A DNA stretch of 64,000 nucleotides from an uncultured Dehalococcoides sp. (lineage in GTDB: Bacteria > Chloroflexota > Dehalococcoidia > UBA2979), in the NCBI GenBank assembly GCA_964628985.1, contig CAZVNJ010000004.1:23628-87627 (forward strand). The letters are read 5' to 3'. The notes below the pieces were generated by a model that was not told the origin of the DNA, did no database searches, and was given only the letters and a program-made list of their open reading frames with translations. This document shows, piece after piece, positions 1 to 64,000 of the stretch. Made by a program: the position numbers and the translations under genes. How positions within the stretch are numbered: the stretch's first letter is position 1; every line of letters begins with the position of its first letter.

Positions 1-543
1 GCGGAAGCGCGGGCCCTCGGTGTAAATCACGGGCAACTTCGGGCGGCCGGTGCGGATGTACCACGGGCCGGCCTGTTCGGTCGCCGCCGCGATCACGGCC
101 TCCGCCTCGACGACGTCCGATGGCACCACGACCGTGAAGTTCACCAGCGAGGAGAAGAGCGCGAAGTCTTCCACGGACTGGGCGGAGGCGCCGTCTTCGC
201 CAGTCGAGACGCCGCCGTGCGAGGCGACCACCTTCACATTCAGCCGCGGCTGTGCCACGGACATCCGTAGTTGGTCGAACGCGTGCTCCGCGAAGACCGC
301 GAAGGTGGTGGCGAACACAGTGCTGCCGAGGGTGGCGAGACCCGCCGCCGCGGAGACCATGTTCTGCTCGGCCACTCCGAAGGTGAAGAAGCGGTCCGGG
401 TACGCATCCTTGAACGCCCGTGCCGAGGTGGACTTTCCGAGGTCAGCGTCCACCACCACGATGTCTGCGCCGGCCTGCTGCAGGCGGATGAGGGCGGGGC
501 CCAGGGCCTCGCGCGTCGCGGCGGGTGCGGGGGCGATGGTCAT
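1..543 (-). CDS. Transketolase C-terminal-section subunit; only the N-terminal ~180 aa lie in the window, and the gene runs past the window start
   Basis: Minus-strand frame from ATG at 543 reads MTIAPAPAATREALGPALIRLQQAGADIVVVDADLGKSTS..FGVAEQNMVSAAAGLA. ATGA start/stop overlap with the upstream subunit gene. Confidence 0.85.
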   Translation of the reverse strand, partial: MTIAPAPAATREALGPALIRLQQAGADIVVVDADLGKSTSARAFKDAYPDRFFTFGVAEQNMVSAAAGLATLGSTVFATTFAVFAEHAFDQLRMSVAQPRLNVKVVASHGGVSTGEDGASAQSVEDFALFSSLVNFTVVVPSDVVEAEAVIAAATEQAGPWYIRTGRPKLPVIYTEGPRFR

Positions 544-1379
544 CGTGCCGCCTCCGGGTCCGCGAGTTCGACCATCGCCTGGGCATACTGCTCGTCCGAC
601 GGTGGCGCGCCGTGGAAGTTCGGGTTGTTCTCCATGAAGGAGACTCCCTTCCCCTTCACGGTGTCGAAGATCACGCAGGCAGGCTTGCCGCGGACTGACG
701 TCGCCCAGCGCAGGGCCTCATCGATCGCCTCGAAGTTGTGTCCGTCGATGCCGGCGCGCACTTCCCAGCCAAAGGCTCGGTACTTCTCGTCGAGCGGCTC
801 GGTGCGCATCGTATTCACGGTGAAGTCGTCGTTCTGGATGCCGTTGCGGTCGATGATCGCGATGAGCCCGTCGATCTCGTGGTGCGCGGCTGCCATCGCG
901 GCCTCCCACACCTGGCCTTCGTCCTGTTCGCCGTCTCCCATCAGCACGAAGACGCGGTTGTCCATGCCGCGCAGGCGCATGCCGAGGCGGATGCCGAGGC
1001 CGAACGAGAGCCCCATGCCGAGCGCACCTGCGGAGTTCTCGACGCCACCCGGCTTGCCGAGCACAGAGTGCCCCTGCAGGCGACCGCCCTTGCGGCGGAA
1101 GGTTGCGAGTTCCTCGACGGGGAAGTAGCCGGATTCTGCGAGGATGGCGTACTGGGCTGGCGTGCAGTGGCCCTTGCTCATGATGAAGCGATCCCGCCCA
1201 GGCCATGCTGGATCTTCAGGATGATGTCGCATGAAGCGCGTGTACAACACGGCCATGATGTCGATCGCGGACATCGAGCCGCCGATGTGGCCCGACTTGG
1301 CGCTGTACACCATGTCGACGATGTGCCGGCGGAGACGCCGAGTGAGCGTCCCCAGTTCGGTCGAAGTTGAGGTGACCAT
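540..1379 (-). CDS. Transketolase N-terminal-section (TPP-binding) subunit
   Basis: 279-aa ORF with SGHIGGSMS, MSKGH and LMGDGEQDEGQVWEA motifs typical of a split transketolase. Confidence 0.9.
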   Translation of the reverse strand: MVTSTSTELGTLTRRLRRHIVDMVYSAKSGHIGGSMSAIDIMAVLYTRFMRHHPEDPAWPGRDRFIMSKGHCTPAQYAILAESGYFPVEELATFRRKGGRLQGHSVLGKPGGVENSAGALGMGLSFGLGIRLGMRLRGMDNRVFVLMGDGEQDEGQVWEAAMAAAHHEIDGLIAIIDRNGIQNDDFTVNTMRTEPLDEKYRAFGWEVRAGIDGHNFEAIDEALRWATSVRGKPACVIFDTVKGKGVSFMENNPNFHGAPPSDEQYAQAMVELADPEAAR

Positions 1380-1496
1380 CGGAATCCCGCCCCCCGGTTG
1401 GCGATCAAGCCGAGTATATGGAGGGAGGCAAAACCGGTCGAATCCGCGCCGAATCTCGAGATGCTGCTATGACGAGGCGGTATGGGTTCCTGAAGG

Positions 1497-1679
1497 CTAT
1501 GCGGAGCAGGCCGAGAAGCCGCAGATTGGGCAGAGGCTGCATCCCTCGCCGAAGACCAACGGTCCCGCGCAGTGAGGGCAGCGAGGGCCCATCGCGGGAC
1601 GGGCGCGGCGGATCCGGCGCCCGGTATGAGTCGTCGAGACCGCGACTGAGCTGGCCAACGCAGAATGGTTGAGAGTCAT
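1497..1679 (-). CDS. 60-aa Cys-rich microprotein (putative zinc ribbon), SOS-box controlled
   Basis: ORF MTLNHS..CPHCAGPLVFGEGCSLCPICGFSACSA. GAGGTGAT Shine-Dalgarno 5 nt before the ATG, with a near-consensus promoter and two LexA-type boxes upstream. No family recognised. Confidence 0.5.
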   Translation of the reverse strand: MTLNHSALASSVAVSTTHTGRRIRRARPAMGPRCPHCAGPLVFGEGCSLCPICGFSACSA

Positions 1680-1713
1680 CGGATCACCTCAGATGTGTGG
1701 GCACCCGGCCTGC

Positions 1714-1725
1714 GAACACCCGTTC
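1714..1725 (-). promoter_or_regulatory. LexA/SOS box (GAACacccGTTC), promoter-proximal operator
   Basis: Perfect GAAC-N4-GTTC palindrome about 9 nt downstream of the predicted -10 element and 35 nt upstream of ATG 1679. Confidence 0.6.
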
Positions 1726-1733
1726 TGCAACCG

Positions 1734-1763
1734 AGGTTAGATAAGAACAAGCGTTCTTGTCAA
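1734..1763 (-). promoter_or_regulatory. Sigma-70-type promoter TTGACA-N18-TAACCT
   Basis: Minus strand reads TTGACAagaacgcttgttcttatcTAACCT. It has a consensus -35 and a TAnnnT -10. Confidence 0.5.
1745..1756 (-). promoter_or_regulatory. LexA/SOS box (GAACaagcGTTC), operator inside the promoter spacer
   Basis: Perfect palindrome AAGAACaagcGTTCTT lying between the -35 and -10 elements. Confidence 0.6.
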
Positions 1764-1785
1764 TCTCAGGGCGGCAGTGCCGCGG

Positions 1786-3030
1786 CTAGAGCGCCCGTAT
1801 CCGTCTGGAGCCGCCTGCCGCGACCGCCACGAGGAGGGCCATGAAGCCGCCGGCCGCGAGTGCCCATGTGGTGCCGGCGACCTCCGCGATGCCGCCGAGG
1901 ATGACCGGTCCCAGCCATCCGAACCCGATGGCCGTGATCCAGAGGCCGATCACCCGCCCGCGCACCTCGTCCGGCACGCTCGCCTGAAGGAGCGCCCACT
2001 GCAGGGCATCGAACATCGCGGCCATCGCACCGACCGCGACCATGAGGCCGACAGACAGGATGAAGCGATCAGAGACCGCGAGCCCCAGGAGGCTCAGCGC
2101 AAACACCATCGTCACGCCCGCAAGCAGAGGGCCTCGTGGCACCGTCCCAATCAGTTGGGTGAGGGCGAGGGCCCCCAGCACCCCGCCCAGGCTCGCGCCG
2201 AACGTGAGCACGCCGAGGCCGGCCGCACCCACCTCGAGCACTCGGTCGGCCAGGGCAGGCGTAAGTGCCTGGTAGGAGAATGCGAACACTTCGATCACCA
2301 CCGCGAGCAGCAGCAGCGTCATCACCGTCGGGATCCGCACCGCGATACGCAACCCCTCGACGGCATCGCCCCAGAGCGATCGCCGCTCGGGTCCGCCTAC
2401 GCCGGCGGCGGCAGCCACGTGCAGCGTCGCGTAGGACGCGGCTCCGAGCGCGGACATCGAGGCGGCGATCAGGAAGACAAGGCCGGGTCCGAACGCCTGC
2501 AGCGCGAATCCCGCGGCGGCAGACGCAATCAGCACCACGAAGCGCGATCCGGACGCGTGCAGGCTGATCGCCGCGGCCATTCGGTCCCGGCCCACGATGT
2601 CACCGATGAGGGCCTGCACCGTCGGCTGCTCGCTCGTGCGTGCAATGGCGCCGATGGCCACCACAACGAGGACCGGCCAGGCAGCATCCAGCCCTGCGAA
2701 ACCGAACACTGCCAGCACGCACATCAGCAGCGCCTTGGCGCTGGCGGTGACAAGCAGGATGCGCGGGCGCGGAAAGCGGTCTGCCACCGCGCCGCCGAAC
2801 GGACCGAGGAACATGCTTGGCGCTGACCGCGCGGCGAACGAGAGTGCGGCGAGGAAGACCGATCCGCTGGTGTCGAGTACGAACCAGCCGACGGCAAGGC
2901 GTTCCGTCCAGGTCCCGAAGGTGTCCAGGTACGTACCGGCGCAGAGCCGGCGGAACGCCGGGTCGCGAAGCGCGTCCCAGGCTCGCGCACGCTGTCCCGG
3001 CTGTGGCCCGGCTGCAGTTGATTCGGTCAT
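1786..3030 (-). CDS. MFS transporter
   Basis: 414-aa ORF that is hydrophobic throughout with about 12 predicted TM segments. Typical MFS N-terminus (FRRLCAGTYLDTFGTW). Confidence 0.8.
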   Translation of the reverse strand: MTESTAAGPQPGQRARAWDALRDPAFRRLCAGTYLDTFGTWTERLAVGWFVLDTSGSVFLAALSFAARSAPSMFLGPFGGAVADRFPRPRILLVTASAKALLMCVLAVFGFAGLDAAWPVLVVVAIGAIARTSEQPTVQALIGDIVGRDRMAAAISLHASGSRFVVLIASAAAGFALQAFGPGLVFLIAASMSALGAASYATLHVAAAAGVGGPERRSLWGDAVEGLRIAVRIPTVMTLLLLAVVIEVFAFSYQALTPALADRVLEVGAAGLGVLTFGASLGGVLGALALTQLIGTVPRGPLLAGVTMVFALSLLGLAVSDRFILSVGLMVAVGAMAAMFDALQWALLQASVPDEVRGRVIGLWITAIGFGWLGPVILGGIAEVAGTTWALAAGGFMALLVAVAAGGSRRIRAL

Positions 3031-3086
3031 CGCGGGACTGTAGCGGGACTGTAGGCCGTGCCCAGACGTCAGCGCGGCGTCATGCG

Positions 3087-3515
3087 TCAGGCGGGCTCGG
3101 CGACGAACAGCGGGATCACGCGGGTGGTCTTCGTCTGGTACTCGGCGTAGTTCGGGAACGCCGCCACGGCGAGCGCCCAGAGCCGAGCGCGCTCGGCCGG
3201 GTCGGTGACGAGGCGTGCGCGCATCTCCTGCACGCGTTCGCCATCGCGGACAGTGATCTCTGGGTGCGCAAGGAGGTTGTAGTACCAGACCGGGTGCTTC
3301 GGCGCCCCCCCGATCGAGGCGACAAGGACGTACCGGTCACCGTCGACGACGCGCATCAGCGGCGTCTTCCGGATGGCTCCCGAGTGCCGGCCGGTGTGCG
3401 TGACGAGCACCACGGCGAGGTCGCGCAGGGTCATACCCTCACGGCCGTTGCTGGACTCGATCCGCTCCACCTGCTTGCGGACCCACTCAGTGGGGCTCGG
3501 CTGGTACTCGGGCAC
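3087..3515 (-). CDS. Deazaflavin (F420)-dependent nitroreductase family protein (DDN/PNPOx-like)
   Basis: VLVTHTGRHSGAIRKTPLMRVVDGDRYVLVASIGGAPKHPVWYYNLLAHP motif block. GTG start at 3515 is preceded by AGGAGG, and the longer ORF to 3749 is judged a GC-driven extension. Confidence 0.75.
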   Translation of the reverse strand: MPEYQPSPTEWVRKQVERIESSNGREGMTLRDLAVVLVTHTGRHSGAIRKTPLMRVVDGDRYVLVASIGGAPKHPVWYYNLLAHPEITVRDGERVQEMRARLVTDPAERARLWALAVAAFPNYAEYQTKTTRVIPLFVAEPA

Positions 3516-3558
3516 GTGCGCCTCCTGCTGCAGATCCAGCGTAGCCCTCCCGCCAGCC

Positions 3559-4209
3559 CTACCAGCGCACGGCGCCCACCCCGAGGGCGCCCACCGCTGC
3601 AGCATTCGAAGCCTCTGCCACCACCGAGGCGACCCTGGAGTCGTCGAGTCGGGCTCCCGGAGTCCCCGCACCAGCGTCGATGATGACGCCTGCACCCCCG
3701 CTCGAGGCGACACCCAGGGCGGCCTCGCCCACGGCCTCCGAGGAGACAATCACCTGCGCTCCGCTTGCGACAGCGGCGGCGATCGTGGCCTCGTCGTCCG
3801 TCTCCACGCCCCAGGCACGCACCGTCCGGGACTCCGCGAGCGCATCCAGCACTGCGCGCTGCCCCGCATCCGGGACGTGGTTGAACAGCGCCACGTCCAG
3901 GTACCCGTCATCACTCACCCGTGCCGCTGCCGCGCGGAGTTGCGCCTCCAGGGTCGAGTCCGGCGCAGGCCGCTCGATGCGCGAGACCACCACCAGCCGC
4001 GGACGCTCGCTCGCGGTCACGCGCCCGATGATCGCTTCCACGCCGCCTTCGTGTTCGCGAGCGTCGACGAGCAGCAGCGTGATCCCCTGCGCTAGCGCCG
4101 CACCGAGTGTGGCGCCGGCCGCGGCCTCATCGAGGCCCTCGAGGGCGCGCATCGCTAGGCCAACCTCGGAGACCATCCACTCGGTACTGCCCAGCCGCCG
4201 ATAGCGCAT
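3559..4209 (-). CDS. Divergent short aldo/keto-reductase-like protein
   Basis: N-terminus MRYRRLGSTEWMVSEVGLA resembles the AKR start, but the protein is only ~216 aa and catalytic motifs are not evident. GGAGG lies before ATG 4209. Confidence 0.45.
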   Translation of the reverse strand: MRYRRLGSTEWMVSEVGLAMRALEGLDEAAAGATLGAALAQGITLLLVDAREHEGGVEAIIGRVTASERPRLVVVSRIERPAPDSTLEAQLRAAAARVSDDGYLDVALFNHVPDAGQRAVLDALAESRTVRAWGVETDDEATIAAAVASGAQVIVSSEAVGEAALGVASSGGAGVIIDAGAGTPGARLDDSRVASVVAEASNAAAVGALGVGAVRW

Positions 4210-4271
4210 CACGACCTCCACGCGTGCAGACTCGGCTGCCCGCCGCGCTACGATGCGGCCCGGAGGCCCTC

Positions 4272-4460
4272 GTGTCCAACGCGATCCGGACGATCCTCAG
4301 CGCCGTGTTCGTCGTGGGCCTCGGCTACGGCGCATACCTGTATTTCCTGCGTCCCGCGCAATTCCGTCGATGGCGCGGGAGGTTGATGCTCGTCGGCTAC
4401 GCGTATGTCATATCGATCCTGATCTCCGCCGCGATCCGCCTGCTGGGCTGGGGCACCTGA
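4272..4460 (+). CDS. Small membrane protein (62 aa, 2 TM)
   Basis: GTG at 4272 after GGAGG. Sequence VSNAIRTILSAVFVVGLGYGAYLYF..MLVGYAYVISILISAAIRLLGWGT. The upstream part of the 117-aa ORF is Arg/Pro-rich and unlikely to be coding. Confidence 0.5.
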   Translation: MSNAIRTILSAVFVVGLGYGAYLYFLRPAQFRRWRGRLMLVGYAYVISILISAAIRLLGWGT

Positions 4461-4474
4461 GCGGAGGCTCCGTC

Positions 4475-5611
4475 GTGCGCATCCTTGTCGCCCCGCAGGA
4501 GTTCAAGGGATCGCTGACGGCTGCGCAGGCCGCCACGACGATCGCGCGCGGCCTGCGGCTGGGAGGACGCGGGGCGGGTGTCCCGATCGAGATTGACCTG
4601 CTGCCGTTTGCTGATGGCGGACCGGGCACGGCGGCGATCGTCTCGCAGGTGCTGGGGGGGCGCGCCGTCAGCGTGACGGTGCCTGGGCCGCTTGGGACCT
4701 CCGTCGAGGCTGAGTACGCCCTCGTCCCCGGCGCCGGCGACGCCAGCCGCTCCCTGGCAGTCATCGACAGTGCGGCCGCGTGTGGTCTGGTACTCGTGCC
4801 GGAAGCCGCCCGTGACCCGCTGCGCGGGTCCAGTGCCGGCGTCGGCGCACTCGTCCTCGACGCCGTCCAACGAGGGGCGCGACGCGTGGTGCTTGGCGTG
4901 GGCGGCACGGCCACCAACGACGGTGGGGCCGGCGTGGCGCAGGCGCTCGGGCTGCGTCTGCTGGACGCGGCGGGTGACTCGCTCCCGGCCGGCGCAACTC
5001 ACCTTGCACGGCTGGCGCGGGTTCAGCGCGGCGCACCGTTGCCTCCTCTGGAGCTGCGGATTGCCGTGGATGTCCGCAATCCGCTGCTCGGCCCGGAGGG
5101 CGCGACTGCCGTGTACGGGGCGCAGAAGGGCGTGCGGGACTGGCAGGCGCCCGCGCTCGAAGGGGCACTGGCGCGGTGGGCGGAACGGCTGCGCCTGGAC
5201 CTCGGCCTCGATCTGGCCTCCGTCGCCGGGGCTGGTGCCGGGGGCGGCCTCCCCTGTGGCCTCCTGGCGGCGGTTCCAGGCGCCAGCATCGAACCTGGCG
5301 CCGCGCTCGTCGGAGAGGTGGTGGGGCTCCGGGCGCGCATCGAGGCGTGCGATCTCGTAGTCACAGGGGAAGGGACGCTGGACGCCCAGACTGCATACGG
5401 CAAGGCGGTTGCGCATGTCGCCGCCGTTGCCTCCGAGTCCGGCCGTCCCTGCCTGGCGGTTGCCGGCCAGATTGAGGCGCGTCCGGCCTCGGTCGCGGAC
5501 GCGGAGGCGGCGACACCCGACCGCGCCGCCCGTGAAGCGACGCGGGACGACCCAGGCCCCACGGTGGAAGCTGCGGCAGCCCGGCTGATTCGGCGGTGGC
5601 TCGCCCGCTGA
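4475..5611 (+). CDS. Glycerate kinase
   Basis: VRILVAPQEFKGSLTAAQAA start typical of the glycerate kinase family, then GGTATNDGGAG and TGEGTLDAQTAYGK motifs. GTG 4475 is preceded by GGAGG. Confidence 0.8.
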   Translation: MRILVAPQEFKGSLTAAQAATTIARGLRLGGRGAGVPIEIDLLPFADGGPGTAAIVSQVLGGRAVSVTVPGPLGTSVEAEYALVPGAGDASRSLAVIDSAAACGLVLVPEAARDPLRGSSAGVGALVLDAVQRGARRVVLGVGGTATNDGGAGVAQALGLRLLDAAGDSLPAGATHLARLARVQRGAPLPPLELRIAVDVRNPLLGPEGATAVYGAQKGVRDWQAPALEGALARWAERLRLDLGLDLASVAGAGAGGGLPCGLLAAVPGASIEPGAALVGEVVGLRARIEACDLVVTGEGTLDAQTAYGKAVAHVAAVASESGRPCLAVAGQIEARPASVADAEAATPDRAAREATRDDPGPTVEAAAARLIRRWLAR

Positions 5612-5756
5612 CGGTGCACCACCGTTCGACCGTTCCTGTGTTGGCGATCCGCGTCACTGATCGCCGAATCCCGCCCCCACACTGGCCTTCCGCTGGGTAT
5701 CCTGAAAAAAGTGGCGGAAATTCTGGCCGATCGGGCTCTGATCCGCTGAAAGCCCC

Positions 5757-5785
5757 TTGACACTCTGCCCGCTCGGGTAAATGAT
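5757..5785 (+). promoter_or_regulatory. Candidate promoter TTGACA-N17-AATGAT upstream of hup
   Basis: ccTTGACActctgcccgctcgggtaAATGATg, about 75 nt upstream of ATG 5859. Confidence 0.4.
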
Positions 5786-5858
5786 GACCCGCGTAATCGC
5801 TTGAGCCGCGTCTGGTCCGAGTGGGCCGCAGCGGCGGGGAGTTCCTCGGAGGACCACG

Positions 5859-6164
5859 ATGACCAAGGGTGAGTTGGTGGCTCTGGTCGCCGCCCAGGCC
5901 GGTACCGGCAGTGGCGACACGGAGAAAGTCCTGGACGCCTTCCGTGACGTCATCCAGGCCAAGGTGAAGGCTGGCGACGACATCGCCTATCCAGGCCTCG
6001 GCAAGTTCAGCCGCGTGGCGCGGAAGGCGCGCATGGGGCGCAATCCGCAGACCGGCGAAGCCATCAAGGTGGCCGCGAGCAAGGCACCGAAGTTCACTGC
6101 CGCCGCCGGCCTGAAGGCCGTCGTAAACGGCGCACCGGCGCCGAAGTTGGCGAAGGCCAAGTAG
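5859..6164 (+). CDS. hup: HU family DNA-binding protein
   Basis: MTKGELV..GLGKFSRVARKARMGRNPQTGEAIKVAASKAPKFTA, the HU/IHF arm motif, with a short Ala/Lys/Pro tail. Confidence 0.9.
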   Translation: MTKGELVALVAAQAGTGSGDTEKVLDAFRDVIQAKVKAGDDIAYPGLGKFSRVARKARMGRNPQTGEAIKVAASKAPKFTAAAGLKAVVNGAPAPKLAKAK

Positions 6165-6188
6165 CCCCAGCAGGGGCCAGTCCCGCGA

Positions 6189-6260
6189 CCTCGACAAGCC
6201 GCACCACCCTCGGGTGGTGTCGAGGCCGCGCCACGAGAGCCACCCGCCCGGGTGGCTCTC
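6189..6260 (+). terminator. Two tandem GC-rich hairpins downstream of hup
   Basis: CCTCGACA..GCACCACCCtcgGGTGGTGTCGAGG, then GAGAGCCACCCgcccGGGTGGCTCTC. The trailing T-tract is weak. Confidence 0.5.
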
Positions 6261-6395
6261 GCTTCGTCCGGCTCCGGCCTGCCGTGCGGCAGCGTGGCGG
6301 CGATGCTGATGCGACGAGTGCAGACTGGTTATCAGGCGGCGCGAATGGCCGCGTGCTGTCAACGGCCACCTTGCTGATCAGGCCCTTTGGATTCG

Positions 6396-6424
6396 TTGAC
6401 ACTCACTACACCCGCGCCTACGCT
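6396..6424 (+). promoter_or_regulatory. Candidate nuo operon promoter TTGACA-N17-TACGCT
   Basis: cgTTGACActcactacacccgcgccTACGCTcc upstream of nuoA. Confidence 0.4.
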
Positions 6425-6501
6425 CCGAAATCGGTGGGTAGATGCCGTTCGCGGCACTGTTTTCATGCCTATCGACGGCGCGTTGGAAGGCCGACATCCC
6501 G

Positions 6502-6876
6502 GTGAACGAGGCCAACGCACTCTTCTCGAACTACCTCGCGGTCATCCTCGGTGTTGGCATCGGTTTTATTCTCGTCTTCACCGCGCTGATCGCCTCCCGG
6601 CTGCTGGCACCGTTCTCCCCCGGCCGTGACAAGGGCACGACCTACGAGTGCGGCATGCTGCCGCTGCGGCGCGCCTCCACCAATGTGGGCATGCGCTTCT
6701 ACCTGTACGCGATCCTCTTCGTCATCTTCGACGTCGAAGCCGTCTTCATCTTCCCGTGGGCCGTGTCCTTCATGGACGTCGGCGTCTTCGCCTACTGGCT
6801 CATGGTCCTGTTCATTGGCATCCTCGCACTCGGCCTTGGCTACGCGTGGAAGAAGGGGGCCCTCCAGTGGCGATGA
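6502..6876 (+). CDS. nuoA: NADH-quinone oxidoreductase subunit A
   Basis: TTYECGMLP and [14 protein letters not shown] motifs with 3 TM segments. The start is uncertain (GTG 6502 or ATG 6442). Confidence 0.85.
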
Positions 6877-7484
6877 CCACCGCAACCCCGGACGCACCCG
6901 CGACGACGCCGGCGATCGAGCCGTCGCTGCCCGTCATCCCTGTCCTGCCGACGGAGCACCCGCTGGAGGCGCCGCGCCTCGCGCCGCTTGAGGTGGTGCC
7001 GGGCCGCGCGCTCTACAAGCAGATCCTCCCCGGCATCGTGCAGGCGCCGCTGGACCTGCTGCTCGCCGCCGGCCGCAAGTCGTCGCTCTGGCCCATGACC
7101 TTCGGACTCGCCTGCTGCGCCATCGAGATGATCGCGACCTACATGTCGCACTACGACCTTGACCGCTTCGGGATTGTGCCGTGGCCGTCGCCGCGCCAGA
7201 GCGATGTGATGATCGTCGCGGGCACCGTGACGAAGAAGATGGCCCCGGCCGTCAAACTGCTGTACGACCAGATGCCGAACCCCAAGTGGGTCATCTCGAT
7301 GGGCGCCTGCGCGACCAACGGCGGCCCCTACACCCGCTACGACCGCGTCTTGCAGGGCGTCGACAAGATCATTCCAGTCGACGTCTATGTGCCCGGGTGC
7401 CCCCCGCGGCCTGAGGCGCTGCTCGACTCGCTCCTCGCCCTCCAGGAACTCGTCATGGAGGAGCGCGGGAGCACGGGCCGATGA
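6873..7484 (+). CDS. nuoB: NADH-quinone oxidoreductase subunit B
   Basis: [20 protein letters not shown] and VPGCPPRPE Fe-S ligand motifs. ATGA overlap with nuoA, and a ~45-aa Pro-rich N-terminal extension. Confidence 0.9.
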
Positions 7485-7993
7485 CGACACAGGACCTCAC
7501 CGGCACCATCTGGGCCGAAGTCGACCGCGCCCTTGCAGGCGTCACCGTCCGCGCGGAGCGAGGCGTGTTGGACGTCATCGTCTTCATCCCACGCGACGAG
7601 GTGATCCGCGGCCTGCGCGCCCTCAAGCGCGACCCGGGGCTGTCGTTCGACTACTTGCGCTGCCTCACGGCGGTGGACAACGAGGAGGAGGGGATGGACG
7701 TCGTCTATCACCTCTACTCGACCACCAAGAAGCACAACCTCACCGTGAAGACGACGCTGCCGAACGAGGATCTGACGGTGGACACGGCGACGTCGGTGTG
7801 GCGCGGCGCGAACTGGCTCGAACGGGAGACCGCCGAGATGTTCGGCATCCGCTTCCGCGGCCATCCGGACCCGCGCACGCTGCTGATGCCCGAGGACATG
7901 GACGACACCTTCCCGCTGCGCAAGTCGCACCCCCTCGCAGAGATCGAAGTGCTGCAGGGCGAGGGCATGGGCTACACCGAGGAGGACCGCTAG
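7481..7993 (+). CDS. nuoC: NADH-quinone oxidoreductase subunit C
   Basis: [21 protein letters not shown] motif and ATGA overlap with nuoB. Confidence 0.9.
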
Positions 7994-9118
7994 ATGGTCG
8001 CCTCACCGCAACACGAGTTCGAGACGCAGGACCTGCTGATCAACGTCGGACCCCAGCACCCGTCCACGCACGGCGTGTTCCGGATGGTGCTGACGATCGA
8101 CGGCGAAGTGGTCAAGGACGTCGTGCCGTACATCGGCTACCTCCACCGAGGCGCCGAGAAGCTCTGCGAGACGATGGACTTCCGCCAGGGCATCGGCTTC
8201 ATGGACCGCACGGAGTACCTCGCGGCCCACAACGCCGAACTGTCCTACGTCATGGCTGTTGAGGCGCTCGCTGGCCTCGAGGTCCCCGAGCGCGCGCAGT
8301 GGATCCGCACGATCCTCTGCGAGTTGAACCGGCTCTCCTCGCACTTCATGTTCCTCGGCGCCTTCGGCATCGACGTCGGCGTGTTCGGTACCCCATTCAT
8401 CTACGCGTGGCGCGAGCGCGAGGCGATCATCGACCTGTTCGAGGAGATCTCGGGCGACCGCATGATGTACGCCTACTTCCGCCCGGGCGGACTGGCGTGG
8501 GACGTGCCGCTCAACTTCAAGGAGCGCGTCCGCGAGGTGCTGAAGAGCACGAACCAGGGCATCAAGGACTTCGACGAACTGCTCACCCAGAACGAGATCT
8601 TCCGTGCCCGCACCGAGGGCATCGGGGTGATCTCCGCTGAGGACGCCATCGACTGGGGCATGTCTGGCCCGTCCATTCGTGCCTCTGGCGTACCGCTGGA
8701 TGTGCGCCGGGACGAGCCGTACCTGAAGTACGCCGACCTCGACTTCGACGTGATCACGGGCGAGCACGGAGACGTGTTCGACCGGTACTACTGCCGCCTG
8801 TTGGAGATGCGCGAGTCGGTGAAGATCATCGAGCAGTGCCTCCAGCGGTTGGAGCCGGGCATCATCGTGCCGGACAAGATGCCGCGCATGCTGCGCGCCG
8901 CCCCGGGTGAGATCTATGTCCGCACCGAGGCCCCGCGGGGCGAGTACGGCATCTACATGGTGAGCAAGGGCGGCAACCGGCCGTACCGCCTGAAGGTCCG
9001 CAGCGCTTGCCTTTCCAACCTCCAGGCGCTGAAGCAGATGTCCGTCGACCAGTACGTGGCCGACGCCATCATCGTGCTCGGCTCCATCGACATCGTGCTG
9101 AGCGAGGTTGACCGCTAG
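7994..9118 (+). CDS. nuoD: NADH-quinone oxidoreductase subunit D
   Basis: NVGPQHPSTHGVFR, GYLHRGAEKL and C-terminal GSIDIVLSEVDR motifs. Confidence 0.92.
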   Translation: MVASPQHEFETQDLLINVGPQHPSTHGVFRMVLTIDGEVVKDVVPYIGYLHRGAEKLCETMDFRQGIGFMDRTEYLAAHNAELSYVMAVEALAGLEVPERAQWIRTILCELNRLSSHFMFLGAFGIDVGVFGTPFIYAWREREAIIDLFEEISGDRMMYAYFRPGGLAWDVPLNFKERVREVLKSTNQGIKDFDELLTQNEIFRARTEGIGVISAEDAIDWGMSGPSIRASGVPLDVRRDEPYLKYADLDFDVITGEHGDVFDRYYCRLLEMRESVKIIEQCLQRLEPGIIVPDKMPRMLRAAPGEIYVRTEAPRGEYGIYMVSKGGNRPYRLKVRSACLSNLQALKQMSVDQYVADAIIVLGSIDIVLSEVDR

Positions 9119-10245
9119 TGAACAACTCGCTCTTCGGCTTCGAGATCAACGTCTGGTTCGACGCGCTCGCGCGCCTGGGCCTGATCGTCGGCGTGATGAC
9201 CGTGGTGGCGATGGGCCTGATCTACGCCGAGCGCAAGATCCTCGCGCGGTTCCAGCAGCGCATCGGGCCGCAGAAGACCGGCCCGTTCGGCCTCCTGCAG
9301 TCCGTGGCGGACGCGATCAAGCTCGTGGGCAAGGAAGACCTCCGCCCGAACTCCGCTGACCCGTGGACGTTCGAACTGGCGCCGTACTTCGTCTTCATCC
9401 CGATCTTCCTCGGGTTTGTCTCCCTGCCCTTCCTGCTGGATGTGAACATCCGGCTCTTTGAACTCGGCCTGCTGTACTTCATCGCGGTGTCATCCGTGAA
9501 CATCGTCGGCTGGGTGATGGCGGGCTGGGGCTCGGACAACCGCTACGCGATGATCGGCGGCATGCGAGCCGCGGCGCAGGCGATCTCCTACGAGCTGCCG
9601 CTCGTCCTCAGCCTCGTGACGGTCGGCATGCTCGCGGGTTCGCTCAACCTCCGCGACATCGTCGAGGGCCAGGCCACCGTCCCGTACGTCGCCTGGCTGC
9701 CGCTCGCCTTCGTCATCTTCTTCATCTCCACGCTCGCGGAGATGAACCGCCCGCCCTTCGACATCCCGATCGGTGAGTCCGAGGTCGTGGGCGGCCCGTT
9801 CGTCGAGTACTCGGGGATCCGCTGGTCCATGTTCATGCTGGGTGAGTACGCCAGCCTCTGGATCCTCTCGGTCCTGACGGCGGCCGTGTTCCTCGGTGGC
9901 TACTCGTGGCCATTCGGCGATGACCTCGGTCGCGGCTGGCAGCTGGTGCTGATGGGCGCCAAGTCCAGCATCTACATCTTCGTGGTGTTCTGGGTGCGGG
10001 CCTCGATCCCGCGTCTCCGGATCGACCAGTTGATGTCCTACTCGTGGAAGATCCTGCTCCCGCTCGCCCTGCTGCAGGTCCTCGTCGTTGGCTTCGTGCG
10101 CGTGTACGAGCTGCCCGACGTGGTGCTGACGGTGGCGGGCATCCTCGGCCTGGTCGCCCTCGTGTCCATCACCGGCCGAGCGGTGGCGTCCACCCGACGC
10201 CTCCCGGGCGCCGCACGCACCATGCGAAGTGAGGCAGCCTCATGA
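9118..10245 (+). CDS. nuoH: NADH-quinone oxidoreductase subunit H
   Basis: YAERKILARFQQRIGPQKTGPFGLLQ motif and a polytopic membrane protein. It follows nuoD directly, so no nuoE/F/G lie between them. Confidence 0.92.
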   Translation: MNNSLFGFEINVWFDALARLGLIVGVMTVVAMGLIYAERKILARFQQRIGPQKTGPFGLLQSVADAIKLVGKEDLRPNSADPWTFELAPYFVFIPIFLGFVSLPFLLDVNIRLFELGLLYFIAVSSVNIVGWVMAGWGSDNRYAMIGGMRAAAQAISYELPLVLSLVTVGMLAGSLNLRDIVEGQATVPYVAWLPLAFVIFFISTLAEMNRPPFDIPIGESEVVGGPFVEYSGIRWSMFMLGEYASLWILSVLTAAVFLGGYSWPFGDDLGRGWQLVLMGAKSSIYIFVVFWVRASIPRLRIDQLMSYSWKILLPLALLQVLVVGFVRVYELPDVVLTVAGILGLVALVSITGRAVASTRRLPGAARTMRSEAAS

Positions 10246-10730
10246 AGGGCATTGCCAGGTCCCTGATGGTCACGCTCTCCACCTTCACCCGGAAGCCCGT
10301 GACGCGCGACTACCCGAACTACCACCGGCCGCTCCCGGAGCGCGACCGTGCGTTCCCGCTGCTCCTGTGGGACAAGGAAGTGGACGAGCCGTTCTGCACG
10401 GGCTGCCACGCCTGTGAGCGCGCCTGCCCCGTCGAGTGCATGACCGTCCTCATGAAGGACAACCCGAACCACAAGTCGAACGGCGGAGACTCGTCGCGCC
10501 GCAAGATCATCGACAAGTTCTGGATTGATTACGCACGCTGCATGCGCTGCAACATCTGCGTCGAGGTCTGCAACTTCGACGCGATCGCGATGAACAACAC
10601 GTGGCAGGGGCACGAGCTCTCCGTCCATGACCGCAAGGACCTGACGATGGACCTGCAGCAACTGCTGGCCCAGTCTCACGGTGGCGCGATCAAGGAATGG
10701 GTGCCGGTCCTCGGCCAGGCGAACGAGTAG
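10242..10730 (+). CDS. nuoI: NADH-quinone oxidoreductase subunit I
   Basis: Two 4Fe-4S motifs, CTGCHACERACP and CMRCNICVEVCN. Confidence 0.9.
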   Translation: MKGIARSLMVTLSTFTRKPVTRDYPNYHRPLPERDRAFPLLLWDKEVDEPFCTGCHACERACPVECMTVLMKDNPNHKSNGGDSSRRKIIDKFWIDYARCMRCNICVEVCNFDAIAMNNTWQGHELSVHDRKDLTMDLQQLLAQSHGGAIKEWVPVLGQANE

Positions 10731-10751
10731 AGAAGAAGTAGGGCGAAGCGC

Positions 10752-11393
10752 GTGTTCCAACGACTCCCGCTGCCGTCTCAGTTCGACCGCACCATCATGG
10801 CGGGCGGCACCGTGCTCGCGCTCGGCGCTGCGCCGGTGGTCGTCGTGCTCGCCGCGCTGCTGGTCGTCGACCAGATCAGCGCACCCGAGTTTGTGTTCTT
10901 CCTCGCTTCCGCCGTCCTCATCGCGGGCGCCCTCGGGGTCGTACTCATGAGGAACATCGTGCACGCGGCGCTCTGCCTCGTAGTCACGCTGCTCGGCGTT
11001 GCGGCGATCTACCTCCTGCTGCTCACCGAATTCCTCGCGCTGGTCCAGGTACTCGTCTACGGCGGCGGCGTGGTCATCCTTCTCCTCTTCGGTCTCATGA
11101 TGACCAATGCCCAGGACGACCCCGTCGTCACCGACGGCTCCCAGAAGCCCTTCGCCTTCGGCGTCGCCGCCCTGATCGCTGGCGTGTTCATAGCGATGGC
11201 GCTGGACGCTCAGTGGGGCAACCCGGAAGCCTCGATCGTCCCGTTCCGGGACTTCGGCGCACGCCTGTTCCGTGACTTCAGCGTCCCGGTCATCGTCGTG
11301 GCCGTCCTCTTGGACATCGCCTTCACTGGTGCCTTCATTAACGCGCGTCGCGGCGACGACGCCAGCGCTGCGCGCGGGGAGGCCCGCTCATGA
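10752..11393 (+). CDS. nuoJ: NADH-quinone oxidoreductase subunit J
   Basis: Hydrophobic ND6-like protein in the conserved position. The start is uncertain (GTG 10752 or ATG 10797). Confidence 0.8.
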   Translation: MFQRLPLPSQFDRTIMAGGTVLALGAAPVVVVLAALLVVDQISAPEFVFFLASAVLIAGALGVVLMRNIVHAALCLVVTLLGVAAIYLLLLTEFLALVQVLVYGGGVVILLLFGLMMTNAQDDPVVTDGSQKPFAFGVAALIAGVFIAMALDAQWGNPEASIVPFRDFGARLFRDFSVPVIVVAVLLDIAFTGAFINARRGDDASAARGEARS

Positions 11394-11698
11394 TCCCGAT
11401 CGAGAACTTCCTGGTCCTGTCGGCGTTGCTCTTCGCGATCGGCCTCTTCGGAGTGCTCGCTCGCCGCAGCGCGATCCTCATCCTGATGTCGGTCGAACTG
11501 ATGCTGGCGGCCGTGGCGATCAACTTCATCGCCTTCGCCTCCTACCGCGACACGGAGGCCTTCTCCGGCCTCGTGTTCGCGCTCTTCGTCATCACCGTCG
11601 CCGCGGCCGAGGTCGGCCTCGCGCTCGGCATCGTGCTCCGGCTGTTCCGGGAGCGCCGTACGGCCAACGTGGACGAGGCGAGCAGCCTGAAGTGGTAG
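11390..11698 (+). CDS. nuoK: NADH-quinone oxidoreductase subunit K
   Basis: 102-aa 3-TM ND4L-like protein (LMSVELMLAAVAINF) with ATGA overlap with nuoJ. Confidence 0.9.
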   Translation: MIPIENFLVLSALLFAIGLFGVLARRSAILILMSVELMLAAVAINFIAFASYRDTEAFSGLVFALFVITVAAAEVGLALGIVLRLFRERRTANVDEASSLKW

Positions 11699-11763
11699 GA
11701 CGCCGGTCGCGAAGCCTCGCCTAGCAGCGAGGCGCAGCGCACCGGGCGGGAAGGACGCCCATC

Positions 11764-13683
11764 GTGGGCATCGAGTTCGGCATGGAGCAGGTGTGGGTGC
11801 TGCCGGCGATCCCGGCGGCGCTCTTCGTCGTCCTCGCGCTGCTGAACCCGCTGCTTCCACGCCGCGGTGACTTCATCGCCGCCCTCGGCATGGCCGCTGT
11901 CTTGGGCCTCGTCTTCCTCGTGCTCGTCGACTACACCTCCGTCTTCCGCGACGGGCACTTCGAGCCCGCCGGGTCGAACGTGATGTCGTTCGACTGGGTC
12001 AACATCGGCCAGGGCTTCTTCGTGATGGAGTTCTCGACCTTCGTGGACGGGATCACGGTAGTGATGCTCCCCGTCGTCACGATCGTCGCGACGATGGTCA
12101 TCGTGTACTCGATGGGGTACATGCACGGCGAGCAGCGTTACGGCTGGTACTTCGCGGTGCTATCCCTCTTCGTCGCCGCGATGCTCACCCTGGTCATCTC
12201 CGGCAACCTGATCCAGCTCTACCTTGCCTGGGAGGGTGTGGGCCTCGCCTCCTACCTCCTGATCGGCTTCTACTGGGAGCGCCAGTCCGCGGCAGAGGCC
12301 GCGAAGAAGGCGTTCATCACGACGCGCATCGGTGACGTCGGCCTGCTCATCGGCATCATCCTGCTGTGGCGGGCTACCGGGACCTTCGACATCCAGCAGA
12401 TCATCGCGGCCGCAAAGGGCGGACAGATCGACCAGACCTACCTCACGGTCTCGATGATCTTCCTGTTCCTCGGCGCCGCCGGTAAGTCCGCGCAGTTCCC
12501 GCTGCACGTCTGGCTGCCGGACGCGATGGAGGGCCCCACGCCGGTCTCCGCCCTCATCCACGCTGCCACGATGGTCGTCGCCGGCGTCTACCTCGTCGCC
12601 CGCTTCTCCCCGGTCTATGCCGAGGTGCTCATCGCGCGCGACGTCGTGCTCTACACGGGCCTGATCACTGCTGTGATGGCGGCCTCGATGGGCCTCGTGA
12701 CGAGCGACATCAAGCGAGTGCTTGCGTACTCCACGGTGTCGCAGTTGGGCTTCATGTTCGTCGCACTTGGCGTCGGGGCCGTGGGTGCCGCGATGTTCCA
12801 CCTGCTGACGCACGCCTTCTTCAAGGCCCTGCTCTTCCTCGGCTCCGGCTCGGTGATCCACGCGACGCACCAGCAGGAGGTCGAGAACCTCGGTGGTCTG
12901 CGACGGAAGATGCCGTTCACGGCGACGGTCTTCATCATCGGCTCGCTCGCGCTCGCGGGCATCCCGATCTTCGCGGGCTTCTGGTCGAAGGACGAGATCC
13001 TCCACGCGACCATGAGCAACGCGCCGGCGGTGTACGTCATCCTCGCCGCTACAGCGATGCTCACGGCGATCTACACGACGCGGCTCGTGCTGCTGACCTT
13101 CTTCGGCCCCCCGCGTGACCACCACGCCTTCGACCACGCGCACGAGTCGCCCCCGATCATGAACGGCCCCCTCGCGATCCTCGCGCTGTTGGCGACGGTC
13201 TCGGGCTTCCTCGTCTTCGACCAGGTGGGCGAGGCCCTCGGTCTGCCGGGCGGCATCGGCGCCAACGTCTTCCTGGAGCACGCACACCACTTCACCGAGC
13301 CGGACTACGCCTTCGCCGGGATCGCGACGCTGACGTCGCTCCTGGGCATCGGCATCGGCTGGGCCTACTGGCACGGGGACGCGAGGCGTGCCGTCGCGGC
13401 GAGGGCATGGGCGCCGGACCTGCACGCGCTGCTGGTCAACCGCTACTACATGGACAACCTCTACCAGGGGATCATCAACCGGGTGATCCTCGGTGCAGGC
13501 TCGGTCATCGCCTGGTTCGACAAGCGGGTCGTGAACGAGACGGGCGTGGACGGCGGCGCGCAGACCGTGTCGTACCTCGGCTACCGTCTGAAGTTCCTCC
13601 AGACGGGCCGCATCCCCAACTACGCCTTCGGCATGGCGCTCGGCGTGCTCGTGCTCGCCGTCGTCGCCATCGGAAACGCATAG
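11764..13683 (+). CDS. nuoL: NADH-quinone oxidoreductase subunit L
   Basis: 639 aa with WEGVGLASYLLIGFYW and KSAQFPLHVWLPDAMEGPTPVSALIHAATMV antiporter-like motifs. Confidence 0.92.
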   Translation: MGIEFGMEQVWVLPAIPAALFVVLALLNPLLPRRGDFIAALGMAAVLGLVFLVLVDYTSVFRDGHFEPAGSNVMSFDWVNIGQGFFVMEFSTFVDGITVVMLPVVTIVATMVIVYSMGYMHGEQRYGWYFAVLSLFVAAMLTLVISGNLIQLYLAWEGVGLASYLLIGFYWERQSAAEAAKKAFITTRIGDVGLLIGIILLWRATGTFDIQQIIAAAKGGQIDQTYLTVSMIFLFLGAAGKSAQFPLHVWLPDAMEGPTPVSALIHAATMVVAGVYLVARFSPVYAEVLIARDVVLYTGLITAVMAASMGLVTSDIKRVLAYSTVSQLGFMFVALGVGAVGAAMFHLLTHAFFKALLFLGSGSVIHATHQQEVENLGGLRRKMPFTATVFIIGSLALAGIPIFAGFWSKDEILHATMSNAPAVYVILAATAMLTAIYTTRLVLLTFFGPPRDHHAFDHAHESPPIMNGPLAILALLATVSGFLVFDQVGEALGLPGGIGANVFLEHAHHFTEPDYAFAGIATLTSLLGIGIGWAYWHGDARRAVAARAWAPDLHALLVNRYYMDNLYQGIINRVILGAGSVIAWFDKRVVNETGVDGGAQTVSYLGYRLKFLQTGRIPNYAFGMALGVLVLAVVAIGNA

Positions 13684-13696
13684 CAGGAGTCGAGCC

Positions 13697-15193
13697 ATGA
13701 CAGCGAACGACGGCTACATCCTGCTGGCGCTCATGGGCGTGCCGCTGGGCACCGCACTGCTGCTGATGGTCGTCCCGAGCAAGGAGCGCACGGCCATCGT
13801 CGGCCTCACGGCGCTCTCCAGCCTCGCCATGTTCGTGATGTCGCTCTATGTCTTCCTGCGCTACCAGTTCAGCGCGGACAGCGGAAGCATCTTCCAGGGC
13901 ACGCTCGCGTGGACCTGGATGGAGAACGTGGGCGTCCTCGGCGAGAAGGGCATCCAGCTAAAAGTCGGCGTCGATGGCATCGGCGCGTCCCTCGCGCTGC
14001 TGACCGGTATCGTCACTGTCCCGGCGACCTGGGTCTCGTGGAAGATCCAGGACCGCCTGAAGGACTTCTTCATCCTCCTCTACATCCTGGTCGCCGGCGT
14101 CTTCGGCGTGTTCGTGCTGACGGACCTCTTCTTCTGGTTCCTCTTCTACGAGGTCGCCCTGCTGCCGATGTACCTGCTGATTGCCGTCTGGGGATCGACG
14201 CGCAAGGAATACGGCGCGATGAAGCTGATGATGATGCTGATGGCCGGGTCCATCTTCATCTTCACCGCCATCTTCGCCCTCTTCACGCACGTCGGGGCCG
14301 GCACGTTCGACATGGAGACGCTGATCACGGCGCAGAAGTCCGAGGGCTTCCAGAAGACCTTCTTCCCCCTCGTCGCCATCGGCTGTGGCGTGCTTGGTGC
14401 GATGTTCCCGCTCCACTCTTGGTCGCCGGATGGCCACGCCTCTGCCCCCACCGCGGTCTCGATGCTGCACGCGGGCGTCCTGATGAAGGTCGGTGCCTTC
14501 GGTGTCCTCCGCCTCGGCTTCCAGATGATGCCGCAGGGTGGCGAATTCTGGGCGCCCGCACTCATCGTCGTCGGCATCGTGGCGGCGATGTACGGTGCGA
14601 TCAGCGCGCTGAAGCAGACGGACATGAAGCTGATGATGGGCTTCTCCTCCGTCTCGCACATGGGCTATGTGTTCATCGGCCTCGGCACCTTCAACTCGAT
14701 CGGCTGGACGGGCGCCGTGCTGCAGATGACCGCACACGGATTGATGACGGCCCTCTTCTTCCTCCTGATCGGCGGCATGTACGACCAGTCCCACAACCGC
14801 GAGATCCCGAACTTCTCCGGCATGGCGAAGCAGATGCCGATCTGGTCGATCTTCTTCGTCCTGGCCTCTCTCGCTTCGCTCGGCCTGCCCGGCCTTTCGG
14901 GCTTCATCGCAGAGGTGCACATCTTCATCGGCGCCTTCCGCGCCTACCCGATCGTCGGCGGGCTGGCGGTCCTGACCGCGGCGATCACCGCTACCTACCT
15001 GTTGCGCATGCTGGCCCAGTCCTTCTTCGGCGAGATGAACCCTCGATGGAGTGGGCTGCGCGAGATCACCGTGATGGAGCGTGCCGGCGCGACCGTGCTG
15101 GCCGCCGCCATCATCACCCTGGGCCTCTGGCCCGCACCGTGGATCGACCGCATCACGCCGTCGATCATCCACATCCCGGGGGTCACCCTCTAA
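13697..15193 (+). CDS. nuoM: NADH-quinone oxidoreductase subunit M
   Basis: 498-aa antiporter-like subunit with FPLHSWSPDGHASAPTAVSMLHAGVLMK. Confidence 0.9.
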   Translation: MTANDGYILLALMGVPLGTALLLMVVPSKERTAIVGLTALSSLAMFVMSLYVFLRYQFSADSGSIFQGTLAWTWMENVGVLGEKGIQLKVGVDGIGASLALLTGIVTVPATWVSWKIQDRLKDFFILLYILVAGVFGVFVLTDLFFWFLFYEVALLPMYLLIAVWGSTRKEYGAMKLMMMLMAGSIFIFTAIFALFTHVGAGTFDMETLITAQKSEGFQKTFFPLVAIGCGVLGAMFPLHSWSPDGHASAPTAVSMLHAGVLMKVGAFGVLRLGFQMMPQGGEFWAPALIVVGIVAAMYGAISALKQTDMKLMMGFSSVSHMGYVFIGLGTFNSIGWTGAVLQMTAHGLMTALFFLLIGGMYDQSHNREIPNFSGMAKQMPIWSIFFVLASLASLGLPGLSGFIAEVHIFIGAFRAYPIVGGLAVLTAAITATYLLRMLAQSFFGEMNPRWSGLREITVMERAGATVLAAAIITLGLWPAPWIDRITPSIIHIPGVTL

Positions 15194-15239
15194 CGAGGGC
15201 GGCCGGGCGCGGGGCTGACGGGGACGTGGGAGGACGACT

Positions 15240-16712
15240 GTGACGGACATCATGGGCAACGCCCTGAACATGCAGTACTCGCTCCTGCTACCTGAGATCC
15301 TGCTCGGTGTCACCGCCCTCCTCGTCGTCTTCGCAGACCTCTTCAGCGCCGAACTCAAAATCGGCTACCGCCTCCTCCCGCTGATCACCGTCACCGGCCT
15401 CGTCGCGGCGCTCGGCAGCAGCCTGGTCTGGGTCGGCACCACCGACGACTTCTCGATGCTCGTCACGGTCGACGCCTTTACGACGTTCTTCCGTGTGCTG
15501 TTCTGCGCCGTCGCGATCGCCCTCGTGATCGGCGCGCACGAGTACATCGAGGCGCACGTCAACCACCCCGGCGAGTTCTTCGCCCTGCTGCTCCTCTCGA
15601 CGGCTGGCGCGTCGTTCATGGCGAGCGCGCAGGACCTGCTGACCGCCTACCTCGCGGTCGAGGTGCTCTCGTTCTCGCTCTACATCGCTGTCTCGCTCGG
15701 CCGGAACGACCCGCGCTCGGGCGAGGCCGCACTGAAGTACGTCCTCCTCGGCGGTGTCGCCTCCGCCTTCCTGCTCTACGGCCTCTCGTTCATCTATGGG
15801 GTCGCCGGCTCGACGCACTACACCCTCATCGCCGAGGGCCTGGGGGGCGACGTCTCGGGCGTGCGCGGTGAACTCGTGCTCGGCCTCGTCCTCATCGTCG
15901 CCGGCCTCGGCTTCAAAGCCTCGGCGGTCCCGTTCCACATGTGGACGCCGGACGCCTACGAGGGCGCCCCGATCCCGGTGACTGCGTACCTCTCCGCCAC
16001 GTCGAAGGCGGCCACGTTCGCCCTCCTGCTCCGCTGGTTCGCCGGCCCGCTGCTCCCCGCCATCAACGAGTGGCAGTGGATGGTCGCGGCCGTTGCCACC
16101 GCGACGATGGTGCTCGGAAACCTCGTGGCGCTGCAGCAGCGCAACATCAAGCGACTGCTCGCCTACTCATCGATCGCTCAGGTCGGCTTCATGTTCATGG
16201 CGCTCGTGGGCATCTCGCAGGTGACGGCGGGTGGCCTGCTGGTCCACCTCGGCGGCTACCTGATTACCAACCTCGCCGTCTTTGTCGCCGTGATCCACTT
16301 CTACAACCGCACCGGCAAGGAAGAGATCGCGGACTTCAAGGGCCTGGGGCAGACGAACCCCTACCTGGCGCTCGTCATGACTGCCGGGCTCTTCTCGCTC
16401 GCCGGCATGCCGCTGCTCGTCGGCTTCTTCACGAAGTTCATCCTCTTCCAGACCGTGGTGGAGGCCGACTTCCTCTGGCTCGTCGTCGTGGCTGTCGTCG
16501 CCTCGACCGTCTCGCTCTACTACTACCTGCAGGTCATCAAGCAGATGTACCTCTACCAGCCTGACGGCGACGCGACCCGTTGGCGGCTCACCCCCACTGG
16601 CTACCTCGCCACCGGCGCGCTGCTCGCGGCTGTCGTGGTCCTCGGCCTCTGGGGCACACCGCTCTACGAGGTCGCGGACAACGCCGCGGCCGCCCTCTTC
16701 CCCGTCGCCTAG
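15240..16712 (+). CDS. nuoN: NADH-quinone oxidoreductase subunit N
   Basis: 490-aa antiporter-like subunit (FKASAVPFHMWTPDAYEGAPIPVTAYL); last gene of the operon. Confidence 0.9.
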   Translation: MTDIMGNALNMQYSLLLPEILLGVTALLVVFADLFSAELKIGYRLLPLITVTGLVAALGSSLVWVGTTDDFSMLVTVDAFTTFFRVLFCAVAIALVIGAHEYIEAHVNHPGEFFALLLLSTAGASFMASAQDLLTAYLAVEVLSFSLYIAVSLGRNDPRSGEAALKYVLLGGVASAFLLYGLSFIYGVAGSTHYTLIAEGLGGDVSGVRGELVLGLVLIVAGLGFKASAVPFHMWTPDAYEGAPIPVTAYLSATSKAATFALLLRWFAGPLLPAINEWQWMVAAVATATMVLGNLVALQQRNIKRLLAYSSIAQVGFMFMALVGISQVTAGGLLVHLGGYLITNLAVFVAVIHFYNRTGKEEIADFKGLGQTNPYLALVMTAGLFSLAGMPLLVGFFTKFILFQTVVEADFLWLVVVAVVASTVSLYYYLQVIKQMYLYQPDGDATRWRLTPTGYLATGALLAAVVVLGLWGTPLYEVADNAAAALFPVA

Positions 16713-16719
16713 CCCTCGA

Positions 16720-16756
16720 CGGCATCTGCTCAAGGCGAAGCCCGGCAGATGCCGGG
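16720..16756 (+). terminator. Hairpin downstream of nuoN
   Basis: CGGCATCTGC..GCAGATGCCG, or the inner CCCGGCagatGCCGGG, followed by cctcattgtt. Confidence 0.4.
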
Positions 16757-16790
16757 CCTCATTGTTGGCGTCAGGGATCGGGCGCGCCGC

Positions 16791-17150
16791 CTATCCCGTC
16801 TGATGCCTCTCACCAGGCTCGTCCGCCTTCAGGCCGAGCGCTTGCTTGATCGCCACGAGGTCGCGCTGGACGACTTCCATGTCCTCGGCATCGGCCGCGA
16901 AGATCATGTGCTTCATGCCCAGCAGGACGACCGCCTGCACGAGCAACTGGAGCCACTCGCTCTGCCAGTTCTCGAACGTCGTCGTGAGGAAGTACGGAAG
17001 AAACGCACCCCACTCGAAGGCCTCGCCGTGCGTCTCTGCCTCGGAGGTGAAGTGCTGGACGCCCATCACCAACTGCCCGAGCCAACTCGCGAGGAAGAGC
17101 CCAAGCAGCAGATACGCCGCTCCCCACCGCTGAAGATGACTGTGCTGCAT
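16791..17150 (-). CDS. DUF6766-like small membrane protein
   Basis: 119 aa with FENWQSEWLQLLVQAVVLLGMKH, resembling the ENW(E/Q)SEFLQ signature as I recall it for that family. Confidence 0.55.
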   Translation of the reverse strand: MQHSHLQRWGAAYLLLGLFLASWLGQLVMGVQHFTSEAETHGEAFEWGAFLPYFLTTTFENWQSEWLQLLVQAVVLLGMKHMIFAADAEDMEVVQRDLVAIKQALGLKADEPGERHQTG

Positions 17151-17569
17151 CGTGATCCCTTCTTGTCCACTGGGACCCCTCAGTCCAACCTACCGAGGGG
17201 TCTGAGGATCGGCATCACGCGCGCAGGACGGGAGTTACAAAGCGCTCAAAGATGCTCGGTGCGGTTCGCGGACCGCGAGTGGCTCAGTTCTCGATCACCC
17301 GGGAGTTCCTCTCCCTGATGCTCGCCGTCCACCGCCCTAGCGTGAGCACGGGCCCTCGCGATGCCTGAGCAGGCACGCCTCATCCACGGGGCGCGCGGGC
17401 GCATCGTGATGGTCGATCGGGCAGGGCTACAGGGCGTCGAGCGAGTGCTCCCGGCGCGTGCGTAACCATCTGATTCGTGGCCCGGACGACCACGCGATCG
17501 AGTGGACCGTGCTGTGACTGGATACCCCACCTGCCGCAATGCATCTGCCGCGACTGGCGGCGTCGCGCG

Positions 17570-18172
17570 TTACGCGAGCCGCCTCAGCAGGTGATTGCGT
17601 GCCAGCGTCGCCATCGGGTGCACCTGCAGACCTTCACGCACAGCCTCTTCATGGCGTAGGTCCAGGTAGCGGAGCGCCGCCCGCTCAAGGGATGCGTCCC
17701 CGCCGTCGTCACCTGTGGCCGCGTCGAAGACGGACCGCAGCGCCGGCCAGCGCTCCACCTTGTGGGGCTCCACCTTGTCGGCGACGAACATCGCCCACGC
17801 CTCTGCCGGGTACTCGGGATGGCCAGTCGTGTGCCACCAGATCGCGTCCAGCACACGATCGTCCGTGACCTCGAACCGTTCGCGCAGTTCCAGGGCACCG
17901 AGTGGGCCGTGCAGCAGCACTGGCTCAGCGCGCTCGACGGGGTCGATCTCGATCCCTCGTGCGACCGCCTGCTCAAGCAGGTCCGCCGGTGGCACCGCAC
18001 GCAGGAGGTCGTGTCCCTGTGCCATCAGCCGGGCGAGGCCCGTGTCCAGGCCGTGAAGCGTTGCGAGCCGGTCCGTCAGGGCGACCACGCGGTCAATGTG
18101 AGCGACGAGGCCGTCCGGCAATGCGGCCGCCATGCGCTCGCGAATCCACACCTCGCCACCCGGCTCGTCCAT
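17570..18172 (-). CDS. yqeK: HD-domain phosphohydrolase, YqeK-like bis(5'-nucleosyl)-tetraphosphatase
   Basis: AQGHDLLR HD motif, plus AIWWHTTGHPEY and FVADKVEPHK, matching the YqeK signature blocks. Confidence 0.7.
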   Translation of the reverse strand: MDEPGGEVWIRERMAAALPDGLVAHIDRVVALTDRLATLHGLDTGLARLMAQGHDLLRAVPPADLLEQAVARGIEIDPVERAEPVLLHGPLGALELRERFEVTDDRVLDAIWWHTTGHPEYPAEAWAMFVADKVEPHKVERWPALRSVFDAATGDDGGDASLERAALRYLDLRHEEAVREGLQVHPMATLARNHLLRRLA

Positions 18173-18292
18173 CGTGTCCGTCCCCTACGAGTTCCGGAAG
18201 GCCCACGGATTGCTCACAGAGATCGGGGATCCACCGATGCGTGGCGTCCACAGGGCATTCCTATCGTATGCGGGCAAGGTCAGGGGTGAGAC

Positions 18293-19225
18293 ATGCTGCA
18301 AGTGCAGCGGCCGGCTCGACGCGGCCCGACGTGGCGTGTTCCAGGCGGCCCGTCCTGGCTGCTCGCTTCGGCTGGCCGGCTCGCCTTCCTTCCTGATCGA
18401 GCCTCCATCGCTGCGCTCGCCGTCACTGGCATCGCGTGGGTCACCGTCGCGCAGACTGTCGAGTCGCACTACCTCCGCTTCGGTCTCCTGCTCCCCCTCG
18501 CCACGCTCATGGCTGTGGCTGGCGGTCTCGCCGTTGCGAACCGTCTGCGGCGCAACCGGGCGCGGGAGGCTGCGAGCGTGGCCCACGACCTCCGAGGGCC
18601 GTTAGTCACCTTGCAGGCCACGCTCGAACTGCTCGCCGGCGACGCCTTCGGGGCGTTGCCGGAGACCGCCCGGGCGGCGGTTCTGCGTGCCGCGACCACC
18701 TCGGCACGGGCCGCACTTGTCGTGGACGAAGCCATGCACCGAGCCGCGGCGCCGCCATCCGCGGCGCCCCTGCGTGGCCATGCAGACCTGGACCTGGTCG
18801 TCCGAGAGGCGTTGGACGCCCTCGAGGTGCAGGTCCGCTCGGCAGGCGCCGTCGTCATGCTCACCTCGCTGCCCCGCGTCGCCGCGGATTCGTCGGCGCT
18901 CTTCCGTGTCTTCGTGAACCTCTTCCAGAACGCCATCAAATACCACCGCCCGGACGCCACTCCGTTGCTGAAGGTCTCAGCCGAGGTCGAGGGTGAATCC
19001 GCAATCCTTGCCGTGGCCGACGACGGCATCGGGATCGCTCCGGGTGACCGGGAGCGCGTCTTCGAGCCCCGCTATCGCACGATGGCGGGCTCGGCCCGTT
19101 CGAGCGGCGAGGGTCTTGGCCTCGCGAACGTCCAGCGGCTAGTGACTGCCATGGGCGGCGCCATCTGGGTGGATGGGACGGCCGAACGGGGCACCACGAT
19201 CCGGCTCCGTCTCCCGCTGGCGTGA
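18293..19225 (+). CDS. Sensor histidine kinase (no adjacent response regulator)
   Basis: Two N-terminal TM segments, H-box SVAHDLRGPL, N-box FQNAIKYH, and G-boxes DDGIGI and GEGLGLANV. Confidence 0.85.
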   Translation: MLQVQRPARRGPTWRVPGGPSWLLASAGRLAFLPDRASIAALAVTGIAWVTVAQTVESHYLRFGLLLPLATLMAVAGGLAVANRLRRNRAREAASVAHDLRGPLVTLQATLELLAGDAFGALPETARAAVLRAATTSARAALVVDEAMHRAAAPPSAAPLRGHADLDLVVREALDALEVQVRSAGAVVMLTSLPRVAADSSALFRVFVNLFQNAIKYHRPDATPLLKVSAEVEGESAILAVADDGIGIAPGDRERVFEPRYRTMAGSARSSGEGLGLANVQRLVTAMGGAIWVDGTAERGTTIRLRLPLA

Positions 19226-19344
19226 GCCCAGGGCCAGCAGCCGGAACGTCAGGAAATCAGGAGAGAAGGCCCTCACAGTAAATTCAAACCCGTCCTAAAC
19301 TCGCGCGCGTAGGGGTGGGCGCACGGAGCAAAGGGTGGTGGTCC

Positions 19345-20064
19345 ATGCGATTCGCAAGAGGGATGCTCGTGGCGGCCGCTTGCGTCTCGGTCCTGGCGCT
19401 GGCGGGATGTTCCAGCGGCGATGACGAGACCAAGAAGCAGGTCGAGGAACTCACCAAGCAGGTCGAGGCGCTGAACAAGGCCGTCATCATCGACGCCAAC
19501 GGCACCGCCCGTCTTGCAACACCAACTCCAGTGCCGATCGCGGAGTACAAGGACTTTGGCTTCGGCCTTCCTGTGCCGTCCAACGTCAAGCTCACCGCGA
19601 CCGGATTGAGCGGTAAGGACGCATCGCTTGATGGTGGGAGCGTGCTCGCCTCCTCCGGTGGCACAAGCCTCCTGCTCGTCTGGAATAAGGTCACGCCGCC
19701 CCTCTCTTCGCAGGAGTCCGTGGTGGGCGCGTTCAACGTCTTGCAGTCGCTCACGCAGGCGAAGTTCGAGGCGATGGGTGCGGGACAAGGCCTCACCGTA
19801 GACAACCAGCCGGGCTCGTACGGAACCTTCGTCACGCGGGATGCACGCGGCACCATCGACGGGGTCGGCATCATCGGTGGCTGGGTCTGCCCGAATGACA
19901 AGCGGTCATACGCCATCACCGTGACCGGCAAGGAACTCGATCCCGTGCAGCAGTCCTTCGTCTATCTCACCAACGGCTTCCGCTGTGAGGCGGGGAAGAC
20001 ACAGGCCGCGCCGGCCTCAACCCCGACACCGAGACCGACGGCGACGACGACCCCGCGCCCGTAG
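19345..20064 (+). CDS. Lipoprotein of unknown function
   Basis: MRFARGMLVAAACVSVLALAGCSSGDD lipobox (LAGC) and a C-terminal Pro/Thr-rich tail. Confidence 0.7.
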   Translation: MRFARGMLVAAACVSVLALAGCSSGDDETKKQVEELTKQVEALNKAVIIDANGTARLATPTPVPIAEYKDFGFGLPVPSNVKLTATGLSGKDASLDGGSVLASSGGTSLLLVWNKVTPPLSSQESVVGAFNVLQSLTQAKFEAMGAGQGLTVDNQPGSYGTFVTRDARGTIDGVGIIGGWVCPNDKRSYAITVTGKELDPVQQSFVYLTNGFRCEAGKTQAAPASTPTPRPTATTTPRP

Positions 20065-20119
20065 CGGCCGGTCACGATCAGGATCGCGGGCCCGCGGGCC
20101 CGATGAAAGAGGCACGTCG

Positions 20120-22795
20120 ATGAATCGACTACGTCTCCGAGCACACACCAGGCGACGGCTTTGGCGCGCGGCGCTCGCATGTGGCATCGCGACGATCATG
20201 GCCGGCTACACGGGATCCATCCTCACCTACGCGCAGGTCCCGCCGCCCCCACCGCCAGACGGTGGTGGGCTGCCTCCACCTCCGCCCCCGCCCGATGGTG
20301 GTGGCCTGCTTCCGCCTCCGCCTCCGCCTCCCGATGGTGGTGGTCTGCTTCCACCCCCGCCTCCGCCTCCCGATGGTGGTGGGTTCCCGCCACCCCCCGG
20401 CGGCGTGCTCCCTCCACCTCCCGGTGGAGAGTTTGGGCCACCCCCTCCGGGTGGTGGATTCCCGCCGCCTCCGGGTGGTGGATTCCCACCGCCTCCGGGT
20501 GGTGAGTTCGGACAGCCTCCCCCCGGCGGGCAGCCGGGCGCCCCACCTCCTGGCGGAGCCTTTGGCCCCCCTCCGGGGGGTGCATTCCCTCCGCCACCGG
20601 GCGGCGGCGCTCCTCCGGTCGGACAGCCCGGCGGTCTTCCCCCGGGTGGGAACTTTGGTCCGCCTCCTCCCGGTGGGCAGCCGGGCGGCCCGCCTCCGGG
20701 TGGGAACTTTGGTCCGCCCCCTCCCGGTGGGCAGCCGGGTGGCCCGCCTCCGGGTGGGAACTTTGGTCCGCCTCCTCCCGGTGGGCAGCCGGGAGGCCCG
20801 CCTCCAGGTGGGAACTTCGGCCCTCCGCCCCCGGGTGGCCAGCCCGGTGGTCCGCCGCCTCCGGGGGGGCAACCCGGAGGGCAGGCGCCGCCGCCCTTTA
20901 ACCCGAACAACCTGACTCAGGGTCCGAATAACAACCTCAACTTCTTCGGTGCTCCCCCGCAAGGTGGTCAGCCCGGCGGGCCACCACCGCCTGGCGGAGT
21001 TCCCGGAGGATTTGGGGCGCTCTTCGGTGCGGGTCCAGGAGCACCCGGTCAGCCGGGTGGGCAGCCGGGGCAGCCCGGTGGGGAGTTCCGCGGGTTCTTT
21101 GCGCCTCCTCCGGGCGGTGTTCCTGGCGGCGCGCCCAACCAGCCCGGCGGGCAACCCGGTCAACCCGGTGGTCAACCGGGCGGGCCGCCGCCCGCAGGAT
21201 CCGGCGGGCTCTTCAGCATCTTCACTCCCGGCGGTCCGCCGCCGGGCGGTGGATCGCCGGGTCAACCTGGCGGCCCCAACCCCCAGGGCGGTCCGCCGTC
21301 AGGCGGCCAACCGGGCGCTCCAGGTGGTGACGCGAGGGCGTTCTTCTTCGGCGGCGGTGCCCCATTCCCGGGTGCGCCCGGTACGCCCGGAACGCCCGGT
21401 GCTCCGGGTGGCCAGCCCCTGGGCGGTGGTCCAAACAGCGGTATCAACTTCTTCAGCGGCTCTGGTCCAGCCGGGCCGGGCGGAGCTCCGCCTGCAGGCG
21501 GGGCTCCCGGCGCTCCGAACGCTCCGGGCCAACCGTTCGCCGGCCTCCTCGGGTTCCCGCCGGCGGGTACCCCTGGAGCTCCCGGTGCGCCGGGCGGCCC
21601 TGCCGCGGGCGAACCTCGAGGATTCTTCGGGGCACCCCCGCCAGGTGGCCAGGGCGGCCCAGGAGGGCCCGGTGGCGCCCCAGGCGGCCCGGCCGGCGGT
21701 CCACCGGCTGGTGCGCCGGGTGGCGGTCTGTTCGCCCTCTTCGGTCCCGGCCCAGGCGGCGCTCCTCCCGGTGCTCCTGGTCCCGGTGCTCCTGGGCCGG
21801 GCGGTGCCGGTGGCCCGGGTGCGCCGGGTGCGCCGGGTGGTCAGCCGGGCCAGCCCGGACAGGCGGGTGGCGATGCCCGTGCGTTCTTCTTCAATGGAGG
21901 GGCACCCCAGCCGGGCGGTTCCGCCGGGCCTCCGTCTGGTGGACCGCCGCCACTTGGCAGCGGTCCGAATACGGGTCTCAACTTCTTTGGTGTTTCGCTC
22001 GCCGGTGGCCCACCGCCGGCGGGCGCGCCAGGAGCGCCGGGCGGCCTACCGCCAGCCTTCGCAGGTCTCTTCGGCCCGCCGGGTACTCCCGGGGTGCCGG
22101 GTGGTGCAGCAGGCGGGCCTCCGGCTGGGACGCCGGGTACGCCCGGTACGCCCGGCGGCGCGGGCAATGCTCCAACGGGCCCAGCGGGCGCTCTTCGAGG
22201 CTTCCTACCACCACCTCCGGGCGGAACGCCTGGTGGTGGTGCGCCCGGCGCACCGGGCGGTGGTGCACCCGGTGGTGGTGCGCCAGGTGGTGGTTCGCCA
22301 GGTGGTGGTTCGCCAGGTGGTGGTTCGCCAGGTGGAGCGCCAGGTGGTGGCCAGGGACTCTTCGCCCTCTTCACGCCGGGTGGCGGCACGCCGCCCCCGG
22401 GCGGGGCTCCTCCGGCTGGTGTGCCTGGTTCGACTGGTCCGGTGGACGCGAGGGCCTTCTTCTTCGGCGGGCCACCAGGCGGTGCTCCGGGGACGCCCCC
22501 TCCAGGGGCCGGTCCGGGCGCACCAGGAGGTGCACCAGGAGGTGCACCCGGTGGGCCGCCACCTCCCGGCGCACCCCCCGCCGGTGGCGGATTCTTCGCC
22601 GGGACAGACGTGGCGCCACCACCAGGGGGTGCCGCTCCAGGTGTCCCGGGTGGACCTCCTGCGGGTGCCCCACCAGCCGGCGGTGGATTCTTTGCCGGGA
22701 CCGATGCTGCTCCGGCGGGCGGTCCTGCGGGAACGCCGCCCCCGGGCGGTACGCCACTCACGGGAGGCTTCTTCGCAGGGACGAATATTCAATAG
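20120..22795 (+). CDS. 891-aa exported Pro/Gly-rich low-complexity protein with periodic Phe motifs
   Basis: ATG 20120 after AAGAGG. N-terminal MNRLRLRAHTRRRLWRAALACGIATIMAGYTGSILTYA is a signal or anchor, possibly Tat-like. The rest is almost entirely P/G/A/Q with ordered F-containing motifs. Confidence 0.7.
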   Translation: MNRLRLRAHTRRRLWRAALACGIATIMAGYTGSILTYAQVPPPPPPDGGGLPPPPPPPDGGGLLPPPPPPPDGGGLLPPPPPPPDGGGFPPPPGGVLPPPPGGEFGPPPPGGGFPPPPGGGFPPPPGGEFGQPPPGGQPGAPPPGGAFGPPPGGAFPPPPGGGAPPVGQPGGLPPGGNFGPPPPGGQPGGPPPGGNFGPPPPGGQPGGPPPGGNFGPPPPGGQPGGPPPGGNFGPPPPGGQPGGPPPPGGQPGGQAPPPFNPNNLTQGPNNNLNFFGAPPQGGQPGGPPPPGGVPGGFGALFGAGPGAPGQPGGQPGQPGGEFRGFFAPPPGGVPGGAPNQPGGQPGQPGGQPGGPPPAGSGGLFSIFTPGGPPPGGGSPGQPGGPNPQGGPPSGGQPGAPGGDARAFFFGGGAPFPGAPGTPGTPGAPGGQPLGGGPNSGINFFSGSGPAGPGGAPPAGGAPGAPNAPGQPFAGLLGFPPAGTPGAPGAPGGPAAGEPRGFFGAPPPGGQGGPGGPGGAPGGPAGGPPAGAPGGGLFALFGPGPGGAPPGAPGPGAPGPGGAGGPGAPGAPGGQPGQPGQAGGDARAFFFNGGAPQPGGSAGPPSGGPPPLGSGPNTGLNFFGVSLAGGPPPAGAPGAPGGLPPAFAGLFGPPGTPGVPGGAAGGPPAGTPGTPGTPGGAGNAPTGPAGALRGFLPPPPGGTPGGGAPGAPGGGAPGGGAPGGGSPGGGSPGGGSPGGAPGGGQGLFALFTPGGGTPPPGGAPPAGVPGSTGPVDARAFFFGGPPGGAPGTPPPGAGPGAPGGAPGGAPGGPPPPGAPPAGGGFFAGTDVAPPPGGAAPGVPGGPPAGAPPAGGGFFAGTDAAPAGGPAGTPPPGGTPLTGGFFAGTNIQ
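20240..20386 (+). repeat. Tandem repeat of ~33-39 bp x4 encoding PPPPPPPDGGGL(L)
   Basis: Read directly from the sequence, for example ccgcctccgcctccgcctcccgatggtggtggtctgctt. Confidence 0.9.
20642..20857 (+). repeat. Tandem repeat of 54 bp x4 encoding PGGNFGPPPPGGQPGGPP
   Basis: Units start at 20642, 20696, 20750 and 20804 and are nearly identical at the DNA level. Confidence 0.95.
22256..22330 (+). repeat. Tandem repeat of 15 bp x5 encoding GGG(A/S)P
   Basis: ggtggtggttcgcca occurs x3, preceded by two Ala variants. Confidence 0.9.
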
Positions 22796-23024
22796 CGAGG
22801 TCGGGTCACCTCAAGTCGCTGCCTCCAGGGAGGGCGCCTCGCAAGAGGCGCTCTCTCTGTATGTTGGGTCGAGACTGTTGGCTCGAACGTCGCGGGTTTG
22901 CCATTCGCTGGGACGACGCACCGCTTCTCCGTCTTTCGCCTCGGCGAGTCGACGGCGTCATGTTGTGTGGAGAGAATGAAGCGCAGATGGTCGGGGCTCC
23001 GCCTGCGACCACGTGAGGAGCAAG

Positions 23025-23534
23025 ATGCCGCGCTCTCGGAAATCGCTCGCGCTCGCGCTCACACTGTCGCTCGTCGCCTTTTTCGCGGCCGCGTGTTCGC
23101 GAGTACAGACGGATCAAGTCGCTCCGAGTCCCACGCCGACTGAGACTCCCGCCCCGGTTGCAGCGCCGCCGAGCGACCCATGTGCCCAGTGGACAGAGGT
23201 GGCACGCCTCGGGGCCGGTGCCTTCAATGGAGGCGCCCCCGAACTGCGGGTCAGCATCCCGAAGGCAGCCGAGGCGTTCTCGGTGTTCGCGCAGTCCGCT
23301 CCCGCAGCCGTGCGCGACGACGCGGGGCTGCTGGCGGAGCGGTGGAACGCGGTGGCGAAGGAAATGCGCCGTGTTGACTATGAGCCAGCAAGGCTCGCCA
23401 CGGACGCCCAACTCCGTGAATCCGTCGCTGCCTTCGGGACCGCTCCGGCGCGTGATGCGCAGAGCCGGATCGACTCGTGGTCTCGTGCCAACTGCAGCAC
23501 ACCAGCCACGCAGACGCCAACCGCGCGCCCCTAG
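23025..23534 (+). CDS. Lipoprotein of unknown function
   Basis: MPRSRKSLALALTLSLVAFFAAACSRV lipobox followed by a Pro/Thr linker. The start could instead be GTG 23013. Confidence 0.6.
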   Translation: MPRSRKSLALALTLSLVAFFAAACSRVQTDQVAPSPTPTETPAPVAAPPSDPCAQWTEVARLGAGAFNGGAPELRVSIPKAAEAFSVFAQSAPAAVRDDAGLLAERWNAVAKEMRRVDYEPARLATDAQLRESVAAFGTAPARDAQSRIDSWSRANCSTPATQTPTARP

Positions 23535-23606
23535 CCCTCGGCTGCTGCTAACCCCGGCGCTGACGCGACCTGCGCGGTGGTGCGCAGTCGGGTGGCGGTT
23601 CGGTCG

Positions 23607-24509
23607 TCAGCGATCGAGCCGCAGTCCGTGTTGATCGATCGCAATACGGATTTCGTTGAGAAGTTGCGTGCCCATGCGCCGTCCGTCGGGGAATTGATCG
23701 CGGTAGTCCCAGCGCCACGCGGCAACTATCGCCAGCATCAACACCCAGCAGACGCGGACCAGTTCTTGGTCGGCACGCCGATACTGCTCGCTCACCCGAG
23801 AGTGGTAGTGCCTGTCCGCTGACGCGCCGTTCCCGACGCCCGCGGGTAATCCGGAGCAATGCGCGATGTCAAACTCGATCGGACCGTAGCAGCATGTCTC
23901 GAGGTCAATGAACAGGAGCCCCTGCTGCGTCCGGAGGAGATTGCCGGCATGGGGCTCGCCGTGTAGCAGTTGCTCCGGTGCGCCCCGGTCCTGGACCATT
24001 CGCGTGAGTGAACGGAGCGTGCTGCTCAGTAGGCTGCGGTCGGCGTCAGTCAGGTCCGGCGTGAAGAGTCGATCATCGACGAGTGCCTGCGCCTCCAATA
24101 CCCGGTCCGTAAAGTGCGGCGCTGCCAGGTCGGCCTGCCGCATGCTGGCATGCAAGCGCTCTAGAACTTCCACGTAGGCACGCGGTTCCATGTCACCGGG
24201 TGCGGACGGGTAGTACGTCCAGAGCGTGATGGCGTACCCGTCTCGGACGTGGACCGCAGCCTCCACGCGGGGATCGAGCCCGGCCACCGGGGCGTTGACG
24301 GCGACGAGCCGCCGGGCCGCCTCGACCTCGAAGGCGGCCCCGGCCTGGTGCCCGCCGGGCGCGACTCGGGCCAGGACGTCGCAGGGCATCAGCCGCACAG
24401 CGAGCCGGTTCGAGGCCTGAAGGACAGCCGCGTCCTCCACCCTTAGCCCAAGCGCCGTCGCGGTGGAGACGGCTGCGCCGATCGCCCGGGTCACTTCGGC
24501 GGTGTCCAT
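23607..24509 (-). CDS. Phosphotransferase (APH/choline-kinase-like) family protein
   Basis: LLHGEPHAGNLL (Brenner motif) and LFIDLETCCYGPIEFDIAH motifs. Confidence 0.75.
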   Translation of the reverse strand: MDTAEVTRAIGAAVSTATALGLRVEDAAVLQASNRLAVRLMPCDVLARVAPGGHQAGAAFEVEAARRLVAVNAPVAGLDPRVEAAVHVRDGYAITLWTYYPSAPGDMEPRAYVEVLERLHASMRQADLAAPHFTDRVLEAQALVDDRLFTPDLTDADRSLLSSTLRSLTRMVQDRGAPEQLLHGEPHAGNLLRTQQGLLFIDLETCCYGPIEFDIAHCSGLPAGVGNGASADRHYHSRVSEQYRRADQELVRVCWVLMLAIVAAWRWDYRDQFPDGRRMGTQLLNEIRIAIDQHGLRLDR

Positions 24510-24790
24510 CGCGGTGGCGTCCTGTTCGCGTCCGCAGAGACGCTCTCACGACTCGAACCGGATGAGCGAGCGCGGGGCGATCGCAGCCGCCCGTCACCTC
24601 CCGCCTTCGAGCTGGGGTCGATGCCCGAGGGCGCTCGCTTCCTGACATTTCCTGCCACTGTCCGTCCCTGAGGCAGAGTGGCCGGCTGCCCCCTGCACGC
24701 TCGGCGGCCTCGTGCGCTACGCTCCCGACCGCCCGGATCGAGGCGCCTGATAGCCCTCGAGTTCGCGCCGCAAGCCACTTGCGGGCATCA

Positions 24791-24802
24791 GAACAAGTGT
24801 TC
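24791..24802 (+). promoter_or_regulatory. LexA/SOS box GAACaagtGTTC ahead of the phage-like packaging operon
   Basis: Perfect palindrome AGAACaagtGTTCT lying in the spacer of a TTGCGG-N18-TACTCT candidate promoter, 34 nt before ATG 24836. Confidence 0.6.
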
Positions 24803-24835
24803 TACTCTCCCTCTCCCAACGAGAGGGGGCAGGCA

Positions 24836-25129
24836 ATGGACACTGGCTGGGGCGACCTCTGGCACGGACTTGGCATCGCCCAGCAGGCAGCGCTCCTCGG
24901 CGGCGCCGTTGCCAACTCGGCCTACTTCGTCCATCGCGCGCTGATCGAGCGGGGCGCGGTCCGCCTCGCAGCCGCCGTCCTCGGCGGCCTCTTTGGCGGC
25001 GTGGCCCTGGAGGCCACCGCGCGCCTCGAGCACGCGGGAAGCACCGCCGAGATTGTCCGGCGTGCCCCACTGCTCGCCGCCACCCTTGTCGCCTTCGCCC
25101 TCGTCGCGCTCCCGCGAGGTGCGCGATGA
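24836..25129 (+). CDS. Small membrane protein (holin-like by position and topology only)
   Basis: 97 aa with 2-3 hydrophobic segments and a GAGAGGGGG Shine-Dalgarno. It is the first gene of a translationally coupled string. Confidence 0.5.
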   Translation: MDTGWGDLWHGLGIAQQAALLGGAVANSAYFVHRALIERGAVRLAAAVLGGLFGGVALEATARLEHAGSTAEIVRRAPLLAATLVAFALVALPRGAR

Positions 25130-25287
25130 GCGCCGGGATGCTCGCCGCTGACATCGAGGCTGGCCGCTACGAGATCGCCGCGCTGCGGCTCATCTCCGGA
25201 TTCCTGATCGCGCTGCGTGAAAGTGCTCCGCCGGCCCGCGAGGCCTTGCTCACGCTCCTGACGCGAGAAGACGGTGGCCAGGCATGA
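25126..25287 (+). CDS. Hypothetical 53-aa protein
   Basis: Below the ORF-track cutoff. Read by hand as MSAGMLAADIEAGRYEIAALRLISGFLIALRESAPPAREALLTLLTREDGGQA, with ATGA overlaps at both ends. Confidence 0.4.
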   Translation: MSAGMLAADIEAGRYEIAALRLISGFLIALRESAPPAREALLTLLTREDGGQA

Positions 25288-25598
25288 CCGACGGCAGCAC
25301 CTTCTACGACCGTGCACTCGACGCTGCGGACCGCGACGCGGTTGATGCCGCGCGTGGCGTCCACGGGATCGACGACGAAGTAGCGCTGCTGCGGGTCCAG
25401 GTACGGCGACTACTTGAGGCCGGGAACCCGGATCCGAAGGTGCTGCAGTCTGGTATCCGGTTGCTGATCCAGGCCCTCGCTGCCCAGCATCGCTTGAGCG
25501 GCGCACAGGCGGAGGGCGTCGAAAGCGCCGCCGCCGCCGCCATCGAGCAGTTCGCGGCGCTCATGCATCCTCTCGACACGACAGGCGATGCCGCGTGA
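25284..25598 (+). CDS. Hypothetical phage-module protein (104 aa)
   Basis: In-string coupled ORF. It is helical with a DEVALLRVQVRRLLE segment, and a small-terminase role cannot be shown. Confidence 0.45.
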   Translation: MTDGSTFYDRALDAADRDAVDAARGVHGIDDEVALLRVQVRRLLEAGNPDPKVLQSGIRLLIQALAAQHRLSGAQAEGVESAAAAAIEQFAALMHPLDTTGDAA

Positions 25599-25834
25599 AC
25601 CGCGCCCACCACAACACGGGGCGGCTCGCGGAGGCGCTCCGCGTGCTCTCGCGCGCCCGTCGTGCCGCGCCGATCGCCGCCCACGCGGCGCCCCCGACGC
25701 TGCTCGAGGTCGGCCTGCGTCTCGCCTCGCTTGAGCGGGAGGTCGCTGAGGTGCGCTCGCGCGTGAACGGTGTGCTGTTCGCCGTCGTCGCCTCCGTCCT
25801 CGCCCAACTCGCGACGAAGGTGGTGGTGGGATGA
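25595..25834 (+). CDS. Hypothetical protein with a C-terminal TM helix (79 aa)
   Basis: GTGA overlap upstream and ATGA overlap downstream, with C-terminal VNGVLFAVVASVLAQLATKVVVG. Confidence 0.45.
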   Translation: MNRAHHNTGRLAEALRVLSRARRAAPIAAHAAPPTLLEVGLRLASLEREVAEVRSRVNGVLFAVVASVLAQLATKVVVG

Positions 25835-27222
25835 GCCTTCCCATGCTGCGCCCGTACCAGGCTGAGATCGCACGGGCGATCCTCGGACGCGTCGCTGCCC
25901 GCAGCGGTGGCTCGCTCTCCATCGAAGTGGCGCGACAGGGCGGTAAGAACGAAACCTCCGCTCAGGTTGAACTGCTCACGCTGACCGCGCATTCCGGCGC
26001 TGGCGGAGCGCTCGTGAAGTGCGCGCCCACGCTACAACCGCAGGCACTCATCTCCCTCGACCGGCTGGAGTCCCGAGCACGCGGGGCCGGCCTCGGCCGG
26101 TCTGTGCGGCGCTCCGGGACCACCGTGCGTTGCGGGCGAGCCGTCGCTCACTTTCTCTCCGCGGAGCGCGGCGCCAACGTCGTCGGTCACACTGCTGACC
26201 TGTTGCTCGAGGTGGACGAGGCGCAGGACGTCGACCCGGAGAAGTTCGACCGCGACTTCCGGCCGATGGCGGCTGCCTCGGACGCGCCCGTCGTCTACTA
26301 CGGCACTCCGTGGGGATCGCGATCGCTGCTCGCGCAGGCGAGGGCCCACCACGTCGCGCTCGAGCGTCGAGGTGGCGGGCAGCGGCATTTCCGCGTGGAC
26401 TGGGAACAAGTGGCGGGGAGCCACCCGCCGTATCGACGCTACGTGGAGGCGGAGCGTGACCGCCTCGGTGAGCGGCACCCGCTCTTCCGCACGCAGTACC
26501 TCCTCGAGGAAGTCGCCGACGCGGGCCGGCTGTTCGACGCCGCCACCCTGGCTCAGATCGAGGGTGACCACGACCGCCTGAGCGCGCCGCGCGACGGCGA
26601 CCGCTACGTCGCAGGCCTCGACCTCGCCGGGCCCGCGCTCGATGGGCGTGCAAGGCCTGAGCGTGACTGGACCGTGCTCACCATTGCCCGCGTGCTTCGC
26701 GCGCAGACGCTGGACGGCCGCGGCCTGCCCTCGATCGAGGTAGTGGAGCACCAGGCGTGGCAGGGCGCGGCGACCGAGCCGCTCCTGCAGACCCTCGCGG
26801 ACCGGCTGCGTCGCGTCTGGCGCATCGTCCGTGTCGCCGTCGACGCGACGGGCCTCGGGGCGCCGGTTGCGGACCTGCTGGCGAATGCCCTCGGACGGGG
26901 CGTGGTGGATCCCGTGGTGTTCACGGGCGAGCGCAAGAGCCGGCTCGGGTACGCGCTGCTGGCCGCGGTGCACGCGGGCCGGCTGCGCCTCTACCGCCCG
27001 GACGGTAGCCCGGAGCACGTGTCGTGCCGATCGCAACTCGCGCTGGCGCGCGCGGCCTACGGCTCAAGCCACGCCATGCAGTTCGACGTCGACCCCGCCG
27101 AGGGGCACGACGACTACCTGATGAGCCTCGCACTCGCGGTGCACGCCGCGGGTGTGGACGGCGGACCGCGCGTCGCACGCGGCCGCACGACGGATGGTGC
27201 GACAGATGGGGGTGTCCAGTGA
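25831..27222 (+). CDS. Phage terminase large subunit
   Basis: Walker-A-like ARQGGKNETS and Walker-B LLLEVDEAQDV. Nuclease-domain acidic blocks VAGLDLAG..DWTVLTIA, VAVDATGLG and HDDYLMSLALA. Confidence 0.8.
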   Translation: MSLPMLRPYQAEIARAILGRVAARSGGSLSIEVARQGGKNETSAQVELLTLTAHSGAGGALVKCAPTLQPQALISLDRLESRARGAGLGRSVRRSGTTVRCGRAVAHFLSAERGANVVGHTADLLLEVDEAQDVDPEKFDRDFRPMAAASDAPVVYYGTPWGSRSLLAQARAHHVALERRGGGQRHFRVDWEQVAGSHPPYRRYVEAERDRLGERHPLFRTQYLLEEVADAGRLFDAATLAQIEGDHDRLSAPRDGDRYVAGLDLAGPALDGRARPERDWTVLTIARVLRAQTLDGRGLPSIEVVEHQAWQGAATEPLLQTLADRLRRVWRIVRVAVDATGLGAPVADLLANALGRGVVDPVVFTGERKSRLGYALLAAVHAGRLRLYRPDGSPEHVSCRSQLALARAAYGSSHAMQFDVDPAEGHDDYLMSLALAVHAAGVDGGPRVARGRTTDGATDGGVQ

Positions 27223-27689
27223 CCGACATGACCGACATGACTGACAGGACAGACGTCGCGACGTACGAGGGCTCAGTCGACGTCCTCGACGGGGTCTCGG
27301 GTGGCGGGGGCTACAGCGGTGGGAGTGTCTTCGCGCTCCCGGTCATGACGGCGGCCGCCGTCTATGCACGCCGCCACGGCCAGGTGCGGAGTGACGCGCT
27401 CCCCGAGCACATCGAGTACCGCGACGAAGGCTGCGACCTGTTCGCGTCCTGCCTGACCTGCCCGCTTCCCCGCTGCCGGTACGACGAGCCGGGCGGCGTG
27501 CGCGCCATGCTGAACCGCGAGCGCGATCACCAGATCCGTGCGTTGCGCGAGGACCCCAGCCTCTCCGTGGACGACATCGCGGACCGCTTCGGTGTCTCAC
27601 GCCGCACCGTCTTCCGCGCGCTCGAGGGCCACGTGACCCGTTGTGGCGCCCGCCCCGAGGCTGGGCGCGAGGGGAAGAGGAGCGCCTGA
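27219..27689 (+). CDS. Cys-cluster plus helix-turn-helix protein (156 aa)
   Basis: CDLFASCLTCPLPRC cluster followed by LSVDDIADRFGVSRRTVFRALEG, an HTH. GTGA and TGATG overlaps link it to terminase and portal. Confidence 0.6.
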   Translation: MTDMTDMTDRTDVATYEGSVDVLDGVSGGGGYSGGSVFALPVMTAAAVYARRHGQVRSDALPEHIEYRDEGCDLFASCLTCPLPRCRYDEPGGVRAMLNRERDHQIRALREDPSLSVDDIADRFGVSRRTVFRALEGHVTRCGARPEAGREGKRSA

Positions 27690-37165: not shown

Positions 37166-38281
37166 CTACTCCTCGATTGCTTCGTCGGCGAAGAAGGAGG
37201 CCTGCGCGCTCCGGGTGGTCGCCGTGTGCGCGTCGATGCCGAGGTGCTCGTAGCCGAGGCGCGTCAGGATGCGTCCGCGCGGCGTGCGCTGGATGAAGCC
37301 GATCTTCAGGAGGTACGGCTCGTACACGTCCATGATCGTGTCGCCCTCCTCCGAGATCGCGGCGGCGAGGGTTTCGAGGCCGGCGGGGCCGCCTCCGAAG
37401 CGCTCGGCGAGCGCCGTCATCAGATCACGGTCCATCTGGTCCAGGCCGAGGTCGTCGATCTGCATGCGTCCGAGCGCGGCGGCGGCAACCTCGCCGGTGA
37501 TCACGCCGTCGGCGCGCACCTCAGCGTAGTCGCGCACGCGCCGCAGCAGGCGGTTGGCGACGCGCGCGGTGCCGCGTGAACGGCGGGCGATCCCCGCAAC
37601 GCCATCGGGCGTGATGCGGCAGGCGAGGACGTCCGCGGAGCGATTGATGATCTGCGTCAGCGCCGCTTCGTCGTAGAAGTCCATGCGGTACGCCGACCCG
37701 AAGCGGTCGCGCAGTGGCTGCGAAACCAGCGCGAAGCGCGTCGTCGCACCGACGAGCGTGAAGCGGTTGAGTTTCAGGCGCACGTCGCGCGCCTTCGGCC
37801 CCTTGCCCAGGATGATGTCGACGGAGAAGTCCTCCATCGCTGGATAGAGCACCTCCTCCACGGGCAGCGAGAGGCGGTGGATCTCGTCGATGAAGAGCAC
37901 GTCGCCCGGCTGGAGGCTGGTGAGCAGCGAGGCGAGGTCGCCGGCACGCTCGATGGCGGGGCCGCTGGTGATGCGGATGGAGACGCCCATCTCCGCCGCC
38001 ACGATCATGGCGAGCGTGGTTTTGCCGAGGCCGGGGGGCCCGTGAAAGAGGAGATGGTCGAGCGACTCGCCGCGCTGCTTGGCCGCCTCGATGCTGATGC
38101 GCAGGCTCTCCTTGATCCGCTCCTGCCCGAAGTACTGCTCCAGGCGGCGAGGCCGCAGGCTGGTCTCGATTGGTGCCTCGTCATCGGCGGCGACGGGCGA
38201 GAGCGGGCCGGGACGGGCGGCCTCGGGCGCGGGCGGCGTCGAGGGCTGCCGGGCAGGTCGAGGTGCGCGCGGCTCGGGCAT
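37166..38281 (-). CDS. ruvB: Holliday junction branch migration helicase RuvB
   Basis: [36 protein letters not shown] and GATTR motifs, with a ~35-aa Pro/Ala N-terminal extension. No ruvA is adjacent. Confidence 0.95.
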
Positions 38282-38303
38282 GCGCGGAGTATAGCGGCGC
38301 TGC

Positions 38304-38315
38304 GAACGGACGTTC
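38304..38315 (-). promoter_or_regulatory. LexA/SOS box GAACggacGTTC upstream of ruvB
   Basis: Perfect palindrome CGAACggacGTTCG 23 nt upstream of the ruvB ATG. ruvB is a classical SOS gene, so this calibrates the motif. Confidence 0.7.
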
Positions 38316-38402
38316 GAGTGCCTCGCGGTCGCCGCTGGATGCCATACTGCCGCTCAGGCCGGGCGGCTGGGTCTCAGGGAAGCACAGGGAAGGGCACTTC
38401 CG

Positions 38403-38723
38403 ATGTTCGGCACCGTCGCGAAATTGCAGTTGAAGCCCGGCGCGGAAACGCTCTTGCTGGCATGGTCTCCGGCGCTCGCCGGGAATATCCGTGGCCATGT
38501 GTCCAGCACGATCTACCGCTCGACCGAGGATCCCCTGGTCATGTGGCTCTCCGTCGTCTTCGAGGACGAGGAGTCCTATCGCGCGAACGCCGCGAGCCCG
38601 GAGCAGCATCGTCGCTGGCAGCAGATGCGCTCCGTCCTCGAGTGTGACCCGGAGTGGCACGACGGCGTCGTGATGATGCACGGCACGCCCGGCAAGCGGT
38701 ACGACGCGCCGAAGGGGACATAG
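38403..38723 (+). CDS. Small ABM/Dabb-fold-like protein
   Basis: 106 aa with MFGTVAKLQLKPGAE..VFEDEESYRANAASPEQHRRWQ, divergent from ruvB. Confidence 0.45.
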   Translation: MFGTVAKLQLKPGAETLLLAWSPALAGNIRGHVSSTIYRSTEDPLVMWLSVVFEDEESYRANAASPEQHRRWQQMRSVLECDPEWHDGVVMMHGTPGKRYDAPKGT

Positions 38724-38740
38724 CGGCGCAGCAAGCCGAC

Positions 38741-38953
38741 TCACCACACACCCACGACCATCGCGTCTTCGTGGTTGAGGCCGTCGAAGAGCGCGACAGC
38801 GACACGGCGACCGGGGACGAGTTCCGCGCTGGCGATGCCGCGCGAGACGGGGACGGCGTCGAGGGCGGTCGAGGCCGACTCGGCGAGCAGGATGCTCGCC
38901 GTGTAGGAGCCGGACGAGAACGCAAGCAGGGTCGCGCGCTGCACGACGAACAT
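38741..38953 (-). CDS. Hypothetical 70-aa protein, last gene of the phage-like structural string
   Basis: ATG 38953 is preceded by GGGGGGA, with alternative starts at 38971 and 38983. It begins 15-45 nt after the stop of the 660-aa gene. Confidence 0.4.
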   Translation of the reverse strand: MFVVQRATLLAFSSGSYTASILLAESASTALDAVPVSRGIASAELVPGRRVAVALFDGLNHEDAMVVGVW

Positions 38954-38997
38954 CGATGTCCCCCCAATCATGTCCAGCCGCAACCATCGAGGGCGGC

Positions 38998-40980
38998 TCA
39001 GGGCGCGCCGAGGCTCAGCGTCATCTCGTATCGGCCGCGCGGTGATCGCGCGTAGTCGAGGCGGACCGACAGCACGCGGAAGCGGCGCGCGTCCCAGCCC
39101 ATCGAGGCGTCGTTGACTTCGATCACGTCGCCCGGCTCCTGGCCGGGGTGCGGAGCCACCGTGATCCGCGCGATCGGGGCATCGAAGGCGCGGCGACGGA
39201 GCGTGGCAGCAGCGCGTGACTGCGCCTCGGCAGTGGTGGTGAGGGCGCGGTCGCTGAGGACGGCGACGGGGGCGCCCGCGCGGAGTGCGGATTCGTCCAC
39301 CGCCTCGGCGAACGCGCCGTCCCCGGAGGTGCGCGCCCAGCCGGCCTCGGGCGTCGCCTCGAATGCCTCGACGGAGCGCAGCGGGTGCGTGGTGCCGTAG
39401 GCGTAGGTCGAGGGCTCATCGGGCAGTGCTTCGCGCAGCGCGAGCGTGACGCCGGTCGCCAGCAGCATGTCGCCGCCACGGTCGAGGACGCGATCGATCG
39501 CGGCGCGGAGGCGGCTCCCCGGCGGCACGAGGAACGGTGCGGTGAGCGTGGTCGTGACGGCGCTCGCACCCGCGGTGCTCAGCAGGAAGCCGGCGTGGCG
39601 CACGAGTTCCTGCAGCAGGGCGGCCTGCGTCGTGGCGCCCGAGGGCCAGGTGATCGCACGCGGTGCGCGCCACTCGCCGAGGCGCGCGAGCGCCCCTTGT
39701 GCCTCCACCTCGACGACCGCGCGGCCGGCGTCGCGGCGACGGCGGATCGAGGTGACCCACCAGCGCCGGCCCTCGGCGCCCTCGTGCGTGCCGCCGAGAT
39801 CGAGGCCCGGCGAGACAGCGACCTCCGCGCCGAGCGCCAGTGATCGCGGGGCGACCGCGGGGGCATACGAGCCGTCGTCAACCAGGGTGAAGCTGAGGCG
39901 GTCGAGGTCGCCGGAGAGGGACTGTTCGAAGCGGAGCGCAAGGATGTCGTCGCTGACGTCGATCTCTGCGACGTTGATCGCGGCGTGCCAGACGCCGCGC
40001 GGCGACGCGAGGTAGGCGTGCCCGCCGGCGGCCGCGAGGCCGAGGCCGTAGGTGAGCGTCGAGTCGACGGCGGGGACTGGGTCGCGCCAGGCGTGGTCCT
40101 CGAAGGTCGCGTCCGCGACGGCGGAGGCGAAGTGCGAACGCGCGCCGCCCGCCACCCACTCGATGAAGACGGCGAGGGGCGCGCCGGCATCCGCGAGGCC
40201 GGTCGCGACGTAGGAGACGCCGGTGCCCGGCGAGGCGACGGCGACCGGCGCAAGCGGCGACCAGGCGCCGGGCGGGCCGCTGAGACCGGTGCCGAGCCGG
40301 GTGCTCCACACACCGGTCGCGCCGCCCGCGCTCAGGGTGCCGCTCACGATCACGCCGTAGTCCGGCACGTCGTACATCGCGATGCCGGTGACCGAGGCGA
40401 GGCCGAGCGAGGCGGCGGCCGGCGTCCCCCACGCACCGAGGCCGCTGCGACGGCTCGACTTCACCACGCCGCTCTCGGCCCAGACAACCGCGGCGGTGCC
40501 GTCGGCGCGGACGGCGCAGGAAACGGCCTGCACGGCCGCTCCCGCGGTCGCGACCGTCGAGGGTGAGCCGAAGGTCACGCCGGAGTCCGTGCTCTCGCGT
40601 ACCTCGATGGTGGTGGAGGAAGCAACGGTCGCCAGGAGGACGCGCGTGCCGGCGGCGGCTAGGCCGAGGCGTGGGGTCACCTCGGCGGTGCCCGCGCCTC
40701 CGAGGCTCGTCCATGCGCTGTAGGTGCTCGCCTCGGAGGGCGCGGCGACCCGCTGAAGCAGCAGTTCGCCCGTGACGCCATCGATGCGGGCGCGGAGCAG
40801 CGCGCCATCGCCGGCCACGGCAGCGGCGCACGGGCCGGCGGCCTCGGTGGTGCCGGTGTACCAGCGCGTCCAGCGCAGGCGCGGGACGCCGACGTCCCAG
40901 TCGCCCATCGTGACGCGCACGCTGGGGCGCTGCGGCATCGACTGCTGGGCGGCTTCGAGCGCGGCCGAGATCGCGAGCAT
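38998..40980 (-). CDS. 660-aa phage tail/host-recognition-like protein with an Asp-box (BNR) N-terminal half
   Basis: Start MLAISAALEAAQQ at 40980. ESTDSGVTFGS Asp-box and repeated beta-strand-like segments in the N-terminal half. The C-terminus ITVAPHPGQEPGDVIEVND..RFRVLSVRLDY..GRYEMTLSLG resembles phage tail proteins. The 950-aa ORF-track version is an artefactual extension. Confidence 0.55.
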   Translation of the reverse strand: MLAISAALEAAQQSMPQRPSVRVTMGDWDVGVPRLRWTRWYTGTTEAAGPCAAAVAGDGALLRARIDGVTGELLLQRVAAPSEASTYSAWTSLGGAGTAEVTPRLGLAAAGTRVLLATVASSTTIEVRESTDSGVTFGSPSTVATAGAAVQAVSCAVRADGTAAVVWAESGVVKSSRRSGLGAWGTPAAASLGLASVTGIAMYDVPDYGVIVSGTLSAGGATGVWSTRLGTGLSGPPGAWSPLAPVAVASPGTGVSYVATGLADAGAPLAVFIEWVAGGARSHFASAVADATFEDHAWRDPVPAVDSTLTYGLGLAAAGGHAYLASPRGVWHAAINVAEIDVSDDILALRFEQSLSGDLDRLSFTLVDDGSYAPAVAPRSLALGAEVAVSPGLDLGGTHEGAEGRRWWVTSIRRRRDAGRAVVEVEAQGALARLGEWRAPRAITWPSGATTQAALLQELVRHAGFLLSTAGASAVTTTLTAPFLVPPGSRLRAAIDRVLDRGGDMLLATGVTLALREALPDEPSTYAYGTTHPLRSVEAFEATPEAGWARTSGDGAFAEAVDESALRAGAPVAVLSDRALTTTAEAQSRAAATLRRRAFDAPIARITVAPHPGQEPGDVIEVNDASMGWDARRFRVLSVRLDYARSPRGRYEMTLSLGAP

Positions 40981-40985
40981 CGCCG

Positions 40986-41612
40986 TCAGCCCTCGATCGG
41001 TCGCGCGCCCGCGGGGGCGGGCGTGGCGGCGGTGTAGAGGCGGCGCGATCGGAGGCGGCGTTCGCGGCCGTGCTTTGCGAGGCCCTTCGCGAAGGCAGCG
41101 AGGCGGTCCTGGCCCCACGTATGGAAGTGCCGCCAGGTGTCGTCGCCGCCGGTGTTCAGTCGGTCGACGGCGTACGCCGACCACTCGATCGCGGCGTACG
41201 CCGCCGCCCCCGTCGCGACGAGGTCCTGCAGCCGCTCGGGGAGCGTCGTCCCGTCGTTTTCGAGGGTGTGGAGCGCGCCGTAGCGCACGACGACGTCGTC
41301 GCCGCTCGGCGGTGGGGACGCGGTCTCGACGGTGAGCGTGTCGCCCCAGATCGAGAAGGCGACGTAGGCAGGCGGGTACTGGCCGGCTGGCCATTCGACG
41401 GCCTCGATCGTGACGCGAGCGGCGAGGGGTGCGAGCGCGAGGTCGCGCGTGCCGGTGGAGACGAGGACGGCGGAGGCCTCCAGCGGCGCGGCGAGCGAGC
41501 ATTCGCGCACGGCGCGGTCGATGTGACGGTCGAGGGTGTCGTCGTCCCAGCGGTCGCCGGAGGGGTCGCGGAGGTCCTGGCGCACGCGTGCGCGCATGTC
41601 CGAGAGGTTCAT
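40986..41612 (-). CDS. Phage structural protein (putative head-tail adaptor, 208 aa)
   Basis: MNLSDMRARVRQDLRDPSGDRWDDDTLDRHIDRAVRE start resembles adaptor or connector proteins. The call rests mainly on its position between the capsid and tail-like genes. Confidence 0.4.
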   Translation of the reverse strand: MNLSDMRARVRQDLRDPSGDRWDDDTLDRHIDRAVRECSLAAPLEASAVLVSTGTRDLALAPLAARVTIEAVEWPAGQYPPAYVAFSIWGDTLTVETASPPPSGDDVVVRYGALHTLENDGTTLPERLQDLVATGAAAYAAIEWSAYAVDRLNTGGDDTWRHFHTWGQDRLAAFAKGLAKHGRERRLRSRRLYTAATPAPAGARPIEG

Positions 41613-41637
41613 CGCTGGCGCTCCCTTCCCTTCTTCC

Positions 41638-41792
41638 GTACCGCCGTCGCCTTCCGGCGACGAGCGGCCCATCCCCCTGCCACCCTCGGGGAAGGGGGTT
41701 ACAGAACTTGTGGATCACCCCACTCCCCCCGGCCCCCTCGCCCCTCGAGGGGCGAGGGGGAGTTTCGATCCGGAGAGCGTTGGTGCCTCCTC
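41638..41792 (+). repeat. Three-hairpin composite repeat, copy A
   Basis: GTACCGCC-GTCGCCttccGGCGAC..CCCATCCCCCTGCC..GGATCACCCCACTCCCCCCGGCCCCCTCGCCCCtcgaGGGGCGAGGGGGAG.. Confidence 0.85.
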
Positions 41793-41883
41793 GGCGTTCC
41801 TCGCCGTTCGCACTCCACCGCTTCCGCGGGCGGCTCTCGCTTGGCCTCAAACGTGATCACTCCGCTACCGCGCGTACCGCCGT

Positions 41884-42039
41884 CGCCTGCGGCGACGAGC
41901 AGCCATTCCCCTTCCCCCTCCCCCGAGGGGGGGAGATATAGAAGTTGGATCACCCCACTCCCCCCGGCCCCCTCGCCCCTCAAGGGGCGAGGGGGAGTCA
42001 GATCTCGGAGAGGGGCTGGTTGCCCCTCCGTGTCCCGCG
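41884..42039 (+). repeat. Three-hairpin composite repeat, copy B (direct tandem with A, 246-bp offset)
   Basis: GTACCGCC-GTCGCCtgcGGCGAC..CTCCCCCgagGGGGGAG..GGATCACCCCACTCCCCCCGGCCCCCTCGCCCCtcaaGGGGCGAGGGGGAG. Confidence 0.85.
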
Positions 42040-42058
42040 CCGTGGAGGGCGCGCTCGC

Positions 42059-42448
42059 TCAGCAGCAGGAGGCCCAGGCTGAGAGGGCGAGCGTGGGGGA
42101 GGTGCCGGCGAGAGCGACGACTTGGAGGTAGACGGTGGCGCCGCGTGCTTCGATGCGGAGGCGGTAGCGGCCGCTTTCCGTGTAGAAGCAGGAGTCGCCG
42201 CGGAACCAGGCGTCGGAGGTCGCGTCGTAGTAGAGCGGCGCGACTTCGACGAGTGGGTCCGTGCCGCCGAGGGTGATCGCGATGTCGAAGTCGACGTAGC
42301 GGTAGCCCTCGGAGGCGATGCCGAGGCCGGCGGAGGCGGGGTCGTCCTCGTCTGGCTCGGTCACGTCGACGCGGTGCGCGACGGGGGCGGTTTGCTCGAA
42401 GACGGCCGCCTTCGGCACGCCGTTGGCATCGATGCGCACGTCCGCCAT
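42059..42448 (-). CDS. Hypothetical phage-module protein (129 aa; possible head decoration or accessory)
   Basis: Starts 24 nt after the capsid gene stop and looks beta-rich. No family recognised. Confidence 0.5.
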   Translation of the reverse strand: MADVRIDANGVPKAAVFEQTAPVAHRVDVTEPDEDDPASAGLGIASEGYRYVDFDIAITLGGTDPLVEVAPLYYDATSDAWFRGDSCFYTESGRYRLRIEARGATVYLQVVALAGTSPTLALSAWASCC

Positions 42449-42472
42449 CGGAGTCTCCTTTCGCCGGGACCG

Positions 42473-43363
42473 CTACGGACGCACGCCGACGAGGCGCGAC
42501 AACTTCGACTCGTTGAAGAGTGCGAGGGCGACGTACCACTTCACGCGCACGCGCGTGGCGTCCTTCGACTCCAGCGCGCCGACGCGTTCGATAGTGAGCC
42601 CGCCCGGGCCGGTGAGGCCGACGAGGGCGCCCTCGCCGAACTGCACGGCGTAGATCGTGGAGCAGTCGTCGTTCGCGCCCTGCGTCTGGTCGTCCGCGAT
42701 GTGGTCGTCCACGCCGATCGGGATGCCGTTGTAGAACTGCACCATGCGGCCGAACTCGTCGCGGTCCTGCTCGACGATGCCGCTGCCCGTGGCGCGTCCG
42801 AGGGCGGTGAGTGCCCGCCGTGTGCGCCGCGACATCAGCAGGAGGTCCGGCTTGCCGCCGCGCACCGCGTCGATCGTCTCGTCGAGTTTCGCGAGAGTGA
42901 GCGCGGCGCCGTCGACGCCCATCTCGACCGTCTGCCCCGCGGTGCAGAGGCGGTCGATGCCCTCGAAGGCCTTGGCGTTCACGGAGGTGTCGCCGTTGAC
43001 GAAGGCGTCGTCGAACGCCTGCTGTACCGCCTTCGCCTTGAGCGCGACGACGGCGCTCTCCAGGTCCTGCACGTTGGAGCGCGTCTGCACCAGGTAGCGG
43101 TCGATGTCCGCGTCGCCGCCGAGAATCTTCAGCGTCGCCGTGACCTGGGTGAAGGTGGGCGTGCTCTCCGTCCAGTCGTCGCCGACGGCGAAGAAGGCCG
43201 CCGTGGCCGGCACGTTCTCCCGGTTGTAGGTGAGCCCGTTCCCGACGATCTCGATGAACGGCAGCCGCCCGAGGACGGCGGAATCCTGCACCACCGTCTC
43301 CACCACGCCTTCGAGCAGCACGTCATTGGAGAGCTTGGCGCCCTCGGCCAGCGTCAGAGCCAT
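42473..43363 (-). CDS. Phage major capsid protein (HK97-fold type, no delta domain)
   Basis: MALTLAEGAKLSNDVLLEGVVETVVQDSAVLGRLPF..GNGLTYNRE..ATLKILGGDADIDRYL..YAVQFGEGALVGL..VKWYVALALFNESKLSRLVGV. The pattern matches SPP1 gp13-like capsid proteins as I recall them. ATG 43363 follows GAGGGA. Confidence 0.7.
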   Translation of the reverse strand: MALTLAEGAKLSNDVLLEGVVETVVQDSAVLGRLPFIEIVGNGLTYNRENVPATAAFFAVGDDWTESTPTFTQVTATLKILGGDADIDRYLVQTRSNVQDLESAVVALKAKAVQQAFDDAFVNGDTSVNAKAFEGIDRLCTAGQTVEMGVDGAALTLAKLDETIDAVRGGKPDLLLMSRRTRRALTALGRATGSGIVEQDRDEFGRMVQFYNGIPIGVDDHIADDQTQGANDDCSTIYAVQFGEGALVGLTGPGGLTIERVGALESKDATRVRVKWYVALALFNESKLSRLVGVRP

Positions 43364-43531
43364 CGTGTCCCTCGCCCTTCTCCCACAGGCGCCCACGCGC
43401 CGGGGAGGAGTGACGGTAGAGAGAGGCGGGGGCAGGTCAGAGGGGGAAGTGGCGCACGGAGTTGTCAGGTTCGAGTGCCACGAGGCGCTGGACCGTTGGT
43501 CCTACTATTTCCGTGCAGGGGGTACTAGACA

Positions 43532-45298
43532 ATGAATCAGACGTCTGAACGGGCGCGGAATGTCGCTGAGTCGATTGATGCAGCGGTTCAGCAGTACTGC
43601 GAAGAGCGTGAGGCCTTTGACACCAGCACGAAAGGCGATGGCTTTGCGATCTGGTGTCTGACCGACGTCTTCGGGTTCGAACGAGATGACGCCATCGATG
43701 CCCTTACGGGTGCCAAGGGCGATCACTCCATGGATGCGATTGCTGACGACGGCAACCGGCTGATCGTGCTCCAAGCGAAGTATCACTCCCACGACTGGGC
43801 GGAAGTCACGAAGTTTCAGACGGACGCCCGGAGCGTAGGTGCGGGTACCGCGAGGCTGCCGCAGGCCCTCCGAGCACCCGCGACAAAAATTCGCGCTCGG
43901 CAGGAGAGCGGCCTGCCAATCGAGTACTTCTACATCACGAATGACCGGTTCACCGGCGATGACGTTGTGAAGATCTCTAACTTGGGGGACGAGCCGGAGC
44001 TTAGCGTCCTCGATCTGGACGGGATTTGCGATCTGCTGTTTGAGCGCGAATCTCAGCGCCCGGTGAATGTTCCCGCGCAGCCTGTGGTCCTGCATCCTCG
44101 GATCTCACCGCTTCAGTTCGGTGATTCGTTGGTCTTCCCCGTACCCCTCAGGGAGTTCAGCCGGTTCGTGTCCGAGGATGGCAAGGATCGTTGGCTCTTC
44201 AATAGCAATGTCCGTCAGTACCTCTCGCGATCGAAGATTAACGAAGGCATTCGCGAGACCGCGAGAAACTCTCCATCGAGTTTCTGGCGATACAACAACG
44301 GCGTCACGATCGTGGTAGACGAATTCGAAGTCCGAAAGAACAGTCTGGCACTCACCAAACCTCAAATCGTAAACGGCTGTCAGACTTCCCTGGCGCTCGT
44401 CAAGGTCATGGCAGAGATGACCCCTTCAGAGCAAGAGAAGGTCGATGGCGATCTGCTCGTCCGCGTCATCCGGGAGCCTCGCGATGAGGAGCGAGAGCGG
44501 ATCACCCAGTTCACGAACAAGCAGAATGCGGTCAAGGGCAAGGACTTCTACGCCCTGCAGGACTTCCAGAAGCAACTGAAAACCCGCATCGGTCGTCTCG
44601 GGTACTTCTATGAGATCCAGACAGGTAGTTACGACATGCTCTCCCGGTCGGCCAAAGAGGGTCTGCGCGGGGAGTCACGTTTCAGCCACCTCCAGTGGAA
44701 GCGCAAGGATTACCGTGTACCAGCGATTGAGGCTGCGAAGTGTCACGCTGCAGCGTTTCGTTCCAAGGTAGCGGCCTGCTACGCGAACCCCGCTGACTTC
44801 ACTCCGAACGGCGATCTATACGACACAGTGTTTCCGGCGGACTTGCCGCTCGAACCGGAGATGTTCCTGCTTCCCTTCTTGCTGATGAAGCACGCTGAGT
44901 CAGCGTTGGGCTATGGAGCATCTAAAGGAGCAGCGTGGCGGCGGAGAGGGCGTTACGTCTTTGTCTACTCAGCCTTCAAGACGTTGAGGGAGGCGCTGAT
45001 TCAGGCGGATCGTGCGACGGTCGGCGTGGATCTTGGCAACGCCACCGTTCGGGAAGTGTTCGCCGACGAGAGCATCACCCACCTGTTGGTGGGCGTGACC
45101 GAGAAGGTCATGGAGAGCTTCTTTACGGACACTCCCATTCAGAAGTTGATCAATAGCGATATTTTCGCGTTCCTGAAGCGGACTATCGAAGGTGAGGATG
45201 CGACGACCATCCTCGACAGCAAGATTCGGTACCAGCTAACAGACAACGACGACGGTCGGACTCTGGTTGCTGCCCTTAGGGCTGCGTTGCCCGCCTAG
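43532..45298 (+). CDS. AIPR-family abortive-infection protein
   Basis: 588 aa with an N-terminal nuclease-like DAIADDGNRLIVLQAKY block and the central FWRYNNGVTIVVDEF..IVNGCQTS signature of the AIPR family. G+C is visibly lower than the flanks. Confidence 0.75.
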   Translation: MNQTSERARNVAESIDAAVQQYCEEREAFDTSTKGDGFAIWCLTDVFGFERDDAIDALTGAKGDHSMDAIADDGNRLIVLQAKYHSHDWAEVTKFQTDARSVGAGTARLPQALRAPATKIRARQESGLPIEYFYITNDRFTGDDVVKISNLGDEPELSVLDLDGICDLLFERESQRPVNVPAQPVVLHPRISPLQFGDSLVFPVPLREFSRFVSEDGKDRWLFNSNVRQYLSRSKINEGIRETARNSPSSFWRYNNGVTIVVDEFEVRKNSLALTKPQIVNGCQTSLALVKVMAEMTPSEQEKVDGDLLVRVIREPRDEERERITQFTNKQNAVKGKDFYALQDFQKQLKTRIGRLGYFYEIQTGSYDMLSRSAKEGLRGESRFSHLQWKRKDYRVPAIEAAKCHAAAFRSKVAACYANPADFTPNGDLYDTVFPADLPLEPEMFLLPFLLMKHAESALGYGASKGAAWRRRGRYVFVYSAFKTLREALIQADRATVGVDLGNATVREVFADESITHLLVGVTEKVMESFFTDTPIQKLINSDIFAFLKRTIEGEDATTILDSKIRYQLTDNDDGRTLVAALRAALPA

Positions 45299-45301
45299 AC
45301 C

Positions 45302-45697
45302 CTACAGTTGGAACCAGTCAGTGACGCGCTCCTCATACTCTGCACGGGCGCTGGCAGGTGTGTGAACGTGCGTTGCGGGTACGTACAGGGCACCGTTGAT
45401 CGCGAGGCCCTCGACCTCGCGCACGTACTCGACGCGGATCGCTGATTCCTCCCCAGGCGTCCAGTAGAAGGGCGCGCCGCCTGGATCGACGAGGTTCTCG
45501 GGGCCGGCATAGCCGCGGTTGACCTGCGCAAGCAGGTCGAGTGCTGCCTCAGCCTCTGCCTGACTGGCATGGCGAACGTAGATCTCCTCGTTGTTCTCCA
45601 GATAGCCGTGGGATTCGGTGAGCCATCCCAGCCAGAGTCGTTCGCGGCGAGCGACCACAGTCGTCTCGGTTTCGTGCGGGTGAGTGTCGTTTGCCAC
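45302..45697 (-). CDS. Hypothetical 131-aa protein
   Basis: GTG 45697 is preceded by GAGGAGG. It is convergent with AIPR, with stops 4 nt apart. No family recognised. Confidence 0.5.
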   Translation of the reverse strand: MANDTHPHETETTVVARRERLWLGWLTESHGYLENNEEIYVRHASQAEAEAALDLLAQVNRGYAGPENLVDPGGAPFYWTPGEESAIRVEYVREVEGLAINGALYVPATHVHTPASARAEYEERVTDWFQL

Positions 45698-45800
45698 GGC
45701 GGGCCTCCTCGATGCGTGCGAAAAGGTATGCGGTCCACCCTCCCCTTGCCCGGTCGCCCTATCCTCATCTTCTGTAAGGCAACCATCGAGGAGTCCCCAC

Positions 45801-46220
45801 ATGGCCACTGTGACCGCCGACTACCAGGACCGGAAGCGCATCGTGTTCACGGCGCGCGGGCGGGCGACGACGAATGTGCGCGAGATGGTGGCGGACGGGC
45901 CGGCGGGGTATTCGTCGACGGAGTTGCTGCTGATCGCCGTGGGGAACTGCTCGCTCGGCGCGTTCCTGAACCATGACCTGCTGAAGGACGCGCAGGTGAC
46001 GGCGTGCCGGTCGACGCTGGAGGCGTCGATGGTGCCGAACCCGACGCGCATCGAGCAGATCTTCAACCGTATCGAGCTCGAGGTGACGGACCCAGCGTTG
46101 CTCGCGCAGCACGAGGTGCTGGAGGCGGCGTCCTGCGAGTGCCCGCTGTGCAACACGCTGGGCGACAAGATCATCACGACGCTGACGATCTCGCTGGCGA
46201 AGCAGGCGGTCGCCGTCTAG
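45801..46220 (+). CDS. OsmC family peroxiredoxin-like protein
   Basis: STELLLIAVGNCSLGAF and ASCECPLCNTL, the two conserved Cys regions. ATG 45801 follows GAGGAG. Confidence 0.75.
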   Translation: MATVTADYQDRKRIVFTARGRATTNVREMVADGPAGYSSTELLLIAVGNCSLGAFLNHDLLKDAQVTACRSTLEASMVPNPTRIEQIFNRIELEVTDPALLAQHEVLEAASCECPLCNTLGDKIITTLTISLAKQAVAV

Positions 46221-46251
46221 CGCTCACGCGGGCACTCGCGCTTCCCGAGGC

Positions 46252-46923
46252 TCAGATCATCCGCTCCTGCAGGCCCGCCGCGATCTTCTGACGCGCGGTG
46301 AGGTGGCCGCGCGCGCTCGTTTCCCGCGCGGGTGCGCCGGCGGGGAAGCCCCGCTCCGTGGGGCGGCGCGCTTCCACTCGCTCTCGCACACGCGCGACCA
46401 TGGTGCGGGCCGCGGCGATCGAGGCGTCGACGTCCTCGATGCTGTCGCCGCGGACGAGTTCCGGCGGCAGGTCGGGCTCGTTGGCGAGGACGGCTTCGCG
46501 GTAGCGGGCGACGGCGGCGCAGGCGAGGCCGCGCTGGCGTTCGAGTTCCTGCTGCGCGGCGGCGAGTGCGGCCTGGAGTCCGCGCGCGCGTTCGACCTCG
46601 ACCTGCCGTTCGGCCTCCCGCTCTTCGTCCCGCGCATCGCGGCCCGCGAGACCCTCGGCGGCGAGGGCTTCGATCTCGGCTTGGACGTCGTCGGGCAGGG
46701 GTTCGCCGTCGGGGTCGACCTCGAAGCCGTCGAGGTCGCCGAGGTGTGCGGCCGGGTCGAGGGCGTCGAAGTCGTCCTCGGGGTCGTCGGCGTCGAGCGG
46801 GTCGCCGAGGTCGTCGTCCGGGTCGTCATCGATGTCGGTGGCGGGCAGGTCGTCGTCGGGGATGGGGTCGAGGGCGTCCTCGAATGCTTCGCGTTCGAGG
46901 ACGTCGGTGAGTATGCGAGCCAT
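46252..46923 (-). CDS. Acidic coiled-coil protein, putative capsid scaffolding protein
   Basis: 223 aa with an Asp/Glu-rich N-terminal half, a helical REAERQVEVERARGLQAALAAAQQELERQ segment and a C-terminal TARQKIAAGL. AGGAGG lies 6 nt before ATG 46923. The call rests on composition and position only. Confidence 0.4.
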   Translation of the reverse strand: MARILTDVLEREAFEDALDPIPDDDLPATDIDDDPDDDLGDPLDADDPEDDFDALDPAAHLGDLDGFEVDPDGEPLPDDVQAEIEALAAEGLAGRDARDEEREAERQVEVERARGLQAALAAAQQELERQRGLACAAVARYREAVLANEPDLPPELVRGDSIEDVDASIAAARTMVARVRERVEARRPTERGFPAGAPARETSARGHLTARQKIAAGLQERMI

Positions 46924-46964
46924 GTGAGCCTCCTCTCGCCCCCGCCGAGGGGCTTGAACGTATA

Positions 46965-46976
46965 GAACACCCGTTC
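46965..46976 (-). promoter_or_regulatory. LexA/SOS box GAACacccGTTC ahead of the scaffold-like gene
   Basis: Perfect 16-bp palindrome TAGAACacccGTTCTA about 40 nt upstream of ATG 46923. Confidence 0.6.
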
Positions 46977-47010
46977 TATCGAAGCTGTCGAGGGTGAGGT
47001 GACGCTCGAC

Positions 47011-47066
47011 CCAGTCCCCCGGCACCTCGCCGCGTGGGCGAGGGGGAGTTCGGGAAGTCGAAGCGG
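47011..47066 (+). repeat. Composite repeat, partial copy E (linker plus hairpin 3)
   Basis: CCAGTCCCCCGGCACCTCGCCgcgtgGGCGAGGGGGAGTTCGGGAAG aligns to the 3' third of copies A and B. Confidence 0.6.
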
Positions 47067-47082
47067 CAGGCCTCGGTGGTTG

Positions 47083-47715
47083 CTACGCGCCGACTTCGGT
47101 GGCGGGGGTGTCCTGGAAGCGGGTGGGGTAGCGGCGGTGGTGTTCGCGGCGGAGGCGGGCGAGGCGCTCGATCTGGTCGGGGTCGCGTAGGTCGCCGGTG
47201 ATCATGACGTGGGCGTCTTCGTCGTTGTCTTTGTAGTACTGGTGGAGGGTGCCCTTGAGGCGGAAGCCGAATTCCTCGTAGAGGTGTCGGGCGCGGGTGT
47301 TGCTGACGCGGACTTCGAGGACGGCGGTGTGGAGTTCCGCGGTGCGGGCGAGGTCGAAGAGGTCGAAGAGGAGGCGGCGGCCGATGCCGTGGCCCTGCTC
47401 TGCCGGGTCGACGGCGATGGTGACGAGGTGGATCTGGTCGACCATGTACCAGCAACCCATGAAGCCGAGGATGCGGTGGTGCGATCCGGTGAGTTTGCGC
47501 TTGAGGGTGGCGAGGGCGCCGTCGGGTGCGGGCTGCTGTTCGACGGCGACGCGGTAGTGGGCGAAGGCGTTGGCGAGTTCTTCTTCGAAGGTGCGTGAGG
47601 GCCAGGCGTCTTCGTAGGCGAGGGATTCGATGCGCCGGACGGCGCGGATGTCGTCGGCGGTCATGTCGCGCAGGGTGATGCGCGGCGCGGGCGCTGCTTC
47701 GTGGTCATCGACCAT
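47083..47715 (-). CDS. rimI: GNAT acetyltransferase, RimI-like
   Basis: ILGFMGCWYMVDQIHLVTIAVDPAEQGHGIGRRLL..LEVRVSNTRARHLYEEFGF, with a ~40-aa C-terminal extension. Confidence 0.7.
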   Translation of the reverse strand: MVDDHEAAPAPRITLRDMTADDIRAVRRIESLAYEDAWPSRTFEEELANAFAHYRVAVEQQPAPDGALATLKRKLTGSHHRILGFMGCWYMVDQIHLVTIAVDPAEQGHGIGRRLLFDLFDLARTAELHTAVLEVRVSNTRARHLYEEFGFRLKGTLHQYYKDNDEDAHVMITGDLRDPDQIERLARLRREHHRRYPTRFQDTPATEVGA

Positions 47716-47781
47716 GGGGAGAGTGTAGGTGTGGTGTGCGCATCGATGATGACGCGGAGTAGCCGTGAGGATGCGAGGCCC

Positions 47782-47980
47782 GTACCGCCTTCGCGTGGCG
47801 AAGGGCGGCCCATCCCCCTGCCCCCATACCGCACCCCACGCGGTCCAGGGCTACCGCGCGGGGGCCCCGCGCAGAGGGGGAAGGGGGTTGAAGAACGTGA
47901 GATCACCCCCACTCCCCCCAACCTCCTCGCCCCTCACGGGGCAAGGGGGAGCCCAGACCCCGGAGGGTGCCGGGAACCTC
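47782..47980 (+). repeat. Three-hairpin composite repeat, copy C
   Basis: GTACCGCC-TTCGCgtgGCGAA..CCCATCCCCCTGCC..(insertion)..GGGGGAAGGGGG..GATCACCCCCACTCCCCCC..CCTCGCCCCtcacGGGGCAAGGGGGAG. Confidence 0.8.
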
Positions 47981-48085
47981 GATGACGGTGAGCGGTCTGT
48001 GCGGCCGGTGGCGTTCGGCCGGGCGAGTCAGGCGGTGCCGCGGGTCAGGCCTCGATGTGCCATGGAGGCTTCGAGGCCGCTCCGG

Positions 48086-48331
48086 CTATGCGGTTGCGGG
48101 CGTTTCGCTCTGCGGGGCCGCGGTGAGCGGCCGCTGCAGGACGTAGTACGCCGTATCCGGGCGCAGGAGGTGGATGCCCTGGAGCGCCCAGCCCTCTTTG
48201 CCCATGGCGGACAGGTACTTGGAGACGAAGGTGGTGCGGTGTTCACCGCTCTGGCGGATGAACTCCACTCCGTCTGCGCTGATCCGTCCGCGTGTGTCCA
48301 CGTATGCGACGCGGAATTCCCATTGGTCCAT
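48086..48331 (-). CDS. DUF4177-like small protein
   Basis: 81 aa, MDQWEFRVAYVD..KEGWALQGIHLL. Confidence 0.45.
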   Translation of the reverse strand: MDQWEFRVAYVDTRGRISADGVEFIRQSGEHRTTFVSKYLSAMGKEGWALQGIHLLRPDTAYYVLQRPLTAAPQSETPATA

Positions 48332-48630
48332 GACTAACCTCCGAACTCACTCATGCATGAGAGGAGTAGACAGGACGCCTGTACTGCACCACCGCCCATC
48401 TCGACGCCCCCGGGTTGGGACTCCTCGATGGCACTTCCCGAGTGCCTTCGGTTCGCGAGATGAATGCGGCCCGTCCGCTGCGAGGCTCCTCTGCCTCGAC
48501 GGGGATGGCGGCCGGACGCCACCGGCCTGGATCCAGTGTGGCACTGGTGTCTAGATCGGGCGTCTCTCCGGAGTGGGATGGTGGGACCTCGCTGGGCCGC
48601 TGTGGTGTCGGTGTTGGGGGAGCGAGGTCC

Positions 48631-48680
48631 GTACTGCTGCGCCTGCGGCGCAGGCAGCCCCCCATCCCCTGCCCCTTCCG
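48631..48680 (+). repeat. Composite repeat, partial copy G (hairpin 1 plus the start of hairpin 2)
   Basis: GTACTGCTGCGCCtgcGGCGCAGGCAGCCCCCCATCCCCTGCCCC aligns to the 5' third of copy A and ends where transposase homology begins. Confidence 0.6.
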
Positions 48681-48683
48681 ACT

Positions 48684-49250
48684 TACCGCCGCTGGTACGA
48701 CCACAAGTGGGGCAAAGAACGGTCGAAGCAGGAGTGGGTCAAAGTGCACGCCGTGACCGGCGCCACGACGAACATTGTCACCGCGATCCACGCGACGGCT
48801 GGCGAGTCCGCCGACTCGCCACAACTCCCGGTGCTGTTCGGACGCACGGCTGAGACATTCGACGTTCGCGAGGTCTCGGCTGACCGGGCGTACTCGTCGC
48901 GGAGCAACCTCCACGCGATCCAGAACATCGGCGCGATGCCGTTCATCCCCTTCAAGAAGGGCAGCACCGGGGCCGTGACGCACCACAAGTTCGACGGCTT
49001 GTGGTCGCGCATGCGGCACTACTACCAGTTCCGCCGCGAAGACTTCCTCGGCCACTACCACAAGCGATCGAATGTCGAGACGACCTTCAGCATGGTCAAG
49101 GCGAAGTTCGGCGGTTCCGTCCGGGCGAAGACGCCCACCGCCCAGGTGAACGAGGCGCTGTTGAAGTTCCTCTGCCACAACATCGTGGTGCTCATCCAGA
49201 GCATCTATGAGTTGGACATCGAGCCTGCATTCTGGGGTGAGCATCACTAG
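48684..49250 (+). pseudogene. IS5-family DDE transposase, C-terminal fragment only
   Basis: YRRWYDHKWGKERSKQEWVKVHAVTGATTNIVTA..ADRAYSSRSNL..HYHKRSNVETTFSMVKAKFG. The expected ~150 N-terminal residues are absent in all frames upstream. Confidence 0.7.
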
Positions 49251-49783
49251 CGCCTCGACCGCGTGAATGTCTCTATTCGTCTTTCGAATCTCCGAATCGG
49301 GCCGACCATGTCGAGGACAATCCACGCCTCGATGCGGCTCGGCCATGCCTCGGAATCGTTGACGTTGCCGGAGGCGTGGCAATCGACTTCGATGGCGGAA
49401 GACATCGGCGGCAATTCGATGTCCGTGATCGCTACCTCGTCGATCAGTAATGGAACCTCCTGCAATGTCTTCCGCCATAACAGAAGCCGCCTGCGCTTGA
49501 GTGCGACGCTGCCCCCGATGACTCGCTCCTTTCGGTCGGTGCGATGGTTCACCAACCGCAGCGTGAACCGCATGTACACCCAAGGACGCATCCCAGGCCC
49601 TTCGTCAGGTAGCGGCGGCTCAATCGCAAGTTGCAGCATCGGGGCGGCGTCGTATTGGCCACTTCCCGGATGACGCCACCCCAAAACGGTCATCTCCATT
49701 CCGCCCTCCATGAGTCTTCGCCAGACCCACCGGAGGATGGGGACGGCTTTCGCCGCCGCCCTGAGCAACTCACCACCTGACAT
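49247..49783 (-). CDS. Hypothetical 178-aa protein
   Basis: Long ORF in a lower-G+C patch, convergent with the IS fragment with a 4-nt overlap. No family recognised. Confidence 0.45.
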   Translation of the reverse strand: MSGGELLRAAAKAVPILRWVWRRLMEGGMEMTVLGWRHPGSGQYDAAPMLQLAIEPPLPDEGPGMRPWVYMRFTLRLVNHRTDRKERVIGGSVALKRRRLLLWRKTLQEVPLLIDEVAITDIELPPMSSAIEVDCHASGNVNDSEAWPSRIEAWIVLDMVGPIRRFERRIETFTRSRR

Positions 49784-49873
49784 ACGTCACCCCCCTTCGG
49801 GGGCATTGTGCTGCCTGCCTCAAATCTCATGAGACTGCCCCAAAAGTCGGGGGCGGGGGTGGGTTCTGAGGCA

Positions 49874-49902
49874 AGGCCCTTCCCCTCGGGGGAAGGGGGC
49901 AC
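49874..49902 (+). repeat. Composite repeat, hairpin-2-only copy F
   Basis: GCCCTTCCCCtcgGGGGAAGGGGGC. Confidence 0.5.
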
Positions 49903-50289
49903 ACGTGGCGACACGGCCAAGCCGCCGGCGGCACCGTCGGCGCGGACCTCGGCAGGCTCCTCCGGGATAGTTCGATGGCGAGGCCCTCGCGCTCGCTGAC
50001 GCAATGGGCGTCCTGGTCCGACGCGCTCCCACCCCGCTCCTGAACCTGACAGTTCTCCTACGCGCCCACCCGGGCGGCTTCGCCATTGCTATCCTCCCGG
50101 CCGGGGTGGACTCACGTACCAGTAACGGGATGGTCGCCGTCGCAGTCGCACTGCACCTCGACACCCGACCAGACTGGCCCCACTCCACTACGCCGAGGGC
50201 GACCCGCTCTTCGACCCCCGTCGAGCCGAGCGCGCCCGCCAGTTCGCCATCGCCTTCATCGGTGGCGCCGCCGTCCGGAGGAAGACCGC

Positions 50290-50925
50290 GTGACACCAGA
50301 CGACGAACCCTCGACCAGCCCGGACGTCCAGACGCCGGCCCCGAAGAAACAGTCGTTCCTCGCCGCCGCATGGGGCGGGTTCTGGGGGACGCGCTGGTTC
50401 GTGAAGTACCCGATCATGGTCGCCGCGGTCCTCGTCGTCCTCAGTGCGTTGGGCAGCACGGAGACAACCACCGAACCCGCTGCAGCCACTCAGGAACCAA
50501 CCGTCGCTGCCGCCTCCGCGAGCGGCGCAACGTCCGGGCCGGCGACGTCTGTCGCCTCGGCCGGCAGCGCAACGGCCGCGCCGACCAAGGCAACCGCTAC
50601 CCCCGGATCGAACCTGACGGCTTCTCAGCAGTCCGCGGTCCGGTCGGCGAACGCCTACCTCCGGATCTCGGGGTTCTCACGGCAGGGCCTGATCGATCAG
50701 CTCTCGTCACCGTTCGGGGACAAGTACCCGGTCGCGGATGCCACGGTTGCGGTAGACAGCCTCAACGTCGATTGGAACGCGCAGGCCGTGAAGTCGGCGA
50801 ACGCCTACCTCCGGATCTCGGGCTTCTCGTGCCAGGGGCTGATCGACCAGCTCTCGTCGCAGTACGGGGACAAGTACACCGTCCCGCAGGCCAGGCACGG
50901 GGCAACTCAGGTCGGCTTGTGCTGA
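50290..50925 (+). CDS. Membrane-anchored protein with two Ltp (host cell surface-exposed lipoprotein) domains
   Basis: GTG 50290 follows GGAGGA. One TM segment (YPIMVAAVLVVLSAL), a Thr/Ala linker, then AVRSANAYLRISGFSRQGLIDQLSSPFGDKY and AVKSANAYLRISGFSCQGLIDQLSSQYGDKY. Confidence 0.7.
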   Translation: MTPDDEPSTSPDVQTPAPKKQSFLAAAWGGFWGTRWFVKYPIMVAAVLVVLSALGSTETTTEPAAATQEPTVAAASASGATSGPATSVASAGSATAAPTKATATPGSNLTASQQSAVRSANAYLRISGFSRQGLIDQLSSPFGDKYPVADATVAVDSLNVDWNAQAVKSANAYLRISGFSCQGLIDQLSSQYGDKYTVPQARHGATQVGLC

Positions 50926-50987
50926 CACCAGCCAGGTTCGCCATCGCCTTCGATTAACGCGCCGCCATCTGCTCGCAGGAGGATCAC

Positions 50988-51263
50988 GTGAAGTCGCGCA
51001 GATATCGATCGCTGTCCCTCATTGCGCTGATCGCCCTCGGCCTCGCTGCCGGCGCCTTCTACCACCAGCGTGTCGAGGTCCAGCACGACACCTGGGCCGC
51101 AGCGGCAATCGCGGTCAGTGTGTCCCTCCTCGCGTTCGGTTCGGTCGGCTGGACCGCGTGGATCCTCACCGCGCCGAACGAACCGCACTGCGGGCGACGG
51201 GTGCGCGCCGACCTTCCGCGCGCCCATGCGGGACGTCCGATCCGAATGGCAATCGCCTCGTGA
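50988..51263 (+). CDS. Small 2-TM membrane protein
   Basis: GTG 50988 follows GGAGGA; LSLIALIALGLAAGAF and AAAIAVSVSLLAFGSVGW. Confidence 0.5.
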   Translation: MKSRRYRSLSLIALIALGLAAGAFYHQRVEVQHDTWAAAAIAVSVSLLAFGSVGWTAWILTAPNEPHCGRRVRADLPRAHAGRPIRMAIAS

Positions 51264-51487
51264 TTCCAGACATCGGGGTCATCATTGGCGTCTACACCTT
51301 TATTCGGCTTTATGAGCTGCTTGTGCCGGCGGCCGGAACCGACCCCGTCACGAGCGGCCAGCGGAAGTTGCTCCACGTTCTCGTCGTCGTTGGCATGCTC
51401 GTCATCGCCTTCCTAACGGCCGACGTCGTCATGCAGGGTGTGGACTTCTCCTCAGACCCGGAGCTGAGCGGCGTGACAACCCGGTGA
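51260..51487 (+). CDS. Small 2-TM membrane protein
   Basis: GTGA overlap with the upstream gene; VIPDIGVIIGVYTFIRLY..LLHVLVVVGMLVIAFL. Confidence 0.4.
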   Translation: MIPDIGVIIGVYTFIRLYELLVPAAGTDPVTSGQRKLLHVLVVVGMLVIAFLTADVVMQGVDFSSDPELSGVTTR

Positions 51488-51504
51488 GAGGCTGATGGTT
51501 AGCG

Positions 51505-51891
51505 ATGAACAGTGTTCCGGTCCTCCAGAGCAGCGGCGGCGACGCCGGAACCGGGTTTGTCATTCTCCTGATGCTCGGCGGTGCCTACTTTACCCCGCTC
51601 ATCGTGGCGGGCATGCGGAACCACCACAACATCGGAGCGATTGCTGTCGTGAACATCTTCACGGGCTGGACGTTCATCGGCTGGATCGTCGCTCTGGCGA
51701 TGGCCGCTGGCCATGTGAAACCAAAGGAAGCATCCTCGCCCCGCATGGCTGAGTTAGGCACGGGCCGGGTCTATGACGATGTCACCGCCCCACCGGTCGC
51801 TTCTGGTGCCGCCTTCTGCACGTCGTGCGGCACGCCGTTCGGCGAGGGCGCCCGCTTTTGCTCGAAGTGCGGGAGCCCGGTGGCCTCCTGA
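51505..51891 (+). CDS. Superinfection immunity (Imm) family protein fused to a C-terminal zinc ribbon
   Basis: YFTPLIVAGMRNHHNIGAIAVVNIFTGWTFIGWIVALAMA matches the Imm_superinfect signature. C-terminal CTSCGTPFGEGARFCSKCG. Confidence 0.7.
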   Translation: MNSVPVLQSSGGDAGTGFVILLMLGGAYFTPLIVAGMRNHHNIGAIAVVNIFTGWTFIGWIVALAMAAGHVKPKEASSPRMAELGTGRVYDDVTAPPVASGAAFCTSCGTPFGEGARFCSKCGSPVAS

Positions 51892-52076
51892 TGGCCTTCC
51901 GATTCCGACGCTCTGTCAAGATCGCGCCCGGGCTGCGCCTCAACATCAACAAGGGCAGCCCGAGCCTCCGCGCCAGTGGACGCGGTGCCGGTTACACCGT
52001 CTCCTCAACGGTTTGCGCACGAAGGCCGTCGGCATCCCCGGCTCAGGCCTCTCTTCCCCTCGGGGGAAGGGGTTAG
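51891..52076 (+). pseudogene. DUF4236-like protein, apparently truncated where repeat copy D begins
   Basis: MAFRFRRSVKIAPGLRLNINKGSPSLRASGRGAGYTVS matches the DUF4236 N-terminus. The frame then runs into repeat D and stops after 61 aa. Confidence 0.5.
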
Positions 52077-52156
52077 ACCAGAGGGGGAATCACCCACTCC
52101 CCCCGGCCCCCTCGCCCTCAAGGGCCTAAAGGGCGAGGGGGAGTTGAGAGTCCGGG
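52031..52156 (+). repeat. Composite repeat, copy D (hairpins 2 and 3)
   Basis: CTTCCCCtcgGGGGAAGG..AATCACCCACTCCCCCCGGCCCCCTCGCCCtcaagggcctaaaGGGCGAGGGGGAG. Confidence 0.8.
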
Positions 52157-52169
52157 CGTGGTGGGCGCG

Positions 52170-53246
52170 TTAGCGCTTGGTAGCGGCGGGCTCCGCCGAG
52201 ACTTCGCGGACGAGGTCCATGAGGCGGCCGAGGGATTCCATGCGCTCGGCGAAGGTGTCTCCGTGGAGGCCGGGGCGGAAGGTGGTGACGCCGGCGTCAC
52301 GGTAGTCGCGGAGGCGCTGCTTCACCATGGCTTCGTCGCCGATCAGGTTGGTGCCGATGACGAGGTCGAGCGGGACGCGGGCGCGGGCTTCGTCGCGTTT
52401 GCCGGAGAGCCAGAGGCGCTGGATCTCCTTCGCCTCGTCGGCGTAGCCCTGGCGCGAGTAGGCGTTGTTGTAGAAGTTGTGCTGCTTTGAGCCCATCGCG
52501 CCGAGCGAGAAGGCGAGGCCGGGGCGCAGCGTCTCGGCGGCTTTCTCGACGTCGCTCGTGAACCAGACGGTGCCGCCGACGGCGATGTCGATCTTGCTGA
52601 AGTCGCGGCCGGCCTTCCGTGCGCCCTCGCGGATCGGGTCGAGGAACTGTGCCGCGTGCTCGGGCAGGAACGAGGTGCCGAGCCAGCCGTCGGCGAGTTC
52701 GCCGGTGAGTTCGAGGTTCTTCGGGCCGAGCGAGGCGACGTAGATCGGGAGGTTGGGGGTGGCGGGCGCGCCGGAGCGGAGTGCCTTGCCCTCGCCGCTG
52801 CCGCCGTGCTGCTGGTCGAGTGGGAGGTGGTAGAACTCGCCGTCGTAGGAGACGGTCTCGCCGTTGAAGACGCGGCGGCAGACCTCGATCACCTCGCGTG
52901 TGTGCTGGATCGGCTTGCGGAACGGGATGCCGTGCCAGCCCTCGATGACCTGGGGGCCGCTGGTGCCGAGGCCGAGCATGAAGCGTCCGCCGGACATGGA
53001 GTCGAGGGTCATCGCGGTCATGGCAACGAGGGCGGGCGTGCGCGTGCCGATCTGGAGGATGCCGGTGCCGAACTTGAGGGTGGTGGTCTTCGCCATGAGG
53101 TAGGCGAGGGGCGTCGCGCCGTCGTGCGCCCACGCCTCGGCGCTCCACAGGGAGTCGACGCCGAGCTTCTCGGCCTCGATGGCGAGGTTCGTGACCTCGG
53201 GCCAGTTCTCGATGGCGTAGCGGTGCAGTCCGACGGCGACCTTCAT
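52170..53246 (-). CDS. LLM-class F420-dependent oxidoreductase
   Basis: 358 aa with LGVDSLWSAEAWAHD, GTGILQIGTRTPALVAMTAMTLDSMSGGRFMLGLGTSGPQVIEGWHG. Confidence 0.8.
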   Translation of the reverse strand: MKVAVGLHRYAIENWPEVTNLAIEAEKLGVDSLWSAEAWAHDGATPLAYLMAKTTTLKFGTGILQIGTRTPALVAMTAMTLDSMSGGRFMLGLGTSGPQVIEGWHGIPFRKPIQHTREVIEVCRRVFNGETVSYDGEFYHLPLDQQHGGSGEGKALRSGAPATPNLPIYVASLGPKNLELTGELADGWLGTSFLPEHAAQFLDPIREGARKAGRDFSKIDIAVGGTVWFTSDVEKAAETLRPGLAFSLGAMGSKQHNFYNNAYSRQGYADEAKEIQRLWLSGKRDEARARVPLDLVIGTNLIGDEAMVKQRLRDYRDAGVTTFRPGLHGDTFAERMESLGRLMDLVREVSAEPAATKR

Positions 53247-53334
53247 GGCGTCCCCCTCATGCGCGTGGCGGCTCTGGTGCCCAAGCGCAGCGCGGTGGGC
53301 AGTGTACCGCCGGGTGAATCAGGAGGGGGCTGGA

Positions 53335-53401
53335 GTTGCACGGGGGCACTTCGTAGCCCACCCGGACCAGTGACTGGTCACGAGTAGACGACCCGTGCAA
53401 C
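53335..53401 (-). terminator. Nested inverted repeats downstream of the 53406 gene
   Basis: GTTGCACGGG..(47 nt)..CCCGTGCAAC with inner GACCAGtgaCTGGTC, 5 nt after the stop codon on the minus strand. Confidence 0.35.
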
Positions 53402-53405
53402 TGCC

Positions 53406-53636
53406 CTACGCGCTTCGTGGGCGCCTGGAAGCCTGTCGGCGGAACTCGTTCAGCGTGACGATCAGCATTTCGGCGGCGTCCACCCAGCCCGATTCCGGGT
53501 TCGTCATCGGGTAGCCGTCAACTGTGACCATGCCGGTGTCGTATGCGACCACCGTGAGGGTCAACTTCAACCCCTTGTCGCGTGCAGTCGGAGCCACCTT
53601 CATGGACTTACGGACACGGTTCAGTGACGCGGGCAT
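53406..53636 (-). CDS. Hypothetical 76-aa protein
   Basis: ATG 53636 follows AAGGGA. No family recognised. Confidence 0.4.
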   Translation of the reverse strand: MPASLNRVRKSMKVAPTARDKGLKLTLTVVAYDTGMVTVDGYPMTNPESGWVDAAEMLIVTLNEFRRQASRRPRSA

Positions 53637-53733
53637 ATCCGATCCCTTCGCAGGTTGCTGCAATCGCGTGCGATTCTAGATCCCTCTCATAGCCTGCTCT
53701 CGATGCTGAGGGCACGGCGAAGTGCGTCGAGTC

Positions 53734-54729
53734 CTATGCCGAGTCGGCGTGTTCGGCGGCGGCGAGGACGGCGTCCCAGGCCACCTCGCCCGCGAGGACG
53801 GCGAGCATCTCGGAGGGGACGGATGCGTCGACCTCGCCGGTGGTGACGGCGTAGAGGACGTCGCCGTCGAGGATGGAGTGGAAGGGCTCGATGGCGCGGG
53901 TCATCGATGAGTGCACTTGCCGGCCAAACTGCCGGAGGGCGGGGCCATCCATCCGCGCGTTTGTGACGACCGTGGTGAGTGTCGTGTGCTGTGACCGGAA
54001 GATCGGCGGGCGCGGGAGCGTGGGCGGCGCGAAGCCACCGGCCAGCCGTCGCTCGACCTCGGGGAGGATGCGGAGGCGTTCGCCGGTCTCAGGGTGTCGG
54101 TTGCCGCGCACGACGCGGCCTTCGCGGTCGACGATGCCACCGAGCGCGTTGACGACCGTGCAGACGAGGACCTTGACGCCGCCGATCTCGCGGAAGGCGG
54201 CGCCCTGCCCGCCCGGCTCGCCCTGCTGGAAGAGGAAGGAGCCGATGCGCGCGCAGCGCGCGCCGCCGCGTGACCCGAGGGGGAACCAGCCCTCGCGCAG
54301 TGTGCTCGCGGCGGCGCGACCGAGGAAATAGTCGGGGTAGATGCTGGGGTCACGTCTCGTGGGGCCGAAGTCGTAGATGATCGCGCCAGAGACGGGCTGG
54401 AAGCGCGACGTCGGATCGTCCGGCGGACTGGTGGGAGCCCTGTCGGTGAGTTCGGCGACGACGCCGGCCTGCGCCTCGAGGCCGTAGATCGATCCGCCTG
54501 CCATCACGATGGCGCGGTTGTAGTCGTGATCGCCGATCGTGGCGGGCCAGCCGCCCTGCACGTCGATCGAGGTGGGGTGCGGGCGGCCGAAGGCGACGAC
54601 GGTGCAACCGGTCGGCCCGCCGTCATACTCGGCGACACCGATGCTCACCCCGGGGAAGTCGAAGGCGAGCGCGGGGAGCCCGGCGAAGTCCGTGCGTGGT
54701 GTCCAGCGAGGGGCGGGCGACGGTTCCAT
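53734..54729 (-). CDS. P1/S58 family peptidase (DmpA-like aminopeptidase)
   Basis: GVSIGVAEYDGGPTGCTVV and AIVMAGGSIYGLEA, with HTTLTTVVTNARMD typical of the family. Confidence 0.8.
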   Translation of the reverse strand: MEPSPAPRWTPRTDFAGLPALAFDFPGVSIGVAEYDGGPTGCTVVAFGRPHPTSIDVQGGWPATIGDHDYNRAIVMAGGSIYGLEAQAGVVAELTDRAPTSPPDDPTSRFQPVSGAIIYDFGPTRRDPSIYPDYFLGRAAASTLREGWFPLGSRGGARCARIGSFLFQQGEPGGQGAAFREIGGVKVLVCTVVNALGGIVDREGRVVRGNRHPETGERLRILPEVERRLAGGFAPPTLPRPPIFRSQHTTLTTVVTNARMDGPALRQFGRQVHSSMTRAIEPFHSILDGDVLYAVTTGEVDASVPSEMLAVLAGEVAWDAVLAAAEHADSA

Positions 54730-54832
54730 CCGGGCATCCTAGGACGGTGCGCGATCGTGTCCGCGTCGGGCTGGCACAGGACGGCCCGCCGTCCTCGGAG
54801 GTGGCGGGCCGTCGATGATGGCTCGCGGACTA

Positions 54833-55168
54833 CTACTTGCCCTGGTCGCGCTCCTTGGCGCGCTGGAGGGCGCGGACGAGCATGCCCTTCTCGGGGATCG
54901 GCTTCCAGCCGGCCATGGTGTTGAAGTAGCGGACGCCGGCGGAGCGCTCGTCGGGTTCCCGCTCCATGTACTCGACGTCGAAGCCGTCGATGCGGATCGT
55001 CGGGGACCCCAGGCACTTCGTGGGGAGGGCCTCTTCGTCGTTCCGGATCATCGTCTCTTTGACCTCCTGGTCGGGGAGGCCGGCCTCGGCGAGCGCTTCG
55101 CGGAGCAGTTTGCGAATGTCGTCGTGGTACTTCTTGCCGAGTTCGGTCAAGACCATGGTGACTTCCAT
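54833..55168 (-). CDS. Hypothetical 111-aa protein (possibly thioredoxin-fold-like)
   Basis: CLGSPTIRIDGFDVE segment. Weak call. Confidence 0.4.
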   Translation of the reverse strand: MEVTMVLTELGKKYHDDIRKLLREALAEAGLPDQEVKETMIRNDEEALPTKCLGSPTIRIDGFDVEYMEREPDERSAGVRYFNTMAGWKPIPEKGMLVRALQRAKERDQGK

Positions 55169-55240
55169 CGAGTGTCCCTCCTCGGGTGCCGGCCTGCCTG
55201 CTGGGCCGGGCCTGGGCGGCGGCCGGCGGGTGCCGGCCGA

Positions 55241-56290
55241 TCAGTCGGTCGGGGGTGTCGCCTCCCCGCCGGGCGCATCCTCGCGCATGGGGGCAGTCTG
55301 CGCCAGTCGGTAGCGGAAATCGCAGTATGCCGCCCCCTGCATGATGGTCTGGGTGCGTTCGAGGTGCAGGCCGTCCGAGTAGCCCTCGGAGAGGGCGAAG
55401 TCGCGGCTGCACGAGAGCAGGAATCCGAGATCGGCGGCGCCCATCCGCCGGTACATCTCCGCAAAGCGGCAGCCGACCACGTTGAAGTCGAGGCGTGTGG
55501 CGTCCTGTTGCAGGGTCTCGATGGCGAGGTCGCCTCCGGCGCCGCCCCAGGAGTCCTTCACCTGCACGAAGCCAGCGAGGTCGCGCCGTCCGAGCGCCTC
55601 CGCGACGTCGTGCCCCTGCTGTCGCGCGATCGCCTCGATCGTCTCGCGGGCGATCGCGTGGGCGCGTTCGATGCCCAGTTCCCCCTCTAGGCGGCGGATG
55701 AAGGGGACGAGCACGTCGGCCTCGATGCCGCGTTGCTGGAGGAGGGTCATAGGGCGGGGCTCGAGCGGGGCGGGCCGCGGCGGGGCGGGTGCCCGACCGG
55801 CACGCCACGCCTCGACCACATCGAGGTCGTGGTCGAAGGCAAGCGGAGGGAGCGCGTCGGCGTCGAAGTAGGCGACCTCGAGGGCCTCGTCGCCGGCGAC
55901 GGGATCGGCGGCGCCGGCGGGGACCGTGGCGGCGTAGGCAACGAAGACCACGGGGTCGTCCGGGCTGCTCCACGCGCCGAGCAGCCGGTCGATCCGTACC
56001 TCGACGCCCGCCTCCTCGCGCGTCTCACGTCGCGCGGCGTCCTCGAGGACTTCGCCCGCGTCGACGAAGCCGGAGGGGAACGCCCAGCGTCCGAGCGCCG
56101 GCTCGTGGTTGCGCCGGACGAGGAGGATGCGGCCGTCGCGCTCCGCGACGACGCCGACGGCCACCTTGGGGTCCGGGTACCAGGCGTAGCCGCAACCCTC
56201 GGTAGCGCAGCGGACGCCCGCACCCGTCTCCGGACGCGCCACGCCGCAACGCGGGCAGAATCGGGCGGGAGTCGGGAGGGGCAGCGGCAT
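55241..56290 (-). CDS. NUDIX hydrolase (zinc-ribbon N-terminus) fused to an L-2-amino-thiazoline-4-carboxylic acid hydrolase-like domain
   Basis: N-terminal CPRCG..C..C, Nudix box GFVDAGEVLEDAARRETREEAGV. C-terminal half DFNVVGCRFAEMYRRMGAADLGFLLSCSRDFALSEGY..MQGAAYCDFRY. Confidence 0.7.
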   Translation of the reverse strand: MPLPLPTPARFCPRCGVARPETGAGVRCATEGCGYAWYPDPKVAVGVVAERDGRILLVRRNHEPALGRWAFPSGFVDAGEVLEDAARRETREEAGVEVRIDRLLGAWSSPDDPVVFVAYAATVPAGAADPVAGDEALEVAYFDADALPPLAFDHDLDVVEAWRAGRAPAPPRPAPLEPRPMTLLQQRGIEADVLVPFIRRLEGELGIERAHAIARETIEAIARQQGHDVAEALGRRDLAGFVQVKDSWGGAGGDLAIETLQQDATRLDFNVVGCRFAEMYRRMGAADLGFLLSCSRDFALSEGYSDGLHLERTQTIMQGAAYCDFRYRLAQTAPMREDAPGGEATPPTD

Positions 56291-56336
56291 CGCGGGGCCT
56301 CGTGCGTTGGGTGCGTCTCGTGTGTGCGGCGTGAGG

Positions 56337-57083
56337 CTAGATGAACATGATCACGCGACGGAACTGCTCGTGATAGCGACCGTCCGCGTCCCCCCAGTAT
56401 GCGCGCATCCGGTCCATCATCTCCGGCGCGAACTGCGAGGTGTGGGCGAGCATCGCGGCGATCTTCGTCTCGATCACGTCGGTGATGTCGACGGAGAAGT
56501 TCGACTCGTTGCCGCCGAAGATGTAGAGCTCGCGGACCTTGTGCGGCTGGAGGCCCTCGGCGATCTGCTCGGGGAAGTTGAGGCGGTCCCGAGCGGCGGG
56601 ATAGACGGCGTCCACGGTGGCGAGGCCGGTGGCGCGGTGGTCCGAGTGGCTGACGAACGAGTTGTTGATGATCACCGCCTCGGGGTCGTGGGTGTAGACG
56701 GCGAACGGCCGGAACTCGCGGATCTCGCGGACGATCTCGCCGATCAGGGCGTGTGACCAGACAAGTTCGCCGTCGGTGTGGCCGAGGAAGCGGACGTCGC
56801 GCACGCCGAGGATTGCGGCGGCGGCGCGCTGCTCCTCGGCGCGCATCGCGACCAGGTCGGGCTGGCTGATCGCGGGATCCTCGGAGCCCTTGGAGCCGTC
56901 GGTGACGACGAGGTAGCGGACGTCCCAGCCAGCGCGCGCGAGCAGGGCGGCGGTGCCGGCGGCCCCGAAATCGGCGTCGTCGGGGTGGGCGGCCACGACG
57001 AGGGCGCGCCGGAACTCGCCGGCGGACTCGTCCGGATCGCCTGGCCGCTCCTGGCCGAACAGATCTTCCAGTCCGGCGGGCAT
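56337..57083 (-). CDS. PIG-L family deacetylase
   Basis: ALVVAAHPDDADFGAAGT and VSHSDHRATG motifs. The true start is ATG 57083, so the 395-aa ORF-track version is an extension. Confidence 0.8.
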   Translation of the reverse strand: MPAGLEDLFGQERPGDPDESAGEFRRALVVAAHPDDADFGAAGTAALLARAGWDVRYLVVTDGSKGSEDPAISQPDLVAMRAEEQRAAAAILGVRDVRFLGHTDGELVWSHALIGEIVREIREFRPFAVYTHDPEAVIINNSFVSHSDHRATGLATVDAVYPAARDRLNFPEQIAEGLQPHKVRELYIFGGNESNFSVDITDVIETKIAAMLAHTSQFAPEMMDRMRAYWGDADGRYHEQFRRVIMFI

Positions 57084-57150
57084 CGAGGCTCCGATCTCTC
57101 CGGTGGTCCATGCTCCTGTGAGCGGGCCTCGATCGTATCCGGAGGCTCGC

Positions 57151-57206
57151 CGTGGCGACCGCTGGCGTGGCGACCGCTGGCGTGGCGACCGCGTGGCGTG
57201 GCGAAC
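57151..57206. repeat. Short tandem repeat CGTGGCGACCGCTGG x2 plus two degenerate units
   Basis: Read directly from the sequence between the PIG-L gene and lexA. Confidence 0.8.
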
Positions 57207-57268
57207 GGGGGGTGAGAGTGTCGAAGGGCGGTTGACGAGTTGACAGAACGGGGTTAGCGTTCCGAACA

Positions 57269-57280
57269 GAACATGTGTGC
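57269..57280 (+). promoter_or_regulatory. Imperfect LexA-type box GAACatgtGTGC upstream of lexA
   Basis: One mismatch from GAAC-N4-GTTC. It sits in a patch with further half-sites (GTTCCGAACAGAAC), about 180 nt upstream of the lexA ATG. Confidence 0.35.
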
Positions 57281-57455
57281 CGCACATCTGTATCGGCCAG
57301 CGCGTGGCCCGTGCGATGCGGCGGACATGGGCCTCCGCCTTGAGGCGGGGGCAGGTTGGGCGTGCGGGTGGGGGTAAGGGGACGCGCGGACGCCGGCAAA
57401 GCCGGGCGCCCACCGTGCTGCCGCACGGAGTCGCGACGTGAGAGAGGCGTATGCC

Positions 57456-58088
57456 ATGTCGGACGGATTGTCGGAGAAGCAGCAGGACATCTACCGCTTC
57501 CTGGAGCGGTTCATCGCCGAGCACGACTATCCGCCCAGCATCCGGGACATCCAGCAGGGGTGCGGTATCTCATCCACCAGCGTGGTGGACTACAACCTGA
57601 AGCGCTTGGAGGAGAAGGGGCTGATCCGGCGGGACCGCGAGGTCTCACGGGCGATCGAGCTGCTGAACGGGCAGGGCGAACGCCGACGGCGCACCGTGCA
57701 GGTGCCGCTGCTGGGCCCGATCGCGGCGGGCATCCCGATCCCCACGCACCCGGACAGCGTCGCGCCGCTGGACATCATCGAACTGACCGAGGAGCAGGTG
57801 CGCGGCAAAGCCAACCTCTACGCGCTGCGCGTCCAGGGCACCTCGATGATCGACGCGCTGATCAATGACGGGGACATCGTGGTCCTCGAGCCACGCCAGG
57901 CGGCGGATCCGGGCGAGGTCGTGGCCGCATGGATCGTGGACCGGGGGGAGACGACGCTCAAGAAGTACTTCCCCGAGGGGCGGAAGGTCCGGCTGCAACC
58001 GATGAACGCGACGATGGCCCCCATTATGGAGGACGCGTCGAACGTGCAGGTGCAGGGGCGGCTCGTCGCCACCATCCGCTCCTTCTAA
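57456..58088 (+). CDS. lexA: LexA repressor
   Basis: LSEKQQDIYRFLERFIAEHDYPPSIRDIQ winged-helix N-terminus. AAG cleavage site (GPIAAGIPI) and GTSMIDALINDGDIVV..TLKKY Ser/Lys protease motifs. Confidence 0.95.
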   Translation: MSDGLSEKQQDIYRFLERFIAEHDYPPSIRDIQQGCGISSTSVVDYNLKRLEEKGLIRRDREVSRAIELLNGQGERRRRTVQVPLLGPIAAGIPIPTHPDSVAPLDIIELTEEQVRGKANLYALRVQGTSMIDALINDGDIVVLEPRQAADPGEVVAAWIVDRGETTLKKYFPEGRKVRLQPMNATMAPIMEDASNVQVQGRLVATIRSF

Positions 58089-58141
58089 CGTATCCCGGGC
58101 GCCGACCGGCCGCGAGCCGGGCGGCCTGATCTGTCACGGGC

Positions 58142-58173
58142 GACGGCCCGGCGTCCGCGGACGCCGGGCCGTC
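58142..58173 (+). terminator. Perfect 14-bp GC hairpin downstream of lexA
   Basis: GACGGCCCGGCGTCcgcgGACGCCGGGCCGTC followed by tcgttcgg. Confidence 0.5.
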
Positions 58174-58304
58174 TCGTTCGGTAGGATCACGTGGCGAGCG
58201 TGGGACTGTGGTGTGAGGTGGCTGGTGCGGCCTCGGCCCATCGAGGGCAAGAGGGACCAGCGATCGAGGCGTCACGCACCACGCCGAAGTGGGGGAGGCG
58301 AGCC

Positions 58305-59591
58305 GTGGCCACGACGAAGGCGATCGAGCCGGTCAGCAGCCGGTTCGACGCAGTGGTGCATCTTCCCGGCTCGAAGAGTTACACCAACCGTGCACTGCTG
58401 ATCGCCGCGCTCGCGCGCGGGCGTTCGGAGATCGTCGACGCCCTGGCCTCAGATGACACGGGGTACATGCACGCAGCACTCGAAGCGCTCGGCGTGCGCA
58501 TCGAGGACCGTGACGCACACACATTTCTCGTCGAGGGTGTGGACGGTCGGTTTCCCGCCAGCGAGGCGACGATGTTCGTAGGTAACGCGGGCACTGCCGC
58601 GCGTTTCCTCACGGCGGCAGTGGCACTGGGGCACGGACGTTTCACCGTCGACGGCTCCGAGGCGATGCGGAAGCGTCCGATCCAGCCGCTGATCGACGGG
58701 CTACGCCAACTGGGCGTGGAGATCGAGAGCCGTCTCGGCAACGGCTGCCCGCCGGTGGACCTGTCGGCGCACGGGATCCCGGGAGGGCGGGCGCTGGTGC
58801 GAGGCGACATTTCCAGCCAGTACTTCAGCGCGCTGCTGATGGCGGCCCCATATGCCGCGTCCGACGTTGAGATCGAGGTCGAGGGTGCTCTCGTCTCCTC
58901 GCCCTATGTCGCGATGACGCTCTCGACGATGTCCGAGTTCGGGGTGGAGGCGGAGCGGGACGGCGACCGTTGGTTCCGCGTGCGCTCCGGCCAGCGGTAC
59001 GAAGCGCGCACCTACGCCGTGGAGCCGGACGCTTCGGCGGCCTCGTACTTCTTCACGGCCGCGGCGGTGACGGGCGGGCGCGTAGTGGTGCCGCGGCTGG
59101 GGAGCCGGTCCGCGCAGGGGGACCTGGGCATCCTCGCGGTACTCGAGCGGATGGGGTGCCGCGTCCGGATCGACGCGGAGGCCATCGAGGTGGTGGGGCC
59201 GGAACAATTACGCGCCGTGGATGCGGACTTCACCCAAATGGGCGACGTGGCGACCTCGCTGCTGGCGATCGCGCCGTTCGCGGACGGGCCGGTGACGGTG
59301 CGCGGGATCGCCCAGACCCACTACGAGGAGAGCGACCGGCCGGTGGCTGCTGCGACGGAGTTGCGCCGGATGGGGCTCCGCGTGGAGGACGACTGGGATT
59401 CAGTGACGGTCTACCCAGGGATGCCGCAGCCAGCCGAGGTGCAGACCTATGACGATCACCGGATGGCGATGAGCTTTGCAGTCACCGGCCTGCGGGCGCC
59501 GGGGATCCGCATCGCGCATCCGGAGTGTGTCTCCAAGACGTTCCCGGAGTACTTCGACGTCCTCCGCGAGGTGACCGCAACCGCTTCGTAG
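58305..59591 (+). CDS. aroA: 3-phosphoshikimate 1-carboxyvinyltransferase (EPSP synthase)
   Basis: LPGSKSYTNRALLIAAL, GNAGTAARFL and DHRMAMSFAV motifs. GTG 58305 follows GGGGGAGG. Confidence 0.92.
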   Translation: MATTKAIEPVSSRFDAVVHLPGSKSYTNRALLIAALARGRSEIVDALASDDTGYMHAALEALGVRIEDRDAHTFLVEGVDGRFPASEATMFVGNAGTAARFLTAAVALGHGRFTVDGSEAMRKRPIQPLIDGLRQLGVEIESRLGNGCPPVDLSAHGIPGGRALVRGDISSQYFSALLMAAPYAASDVEIEVEGALVSSPYVAMTLSTMSEFGVEAERDGDRWFRVRSGQRYEARTYAVEPDASAASYFFTAAAVTGGRVVVPRLGSRSAQGDLGILAVLERMGCRVRIDAEAIEVVGPEQLRAVDADFTQMGDVATSLLAIAPFADGPVTVRGIAQTHYEESDRPVAAATELRRMGLRVEDDWDSVTVYPGMPQPAEVQTYDDHRMAMSFAVTGLRAPGIRIAHPECVSKTFPEYFDVLREVTATAS

Positions 59592-59708
59592 GGGTGGGCG
59601 CGACCGACGGTGGCGCACTCTGAGGCGGCCCGGGGGTACCGTAGATCGAGATCGCGAGTGGACGAGCGGGCATCGATGCCCGACTCCCGGCAGGCCAGGC
59701 AGGACGAG

Positions 59709-60752
59709 ATGGCTGAGGCGACCTCCGACCCGGCGCTGGAGACGCGCACGCCCGTGCTGACGGTGCGTGACTTGCATGCTGCCTACCGCGGCGCGGAAGC
59801 GATGATCCCGGCTGTGCGGGGGGTCTCTCTGGACCTCTACGCCGGCGAGGTGCTGGCGCTGGTGGGCGAATCCGCGGCGGGGAAGTCCTCGGTGGCGCAC
59901 GCGATGCTCGGCCTGCTGCCGTCGAACGCCGAGGTGAGCGGAACGATCCTGTACAACGGACGTTCCCTTCTCGACCTGAGCAGCGAGGAGCGACGGCAGG
60001 TGCGCGGCGGGGAGATTGCGATGATCTTTCAGGACGCGATGGCCGGGCTGACGCCGACCCTGCGCATCGGCGAGCAGATCGCAGAGTTGTTCCTGGCGCA
60101 CGAGCGGCTGGACGCGAAGGCCGCCCGGGCCGCCGCGCTGGAGGCGTTGCGTCCGCTGCTGCCGGACGCGGAGCGCATTGTGGACGCCTACCCGTTCCAG
60201 TTGTCGGGCGGCATGGCGCAGCGCGTCATGGTGGCGATGGCGACGGCGCTGCATCCGAAGATCGTGATCGCGGACGAGCCGACGGCAAACCTGGACCCGG
60301 CGGTCCGGCTCGAGACGCTGAACTGGCTCGAGGAGATGCGCAACGCCGGTACGGCCGTGCTGCTGATCACCCATGACTTCGGCGTTGTGGCGCGACTGGC
60401 CGACCGGGTGATGGTGATGTACGCCGGGGTGGTGGCGGAAGAGGCGGACGTCTTCACCATCTTCCGGCGTCCGCGGCACCCCTACACGTACGGCCTGCTC
60501 AGCAGCCTGCCCGGAGTGATGAGCGGCGCACGGTTGACTCCGATGCGCGGTCAGCCTCCTGACCTTGCCACACTGGGGGCGGAATGCGCGTTCCTCGAGC
60601 GCTGTTCGAAGGCGATCTCCCAGTGCCGCGTGCAGCCGTCGCCGCCGCTGGTCACGCCCGAGGTGGTCGCTGGGAGCGATGTCCCGCTGGCCCCCGGCCA
60701 CCGCGTAGCGTGCTTCAACCCGATGGTGGTTGACCTGCGCGAGGGGCGCTGA
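59709..60752 (+). CDS. ABC transporter ATP-binding protein (oligo/dipeptide DppD/OppD type), orphan
   Basis: GESAAGKSS, LSGGMAQRVMVAMA and IADEPTANLD, with C-terminal HPYTYGLLSSLP. The start is uncertain (59709 or 59676). Confidence 0.85.
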   Translation: MAEATSDPALETRTPVLTVRDLHAAYRGAEAMIPAVRGVSLDLYAGEVLALVGESAAGKSSVAHAMLGLLPSNAEVSGTILYNGRSLLDLSSEERRQVRGGEIAMIFQDAMAGLTPTLRIGEQIAELFLAHERLDAKAARAAALEALRPLLPDAERIVDAYPFQLSGGMAQRVMVAMATALHPKIVIADEPTANLDPAVRLETLNWLEEMRNAGTAVLLITHDFGVVARLADRVMVMYAGVVAEEADVFTIFRRPRHPYTYGLLSSLPGVMSGARLTPMRGQPPDLATLGAECAFLERCSKAISQCRVQPSPPLVTPEVVAGSDVPLAPGHRVACFNPMVVDLREGR

Positions 60753-60769
60753 GCCTCAGCGCCGCCGGC

Positions 60770-61819
60770 TCAGCGCCGGGCGGAGGCCTGTGCCGGGCCG
60801 CGGATCCCCGCGAGGTGCACGACCAGCAGTTCGAGGGCGAGGACATCCGTCCGCTTCCCGGTCTTGATTTCGGTGTCGGCTTCCTCGACCGCGCGCAGGG
60901 CGGCCTCGGCTGCTGGGCGGGAGGTGGCGCGTGCCTGGCGCAGCAGCTTGGTAAGCGGGAAGCCGCGAGCGCCGGTGGCCTCCTCGATCGCGGACTCGGG
61001 GGCGCGCGCCTCGAGTAGTTCCGTGGCGCGGACGAGGTTGCGCACCTGTCGCGCGACTCGGTTGAGGATGGCGATGGGGGTCTCCGGGCTCTCCTCGAGG
61101 ACGCGGCGCAGCATGACCATCGCGTGGGCAGCGCGGCCCTCGATGATCGCGTCCACGAGTTCGAACATGCTCTCCTCCCGCGCGAGGGGGGTCATGGTCT
61201 CGACGTCTAGCGGGGTGATCGGGCGGCCCGCGGTGTACGCGACCAGCTTGTCCAGTTCAGTGGCGATCATCCGCAGGTTGGAGCCCGCAAGGTCGGCGAG
61301 CAGGGCGACTGCAGCCCGCTCGATCGGGATGCCGCGCGCGCGTGCGCGCTGTTCGGTCCAGACCTCGACTTCGCTGGGGCCTCCGTTGTACGGCCGGCGC
61401 GGGCTGAGGGCGGCACACTGCGTGACCGTGACGTTGGGCAGGCGCTTCAGGGCGGTGACCAGCGCATGGCCGCCGACGGCGTCACGGTCGCCCGCCTGCT
61501 TCGGCGGTGGCTCGAGGAGCACGAGATGGTTGGAGTCCGGCACCTGGGGTACGAAGTCGAGGAGCGGCTGCCAGGCGTCGGCGGCACCGCGCCGTCCGCC
61601 CAGCGAAGTCACGAGGCCCTCGACGACGACGAGGCGGGCGGGGGCGAGGAAGGGGAGCGCGGCGGCGTGCTGGAGGAGCGTCTGGGGCGTGAGCCCGCGG
61701 GCGGCGAGCACGGTGGTGTTCGCAGCGAGTGAGCCGTCCGTGTCGAGTGCGGCCTTGAGGGCGGCCAACGCCTCGGCAGCGGTGAACTCGTCCGGGCCGT
61801 AGATCAGGTGCAGCGGCAC
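60770..61819 (-). CDS. holA: DNA polymerase III delta subunit
   Basis: VPLHLIYGPDEFTAAEALAALK start with a 349-aa helical C-terminus. GTG 61819 follows GGGGAG, and the longer ORF-track start is an extension. Confidence 0.75.
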   Translation of the reverse strand: MPLHLIYGPDEFTAAEALAALKAALDTDGSLAANTTVLAARGLTPQTLLQHAAALPFLAPARLVVVEGLVTSLGGRRGAADAWQPLLDFVPQVPDSNHLVLLEPPPKQAGDRDAVGGHALVTALKRLPNVTVTQCAALSPRRPYNGGPSEVEVWTEQRARARGIPIERAAVALLADLAGSNLRMIATELDKLVAYTAGRPITPLDVETMTPLAREESMFELVDAIIEGRAAHAMVMLRRVLEESPETPIAILNRVARQVRNLVRATELLEARAPESAIEEATGARGFPLTKLLRQARATSRPAAEAALRAVEEADTEIKTGKRTDVLALELLVVHLAGIRGPAQASARR

Positions 61820-61850
61820 AGTGGCTCCCCGGTGACGCCGATGCTGGCGC

Positions 61851-62123
61851 CTAGTCGATCTCCAGTTGCCACCCGAACCAGGCAGCCACAGTGACGAGGG
61901 CGAAGATCGCGGTACCCGGCCACAGGAGCGTGGGGAGGAAGCCCCCGTCCATGGCCGCCGCCTGGTATCCCGCCCAGCCGAGCGCGAGGAGGGCCCCGGG
62001 GAGGGGGAGCCAGCGCGGGAATCGAGGGTCGGCGTCATCCACCAGAGCCCCGCGCAGCAGTTCGCGCGGAGTCACCGGTTCAGCCGACCGCTGCTCCCCG
62101 TCCTCGTGTTCAGCCATCGCCAC
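61851..62123 (-). CDS. Small membrane protein (90 aa)
   Basis: Two hydrophobic segments (WLPLPGALLALGWAGY and GTAIFALVTVAAWFGW). Confidence 0.4.
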   Translation of the reverse strand: MAMAEHEDGEQRSAEPVTPRELLRGALVDDADPRFPRWLPLPGALLALGWAGYQAAAMDGGFLPTLLWPGTAIFALVTVAAWFGWQLEID

Positions 62124-62192
62124 GAGCGTACGCGCCGGGCGCAGGAGGCGTCGAGGCAGGGCGGCGCTGCGGCGATCCGTCCGGCGACCGGG

Positions 62193-63455
62193 TCAGGGGA
62201 TCGCCGGCGGCAGGGGCGGCTCGACTGCGATCGGATGGGCCTCGGCAGCGGCGGAGGCGTGATCTCCAGCTCGCCACCAGATGAGAAAGATGGTGATGGA
62301 GGCGAGCGCCAGTCCAGTCGCGGCGATGGCGAGGCCAGCGCCCAGGCCGCGTCGATCGATCGCGAGGCCAAACACTGGCAGGACGGCGAATGACGTGAGA
62401 TGGACGAGGACGGACGCGACGGAGAGCGCCGTCGCGCGGATCTGGTCGTCGACCCGGCGAGCGATGTAGTCGGAGACGTAGGGCCAGAGGACGTTCCAGC
62501 CGAGGGACGGCAGGATGAACAGCGGGTAGAGCCAGATCAGGCCGCCAACTCCCGCCAGCAGCGCGAGAGCGCTCACCAGCGGCATCGTGAGGAAGATCAG
62601 GACGAGCCCGATGCGGCGCCCGAGGCGGTCCGCGATCGCGGCGCTCAGTGCCGAGAAGCCGAGCTGGGAACCGACGAAGAGGCCTAGTGACCAGACCGGG
62701 ACTCCATAGGAGAGCGCGACGGGCTGCTGCGCGATCCCCATCGTCTGGATCGCGGCCGTGGTGAGCGCCATGAGCAGTGCGGTAGTGAGCAGCGTCCGCC
62801 GCCCGAGCACCTCGCGCGTCGCGCGCTTGCCGATCCGCATGAACGTGTGACGCTCGCCCTCGCGCGGTGGGTCGACGAGGCGAAAGGCGAGCAGCACGCC
62901 GACGATCGAGATCAGTCCAGAGAGCACGAAAGGCCACGAGAGGGGCACCCAGCGCACGAGGAGCGCGCCGGCGACCGTGTAGATCGCCGTGGAGCCGCCG
63001 CCGATCACGAGTTCGCGCGCCTGCCAGCGAGAGAATTCGTCGTCGCGGCCGAGCCCCTTCAAGGTGTCGAAGAGGATCGCGCTGTCGGCGCCGGAGAAGA
63101 ACGCGTCGGCCACCGAGAACATCGCGTACGAGAGGAGCAGGATCGGGATCGTGGTACCGAGGCCGAAGGTGAGCATCGCACCGACGGCGACCATGGACCC
63201 CAGGATGACGCTGAGGCGCCGGCCCCAGCGGTCGGCCATCATCCCGGTGGGCACTTCACCGGCGATGATGACCGCGGAGTAAATCGCCTGGAAGAGGAGG
63301 ACTTCTCCGAGGGTGATGCCGCGTTCCTGGGTGAGGTAGACCACCCAGATCGCCTCACCCAGCCAGACCCAGCGGGTCGCCCACCAGAGCGGGAGGATGC
63401 GGAGATTGCGCTCCAGCGCCTGGCGAGGGGCGTCGTCGGCCGCCGAGGGCAGCAT
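62193..63455 (-). CDS. MFS transporter
   Basis: 420-aa polytopic protein with a GMMADRWGRR loop motif. Confidence 0.8.
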   Translation of the reverse strand: MLPSAADDAPRQALERNLRILPLWWATRWVWLGEAIWVVYLTQERGITLGEVLLFQAIYSAVIIAGEVPTGMMADRWGRRLSVILGSMVAVGAMLTFGLGTTIPILLLSYAMFSVADAFFSGADSAILFDTLKGLGRDDEFSRWQARELVIGGGSTAIYTVAGALLVRWVPLSWPFVLSGLISIVGVLLAFRLVDPPREGERHTFMRIGKRATREVLGRRTLLTTALLMALTTAAIQTMGIAQQPVALSYGVPVWSLGLFVGSQLGFSALSAAIADRLGRRIGLVLIFLTMPLVSALALLAGVGGLIWLYPLFILPSLGWNVLWPYVSDYIARRVDDQIRATALSVASVLVHLTSFAVLPVFGLAIDRRGLGAGLAIAATGLALASITIFLIWWRAGDHASAAAEAHPIAVEPPLPPAIP

Positions 63456-63461
63456 GGGGCG

Positions 63462-64000
63462 CTACGGGAAGAGGTCGAGCGCCTGTTCGCGCACGATCTC
63501 CTGGGCCGAGCCTTCGCCCGGCTGGTAGGGGAACCCACGCACGATGGCGGCCGGGACCGCGTCCAGCTTGCCCATCACCATCTCGGCTGCGCCGGCGATC
63601 TCGTCGGCGTCGCAGATCATCGTGACCCGCAGGATGTGCCCGTCCAGATCTGCCTTGCCGACGTAGTCGCGCATCGCCAGCATCCCGGCGACCCCGATGG
63701 CGATGTTGGTCTGTCCGAGTCGCCACGGTCGGCCGAAGGTGTCCGACATCACGACGGCGACCTCGATGCCGGCGCGCGTGCGGATCGCGTCCCGGATCGC
63801 GCGACAGGAGGCGTCCGGGTCCACGGGCAGGAGGCAGACGAGGCCCTCGCCGCCGACGTTGGAGGCGTCCACGCCGGCGTTCGCGCACTTGAAGCCGTGG
63901 TGGGTCTCCGTGATGAGGATGGGGCCGACCTGGCGGATGATCCGCTTCGACTCGCGCAGCACCGCCTCGACGACGTGCGGGTCCTTCTCCCAGCGGGCGG
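63462..64000 (-). CDS. cofE: Coenzyme F420-0:L-glutamate ligase (C-terminal part; gene starts beyond the window end)
   Basis: ITETHHGFKCANAGVDASNV, VMSDTFGRPWRLGQTNIAIG and ADEIAGAAEMVMGK motifs. Confidence 0.8.
   Translation of the reverse strand, partial: ARWEKDPHVVEAVLRESKRIIRQVGPILITETHHGFKCANAGVDASNVGGEGLVCLLPVDPDASCRAIRDAIRTRAGIEVAVVMSDTFGRPWRLGQTNIAIGVAGMLAMRDYVGKADLDGHILRVTMICDADEIAGAAEMVMGKLDAVPAAIVRGFPYQPGEGSAQEIVREQALDLFP

Follow-up and report, generated by a model that had tools for sequence, protein, structure and literature searches.

At the beginning of the 64-kb window, by which we mean the whole stretch of DNA that was analysed, the minus strand carries a small gene behind a promoter with two operator-like boxes, followed by the genes of a split transketolase. 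The small gene (1497..1679, minus strand, stop included; ATG 1679-1677, TAG 1499-1497) encodes a microprotein of 60 aa, and its translation equals the one quoted in the initial annotation of this DNA. Direct reading of the minus strand upstream confirmed the arrangement proposed there, at 1763-1734: a -35 hexamer TTGACA (1758..1763), an 18-nt spacer AGAACGCTTGTTCTTATC (1757-1740) and a -10 hexamer TAACCT (1734..1739). The spacer contains a perfect GAAC-N4-GTTC box, GAACGCTTGTTC (1756-1745), which is the core of the first predicted LexA-type operator, AGAACGCTTGTTCT (1744..1757, minus strand; core 1745-1756). The second predicted LexA-type operator, AGAACGGGTGTTCG (1713..1726, minus strand), has an equally perfect core, GAACGGGTGTTC (1725-1714, minus strand), and sits around the likely transcription start, 8 nt past the -10 and not the approximately 9 nt first estimated. 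Both SOS-type boxes before the ORF were also recovered by a motif scan. The description of the promoter as near-consensus holds for the -35, while the -10 is of the TAnnnT type and shares 3 of 6 positions with TATAAT. A simple promoter scan did not call this promoter, even though its TAnnnT fit is that of all orthologous promoters. The Shine-Dalgarno sequence GAGGTGAT (1683..1690, minus strand) ends 3 nt from the ATG; the spacing of 5 nt given initially is obtained if GAGGTG is taken as its core.

Perfect GAAC-N4-GTTC sites are more numerous in the window than chance would allow, the count being 5 where 0.63 would be expected, and no shuffle out of 100 had as many. All five lie just upstream of ORF starts, and the only pair among them is the one in the microgene promoter, with centres 31 bp apart, in agreement with the earlier remark that no other promoter of the window has two operators. 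The arrangement is well conserved. Each of the 65 orthologous promoters examined has a box with no more than 1 mismatch, and in nearly all of them TTGAC(A/T) keeps its position and the first box occupies the spacer just past it. The second box follows 23-39 bp downstream of the first in 60/65, and the order TTGAC(A/T), box, TAnnnT, box, GGAGG, ATG is likewise kept in 60/65, with a GGAGG-like element before the ATG and TAGACT, TATACT, TAGCCT or TACGTT as -10 variants at the equivalent place. More distant subfamilies of the microprotein show the same promoter arrangement.

Two halves can be distinguished in the microprotein by alignment and AF2 prediction. Residues 1-30 (1590..1679, minus strand) comprise a variable Ser/Thr/Ala-rich segment and then an Arg-rich patch, RRIRRAR; residues 31-60 (1500..1589, minus strand) make up a six-cysteine zinc ribbon, GPRCPHCAGPLVFGEGCSLCPICGFSACSA. 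The CxxC-X9-CxxCxxC-X4-C tail noted initially reads C34-x2-C37-x9-C47-x2-C50-x2-C53-x4-C58 and is followed by 2 residues. Residues 31-60 were modelled as three short strands with pLDDT of 86-88, and the N-terminal 30 aa received values of about 50; this half is predicted to be disordered and basic. Close homologues (n = 40) measure 52-71 aa. Nearly all of the genomic relatives (n = 109) are small ORFs, their ATG almost always 22-38 codons ahead of the finger, and the small protein is encoded in more than 100 Chloroflexota/Dehalococcoidia genomes. In an alignment of 41 sequences 20 columns are invariant, all 6 cysteines among them, and the N-terminal half varies across the homologues except for the basic patch. 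Within the finger region (28 codons) pS is 0.49 against a pN of 0.10, and third codon positions vary at 28 of 28; GC3 of the microgene frame is 0.78. Substitutions among the relatives are mainly synonymous. The purifying selection and the wide occurrence mark the ORF as a real protein-coding gene, as the initial annotation had it. The named relatives are all from MAGs, and no cultured host was found. A scan of viral contigs for the family gave one weak match only, so that the family is not a viral one.

The presumed repressor is encoded in the same window. The lexA gene placed at 57456..58088 (plus strand) by the initial annotation is genuine: its score for the TIGR00498 lexA equivalog is 170.5 bits, where 111 would suffice, and it contains Pfam LexA_DNA_bind and Peptidase_S24 domains. 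Imperfect boxes precede lexA itself (57269-57293), downstream of a TTGACA at 57240, and ruvB (37166-38281, minus strand), a classical member of the SOS regulon, has a GAAC-N4-GTTC box (38304..38315) at a distance of 23 nt upstream. The LexA motif of Dehalococcoides ethenogenes is reportedly GAAC-N4-GTTC as well. In B. subtilis and M. tuberculosis LexA is well established to recognise this very sequence (PMC3323433). Overall, the microgene is very probably a protein-coding gene under LexA-type regulation, and the comparative data support the reading of its promoter as an SOS/LexA-type one with two operators, in control of a soluble zinc-ribbon microprotein. LexA would bind these boxes and DNA damage would induce the microgene. 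With one LexA operator of the Gram-positive/Chloroflexi type between -35 and -10 and another near the transcription start, two LexA dimers would block RNA polymerase at this sigma-70-type promoter; upon DNA damage, RecA-stimulated self-cleavage of LexA would then derepress the microgene.

We considered whether a regulator other than LexA might bind the boxes and leave the microgene outside the SOS response. Their 31-bp centre-to-centre spacing recalls that of tandem NrdR boxes. However, the motif equals the established LexA box and precedes ruvB and, in imperfect form, lexA within the window, which makes this alternative very improbable. NrdR was a candidate on account of the spacing and of the link to RNR described below. 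The consensus of NrdR boxes is acaCwAtATaTwGtgt and bears no resemblance to the microgene boxes; NrdR was ruled out by this sequence difference and by the spacing, which ranges over 23-39 bp in the orthologues.

The initial annotation had also raised the possibility that the boxes regulate the split transketolase genes downstream, in which case the promoter would serve mainly these genes and the small ORF would be a leader or an incidental upstream ORF. The N-terminal subunit gene tktN (540..1379, minus strand; Pfam Transketolase_N, E = 8e-52) is followed by tktC for the C-terminal subunit (1..543, minus strand), an open frame from ATG 543 that is cut by the window start. Microgene, tktN and tktC do follow one another on one strand as a conserved series: tktN lies downstream of the microgene in 48/69 loci and forms an orthologous cluster with tktC in 47 loci. 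The gap between microgene and tktN measures 95-145 nt and has no visible terminator-like site, so that read-through into tktN is possible. Against this, tktN has a promoter of its own in the gap after the microgene, called by the promoter scan as TTCGACC, 17/18 nt, TATACT (1413..1441, minus strand); the same element is kept some 45-55 nt ahead of the start of tktN in approximately 45 loci. In some lineages a 1.3-kb gene is inserted between microgene and tktN, and some homologues have the boxed microgene followed by scpB or other genes, with no tkt at all. A leader peptide would be expected to be unconstrained and its downstream genes promoterless; here the peptide is under strong purifying selection (pN 0.10 vs pS 0.49, 20 invariant residues) and tktN carries its promoter. 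A riboswitch or other leader RNA in the gap was dropped as a candidate, since no known RNA was recovered when 1200-2000 was searched against Rfam. The transketolase alternative is thus weakened by the separate tktN promoter and the tkt-less homologues, and although read-through could still occur we give very little weight to it as the main purpose of the promoter.

The cysteine tail, which had not been recognised in the initial annotation, corresponds to the six-cysteine zinc finger, or redox shuttle, at the extreme C-terminus of class II RNR (NrdJ), a B12-dependent ribonucleotide reductase in which this finger serves to recycle the active site. The microprotein matches the NCBIfam B12-RNR profile NF006417 at positions 731-759 of 759 (E = 3e-7). 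Conversely, when the family profile was used in hmmsearch, the long matches were RNRs of 868-1076 aa, hit at their last 30-45 residues. Alignment of the family with NrdJ C-termini by hhalign gave a probability of 99.3% (E = 2e-20, 50% identity over 32 columns), and tblastn with NrdJ tails found the microgenes at 55-65% identity. The similarity covers about 8 non-cysteine positions together with the two cysteines outside the presumed zinc site. We are therefore highly confident, judging by these comparisons, that the C-terminal half of the microprotein is homologous to the NrdJ finger. In distant stand-alone homologues Cys3 and Cys6 are lost together while the four presumed zinc ligands are kept, and this joint loss fits Cys3 and Cys6 as a functional pair.

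The best described counterpart is the cysteine-rich domain (CRD) of S. nassauensis NrdJd (Loderer et al. 2017, PMC5704485), where the six cysteines are C920, C923, C933, C936, C939 and C945 of 947 residues. Finger and microprotein share the pattern C-x2-C-x9-C-x2-C-x2-C-x4/5-C ending 0-2 residues from the C-terminus, and both have the non-cysteine residues P, G, L, an aromatic, E-G and G-aromatic-S. In NrdJd all six cysteines are required for TCEP-supported turnover, and electrons can move from one subunit to another (PMC5704485). In contrast to the NrdJ finger, the microprotein is a separate protein of 60 aa with neither catalytic barrel nor TSCPD/IscU-like domain (no Pfam TSCPD match was obtained for it), although such a domain normally comes before the finger. 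It also has the disordered Arg-rich segment, LexA-type control and no linked nrd gene. An RNR catalytic domain was found neither in the window, by Pfam search of the large ORFs, nor within 10 kb of the gene in 80 loci, by tblastn; with seven NrdJ queries against the window and all loci, only the finger itself matched.

Generic zinc-ribbon families describe the protein poorly. The best of Pfam Zn_ribbon_SprT, Auto_anti-p27/UPF0148 and IBR reached 14.7 bits against a cutoff of 28.1, and the relatives also stayed below threshold for such families, bar one marginal PF06677 match. A PDB sequence search with the microprotein returned no significant match, and Foldseek against the PDB with the predicted structure returned generic zinc ribbons only (TFS4, ribosomal proteins, PriA; E above 0.4).

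By analogy with the NrdJ finger, Cys1, 2, 4 and 5 would bind zinc, while Cys3 and Cys6 would switch as a pair between dithiol and disulfide close to the C-terminus. Once free, the finger could act on NrdJ in trans, most likely by bringing reducing equivalents to the active site, and such reduction would provide more dNTP for repair. It might be most useful for Chloroflexi NrdJ paralogues that have neither the cysteine-rich domain nor C-terminal cysteines. Paralogues without the cysteine-rich domain and C-terminal cysteine pair are present in cultured Dehalococcoides, Dehalogenimonas and Thermomicrobium (PMC5704485, Table S1), and among finger-less class II C-termini 26% are without any cysteine (PMC9669993). 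Our main reading, to which we assign a probability of roughly 45%, is that the microprotein is a tightly LexA-repressed RNR tail acting in trans as reductant or modulator. An action on RNR of whatever kind appears slightly favoured; a role specifically as trans reductant or activator is a more tentative proposal, and the boldest version, a diffusible damage-inducible RNR tail that would be the first SOS-controlled redox microprotein to re-reduce class II RNRs in trans, is somewhat unlikely as it stands.

The same homology could also serve an SOS-induced inhibitor or decoy, in which the free finger takes the tail-docking site of NrdJ or forms mixed disulfides and throttles dNTP synthesis as a checkpoint. 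Tight repression by two operators is usual for products that do harm if made constitutively, such as toxic or growth-arresting SOS products, and would suit an inhibitor no less well than an activator; the extra Arg-rich segment, which is absent from NrdJ tails, could allow binding without catalysis, and yeast Sml1, which competes with the R1 C-terminal tail, offers a precedent (PMC5704485). A fall in dNTP during repair, however, contradicts the usual increase of RNR activity in response to DNA damage, and the strict retention of Cys3 and Cys6, the latter close to the terminus, suggests that chemistry has been kept beyond mere binding. We regard inhibition as quite unlikely. Somewhat less improbable, if still unlikely, is an SOS effector related to the NrdJ finger in ancestry or fold only and directed at another target. 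It might be a zinc ribbon that binds nucleic acid or protein, as a checkpoint factor for replication, division or transcription, or else a redox switch based on thiols and zinc.

The absence of genomic linkage to nrdJ in the 80 loci (10 kb) argues against an RNR role, as do the Arg-rich segment and the missing TSCPD/IscU-like domain. Stand-alone six-cysteine ribbons are found in unrelated contexts, phage-like contigs included, and many of these contexts, among them phage replication modules, have no RNR nearby; the module may therefore have non-RNR uses. Within the family the Arg-rich patch ahead of the finger is conserved, at one locus (L081) a small ORF whose product has a hydrophobic helix at its N-terminus comes after the microgene, and the restriction of the Foldseek matches to generic zinc ribbons is also in line with a different target. 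One subgroup (L059-L071) has a TQLRLRLFQ sequence resembling a beta-clamp-binding motif, but this is not general, as the subfamily of the window has RRIRRA at this place. Resemblance to NrdJ tails at some 8 non-cysteine positions and two non-zinc cysteines nevertheless goes well past that of a generic ribbon, and the protein matched no known DNA-binding or division-inhibitor family.

Compared with known systems, the trans-acting RNR tail that we favour has a partial precedent in Pseudomonas aeruginosa, where NrdJa is complemented by NrdJb, an NrdJ C-terminal redox module on a separate gene that is used in trans. NrdJb is encoded beside nrdJa and regulated with it. It is much longer (the equivalent CRD has 150-220 aa) and includes the TSCPD/IscU-like domain, whereas the microprotein is a bare finger encoded elsewhere in the genome. 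With SulA, YneA, SosA, SidA, ChiZ, TisB and DinQ it shares small size, a LexA-repressed type of promoter and tight multi-operator control. It differs from them in lacking a transmembrane segment, LysM domain or SulA fold; Pfam and NCBIfam searches gave no match to small SOS division-inhibitor or toxin families, and AF2 predicted no helix. The comparison thus supports the initial suggestion that a soluble zinc-ribbon microprotein differs from the known small SOS effectors, the predicted ribbon carrying in addition a redox-type cysteine pair. Sml1, NrdH, glutaredoxin and thioredoxin are likewise small proteins that work at the tail or active-site recycling step of RNR, the first by competing with the tail and the others by reducing it. 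They have no sequence or fold relation to the microprotein and no LexA control, and the microprotein is instead derived from the tail itself. Literature searches found no SOS-regulated zinc-ribbon or RNR-tail protein, and no publication or curated family describing the microprotein was found.

The microprotein suggests that in bacteria the DNA-damage response and the synthesis of DNA precursors are connected in a way not described before. If the main reading is correct, it would represent a new class of SOS effector, neither repair enzyme nor division inhibitor or toxin, and would tie LexA directly to deoxyribonucleotide supply in the large and mostly uncultured Dehalococcoidia/Chloroflexota. 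Class II RNR would have in its six-cysteine finger of 30 residues an autonomous module that can exist as a free protein, and this would give a handle on the in vivo reductant of the NrdJ finger and on the turnover of tail-less paralogues. In the boldest version, the recycling of NrdJ paralogues lacking C-terminal cysteines would be explained, and the microprotein might be the physiological electron route still missing for finger-type NrdJ, which took no electrons from thioredoxin or glutaredoxin in vitro. It would also define a family of hundreds of proteins of 40-70 aa that are now listed as "hypothetical" or wrongly bear the names Csl4, UPF0148 or RNR alpha chain.

The RNR with the most similar tail (P0132, intein removed) has its relatives among cyanobacterial or Sericytochromatia enzymes. 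More distant six-cysteine ribbons of 33-38 aa were also observed, a few of them in phage-like contigs.

Direct reading of the minus strand bore out the order of elements proposed in the initial annotation. A consensus -35 hexamer (TTGACA, 1763-1758) is followed by an 18-nt spacer holding the perfect LexA-type operator AGAACGCTTGTTCT (box 1), a -10 hexamer (TAACCT, 1739-1734), a second perfect operator AGAACGGGTGTTCG (box 2) 8 nt past the -10, GAGGTGAT (1690-1683) and the start codon ATG at 1679, which opens a 60-codon reading frame closed by a TAG stop at 1499-1497 (the microgene). The description of this promoter as near-consensus holds for the -35 and fails for the -10, which is identical to TATAAT at 3/6 positions only; a generic promoter scan did not call the promoter for this reason. 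The -10 does have the TAnnnT form shared by the orthologous promoters. The 64-kb window contains five perfect GAAC-N4-GTTC sites where 0.63 would be expected; 0/100 shuffled windows reached five, and the microgene promoter is, as previously noted, the only place where two of them are paired.

Comparative evidence strongly supports the microgene as a translated, selected 60-aa protein. Forty homologues, 52-71 aa long, came back from a protein search (E down to 2e-21), and their alignment has 20 invariant columns that include all six cysteines; the family consensus is GPRCPxCAGPLVFGEGCxxCPxCGxSxC and the N-terminal half is variable save for an Arg-rich patch. The initial annotation had proposed looking for conservation and selection in related genomes, and both were found: scanning one genome per species yielded 109 genomic relatives, and across the 28 codons of the finger (the folded, six-cysteine C-terminal half) mean pS was 0.49 versus a mean pN of 0.10, the latter somewhat biased downward because the sequences had been picked by a motif pattern. 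All third positions of the finger vary, as opposed to just 9-10 first or second positions, and GC3 of the reading frame is 0.78. The 80 relatives fetched as loci were all Chloroflexota/Dehalococcoidia MAGs except one labelled Acidobacteria and one 'uncultured bacterium'. The finger is almost always part of a small reading frame in these loci: an ATG precedes it by 22-38 codons, and the stop comes 1-2 codons after the last cysteine. A second profile search gave 332 clusters, every named one from Chloroflexota MAGs and none from a cultured host. Source annotations read 'hypothetical protein' or carry incidental UPF0148 and Csl4 labels, and one 49-aa member is labelled 'ribonucleoside-diphosphate reductase alpha chain'.

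The promoter is conserved along with the gene. Among 65 loci with sufficient upstream sequence, at least one perfect box was present in 55 and at least one box with at most one mismatch in all 65, common variants carrying GCAC or GTGC half-sites; box pairs 23-39 bp apart were found in 60/65. Alignment on box 1 revealed nearly throughout the layout TTGAC(T/A), 1-2 nt, box 1, TAnnnT, box 2, GGAGG, ATG, while the sequence between these elements has diverged. The layout is identical in remoter subfamilies of the CPDCGGPLVHGEGC type (L081, L082, L086, L093); the boxes are absent from a low-GC homologue (L083). This pattern is a strong phylogenetic footprint of what appears to be a two-operator repressed promoter, and a LexA-type promoter of this kind driving the microgene is strongly supported. 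In one subgroup (L059, L062, L064, L065, L067, L071) the boxes are merely 23-25 bp apart.

LexA is most likely the repressor at the boxes, its binding and the induction being what we infer. The window encodes LexA itself at 57456-58088 (TIGR00498, 170.5 bits versus a cutoff of 111; Pfam LexA_DNA_bind and Peptidase_S24), and the region upstream (57240-57456, plus strand) has a TTGACA followed by two adjoining imperfect boxes, GAACATGTGTGC and GCACATCTGTAT. The lexA leader is unusually long and GC-rich, with ~160 nt between these boxes and the start codon. The LexA motif of Dehalococcoides ethenogenes is reportedly also GAAC-N4-GTTC. The same motif is established in B. subtilis and M. tuberculosis (PMC3323433). 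The ruvB promoter (38281-38315, minus strand) is overlapped by a perfect box 23 nt ahead of the gene; a TATACT follows the box and ends just 6 nt before the ATG, suggesting a leaderless or near-leaderless mRNA. The remaining two perfect boxes are each directly upstream of an ORF start. One, AGAACAAGTGTTCT (24790-24803, plus strand), sits ~35 nt ahead of an ORF at 24836-25129; small ORFs, a terminase large subunit (25831-27222) and an SPP1-type portal (27641-29227) follow on the same strand in a cluster (24790-29227) that looks prophage-like or GTA-like and is possibly under SOS control. The other (46965-46976, within 46255-46976, minus strand) precedes a TATACG -10-like element, GAGGAGG and ATG 46922 of a 221-aa protein with no match in Pfam, NCBIfam or PHROG, a candidate second uncharacterised SOS gene.

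The initial annotation had alternatively assigned the boxes to the downstream split-transketolase genes. The conserved order is indeed divergent glycerate kinase, microgene, tktN, tktC, with tktN next after the microgene in 48/69 loci; in the window glycerate kinase (4253-5611) is pushed about 2.5 kb away by intervening genes, among them one for an MFS transporter. The SOS promoter nevertheless belongs, on sequence evidence, to the microgene, because tktN has its own strongly conserved promoter (TTCGACC-N17/18-cgTATACTCg) in the 95-145 nt gap, some lineages carry a 1.3-kb oxidoreductase gene inserted in that gap, and others have scpB or other genes instead of tkt but still have the boxes and, in divergent orientation, glycerate kinase (2714-4135 in L093 and 2560-4171 in L090-L092, where scpB replaces transketolase). 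Read-through into tkt is possible, since no terminator is visible before tktN. The tktN promoter element (1413-1441, minus strand) is nearly invariant 45-55 nt upstream of tktN in ~45 related loci from divergent Dehalococcoidia, more tightly conserved than plain promoters usually are.

Pfam has no family for the microprotein. In NCBIfam, the vitamin-B12-dependent ribonucleotide reductase model aligns to residues 24-59 through its final 29 positions (E 3e-7). Searching 1.84 billion representatives with the family profile gave 430 hits, and in the long ones (868-1076 aa) the match was confined to the extreme C-terminus. These are class II ribonucleotide reductases (RNR; NrdJ), all with a Ribonuc_red_lgC barrel and several with a TSCPD domain or inteins, and their tails read CPxCGxxLxFxEGCxxC(R/P)xCG(Y/F/W)SxC. 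Profile-profile comparison with 24 NrdJ tails gave a probability of 99.3% (E 2e-20; 50% identity over 32 columns), and the microgenes were the sole tblastn hits of NrdJ in the loci (55-65% identity over 27-28 residues). The cysteines are spaced C-x2-C-x9-C-x2-C-x2-C-x4-C with two residues to follow, essentially as in S. nassauensis NrdJd (Cys920, 923, 933, 936, 939 and 945 of 947), in which turnover with the reductant TCEP needs all six cysteines; four are proposed to bind zinc and Cys933/Cys945 to carry electrons to the active site, including from one subunit to another (Loderer et al., PMC5704485). In the AlphaFold2 prediction the N-terminal half is disordered (pLDDT about 50) and residues 31-60 form a three-stranded ribbon at high confidence (pLDDT 86-88), for which Foldseek found nothing beyond generic zinc ribbons. 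In several distant stand-alone homologues (P0055, P0057, P0064, P0073, P0075, P0078, P0086, P0092, P0102) the third and sixth cysteines have disappeared together and the four presumed zinc ligands remain, as expected if the lost two form a functional pair apart from the zinc site, which this co-variation supports; the Dehalococcoidia SOS family retains all six. That the folded half and the redox finger of NrdJ are homologous is thus strongly supported.

The regulation is ordinary SOS logic. The microprotein is unlike any of the known small SOS effectors; it falls in no curated family, and our literature searches found no description of it. It carries the sequence hallmarks of the NrdJ finger and lacks two defining features of the NrdJ cysteine-rich domain (CRD) and its split-off form NrdJb, the TSCPD domain and linkage to a catalytic subunit; we therefore consider it a new stand-alone variant rather than one more member of that family. 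In the mechanism we favour, LexA cleavage after DNA damage would derepress the microgene, and the free finger, binding zinc via Cys34, 37, 50 and 53 and using Cys47/Cys58 as a dithiol, would deliver reducing equivalents in trans to class II RNR, a function suggested by homology and regulation. We favour it because the residues that carry the chemistry, and the position of the last cysteine close to the terminus, are strictly conserved, the fused finger has documented cross-subunit transfer, and the module is naturally split off in NrdJb. Possible recipients also argue for it: NrdJ paralogues without CRD or C-terminal cysteines exist in cultured Dehalococcoides, Dehalogenimonas and Thermomicrobium (PMC5704485, Table S1), and among class II tails lacking the finger, 26% contain no cysteine (PMC9669993).

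Counting against trans reduction, nrdJ is not genomically linked to the microgene (neither the window nor any locus, out to 10 kb, contains an RNR catalytic domain), NrdJ tails have no counterpart of the Arg-rich segment, and related free ribbons occur in unrelated and phage contexts. For these reasons, and given the tight repression, four rivals were kept. An Sml1-like decoy of RNR is one, as an inhibitor would suit very tight repression equally well; a zinc-ribbon effector unrelated to RNR is another. That the microgene is a tkt leader is unlikely: although tktN often follows it, other genes take that downstream place in some lineages, and no Rfam family matches the region. Service of the boxes by a regulator other than LexA is likewise unlikely.

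Several minor features were observed. Phage-like contigs encode 33-38 aa six-cysteine ribbons of RNR-tail type (L088 2421-2522, L089 836-952) beside MT-A70 methylase and endolysin or DnaA_C and DNA ligase genes, with no RNR nearby. The subgroup with closely spaced boxes has TQLRLRLFQ directly before the finger, resembling the beta-clamp-binding motifs QLxLxL and QLxLF, where the window's subfamily has RRIRRA. In L081 (1072-1493) a 71-aa ORF begins 17 nt after the boxed microgene and apparently shares its operon; the N-terminal helix of the product is hydrophobic, and it may be a small membrane SOS effector. Elsewhere in the window, Pro/Gly-rich tandem repeats (20243-20856; periods 39, 24 and 54 nt, up to 4.6 copies, 88% match) sit in a long ORF (19985-22795 or 20949-22979) without a Pfam family, and an AIPR (abortive-infection phage-resistance) protein gene is located at 43532-45298 (plus strand).

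Follow-up and report, generated by a model that had tools for sequence, protein, structure and literature searches.

A probably domesticated, gene-transfer-agent-like set of particle genes with LexA-type operators in Chloroflexota chromosomes

The window analysed here, a 64-kb stretch of DNA taken as a whole, encodes a set of head, tail and packaging genes that we read, with a probability of roughly 60%, as a domesticated and probably LexA-repressed particle system that resembles a gene transfer agent, has a tube-less tail and is inherited with the Chloroflexota chromosome. The full set consists of a small membrane protein, small ORFs including p104, the large terminase (TerL), a Cys4-HTH protein, a portal, a scaffold, a capsid, an adaptor, a hub and an OB protein, and an accessory head protein of the p129 type is sometimes part of it. 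In the source genome the set is divided between two convergent blocks with some 10 kb between them. The head-tail half contains the following features, with its scaffold, capsid, 129-aa, adaptor, hub and 70-aa genes all on the minus strand:

38741-38953, minus strand: OB-fold (OB barrel) protein of 70 aa (p70), spike-base or plug candidate
38998-40980, minus strand: tail hub of 660 aa, with an N-terminal beta-propeller and a C-terminal gp27/gp44-type hub
40986-41612, minus strand: head-to-tail adaptor of the SU10 type, 208 aa (PF24175, SU10_adaptor)
41640-41995: two copies of a REP-like hairpin repeat of about 110 nt, in the spacer between p129 and adaptor
42059-42448, minus strand: accessory protein of 129 aa (p129), head-decoration candidate
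42473-43363, minus strand: HK97-fold major capsid protein (MCP), 296 aa (phrog_212, 3.5e-72; PF05065)
43532-45298, plus strand: AbiU/AIPR abortive-infection gene (PF10592, 4e-37; PADLOC AbiU, 1.3e-45)
45302-45808, minus strand: 168-aa island ORF of unassigned function with a coding-type GC frame pattern
45801-46220, plus strand: OsmC-like gene (PF02566), in the island and outside the particle system
46252-46923, minus strand: scaffold-like protein of 223 aa with an acidic N-terminus, a coiled coil and a conserved C-terminus
46963-46978: LexA-type operator TAGAAC-N4-GTTCTA in the scaffold gene promoter, sequence TAGAACACCCGTTCTA

More than 5000 homologues were found for the MCP, with identities of 72-92% in the top 120; those among the 120 that carry a source name, a minority, all come from Dehalococcoidia/Chloroflexota, and the closest match from a cultured phage is only about 40% identical. 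The scaffold-like protein shows a weak match to the head scaffolding family phrog_1793 (E 0.007), is encoded directly upstream of the MCP in most relatives and ends in the conserved pattern YR..L..P.LP.ELV.G...VPAGAP...EKI. For capsids built around a scaffolding protein with a gene of its own, having no prohead protease is the normal condition. About one locus in four has the p129 gene at this position, and its product gave no match in family (Pfam, PHROG) or PDB searches. In the source genome a 2.9-kb island, mostly on the opposite strand, separates the scaffold from the capsid gene. A first interpretation of the DNA, made from its letters and hereafter called the sequence-only reading, took this island as a sign of disruption; the two genes are indeed parted, and the island is by nature an insertion specific to the lineage and consists of an AbiU/AIPR defence gene, an OsmC-like gene and an unknown ORF. 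The AbiU/AIPR insertion is low in GC (0.60 against about 0.70 in the neighbourhood) and has a 93% identical copy in L001, the OsmC-like gene is confined to the close relatives L003, L005, L006, L008 and L009, and the 168-aa ORF gave no match in PADLOC.

The tail genes follow the capsid genes. The adaptor matches PF24175 with an E-value of 9.5e-8 and 33.2 bits, which exceeds the curated cutoff of 27, and is kept in more than 100 loci. The AlphaFold model of the 660-aa protein (pLDDT 91.6) displays a baseplate hub fold in its C-terminal ~340 aa, with Foldseek matches to Mu gp44 (1wru, 3.7e-15), the hubs of eCIS/AFP/PVC particles, T4 gp27 and VgrG, while its N-terminal half matches lectin and neuraminidase propellers; a search of BFVD returned matches to the hub domain only. 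The p70 gene invariably follows the hub gene across loci. Its modelled product (pLDDT 89) has the Mu baseplate chain 9ki1_V as its top Foldseek match and P2 gpV (3qr8) further down the list, although generic OB folds score similarly, and there are weak sequence matches to capsid decoration proteins. To our knowledge a tube-less hub docked directly on an adaptor has no solved precedent. The identities proposed in the sequence-only reading, namely an HK97-type capsid and adaptor-like, 660-aa tail-like and scaffold-like proteins, are all supported by these results.

The packaging half lies behind an operator of its own and comprises:

24789-24804: second operator of the LexA type, CAGAACAAGTGTTCTA, in front of the packaging operon
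24836-25129, plus strand: small hydrophobic protein of 97 aa, first gene behind the box
25126-25287, plus strand: 53-aa ORF, ATGA-coupled to the 97-aa gene
25284-25598, plus strand: 104-aa protein (p104), small-terminase candidate by position only
25595-25834, plus strand: 79-aa protein (p79) with a hydrophobic C-terminus
25831-27222, plus strand: large terminase TerL, 463 aa (five PHROG TerL families, best 8.7e-12)
27228-27689, plus strand: Cys4 + HTH protein, encoded between TerL and portal, candidate for a regulator or for DNA recognition
27689-29227, plus strand: portal of the SPP1 gp6 type (PF05133, 2.2e-14; phrog_64, 8.4e-23)

TerL retains its catalytic residues across 22 sequences of 40-81% identity, in which the Walker A motif RQxGK, the nuclease residues D264, D338 and D427/D428 and the Walker B residue E130 are invariant and D129 is at least 90% conserved. 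The Cys4-HTH protein is kept in 18 loci, with up to 93% identity in close relatives, matches the late transcriptional activator family phrog_836 (2.9e-4), and its stop codon overlaps the portal start (TGATG). The p104 gene is kept near TerL on the upstream side in at least 10 loci, with p79 intervening in the source window, and its product had no informative match in family searches. Position and hydrophobic composition alone make the 97-aa protein, whose transmembrane segments were assessed by eye, a holin candidate; it has counterparts of 40-79% identity in L161, L162, L165 and L166, and an unrelated small hydrophobic, membrane-like protein takes its position in L016, L068 and L071. The sequence-only reading had left three options for the head-tail half: a minimal short-tailed particle, a head-only remnant or dependence on genes elsewhere. 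The first and the third are now favoured in combination: at a distance of about 10 kb a similar box is followed by TerL and the portal, along with four or five small genes.

The same reading had seen no tail tube, tape measure, sheath, protease or lysin, and Pfam and PHROG scans, which covered window ORFs but not every small one, likewise returned none of these, nor an integrase. No product was identified as a lysin, a receptor-binding fibre or a recognisable small terminase. Since some lineages have other members of the set dispersed, genes for a tube and a tape measure could sit elsewhere.

The gene set is present in hundreds of Chloroflexota species and is inherited with the chromosome. A scan of one genome per species, with MAGs making up most of the genomes compared, gave at least 565 confirmed stretches, and the best 80 of these all belong to records titled Chloroflexota except one titled only 'Bacterium HR23'; many of the 80 lie on chromosomes of Mb size. 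Many species have the genes in the order rimI / scaf-MCP-(p129)-adaptor-hub-p70 / ruvB. In L016, L041, L050, L054, L068 and L071 this cluster and p104-TerL-portal form one contiguous stretch; in other lineages the set is scattered. In L016 the contiguous cluster measures about 10.8 kb and is flanked by an acyl-CoA dehydrogenase gene and MoaC/MoaA/Ham1/FBPase genes. The split layout of the source window is common to L163 and L165, which have TerL proteins 67-70% identical to that of the window, and L164 shares the portal-ABC portion. The Tepidiforma MCP gene stands by itself, with a SulP-like transporter (a call read from the sequence) and a sensor gene on either side, and is still about 72% identical. 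IMG/VR holds short fragments only, of up to 27 kb, with the same gene order. The flanks consist of ordinary host genes, which disposes of the larger conventional prophage that the sequence-only reading had allowed for, and the literature searched contained no description of this particle gene set.

All 160 MCP copies (160/160) are free of stops over the aligned region, and the genes evolve under purifying selection. Among 59 close pairs the median dN/dS is 0.16 for MCP, 0.19 for the adaptor, 0.28 for the hub, 0.23 for p70 and 0.15 for the portal, against 0.25 for rimI and 0.08 for ruvB among the host genes, with all absolute values inflated because a GC3 of about 0.9 compresses dS. The median for p129 is 0.23, and two Tepidiforma pairs of TerL gave 0.32 and 0.76. 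Medians of 0.15-0.28 are purifying rather than neutral and bear out the earlier view that the ORFs are intact and not decaying. The dN of MCP (0.13-0.19) is similar to that of ruvB (0.11-0.21), and rimI and RidA reach 0.23-0.50. Pairwise distances of MCP and RuvB correlate with r = 0.91, a value reached in 0/2000 Mantel permutations, and their means are alike (0.223 and 0.215), although, with ruvB physically linked to the cluster, transfer of the whole region could produce the same agreement. A recent sweep of one mobile sequence is ruled out by a protein divergence of 20-30% that parallels ruvB.

These data bear on two alternative origins. An inert prophage remnant, intact by chance in the source genome, would account for the loss of most phage functions, for the interruption by the island and REP-like repeats and for the box-less MCP promoter; it is nonetheless hardly credible in view of the intact MCP genes, the low dN/dS, the conserved TerL residues, the equal dN of MCP and ruvB and an operator and promoter conserved on two separate operons. 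A phage satellite akin to the capsid-forming PICIs would make its own heads, borrow the tails, lysis and induction signals of a helper and integrate site-specifically beside ruvB. The presence of capsid, portal, terminase and connector genes in a set devoid of conventional tail and lysis genes, the recurrence at one chromosomal site and the flagging of fragments as viral by IMG/VR tools are all in line with this, yet it is very unlikely, as no integrase, replication, primase or repressor gene was found in or beside any contiguous copy examined, the cluster itself encodes distal tail proteins (hub and OB), several lineages have its genes split up or dispersed among those of the host in a manner incompatible with excision as a unit, its divergence follows ruvB at an equal rate and its GC3 is the same as that of the host.

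The operator in the scaffold promoter, TAGAACACCCGTTCTA, occurs once in the 64-kb window and in 0/100 shuffles. It had been described as a perfect 16-bp palindrome, which is incorrect, as it is a 6-4-6 inverted repeat with an asymmetric ACCC spacer. Its 12-nt core, GAACACCCGTTC, is the same as that of the box at 1714, as had been stated, and its distance of 39 nt from the scaffold ATG at 46923, which is preceded by GAGGAGG, matches the ~40 nt and AGGAGG given earlier. The window contains five exact GAAC-N4-GTTC cores where 0.63 are expected. Further elements of this kind of regulation are:

38304-38315: LexA-type box 22 nt upstream of the ruvB ATG, used as an internal motif control
57266-57280: near-box CAGAACATGTGTGC, near lexA
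57438-58088, plus strand: lexA (PF01726 + PF00717)

The presence of LexA-type boxes at both the scaffold gene and the packaging operon together with lexA in the window agrees with the host-type regulation suggested before. A matching box lies upstream of scaf or MCP in 22/76 genome loci (27-fold enrichment, Poisson P 3e-25), and with no more than one mismatch allowed, the 14-nt motif is present in 44/82 close loci as opposed to 15/410 control regions; in more distant clusters of lower GC it was found in 0/66 loci. The scaffold-promoter box is placed within a conserved promoter, between -35-like and -10-like hexamers, and the composite consensus reads tGaCA-N8-CTTGaC-N5-AGAAC-N4-GTTCTAcT.T. The packaging operon has an equivalent box with the same promoter layout in 4/4 relatives with usable upstream sequence. 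The description of the head/tail half as fronted by an SOS box holds for the scaffold gene, which the box directly precedes, but not for the capsid-to-tail operon, as the capsid gene of the source genome has a separate promoter whose own box has degenerated in this lineage. Given this box-less promoter, the island and the REP-like repeats, co-regulation of the tail block in the source genome is putative only.

Binding of LexA to the cluster boxes is predicted from the motif alone. The core corresponds to the LexA motif of B. subtilis, CGAAC-N4-GTTCG (PMC3091678). The same core is found at ruvB in 17/19 relatives, and lexA is present in the window. The CGAAC-N4-GTTCG motif is also reportedly bound by Dehalococcoides LexA, and AGAAC arms are known from accepted Gram-positive LexA boxes. 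All this makes it distinctly unlikely that the inverted repeat is instead bound by a different regulator, such as a phage-type repressor or the Cys4-HTH protein of the cluster itself, with a spurious link to DNA damage. Such a regulator could nevertheless explain why the cluster boxes have extended arms (tAGAAC..GTTCTAy) missing from the ruvB boxes (CGAAC..GTTCG), and why an additional conserved TGaCA element precedes the -35 hexamer, and the cluster does encode an HTH protein.

The closest known systems include the RcGTA-type agents of Rhodobacter capsulatus and other Alphaproteobacteria. LexA reportedly influences RcGTA, which is controlled via CtrA/GafA, whereas the Chloroflexota set has a LexA-type operator directly in its structural promoters. 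Both comprise head and tail genes of phage descent and lack genes for an integrase, replication or a repressor, are chromosomally inherited under purifying selection, may occupy several loci, have diverged with the host, as is documented for RcGTA (PMC10883770), and answer to host regulators, a control that is predicted for the Chloroflexota set. The Chloroflexota set is of independent origin in another phylum, has an MCP only about 40% identical to that of any cultured phage, and lacks tail tube, tape-measure, terminator and head-spike genes, with a tail reduced to adaptor, hub and OB protein; its packaging of random DNA and its transfer are putative. The cf-PICIs are similar in having small head, portal, terminase and connector sets without a normal tail, but are mobile and carry integrase, replication and regulatory modules absent here, and depend on helper tails where the Chloroflexota set encodes its own distal tail proteins. 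The tail itself has parallels in SU10 (Kuravirus), which shares the adaptor family but joins it to a hexameric nozzle and fibres, whereas here the hub gene directly follows the adaptor, and in Mu gp44/gp45 and T4 gp27/gp5, which share the hub fold (Foldseek E about 1e-15). The OB domain of p70 resembles the N-terminus of the central spike, and the gene order hub then spike is shared with Mu. In Mu and T4 the hub closes off a tail tube within a baseplate, whereas the Chloroflexota hub carries a fused beta-propeller, and the candidate spike protein has only 70 aa and no beta-helix.

PBSX and related SOS-inducible Bacillus prophages are likewise chromosomal, non-propagating and induced by DNA damage, an induction that is predicted for the Chloroflexota set, and PBSX particles package host DNA. 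They differ in having a full contractile tail, lysis genes and their own repressor (Xre) and in being limited to a few species, whereas the set described here has no tube, sheath or lysin, carries the host LexA-type box itself and extends to hundreds of species. The parallel raises the possibility, on balance unlikely, that the particles are real but serve as SOS-induced killers (PBSX/phibacin-like) or as a defence or altruistic-suicide device rather than in gene transfer. PBSX and tailocins are under SOS-type control, the hub/OB puncturing module could be the envelope-damaging part, and the AbiU defence gene is inserted inside the cluster. Against this, selection maintains the portal and a TerL whose ATPase and nuclease motifs are intact, which argues that DNA packaging matters, and killing has no demonstrated need of a filled head. 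Sequence alone does not separate killing from gene transfer.

For the gene-transfer-agent-like system that we favour, the following course of events is proposed. LexA would occupy the AGAAC-N4-GTTCT operator, which fills the spacer of a conserved TTGACA-like/TAnnnT promoter and overlaps its -10 element. Upon DNA damage LexA would dissociate, switching on the packaging operon and the scaffold gene and, in relatives that keep the box, the entire head-tail operon. Procapsids would then assemble on the scaffold without a protease and be filled with DNA by TerL via the portal. The trimeric hub and the OB plug may close the adaptor ring directly to give a very short tube-less tail, with the hub propeller domains as the likely cell-binding part in a presumed delivery to other cells, and the small membrane protein would have a part in release. 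The result would be akin to a gene transfer agent or to PBSX.

The window has a G+C content of about 68%, and the head-tail genes singled out by the sequence-only reading all lie on its minus strand. Their map was derived from GC-frame analysis combined with ORF calls.

Genes of the head-tail block and its neighbours
46252-46923, minus strand, scaffold-like gene
45801-46220, plus strand, OsmC-like gene
45302-45808, minus strand, 168-aa ORF
43532-45298, plus strand, AIPR gene
42473-43363, minus strand, HK97-type major capsid protein (MCP) gene
42059-42448, minus strand, gene for p129 (129 aa)
40986-41612, minus strand, adaptor gene (208 aa)
38998-40980, minus strand, hub gene (660 aa)
38741-38953, minus strand, gene for p70 (70 aa)
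38403-38723, plus strand, ABM gene
37166-38281, minus strand, ruvB

The MCP matches phrog_212 (3.5e-72) and PF05065, and the 208-aa protein matches the PF24175 SU10_adaptor family over its curated cutoff. The assignment of the scaffold-like protein is based on a weak PHROG match (E 0.007), on the position of its gene, which adjoins the MCP gene on the upstream side in most relatives, and on its acidic, coiled-coil make-up and conserved C-terminus. Sequence-profile searches against the PDB gave no significant match for the hub, p129 or p70, and the hub and p70 were resolved by structure prediction alone. The 660-aa product had been described from the sequence as BNR/tail-like, and its model (pLDDT 91.6) both bears this out and sharpens it. 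In Foldseek, lectin and neuraminidase β-propellers are the matches of the N-terminal half, and the C-terminal ~340 residues adopt a baseplate hub fold (E 1e-16 to 1e-13) with matches to Mu gp44, the eCIS/AFP/PVC hubs, T4 gp27, VgrG and a baseplate chain of phage 80alpha. The viral structure library returned matches to the hub domain only and no full-length analogue. p70 is modelled as a five-stranded OB barrel (pLDDT 89) whose best structural match is the Mu baseplate chain 9ki1_V, with P2 gpV also listed; generic OB domains score similarly, and there are weak sequence matches to capsid decoration proteins. Because its gene always directly follows that of the hub, a role of the predicted barrel as spike base or plug is favoured. 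p129 is confined to about one in four related clusters, has no informative family or PDB match and looks like an accessory head protein.

The 446-nt gap between the p129 and adaptor genes is occupied by two REP-like repeats of about 110 nt (41640-41995) with the perfect GC-rich hairpin CCCCCTCGCCCCTYGAGGGGCGAGGGGG, and related hairpins are found at 47923-47947 and 52048-52072. These could serve as terminators or mRNA stabilisers within the operon. The scaffold and MCP genes are separated by an inserted island (43532-46220) composed of an AbiU/AIPR abortive-infection gene (PADLOC 1.3e-45; G+C 0.60), the 168-aa ORF and the OsmC-like gene. Close relatives carry other cargo at this position, which thus behaves like a small hotspot where gene content varies. 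A DDE transposase gene (PF01609; 48573-49247, plus strand) is located about 0.9 kb past rimI, and its surrounding ORFs (49250-50954) match no family.

The packaging operon lies on the plus strand and encodes in order a 97-aa hydrophobic protein, a 53-aa ORF, p104, p79, TerL, a Cys4-plus-HTH protein and the portal. Start and stop codons overlap at five of its six junctions, and a 5-nt gap follows the TerL gene.

Packaging genes
25831-27222, plus strand, TerL, matched by five PHROG TerL families
27228-27689, plus strand, Cys4 (C-x6-C-x2-C-x4-C) plus HTH protein, between TerL and portal
27689-29227, plus strand, portal, matched by PF05133 and phrog_64

TerL has no Pfam match and was identified through PHROGs and motif conservation. 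Among 22 sequences of 40-81% identity the Walker A motif (RQxGK), the nuclease aspartates and E130 of Walker B are invariant, and D129 of Walker B is at least 90% conserved. The Cys4-HTH protein outdoes TerL in conservation among close relatives, reaching 93% against 81% identity in the related locus L161. The last ~110 residues of the portal (28800-29227, plus strand) are of low complexity and unlike the C-termini of related portals, which are about 430-470 aa long; this tail may be read-on in GC-rich sequence or the result of a frameshift. ARAGORN places a 91-nt tRNA-Pro(CGG) at 28406-28496 on the opposite strand of the portal ORF, a call that is probably a false positive and, from its position inside this ORF and its length, was ruled out as an att site. 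Further upstream, a 936-aa ORF (19985-22795, plus strand; 75% G+C) that comes after a putative lipoprotein gene is built over nearly its whole length of Pro/Gly-rich repeats (PPPPGG, GGQPG). An encapsulin nanocompartment would likewise be built around an HK97-type shell and was rejected, as TerL, portal, adaptor and hub are part of the conserved set.

Ordinary host genes separate the two halves, and their translations read as an epimerase, two ABC transporters, an SDR, PspC, a thioesterase, a reductase-like protein, RidA and RuvB. The sequence-only reading had also noted the absence of a protease, tail tube, sheath, tape measure and lysin, and scans of the tested window ORFs agree, finding none of these and no integrase.

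Homologues of the MCP number more than 5000. The best 120 share 72-92% identity and many lie on Mb-size contigs; the named sources among them are all Dehalococcoidia/Chloroflexota, most of the 120 being without a name. With one genome scanned per species, at least 565 confirmed stretches were obtained, and since these may include several stretches per locus, the distribution is safely put at 'hundreds of species'. The best 80 of them (67-94% identity) are all titled Chloroflexota save one, 'Bacterium HR23', and include Tepidiforma, Ca. Amarobacter and one record titled Thermoflexus. Among cultured phages the nearest capsid protein reaches 40% identity. In IMG/VR at least 566 confirmed matches are flagged as viral, and all 80 loci kept from it are on contigs of at most 27 kb; where these contain more than the MCP gene, the order is mostly that of the window with a variable 1-3 kb between MCP and adaptor. 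In a lower-GC clade (L047, L068 and about 30 IMG/VR loci) the adaptor gene is followed by a family of ~115 aa, f50 ('...AFAIVGDP.D..TWKLPHH...'), which has no Pfam match and is absent from the window.

Synteny by tblastn recovers the order rimI, scaffold-MCP-(p129)-adaptor-hub-p70, ruvB in many species. In six related loci (L016, L041, L050, L054, L068, L071) p104, TerL and portal are located directly upstream on the same strand, and from these contiguous copies the ancestral form was probably one contiguous cluster. In L016 it occupies 4408-15175 (about 10.8 kb), flanked by acyl-CoA dehydrogenase genes and by MoaC/MoaA/Ham1/FBPase. The window's split layout, including its ABC transporters and ruvB, recurs in L163 and L165, whose TerL is 67-70% identical, and the split is therefore old; L164 shares the portal-ABC part of it. 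In Tepidiforma the MCP gene stands alone between a SulP-like transporter (read from sequence) and a sensor gene, 2.5-3 kb from TerL, and its product is still about 72% identical. The same picture of a lone MCP gene among host genes with the other members dispersed is seen across Tepidiformales loci (L022, L024 and L025 of Tepidiforma; L023, L029, L051). Where the genes are dispersed in this way, one headful could not carry all of them. The layout also speaks against a phage satellite of the PICI, cf-PICI or P4-like kind, which would be mobilised as a unit: no integrase, replication or regulatory module was found, host genes spanning 10 kb divide the cluster in the window and in relatives, and in Tepidiforma it is scattered.

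Among relatives at 78-82% MCP identity, the dN of the MCP gene (0.13-0.19) equals that of ruvB (0.11-0.21), rimI and RidA lie above it (0.23-0.50) and the hub evolves faster (0.46-0.64). At this distance dN/dS is uninformative in absolute terms, as a GC3 of about 0.9 depresses dS and inflates the ratio, and 59 close pairs were used in its place. Their median dN/dS is 0.15 for the portal, 0.16 for the capsid, 0.19 for the adaptor, 0.23 for both p70 and p129 and 0.28 for the hub, with 0.25 for the host gene rimI and 0.08 for ruvB. Two close pairs of Tepidiforma TerL give 0.32 and 0.76, and TerL constraint may be relaxed in Tepidiformales. Pairwise distances of MCP and RuvB, the latter encoded by a gene physically linked to the cluster, correlate with r = 0.91 (none of 2000 permutations as high), and their means are nearly equal (0.223 and 0.215). 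Stop codons are absent from the aligned region of all 160 MCP copies. Vertical inheritance under purifying selection is thus borne out by the rimI/ruvB position, by this correlation, which is with a linked gene and not with a species tree, and by the median ratios of 0.15-0.28.

The GC3 of the cluster (0.82-0.92) is like that of host genes, and the overall G+C of the AIPR island is 0.60. A larger, conventional prophage, of which the cluster would be the visible part, was rejected on this likeness to the host, on the mere ~10.8 kb of morphogenesis genes and on the metabolic and housekeeping flanks in the window and in L016. A prophage remnant fits ill with host-like GC3, selection and the lack of mobility genes. 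Taken with co-divergence, these same properties point to a domesticated element that is inherited with the chromosome, and we give a probability of roughly 85% that this particle gene set is under selection and passed on with the chromosome.

The sequence-only reading had placed a perfect 16-bp palindrome near the scaffold-like gene, with a core identical to that of a box at 1714. An inverted repeat is indeed present at 46963-46978, but as a 6-4-6 repeat and not a perfect palindrome; the identity of its 12-nt core with the 1714 box stands. This sequence, TAGAACACCCGTTCTA, is the sole TAGAAC-N4-GTTCTA of the window and occurs in 0 of 100 shuffles. The window contains five exact GAAC-N4-GTTC cores (1714, 1745, 24791, 38304 and 46965) against 0.63 expected. 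The scaffold ATG at 46923 is 39 nt from the box and preceded by GAGGAGG, and the packaging operon has its own box, CAGAACAAGTGTTCTA, at 24789-24804 with the first ATG 31 nt on. The boxes at 1714 and 1745 sit 35-70 nt 5' of a 60-aa minus-strand ORF (1497-1679) with two CxxC pairs, which may encode a small SOS-regulated zinc-ribbon protein.

The box is conserved among relatives. Of 76 genome loci whose upstream sequence is usable, 22 have the exact core just 5' of the scaffold or MCP gene; the upstream regions of the 76 contain 23 boxes in 39 kb, compared with 23 in the other 1.08 Mb, which amounts to 27-fold enrichment (Poisson P 3e-25). With up to one mismatch allowed, the 14-nt AGAAC-N4-GTTCT lies upstream of these genes in 44/82 close loci and in 15/410 control regions. 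All four relatives with sequence 5' of the packaging operon have a box there, and none was found in 66 more distant, lower-GC clusters. The core also precedes ruvB in 17 of 19 loci, an internal control for the link between this motif and SOS genes in these genomes.

A simple sigma-70 scan of 38.6-47.2 kb detected no promoter, and the promoter layout became visible only when boxed promoters were aligned. The consensus of 29 non-redundant examples is tGaCA-N8-CTTGaC-N5-AGAAC-N4-GTTCTAcT.T, in which the box takes up the space between -35 and -10 and reaches over the -10 element. An operator overlapping the -10 element within the promoter spacer is in the classical position for repression. The tGaCA element, about 8 nt 5' of the -35-like hexamer, is conserved in boxed promoters of many lineages and is present in the promoters of both operons (about 47000-47010 and 24760-24775); it may be an activator site. 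Within the cluster, this genome has boxes at the scaffold gene and the packaging operon alone. The MCP promoter, here and in the closest relative (L001), retains the -35-like and TACCGT elements with a degenerated box between them. The Cys4-HTH protein weakly matches late transcriptional activators and is, as a speculation, a candidate link to this boxless capsid-tail operon.

The core of the box equals that of the B. subtilis LexA motif CGAAC-N4-GTTCG (PMC3091678). As in a LexA-type operator, a repeat of this kind lies over the promoter and is kept in orthologous promoters and on ruvB. The LexA of Dehalococcoides is reportedly a binder of the CGAAC-N4-GTTCG motif too. The window encodes lexA at 57438-58088, and in the region upstream of it (57220-57440) a near-box with one core mismatch, CAGAACATGTGTGC, is located beside AGAACGGGGTTAGCGTTCC and is probably an autoregulatory site. 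Regulation by the host would act through the conserved operator in the promoters of both operons, with lexA present and the MCP promoter boxless here; LexA likely controls the particle gene set in this lineage.

Starting from the observed gene identities, conservation, selection and operator placement, a working scheme may be proposed in which DNA damage would lead to LexA cleavage and derepression. The scaffold would then guide procapsid assembly without a protease, TerL and portal would package DNA, and a dodecameric adaptor would be capped by a trimeric hub and the OB plug, with the hub propellers acting as a binding module. Hubs of the gp27/gp44-type fold are pseudo-hexameric in solved structures. 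The 97-aa small membrane protein is a possible holin, judged from position and hydrophobicity only. For a scaffold-dependent capsid, lacking a prohead protease is nothing out of the ordinary. The unusual feature is a hub-type protein without neighbouring tube or tape-measure genes, which could be encoded elsewhere. A short tail of podovirus type would run from portal to adaptor to nozzle without tube, sheath or tape measure; more than 100 clusters have the adaptor and none of these three, whereas the distal protein is modelled with a hub fold typical of long-tailed phages and not with a known nozzle fold.

In its proposed working the cluster is closest to a GTA or PBSX, and its genomic features are those of a GTA: it is resident in the chromosome without integrase, replication or repressor genes, both in the window and in the contiguous copy L016. 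Transfer of DNA between cells by the particle may be envisaged, with a chance that is even at best and perhaps somewhat lower. Tentatively, and with the odds leaning against it, the cluster could be an undescribed, independently domesticated GTA with a direct SOS switch; its DNA would leave through a minimal tail of a new kind, a propeller/hub trimer and OB plug joined to the head-to-tail adaptor without a tube. This GTA would be ancestral to Chloroflexota in the sense of Dehalococcoidia, Tepidiformia and relatives, a large part of the phylum, a breadth held just as tentatively. To our knowledge only a handful of independent phage-to-GTA domestications are known, most of them in Proteobacteria. 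No earlier description of this element in Chloroflexota was found in the literature searched, and what would be new here is an independent domestication in a new phylum, a direct LexA-type operator and a tube-less adaptor-hub tail.

Subsurface, marine, soil and wastewater habitats all harbour abundant Chloroflexota, for which few genetic tools exist. The direct LexA-type operator would offer a simple, testable handle for induction of the cluster. If the GTA reading is true, structural biology would gain a DNA-packaging particle that assembles itself from a very small gene set (about 10.8 kb) and has an unusual tube-less tail, and the system would account for the short 'viral' Chloroflexota fragments repeatedly flagged by virus-detection pipelines. 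It would also suggest that Chloroflexota have in it a major route for exchanging DNA or for altruistic lysis upon damage.
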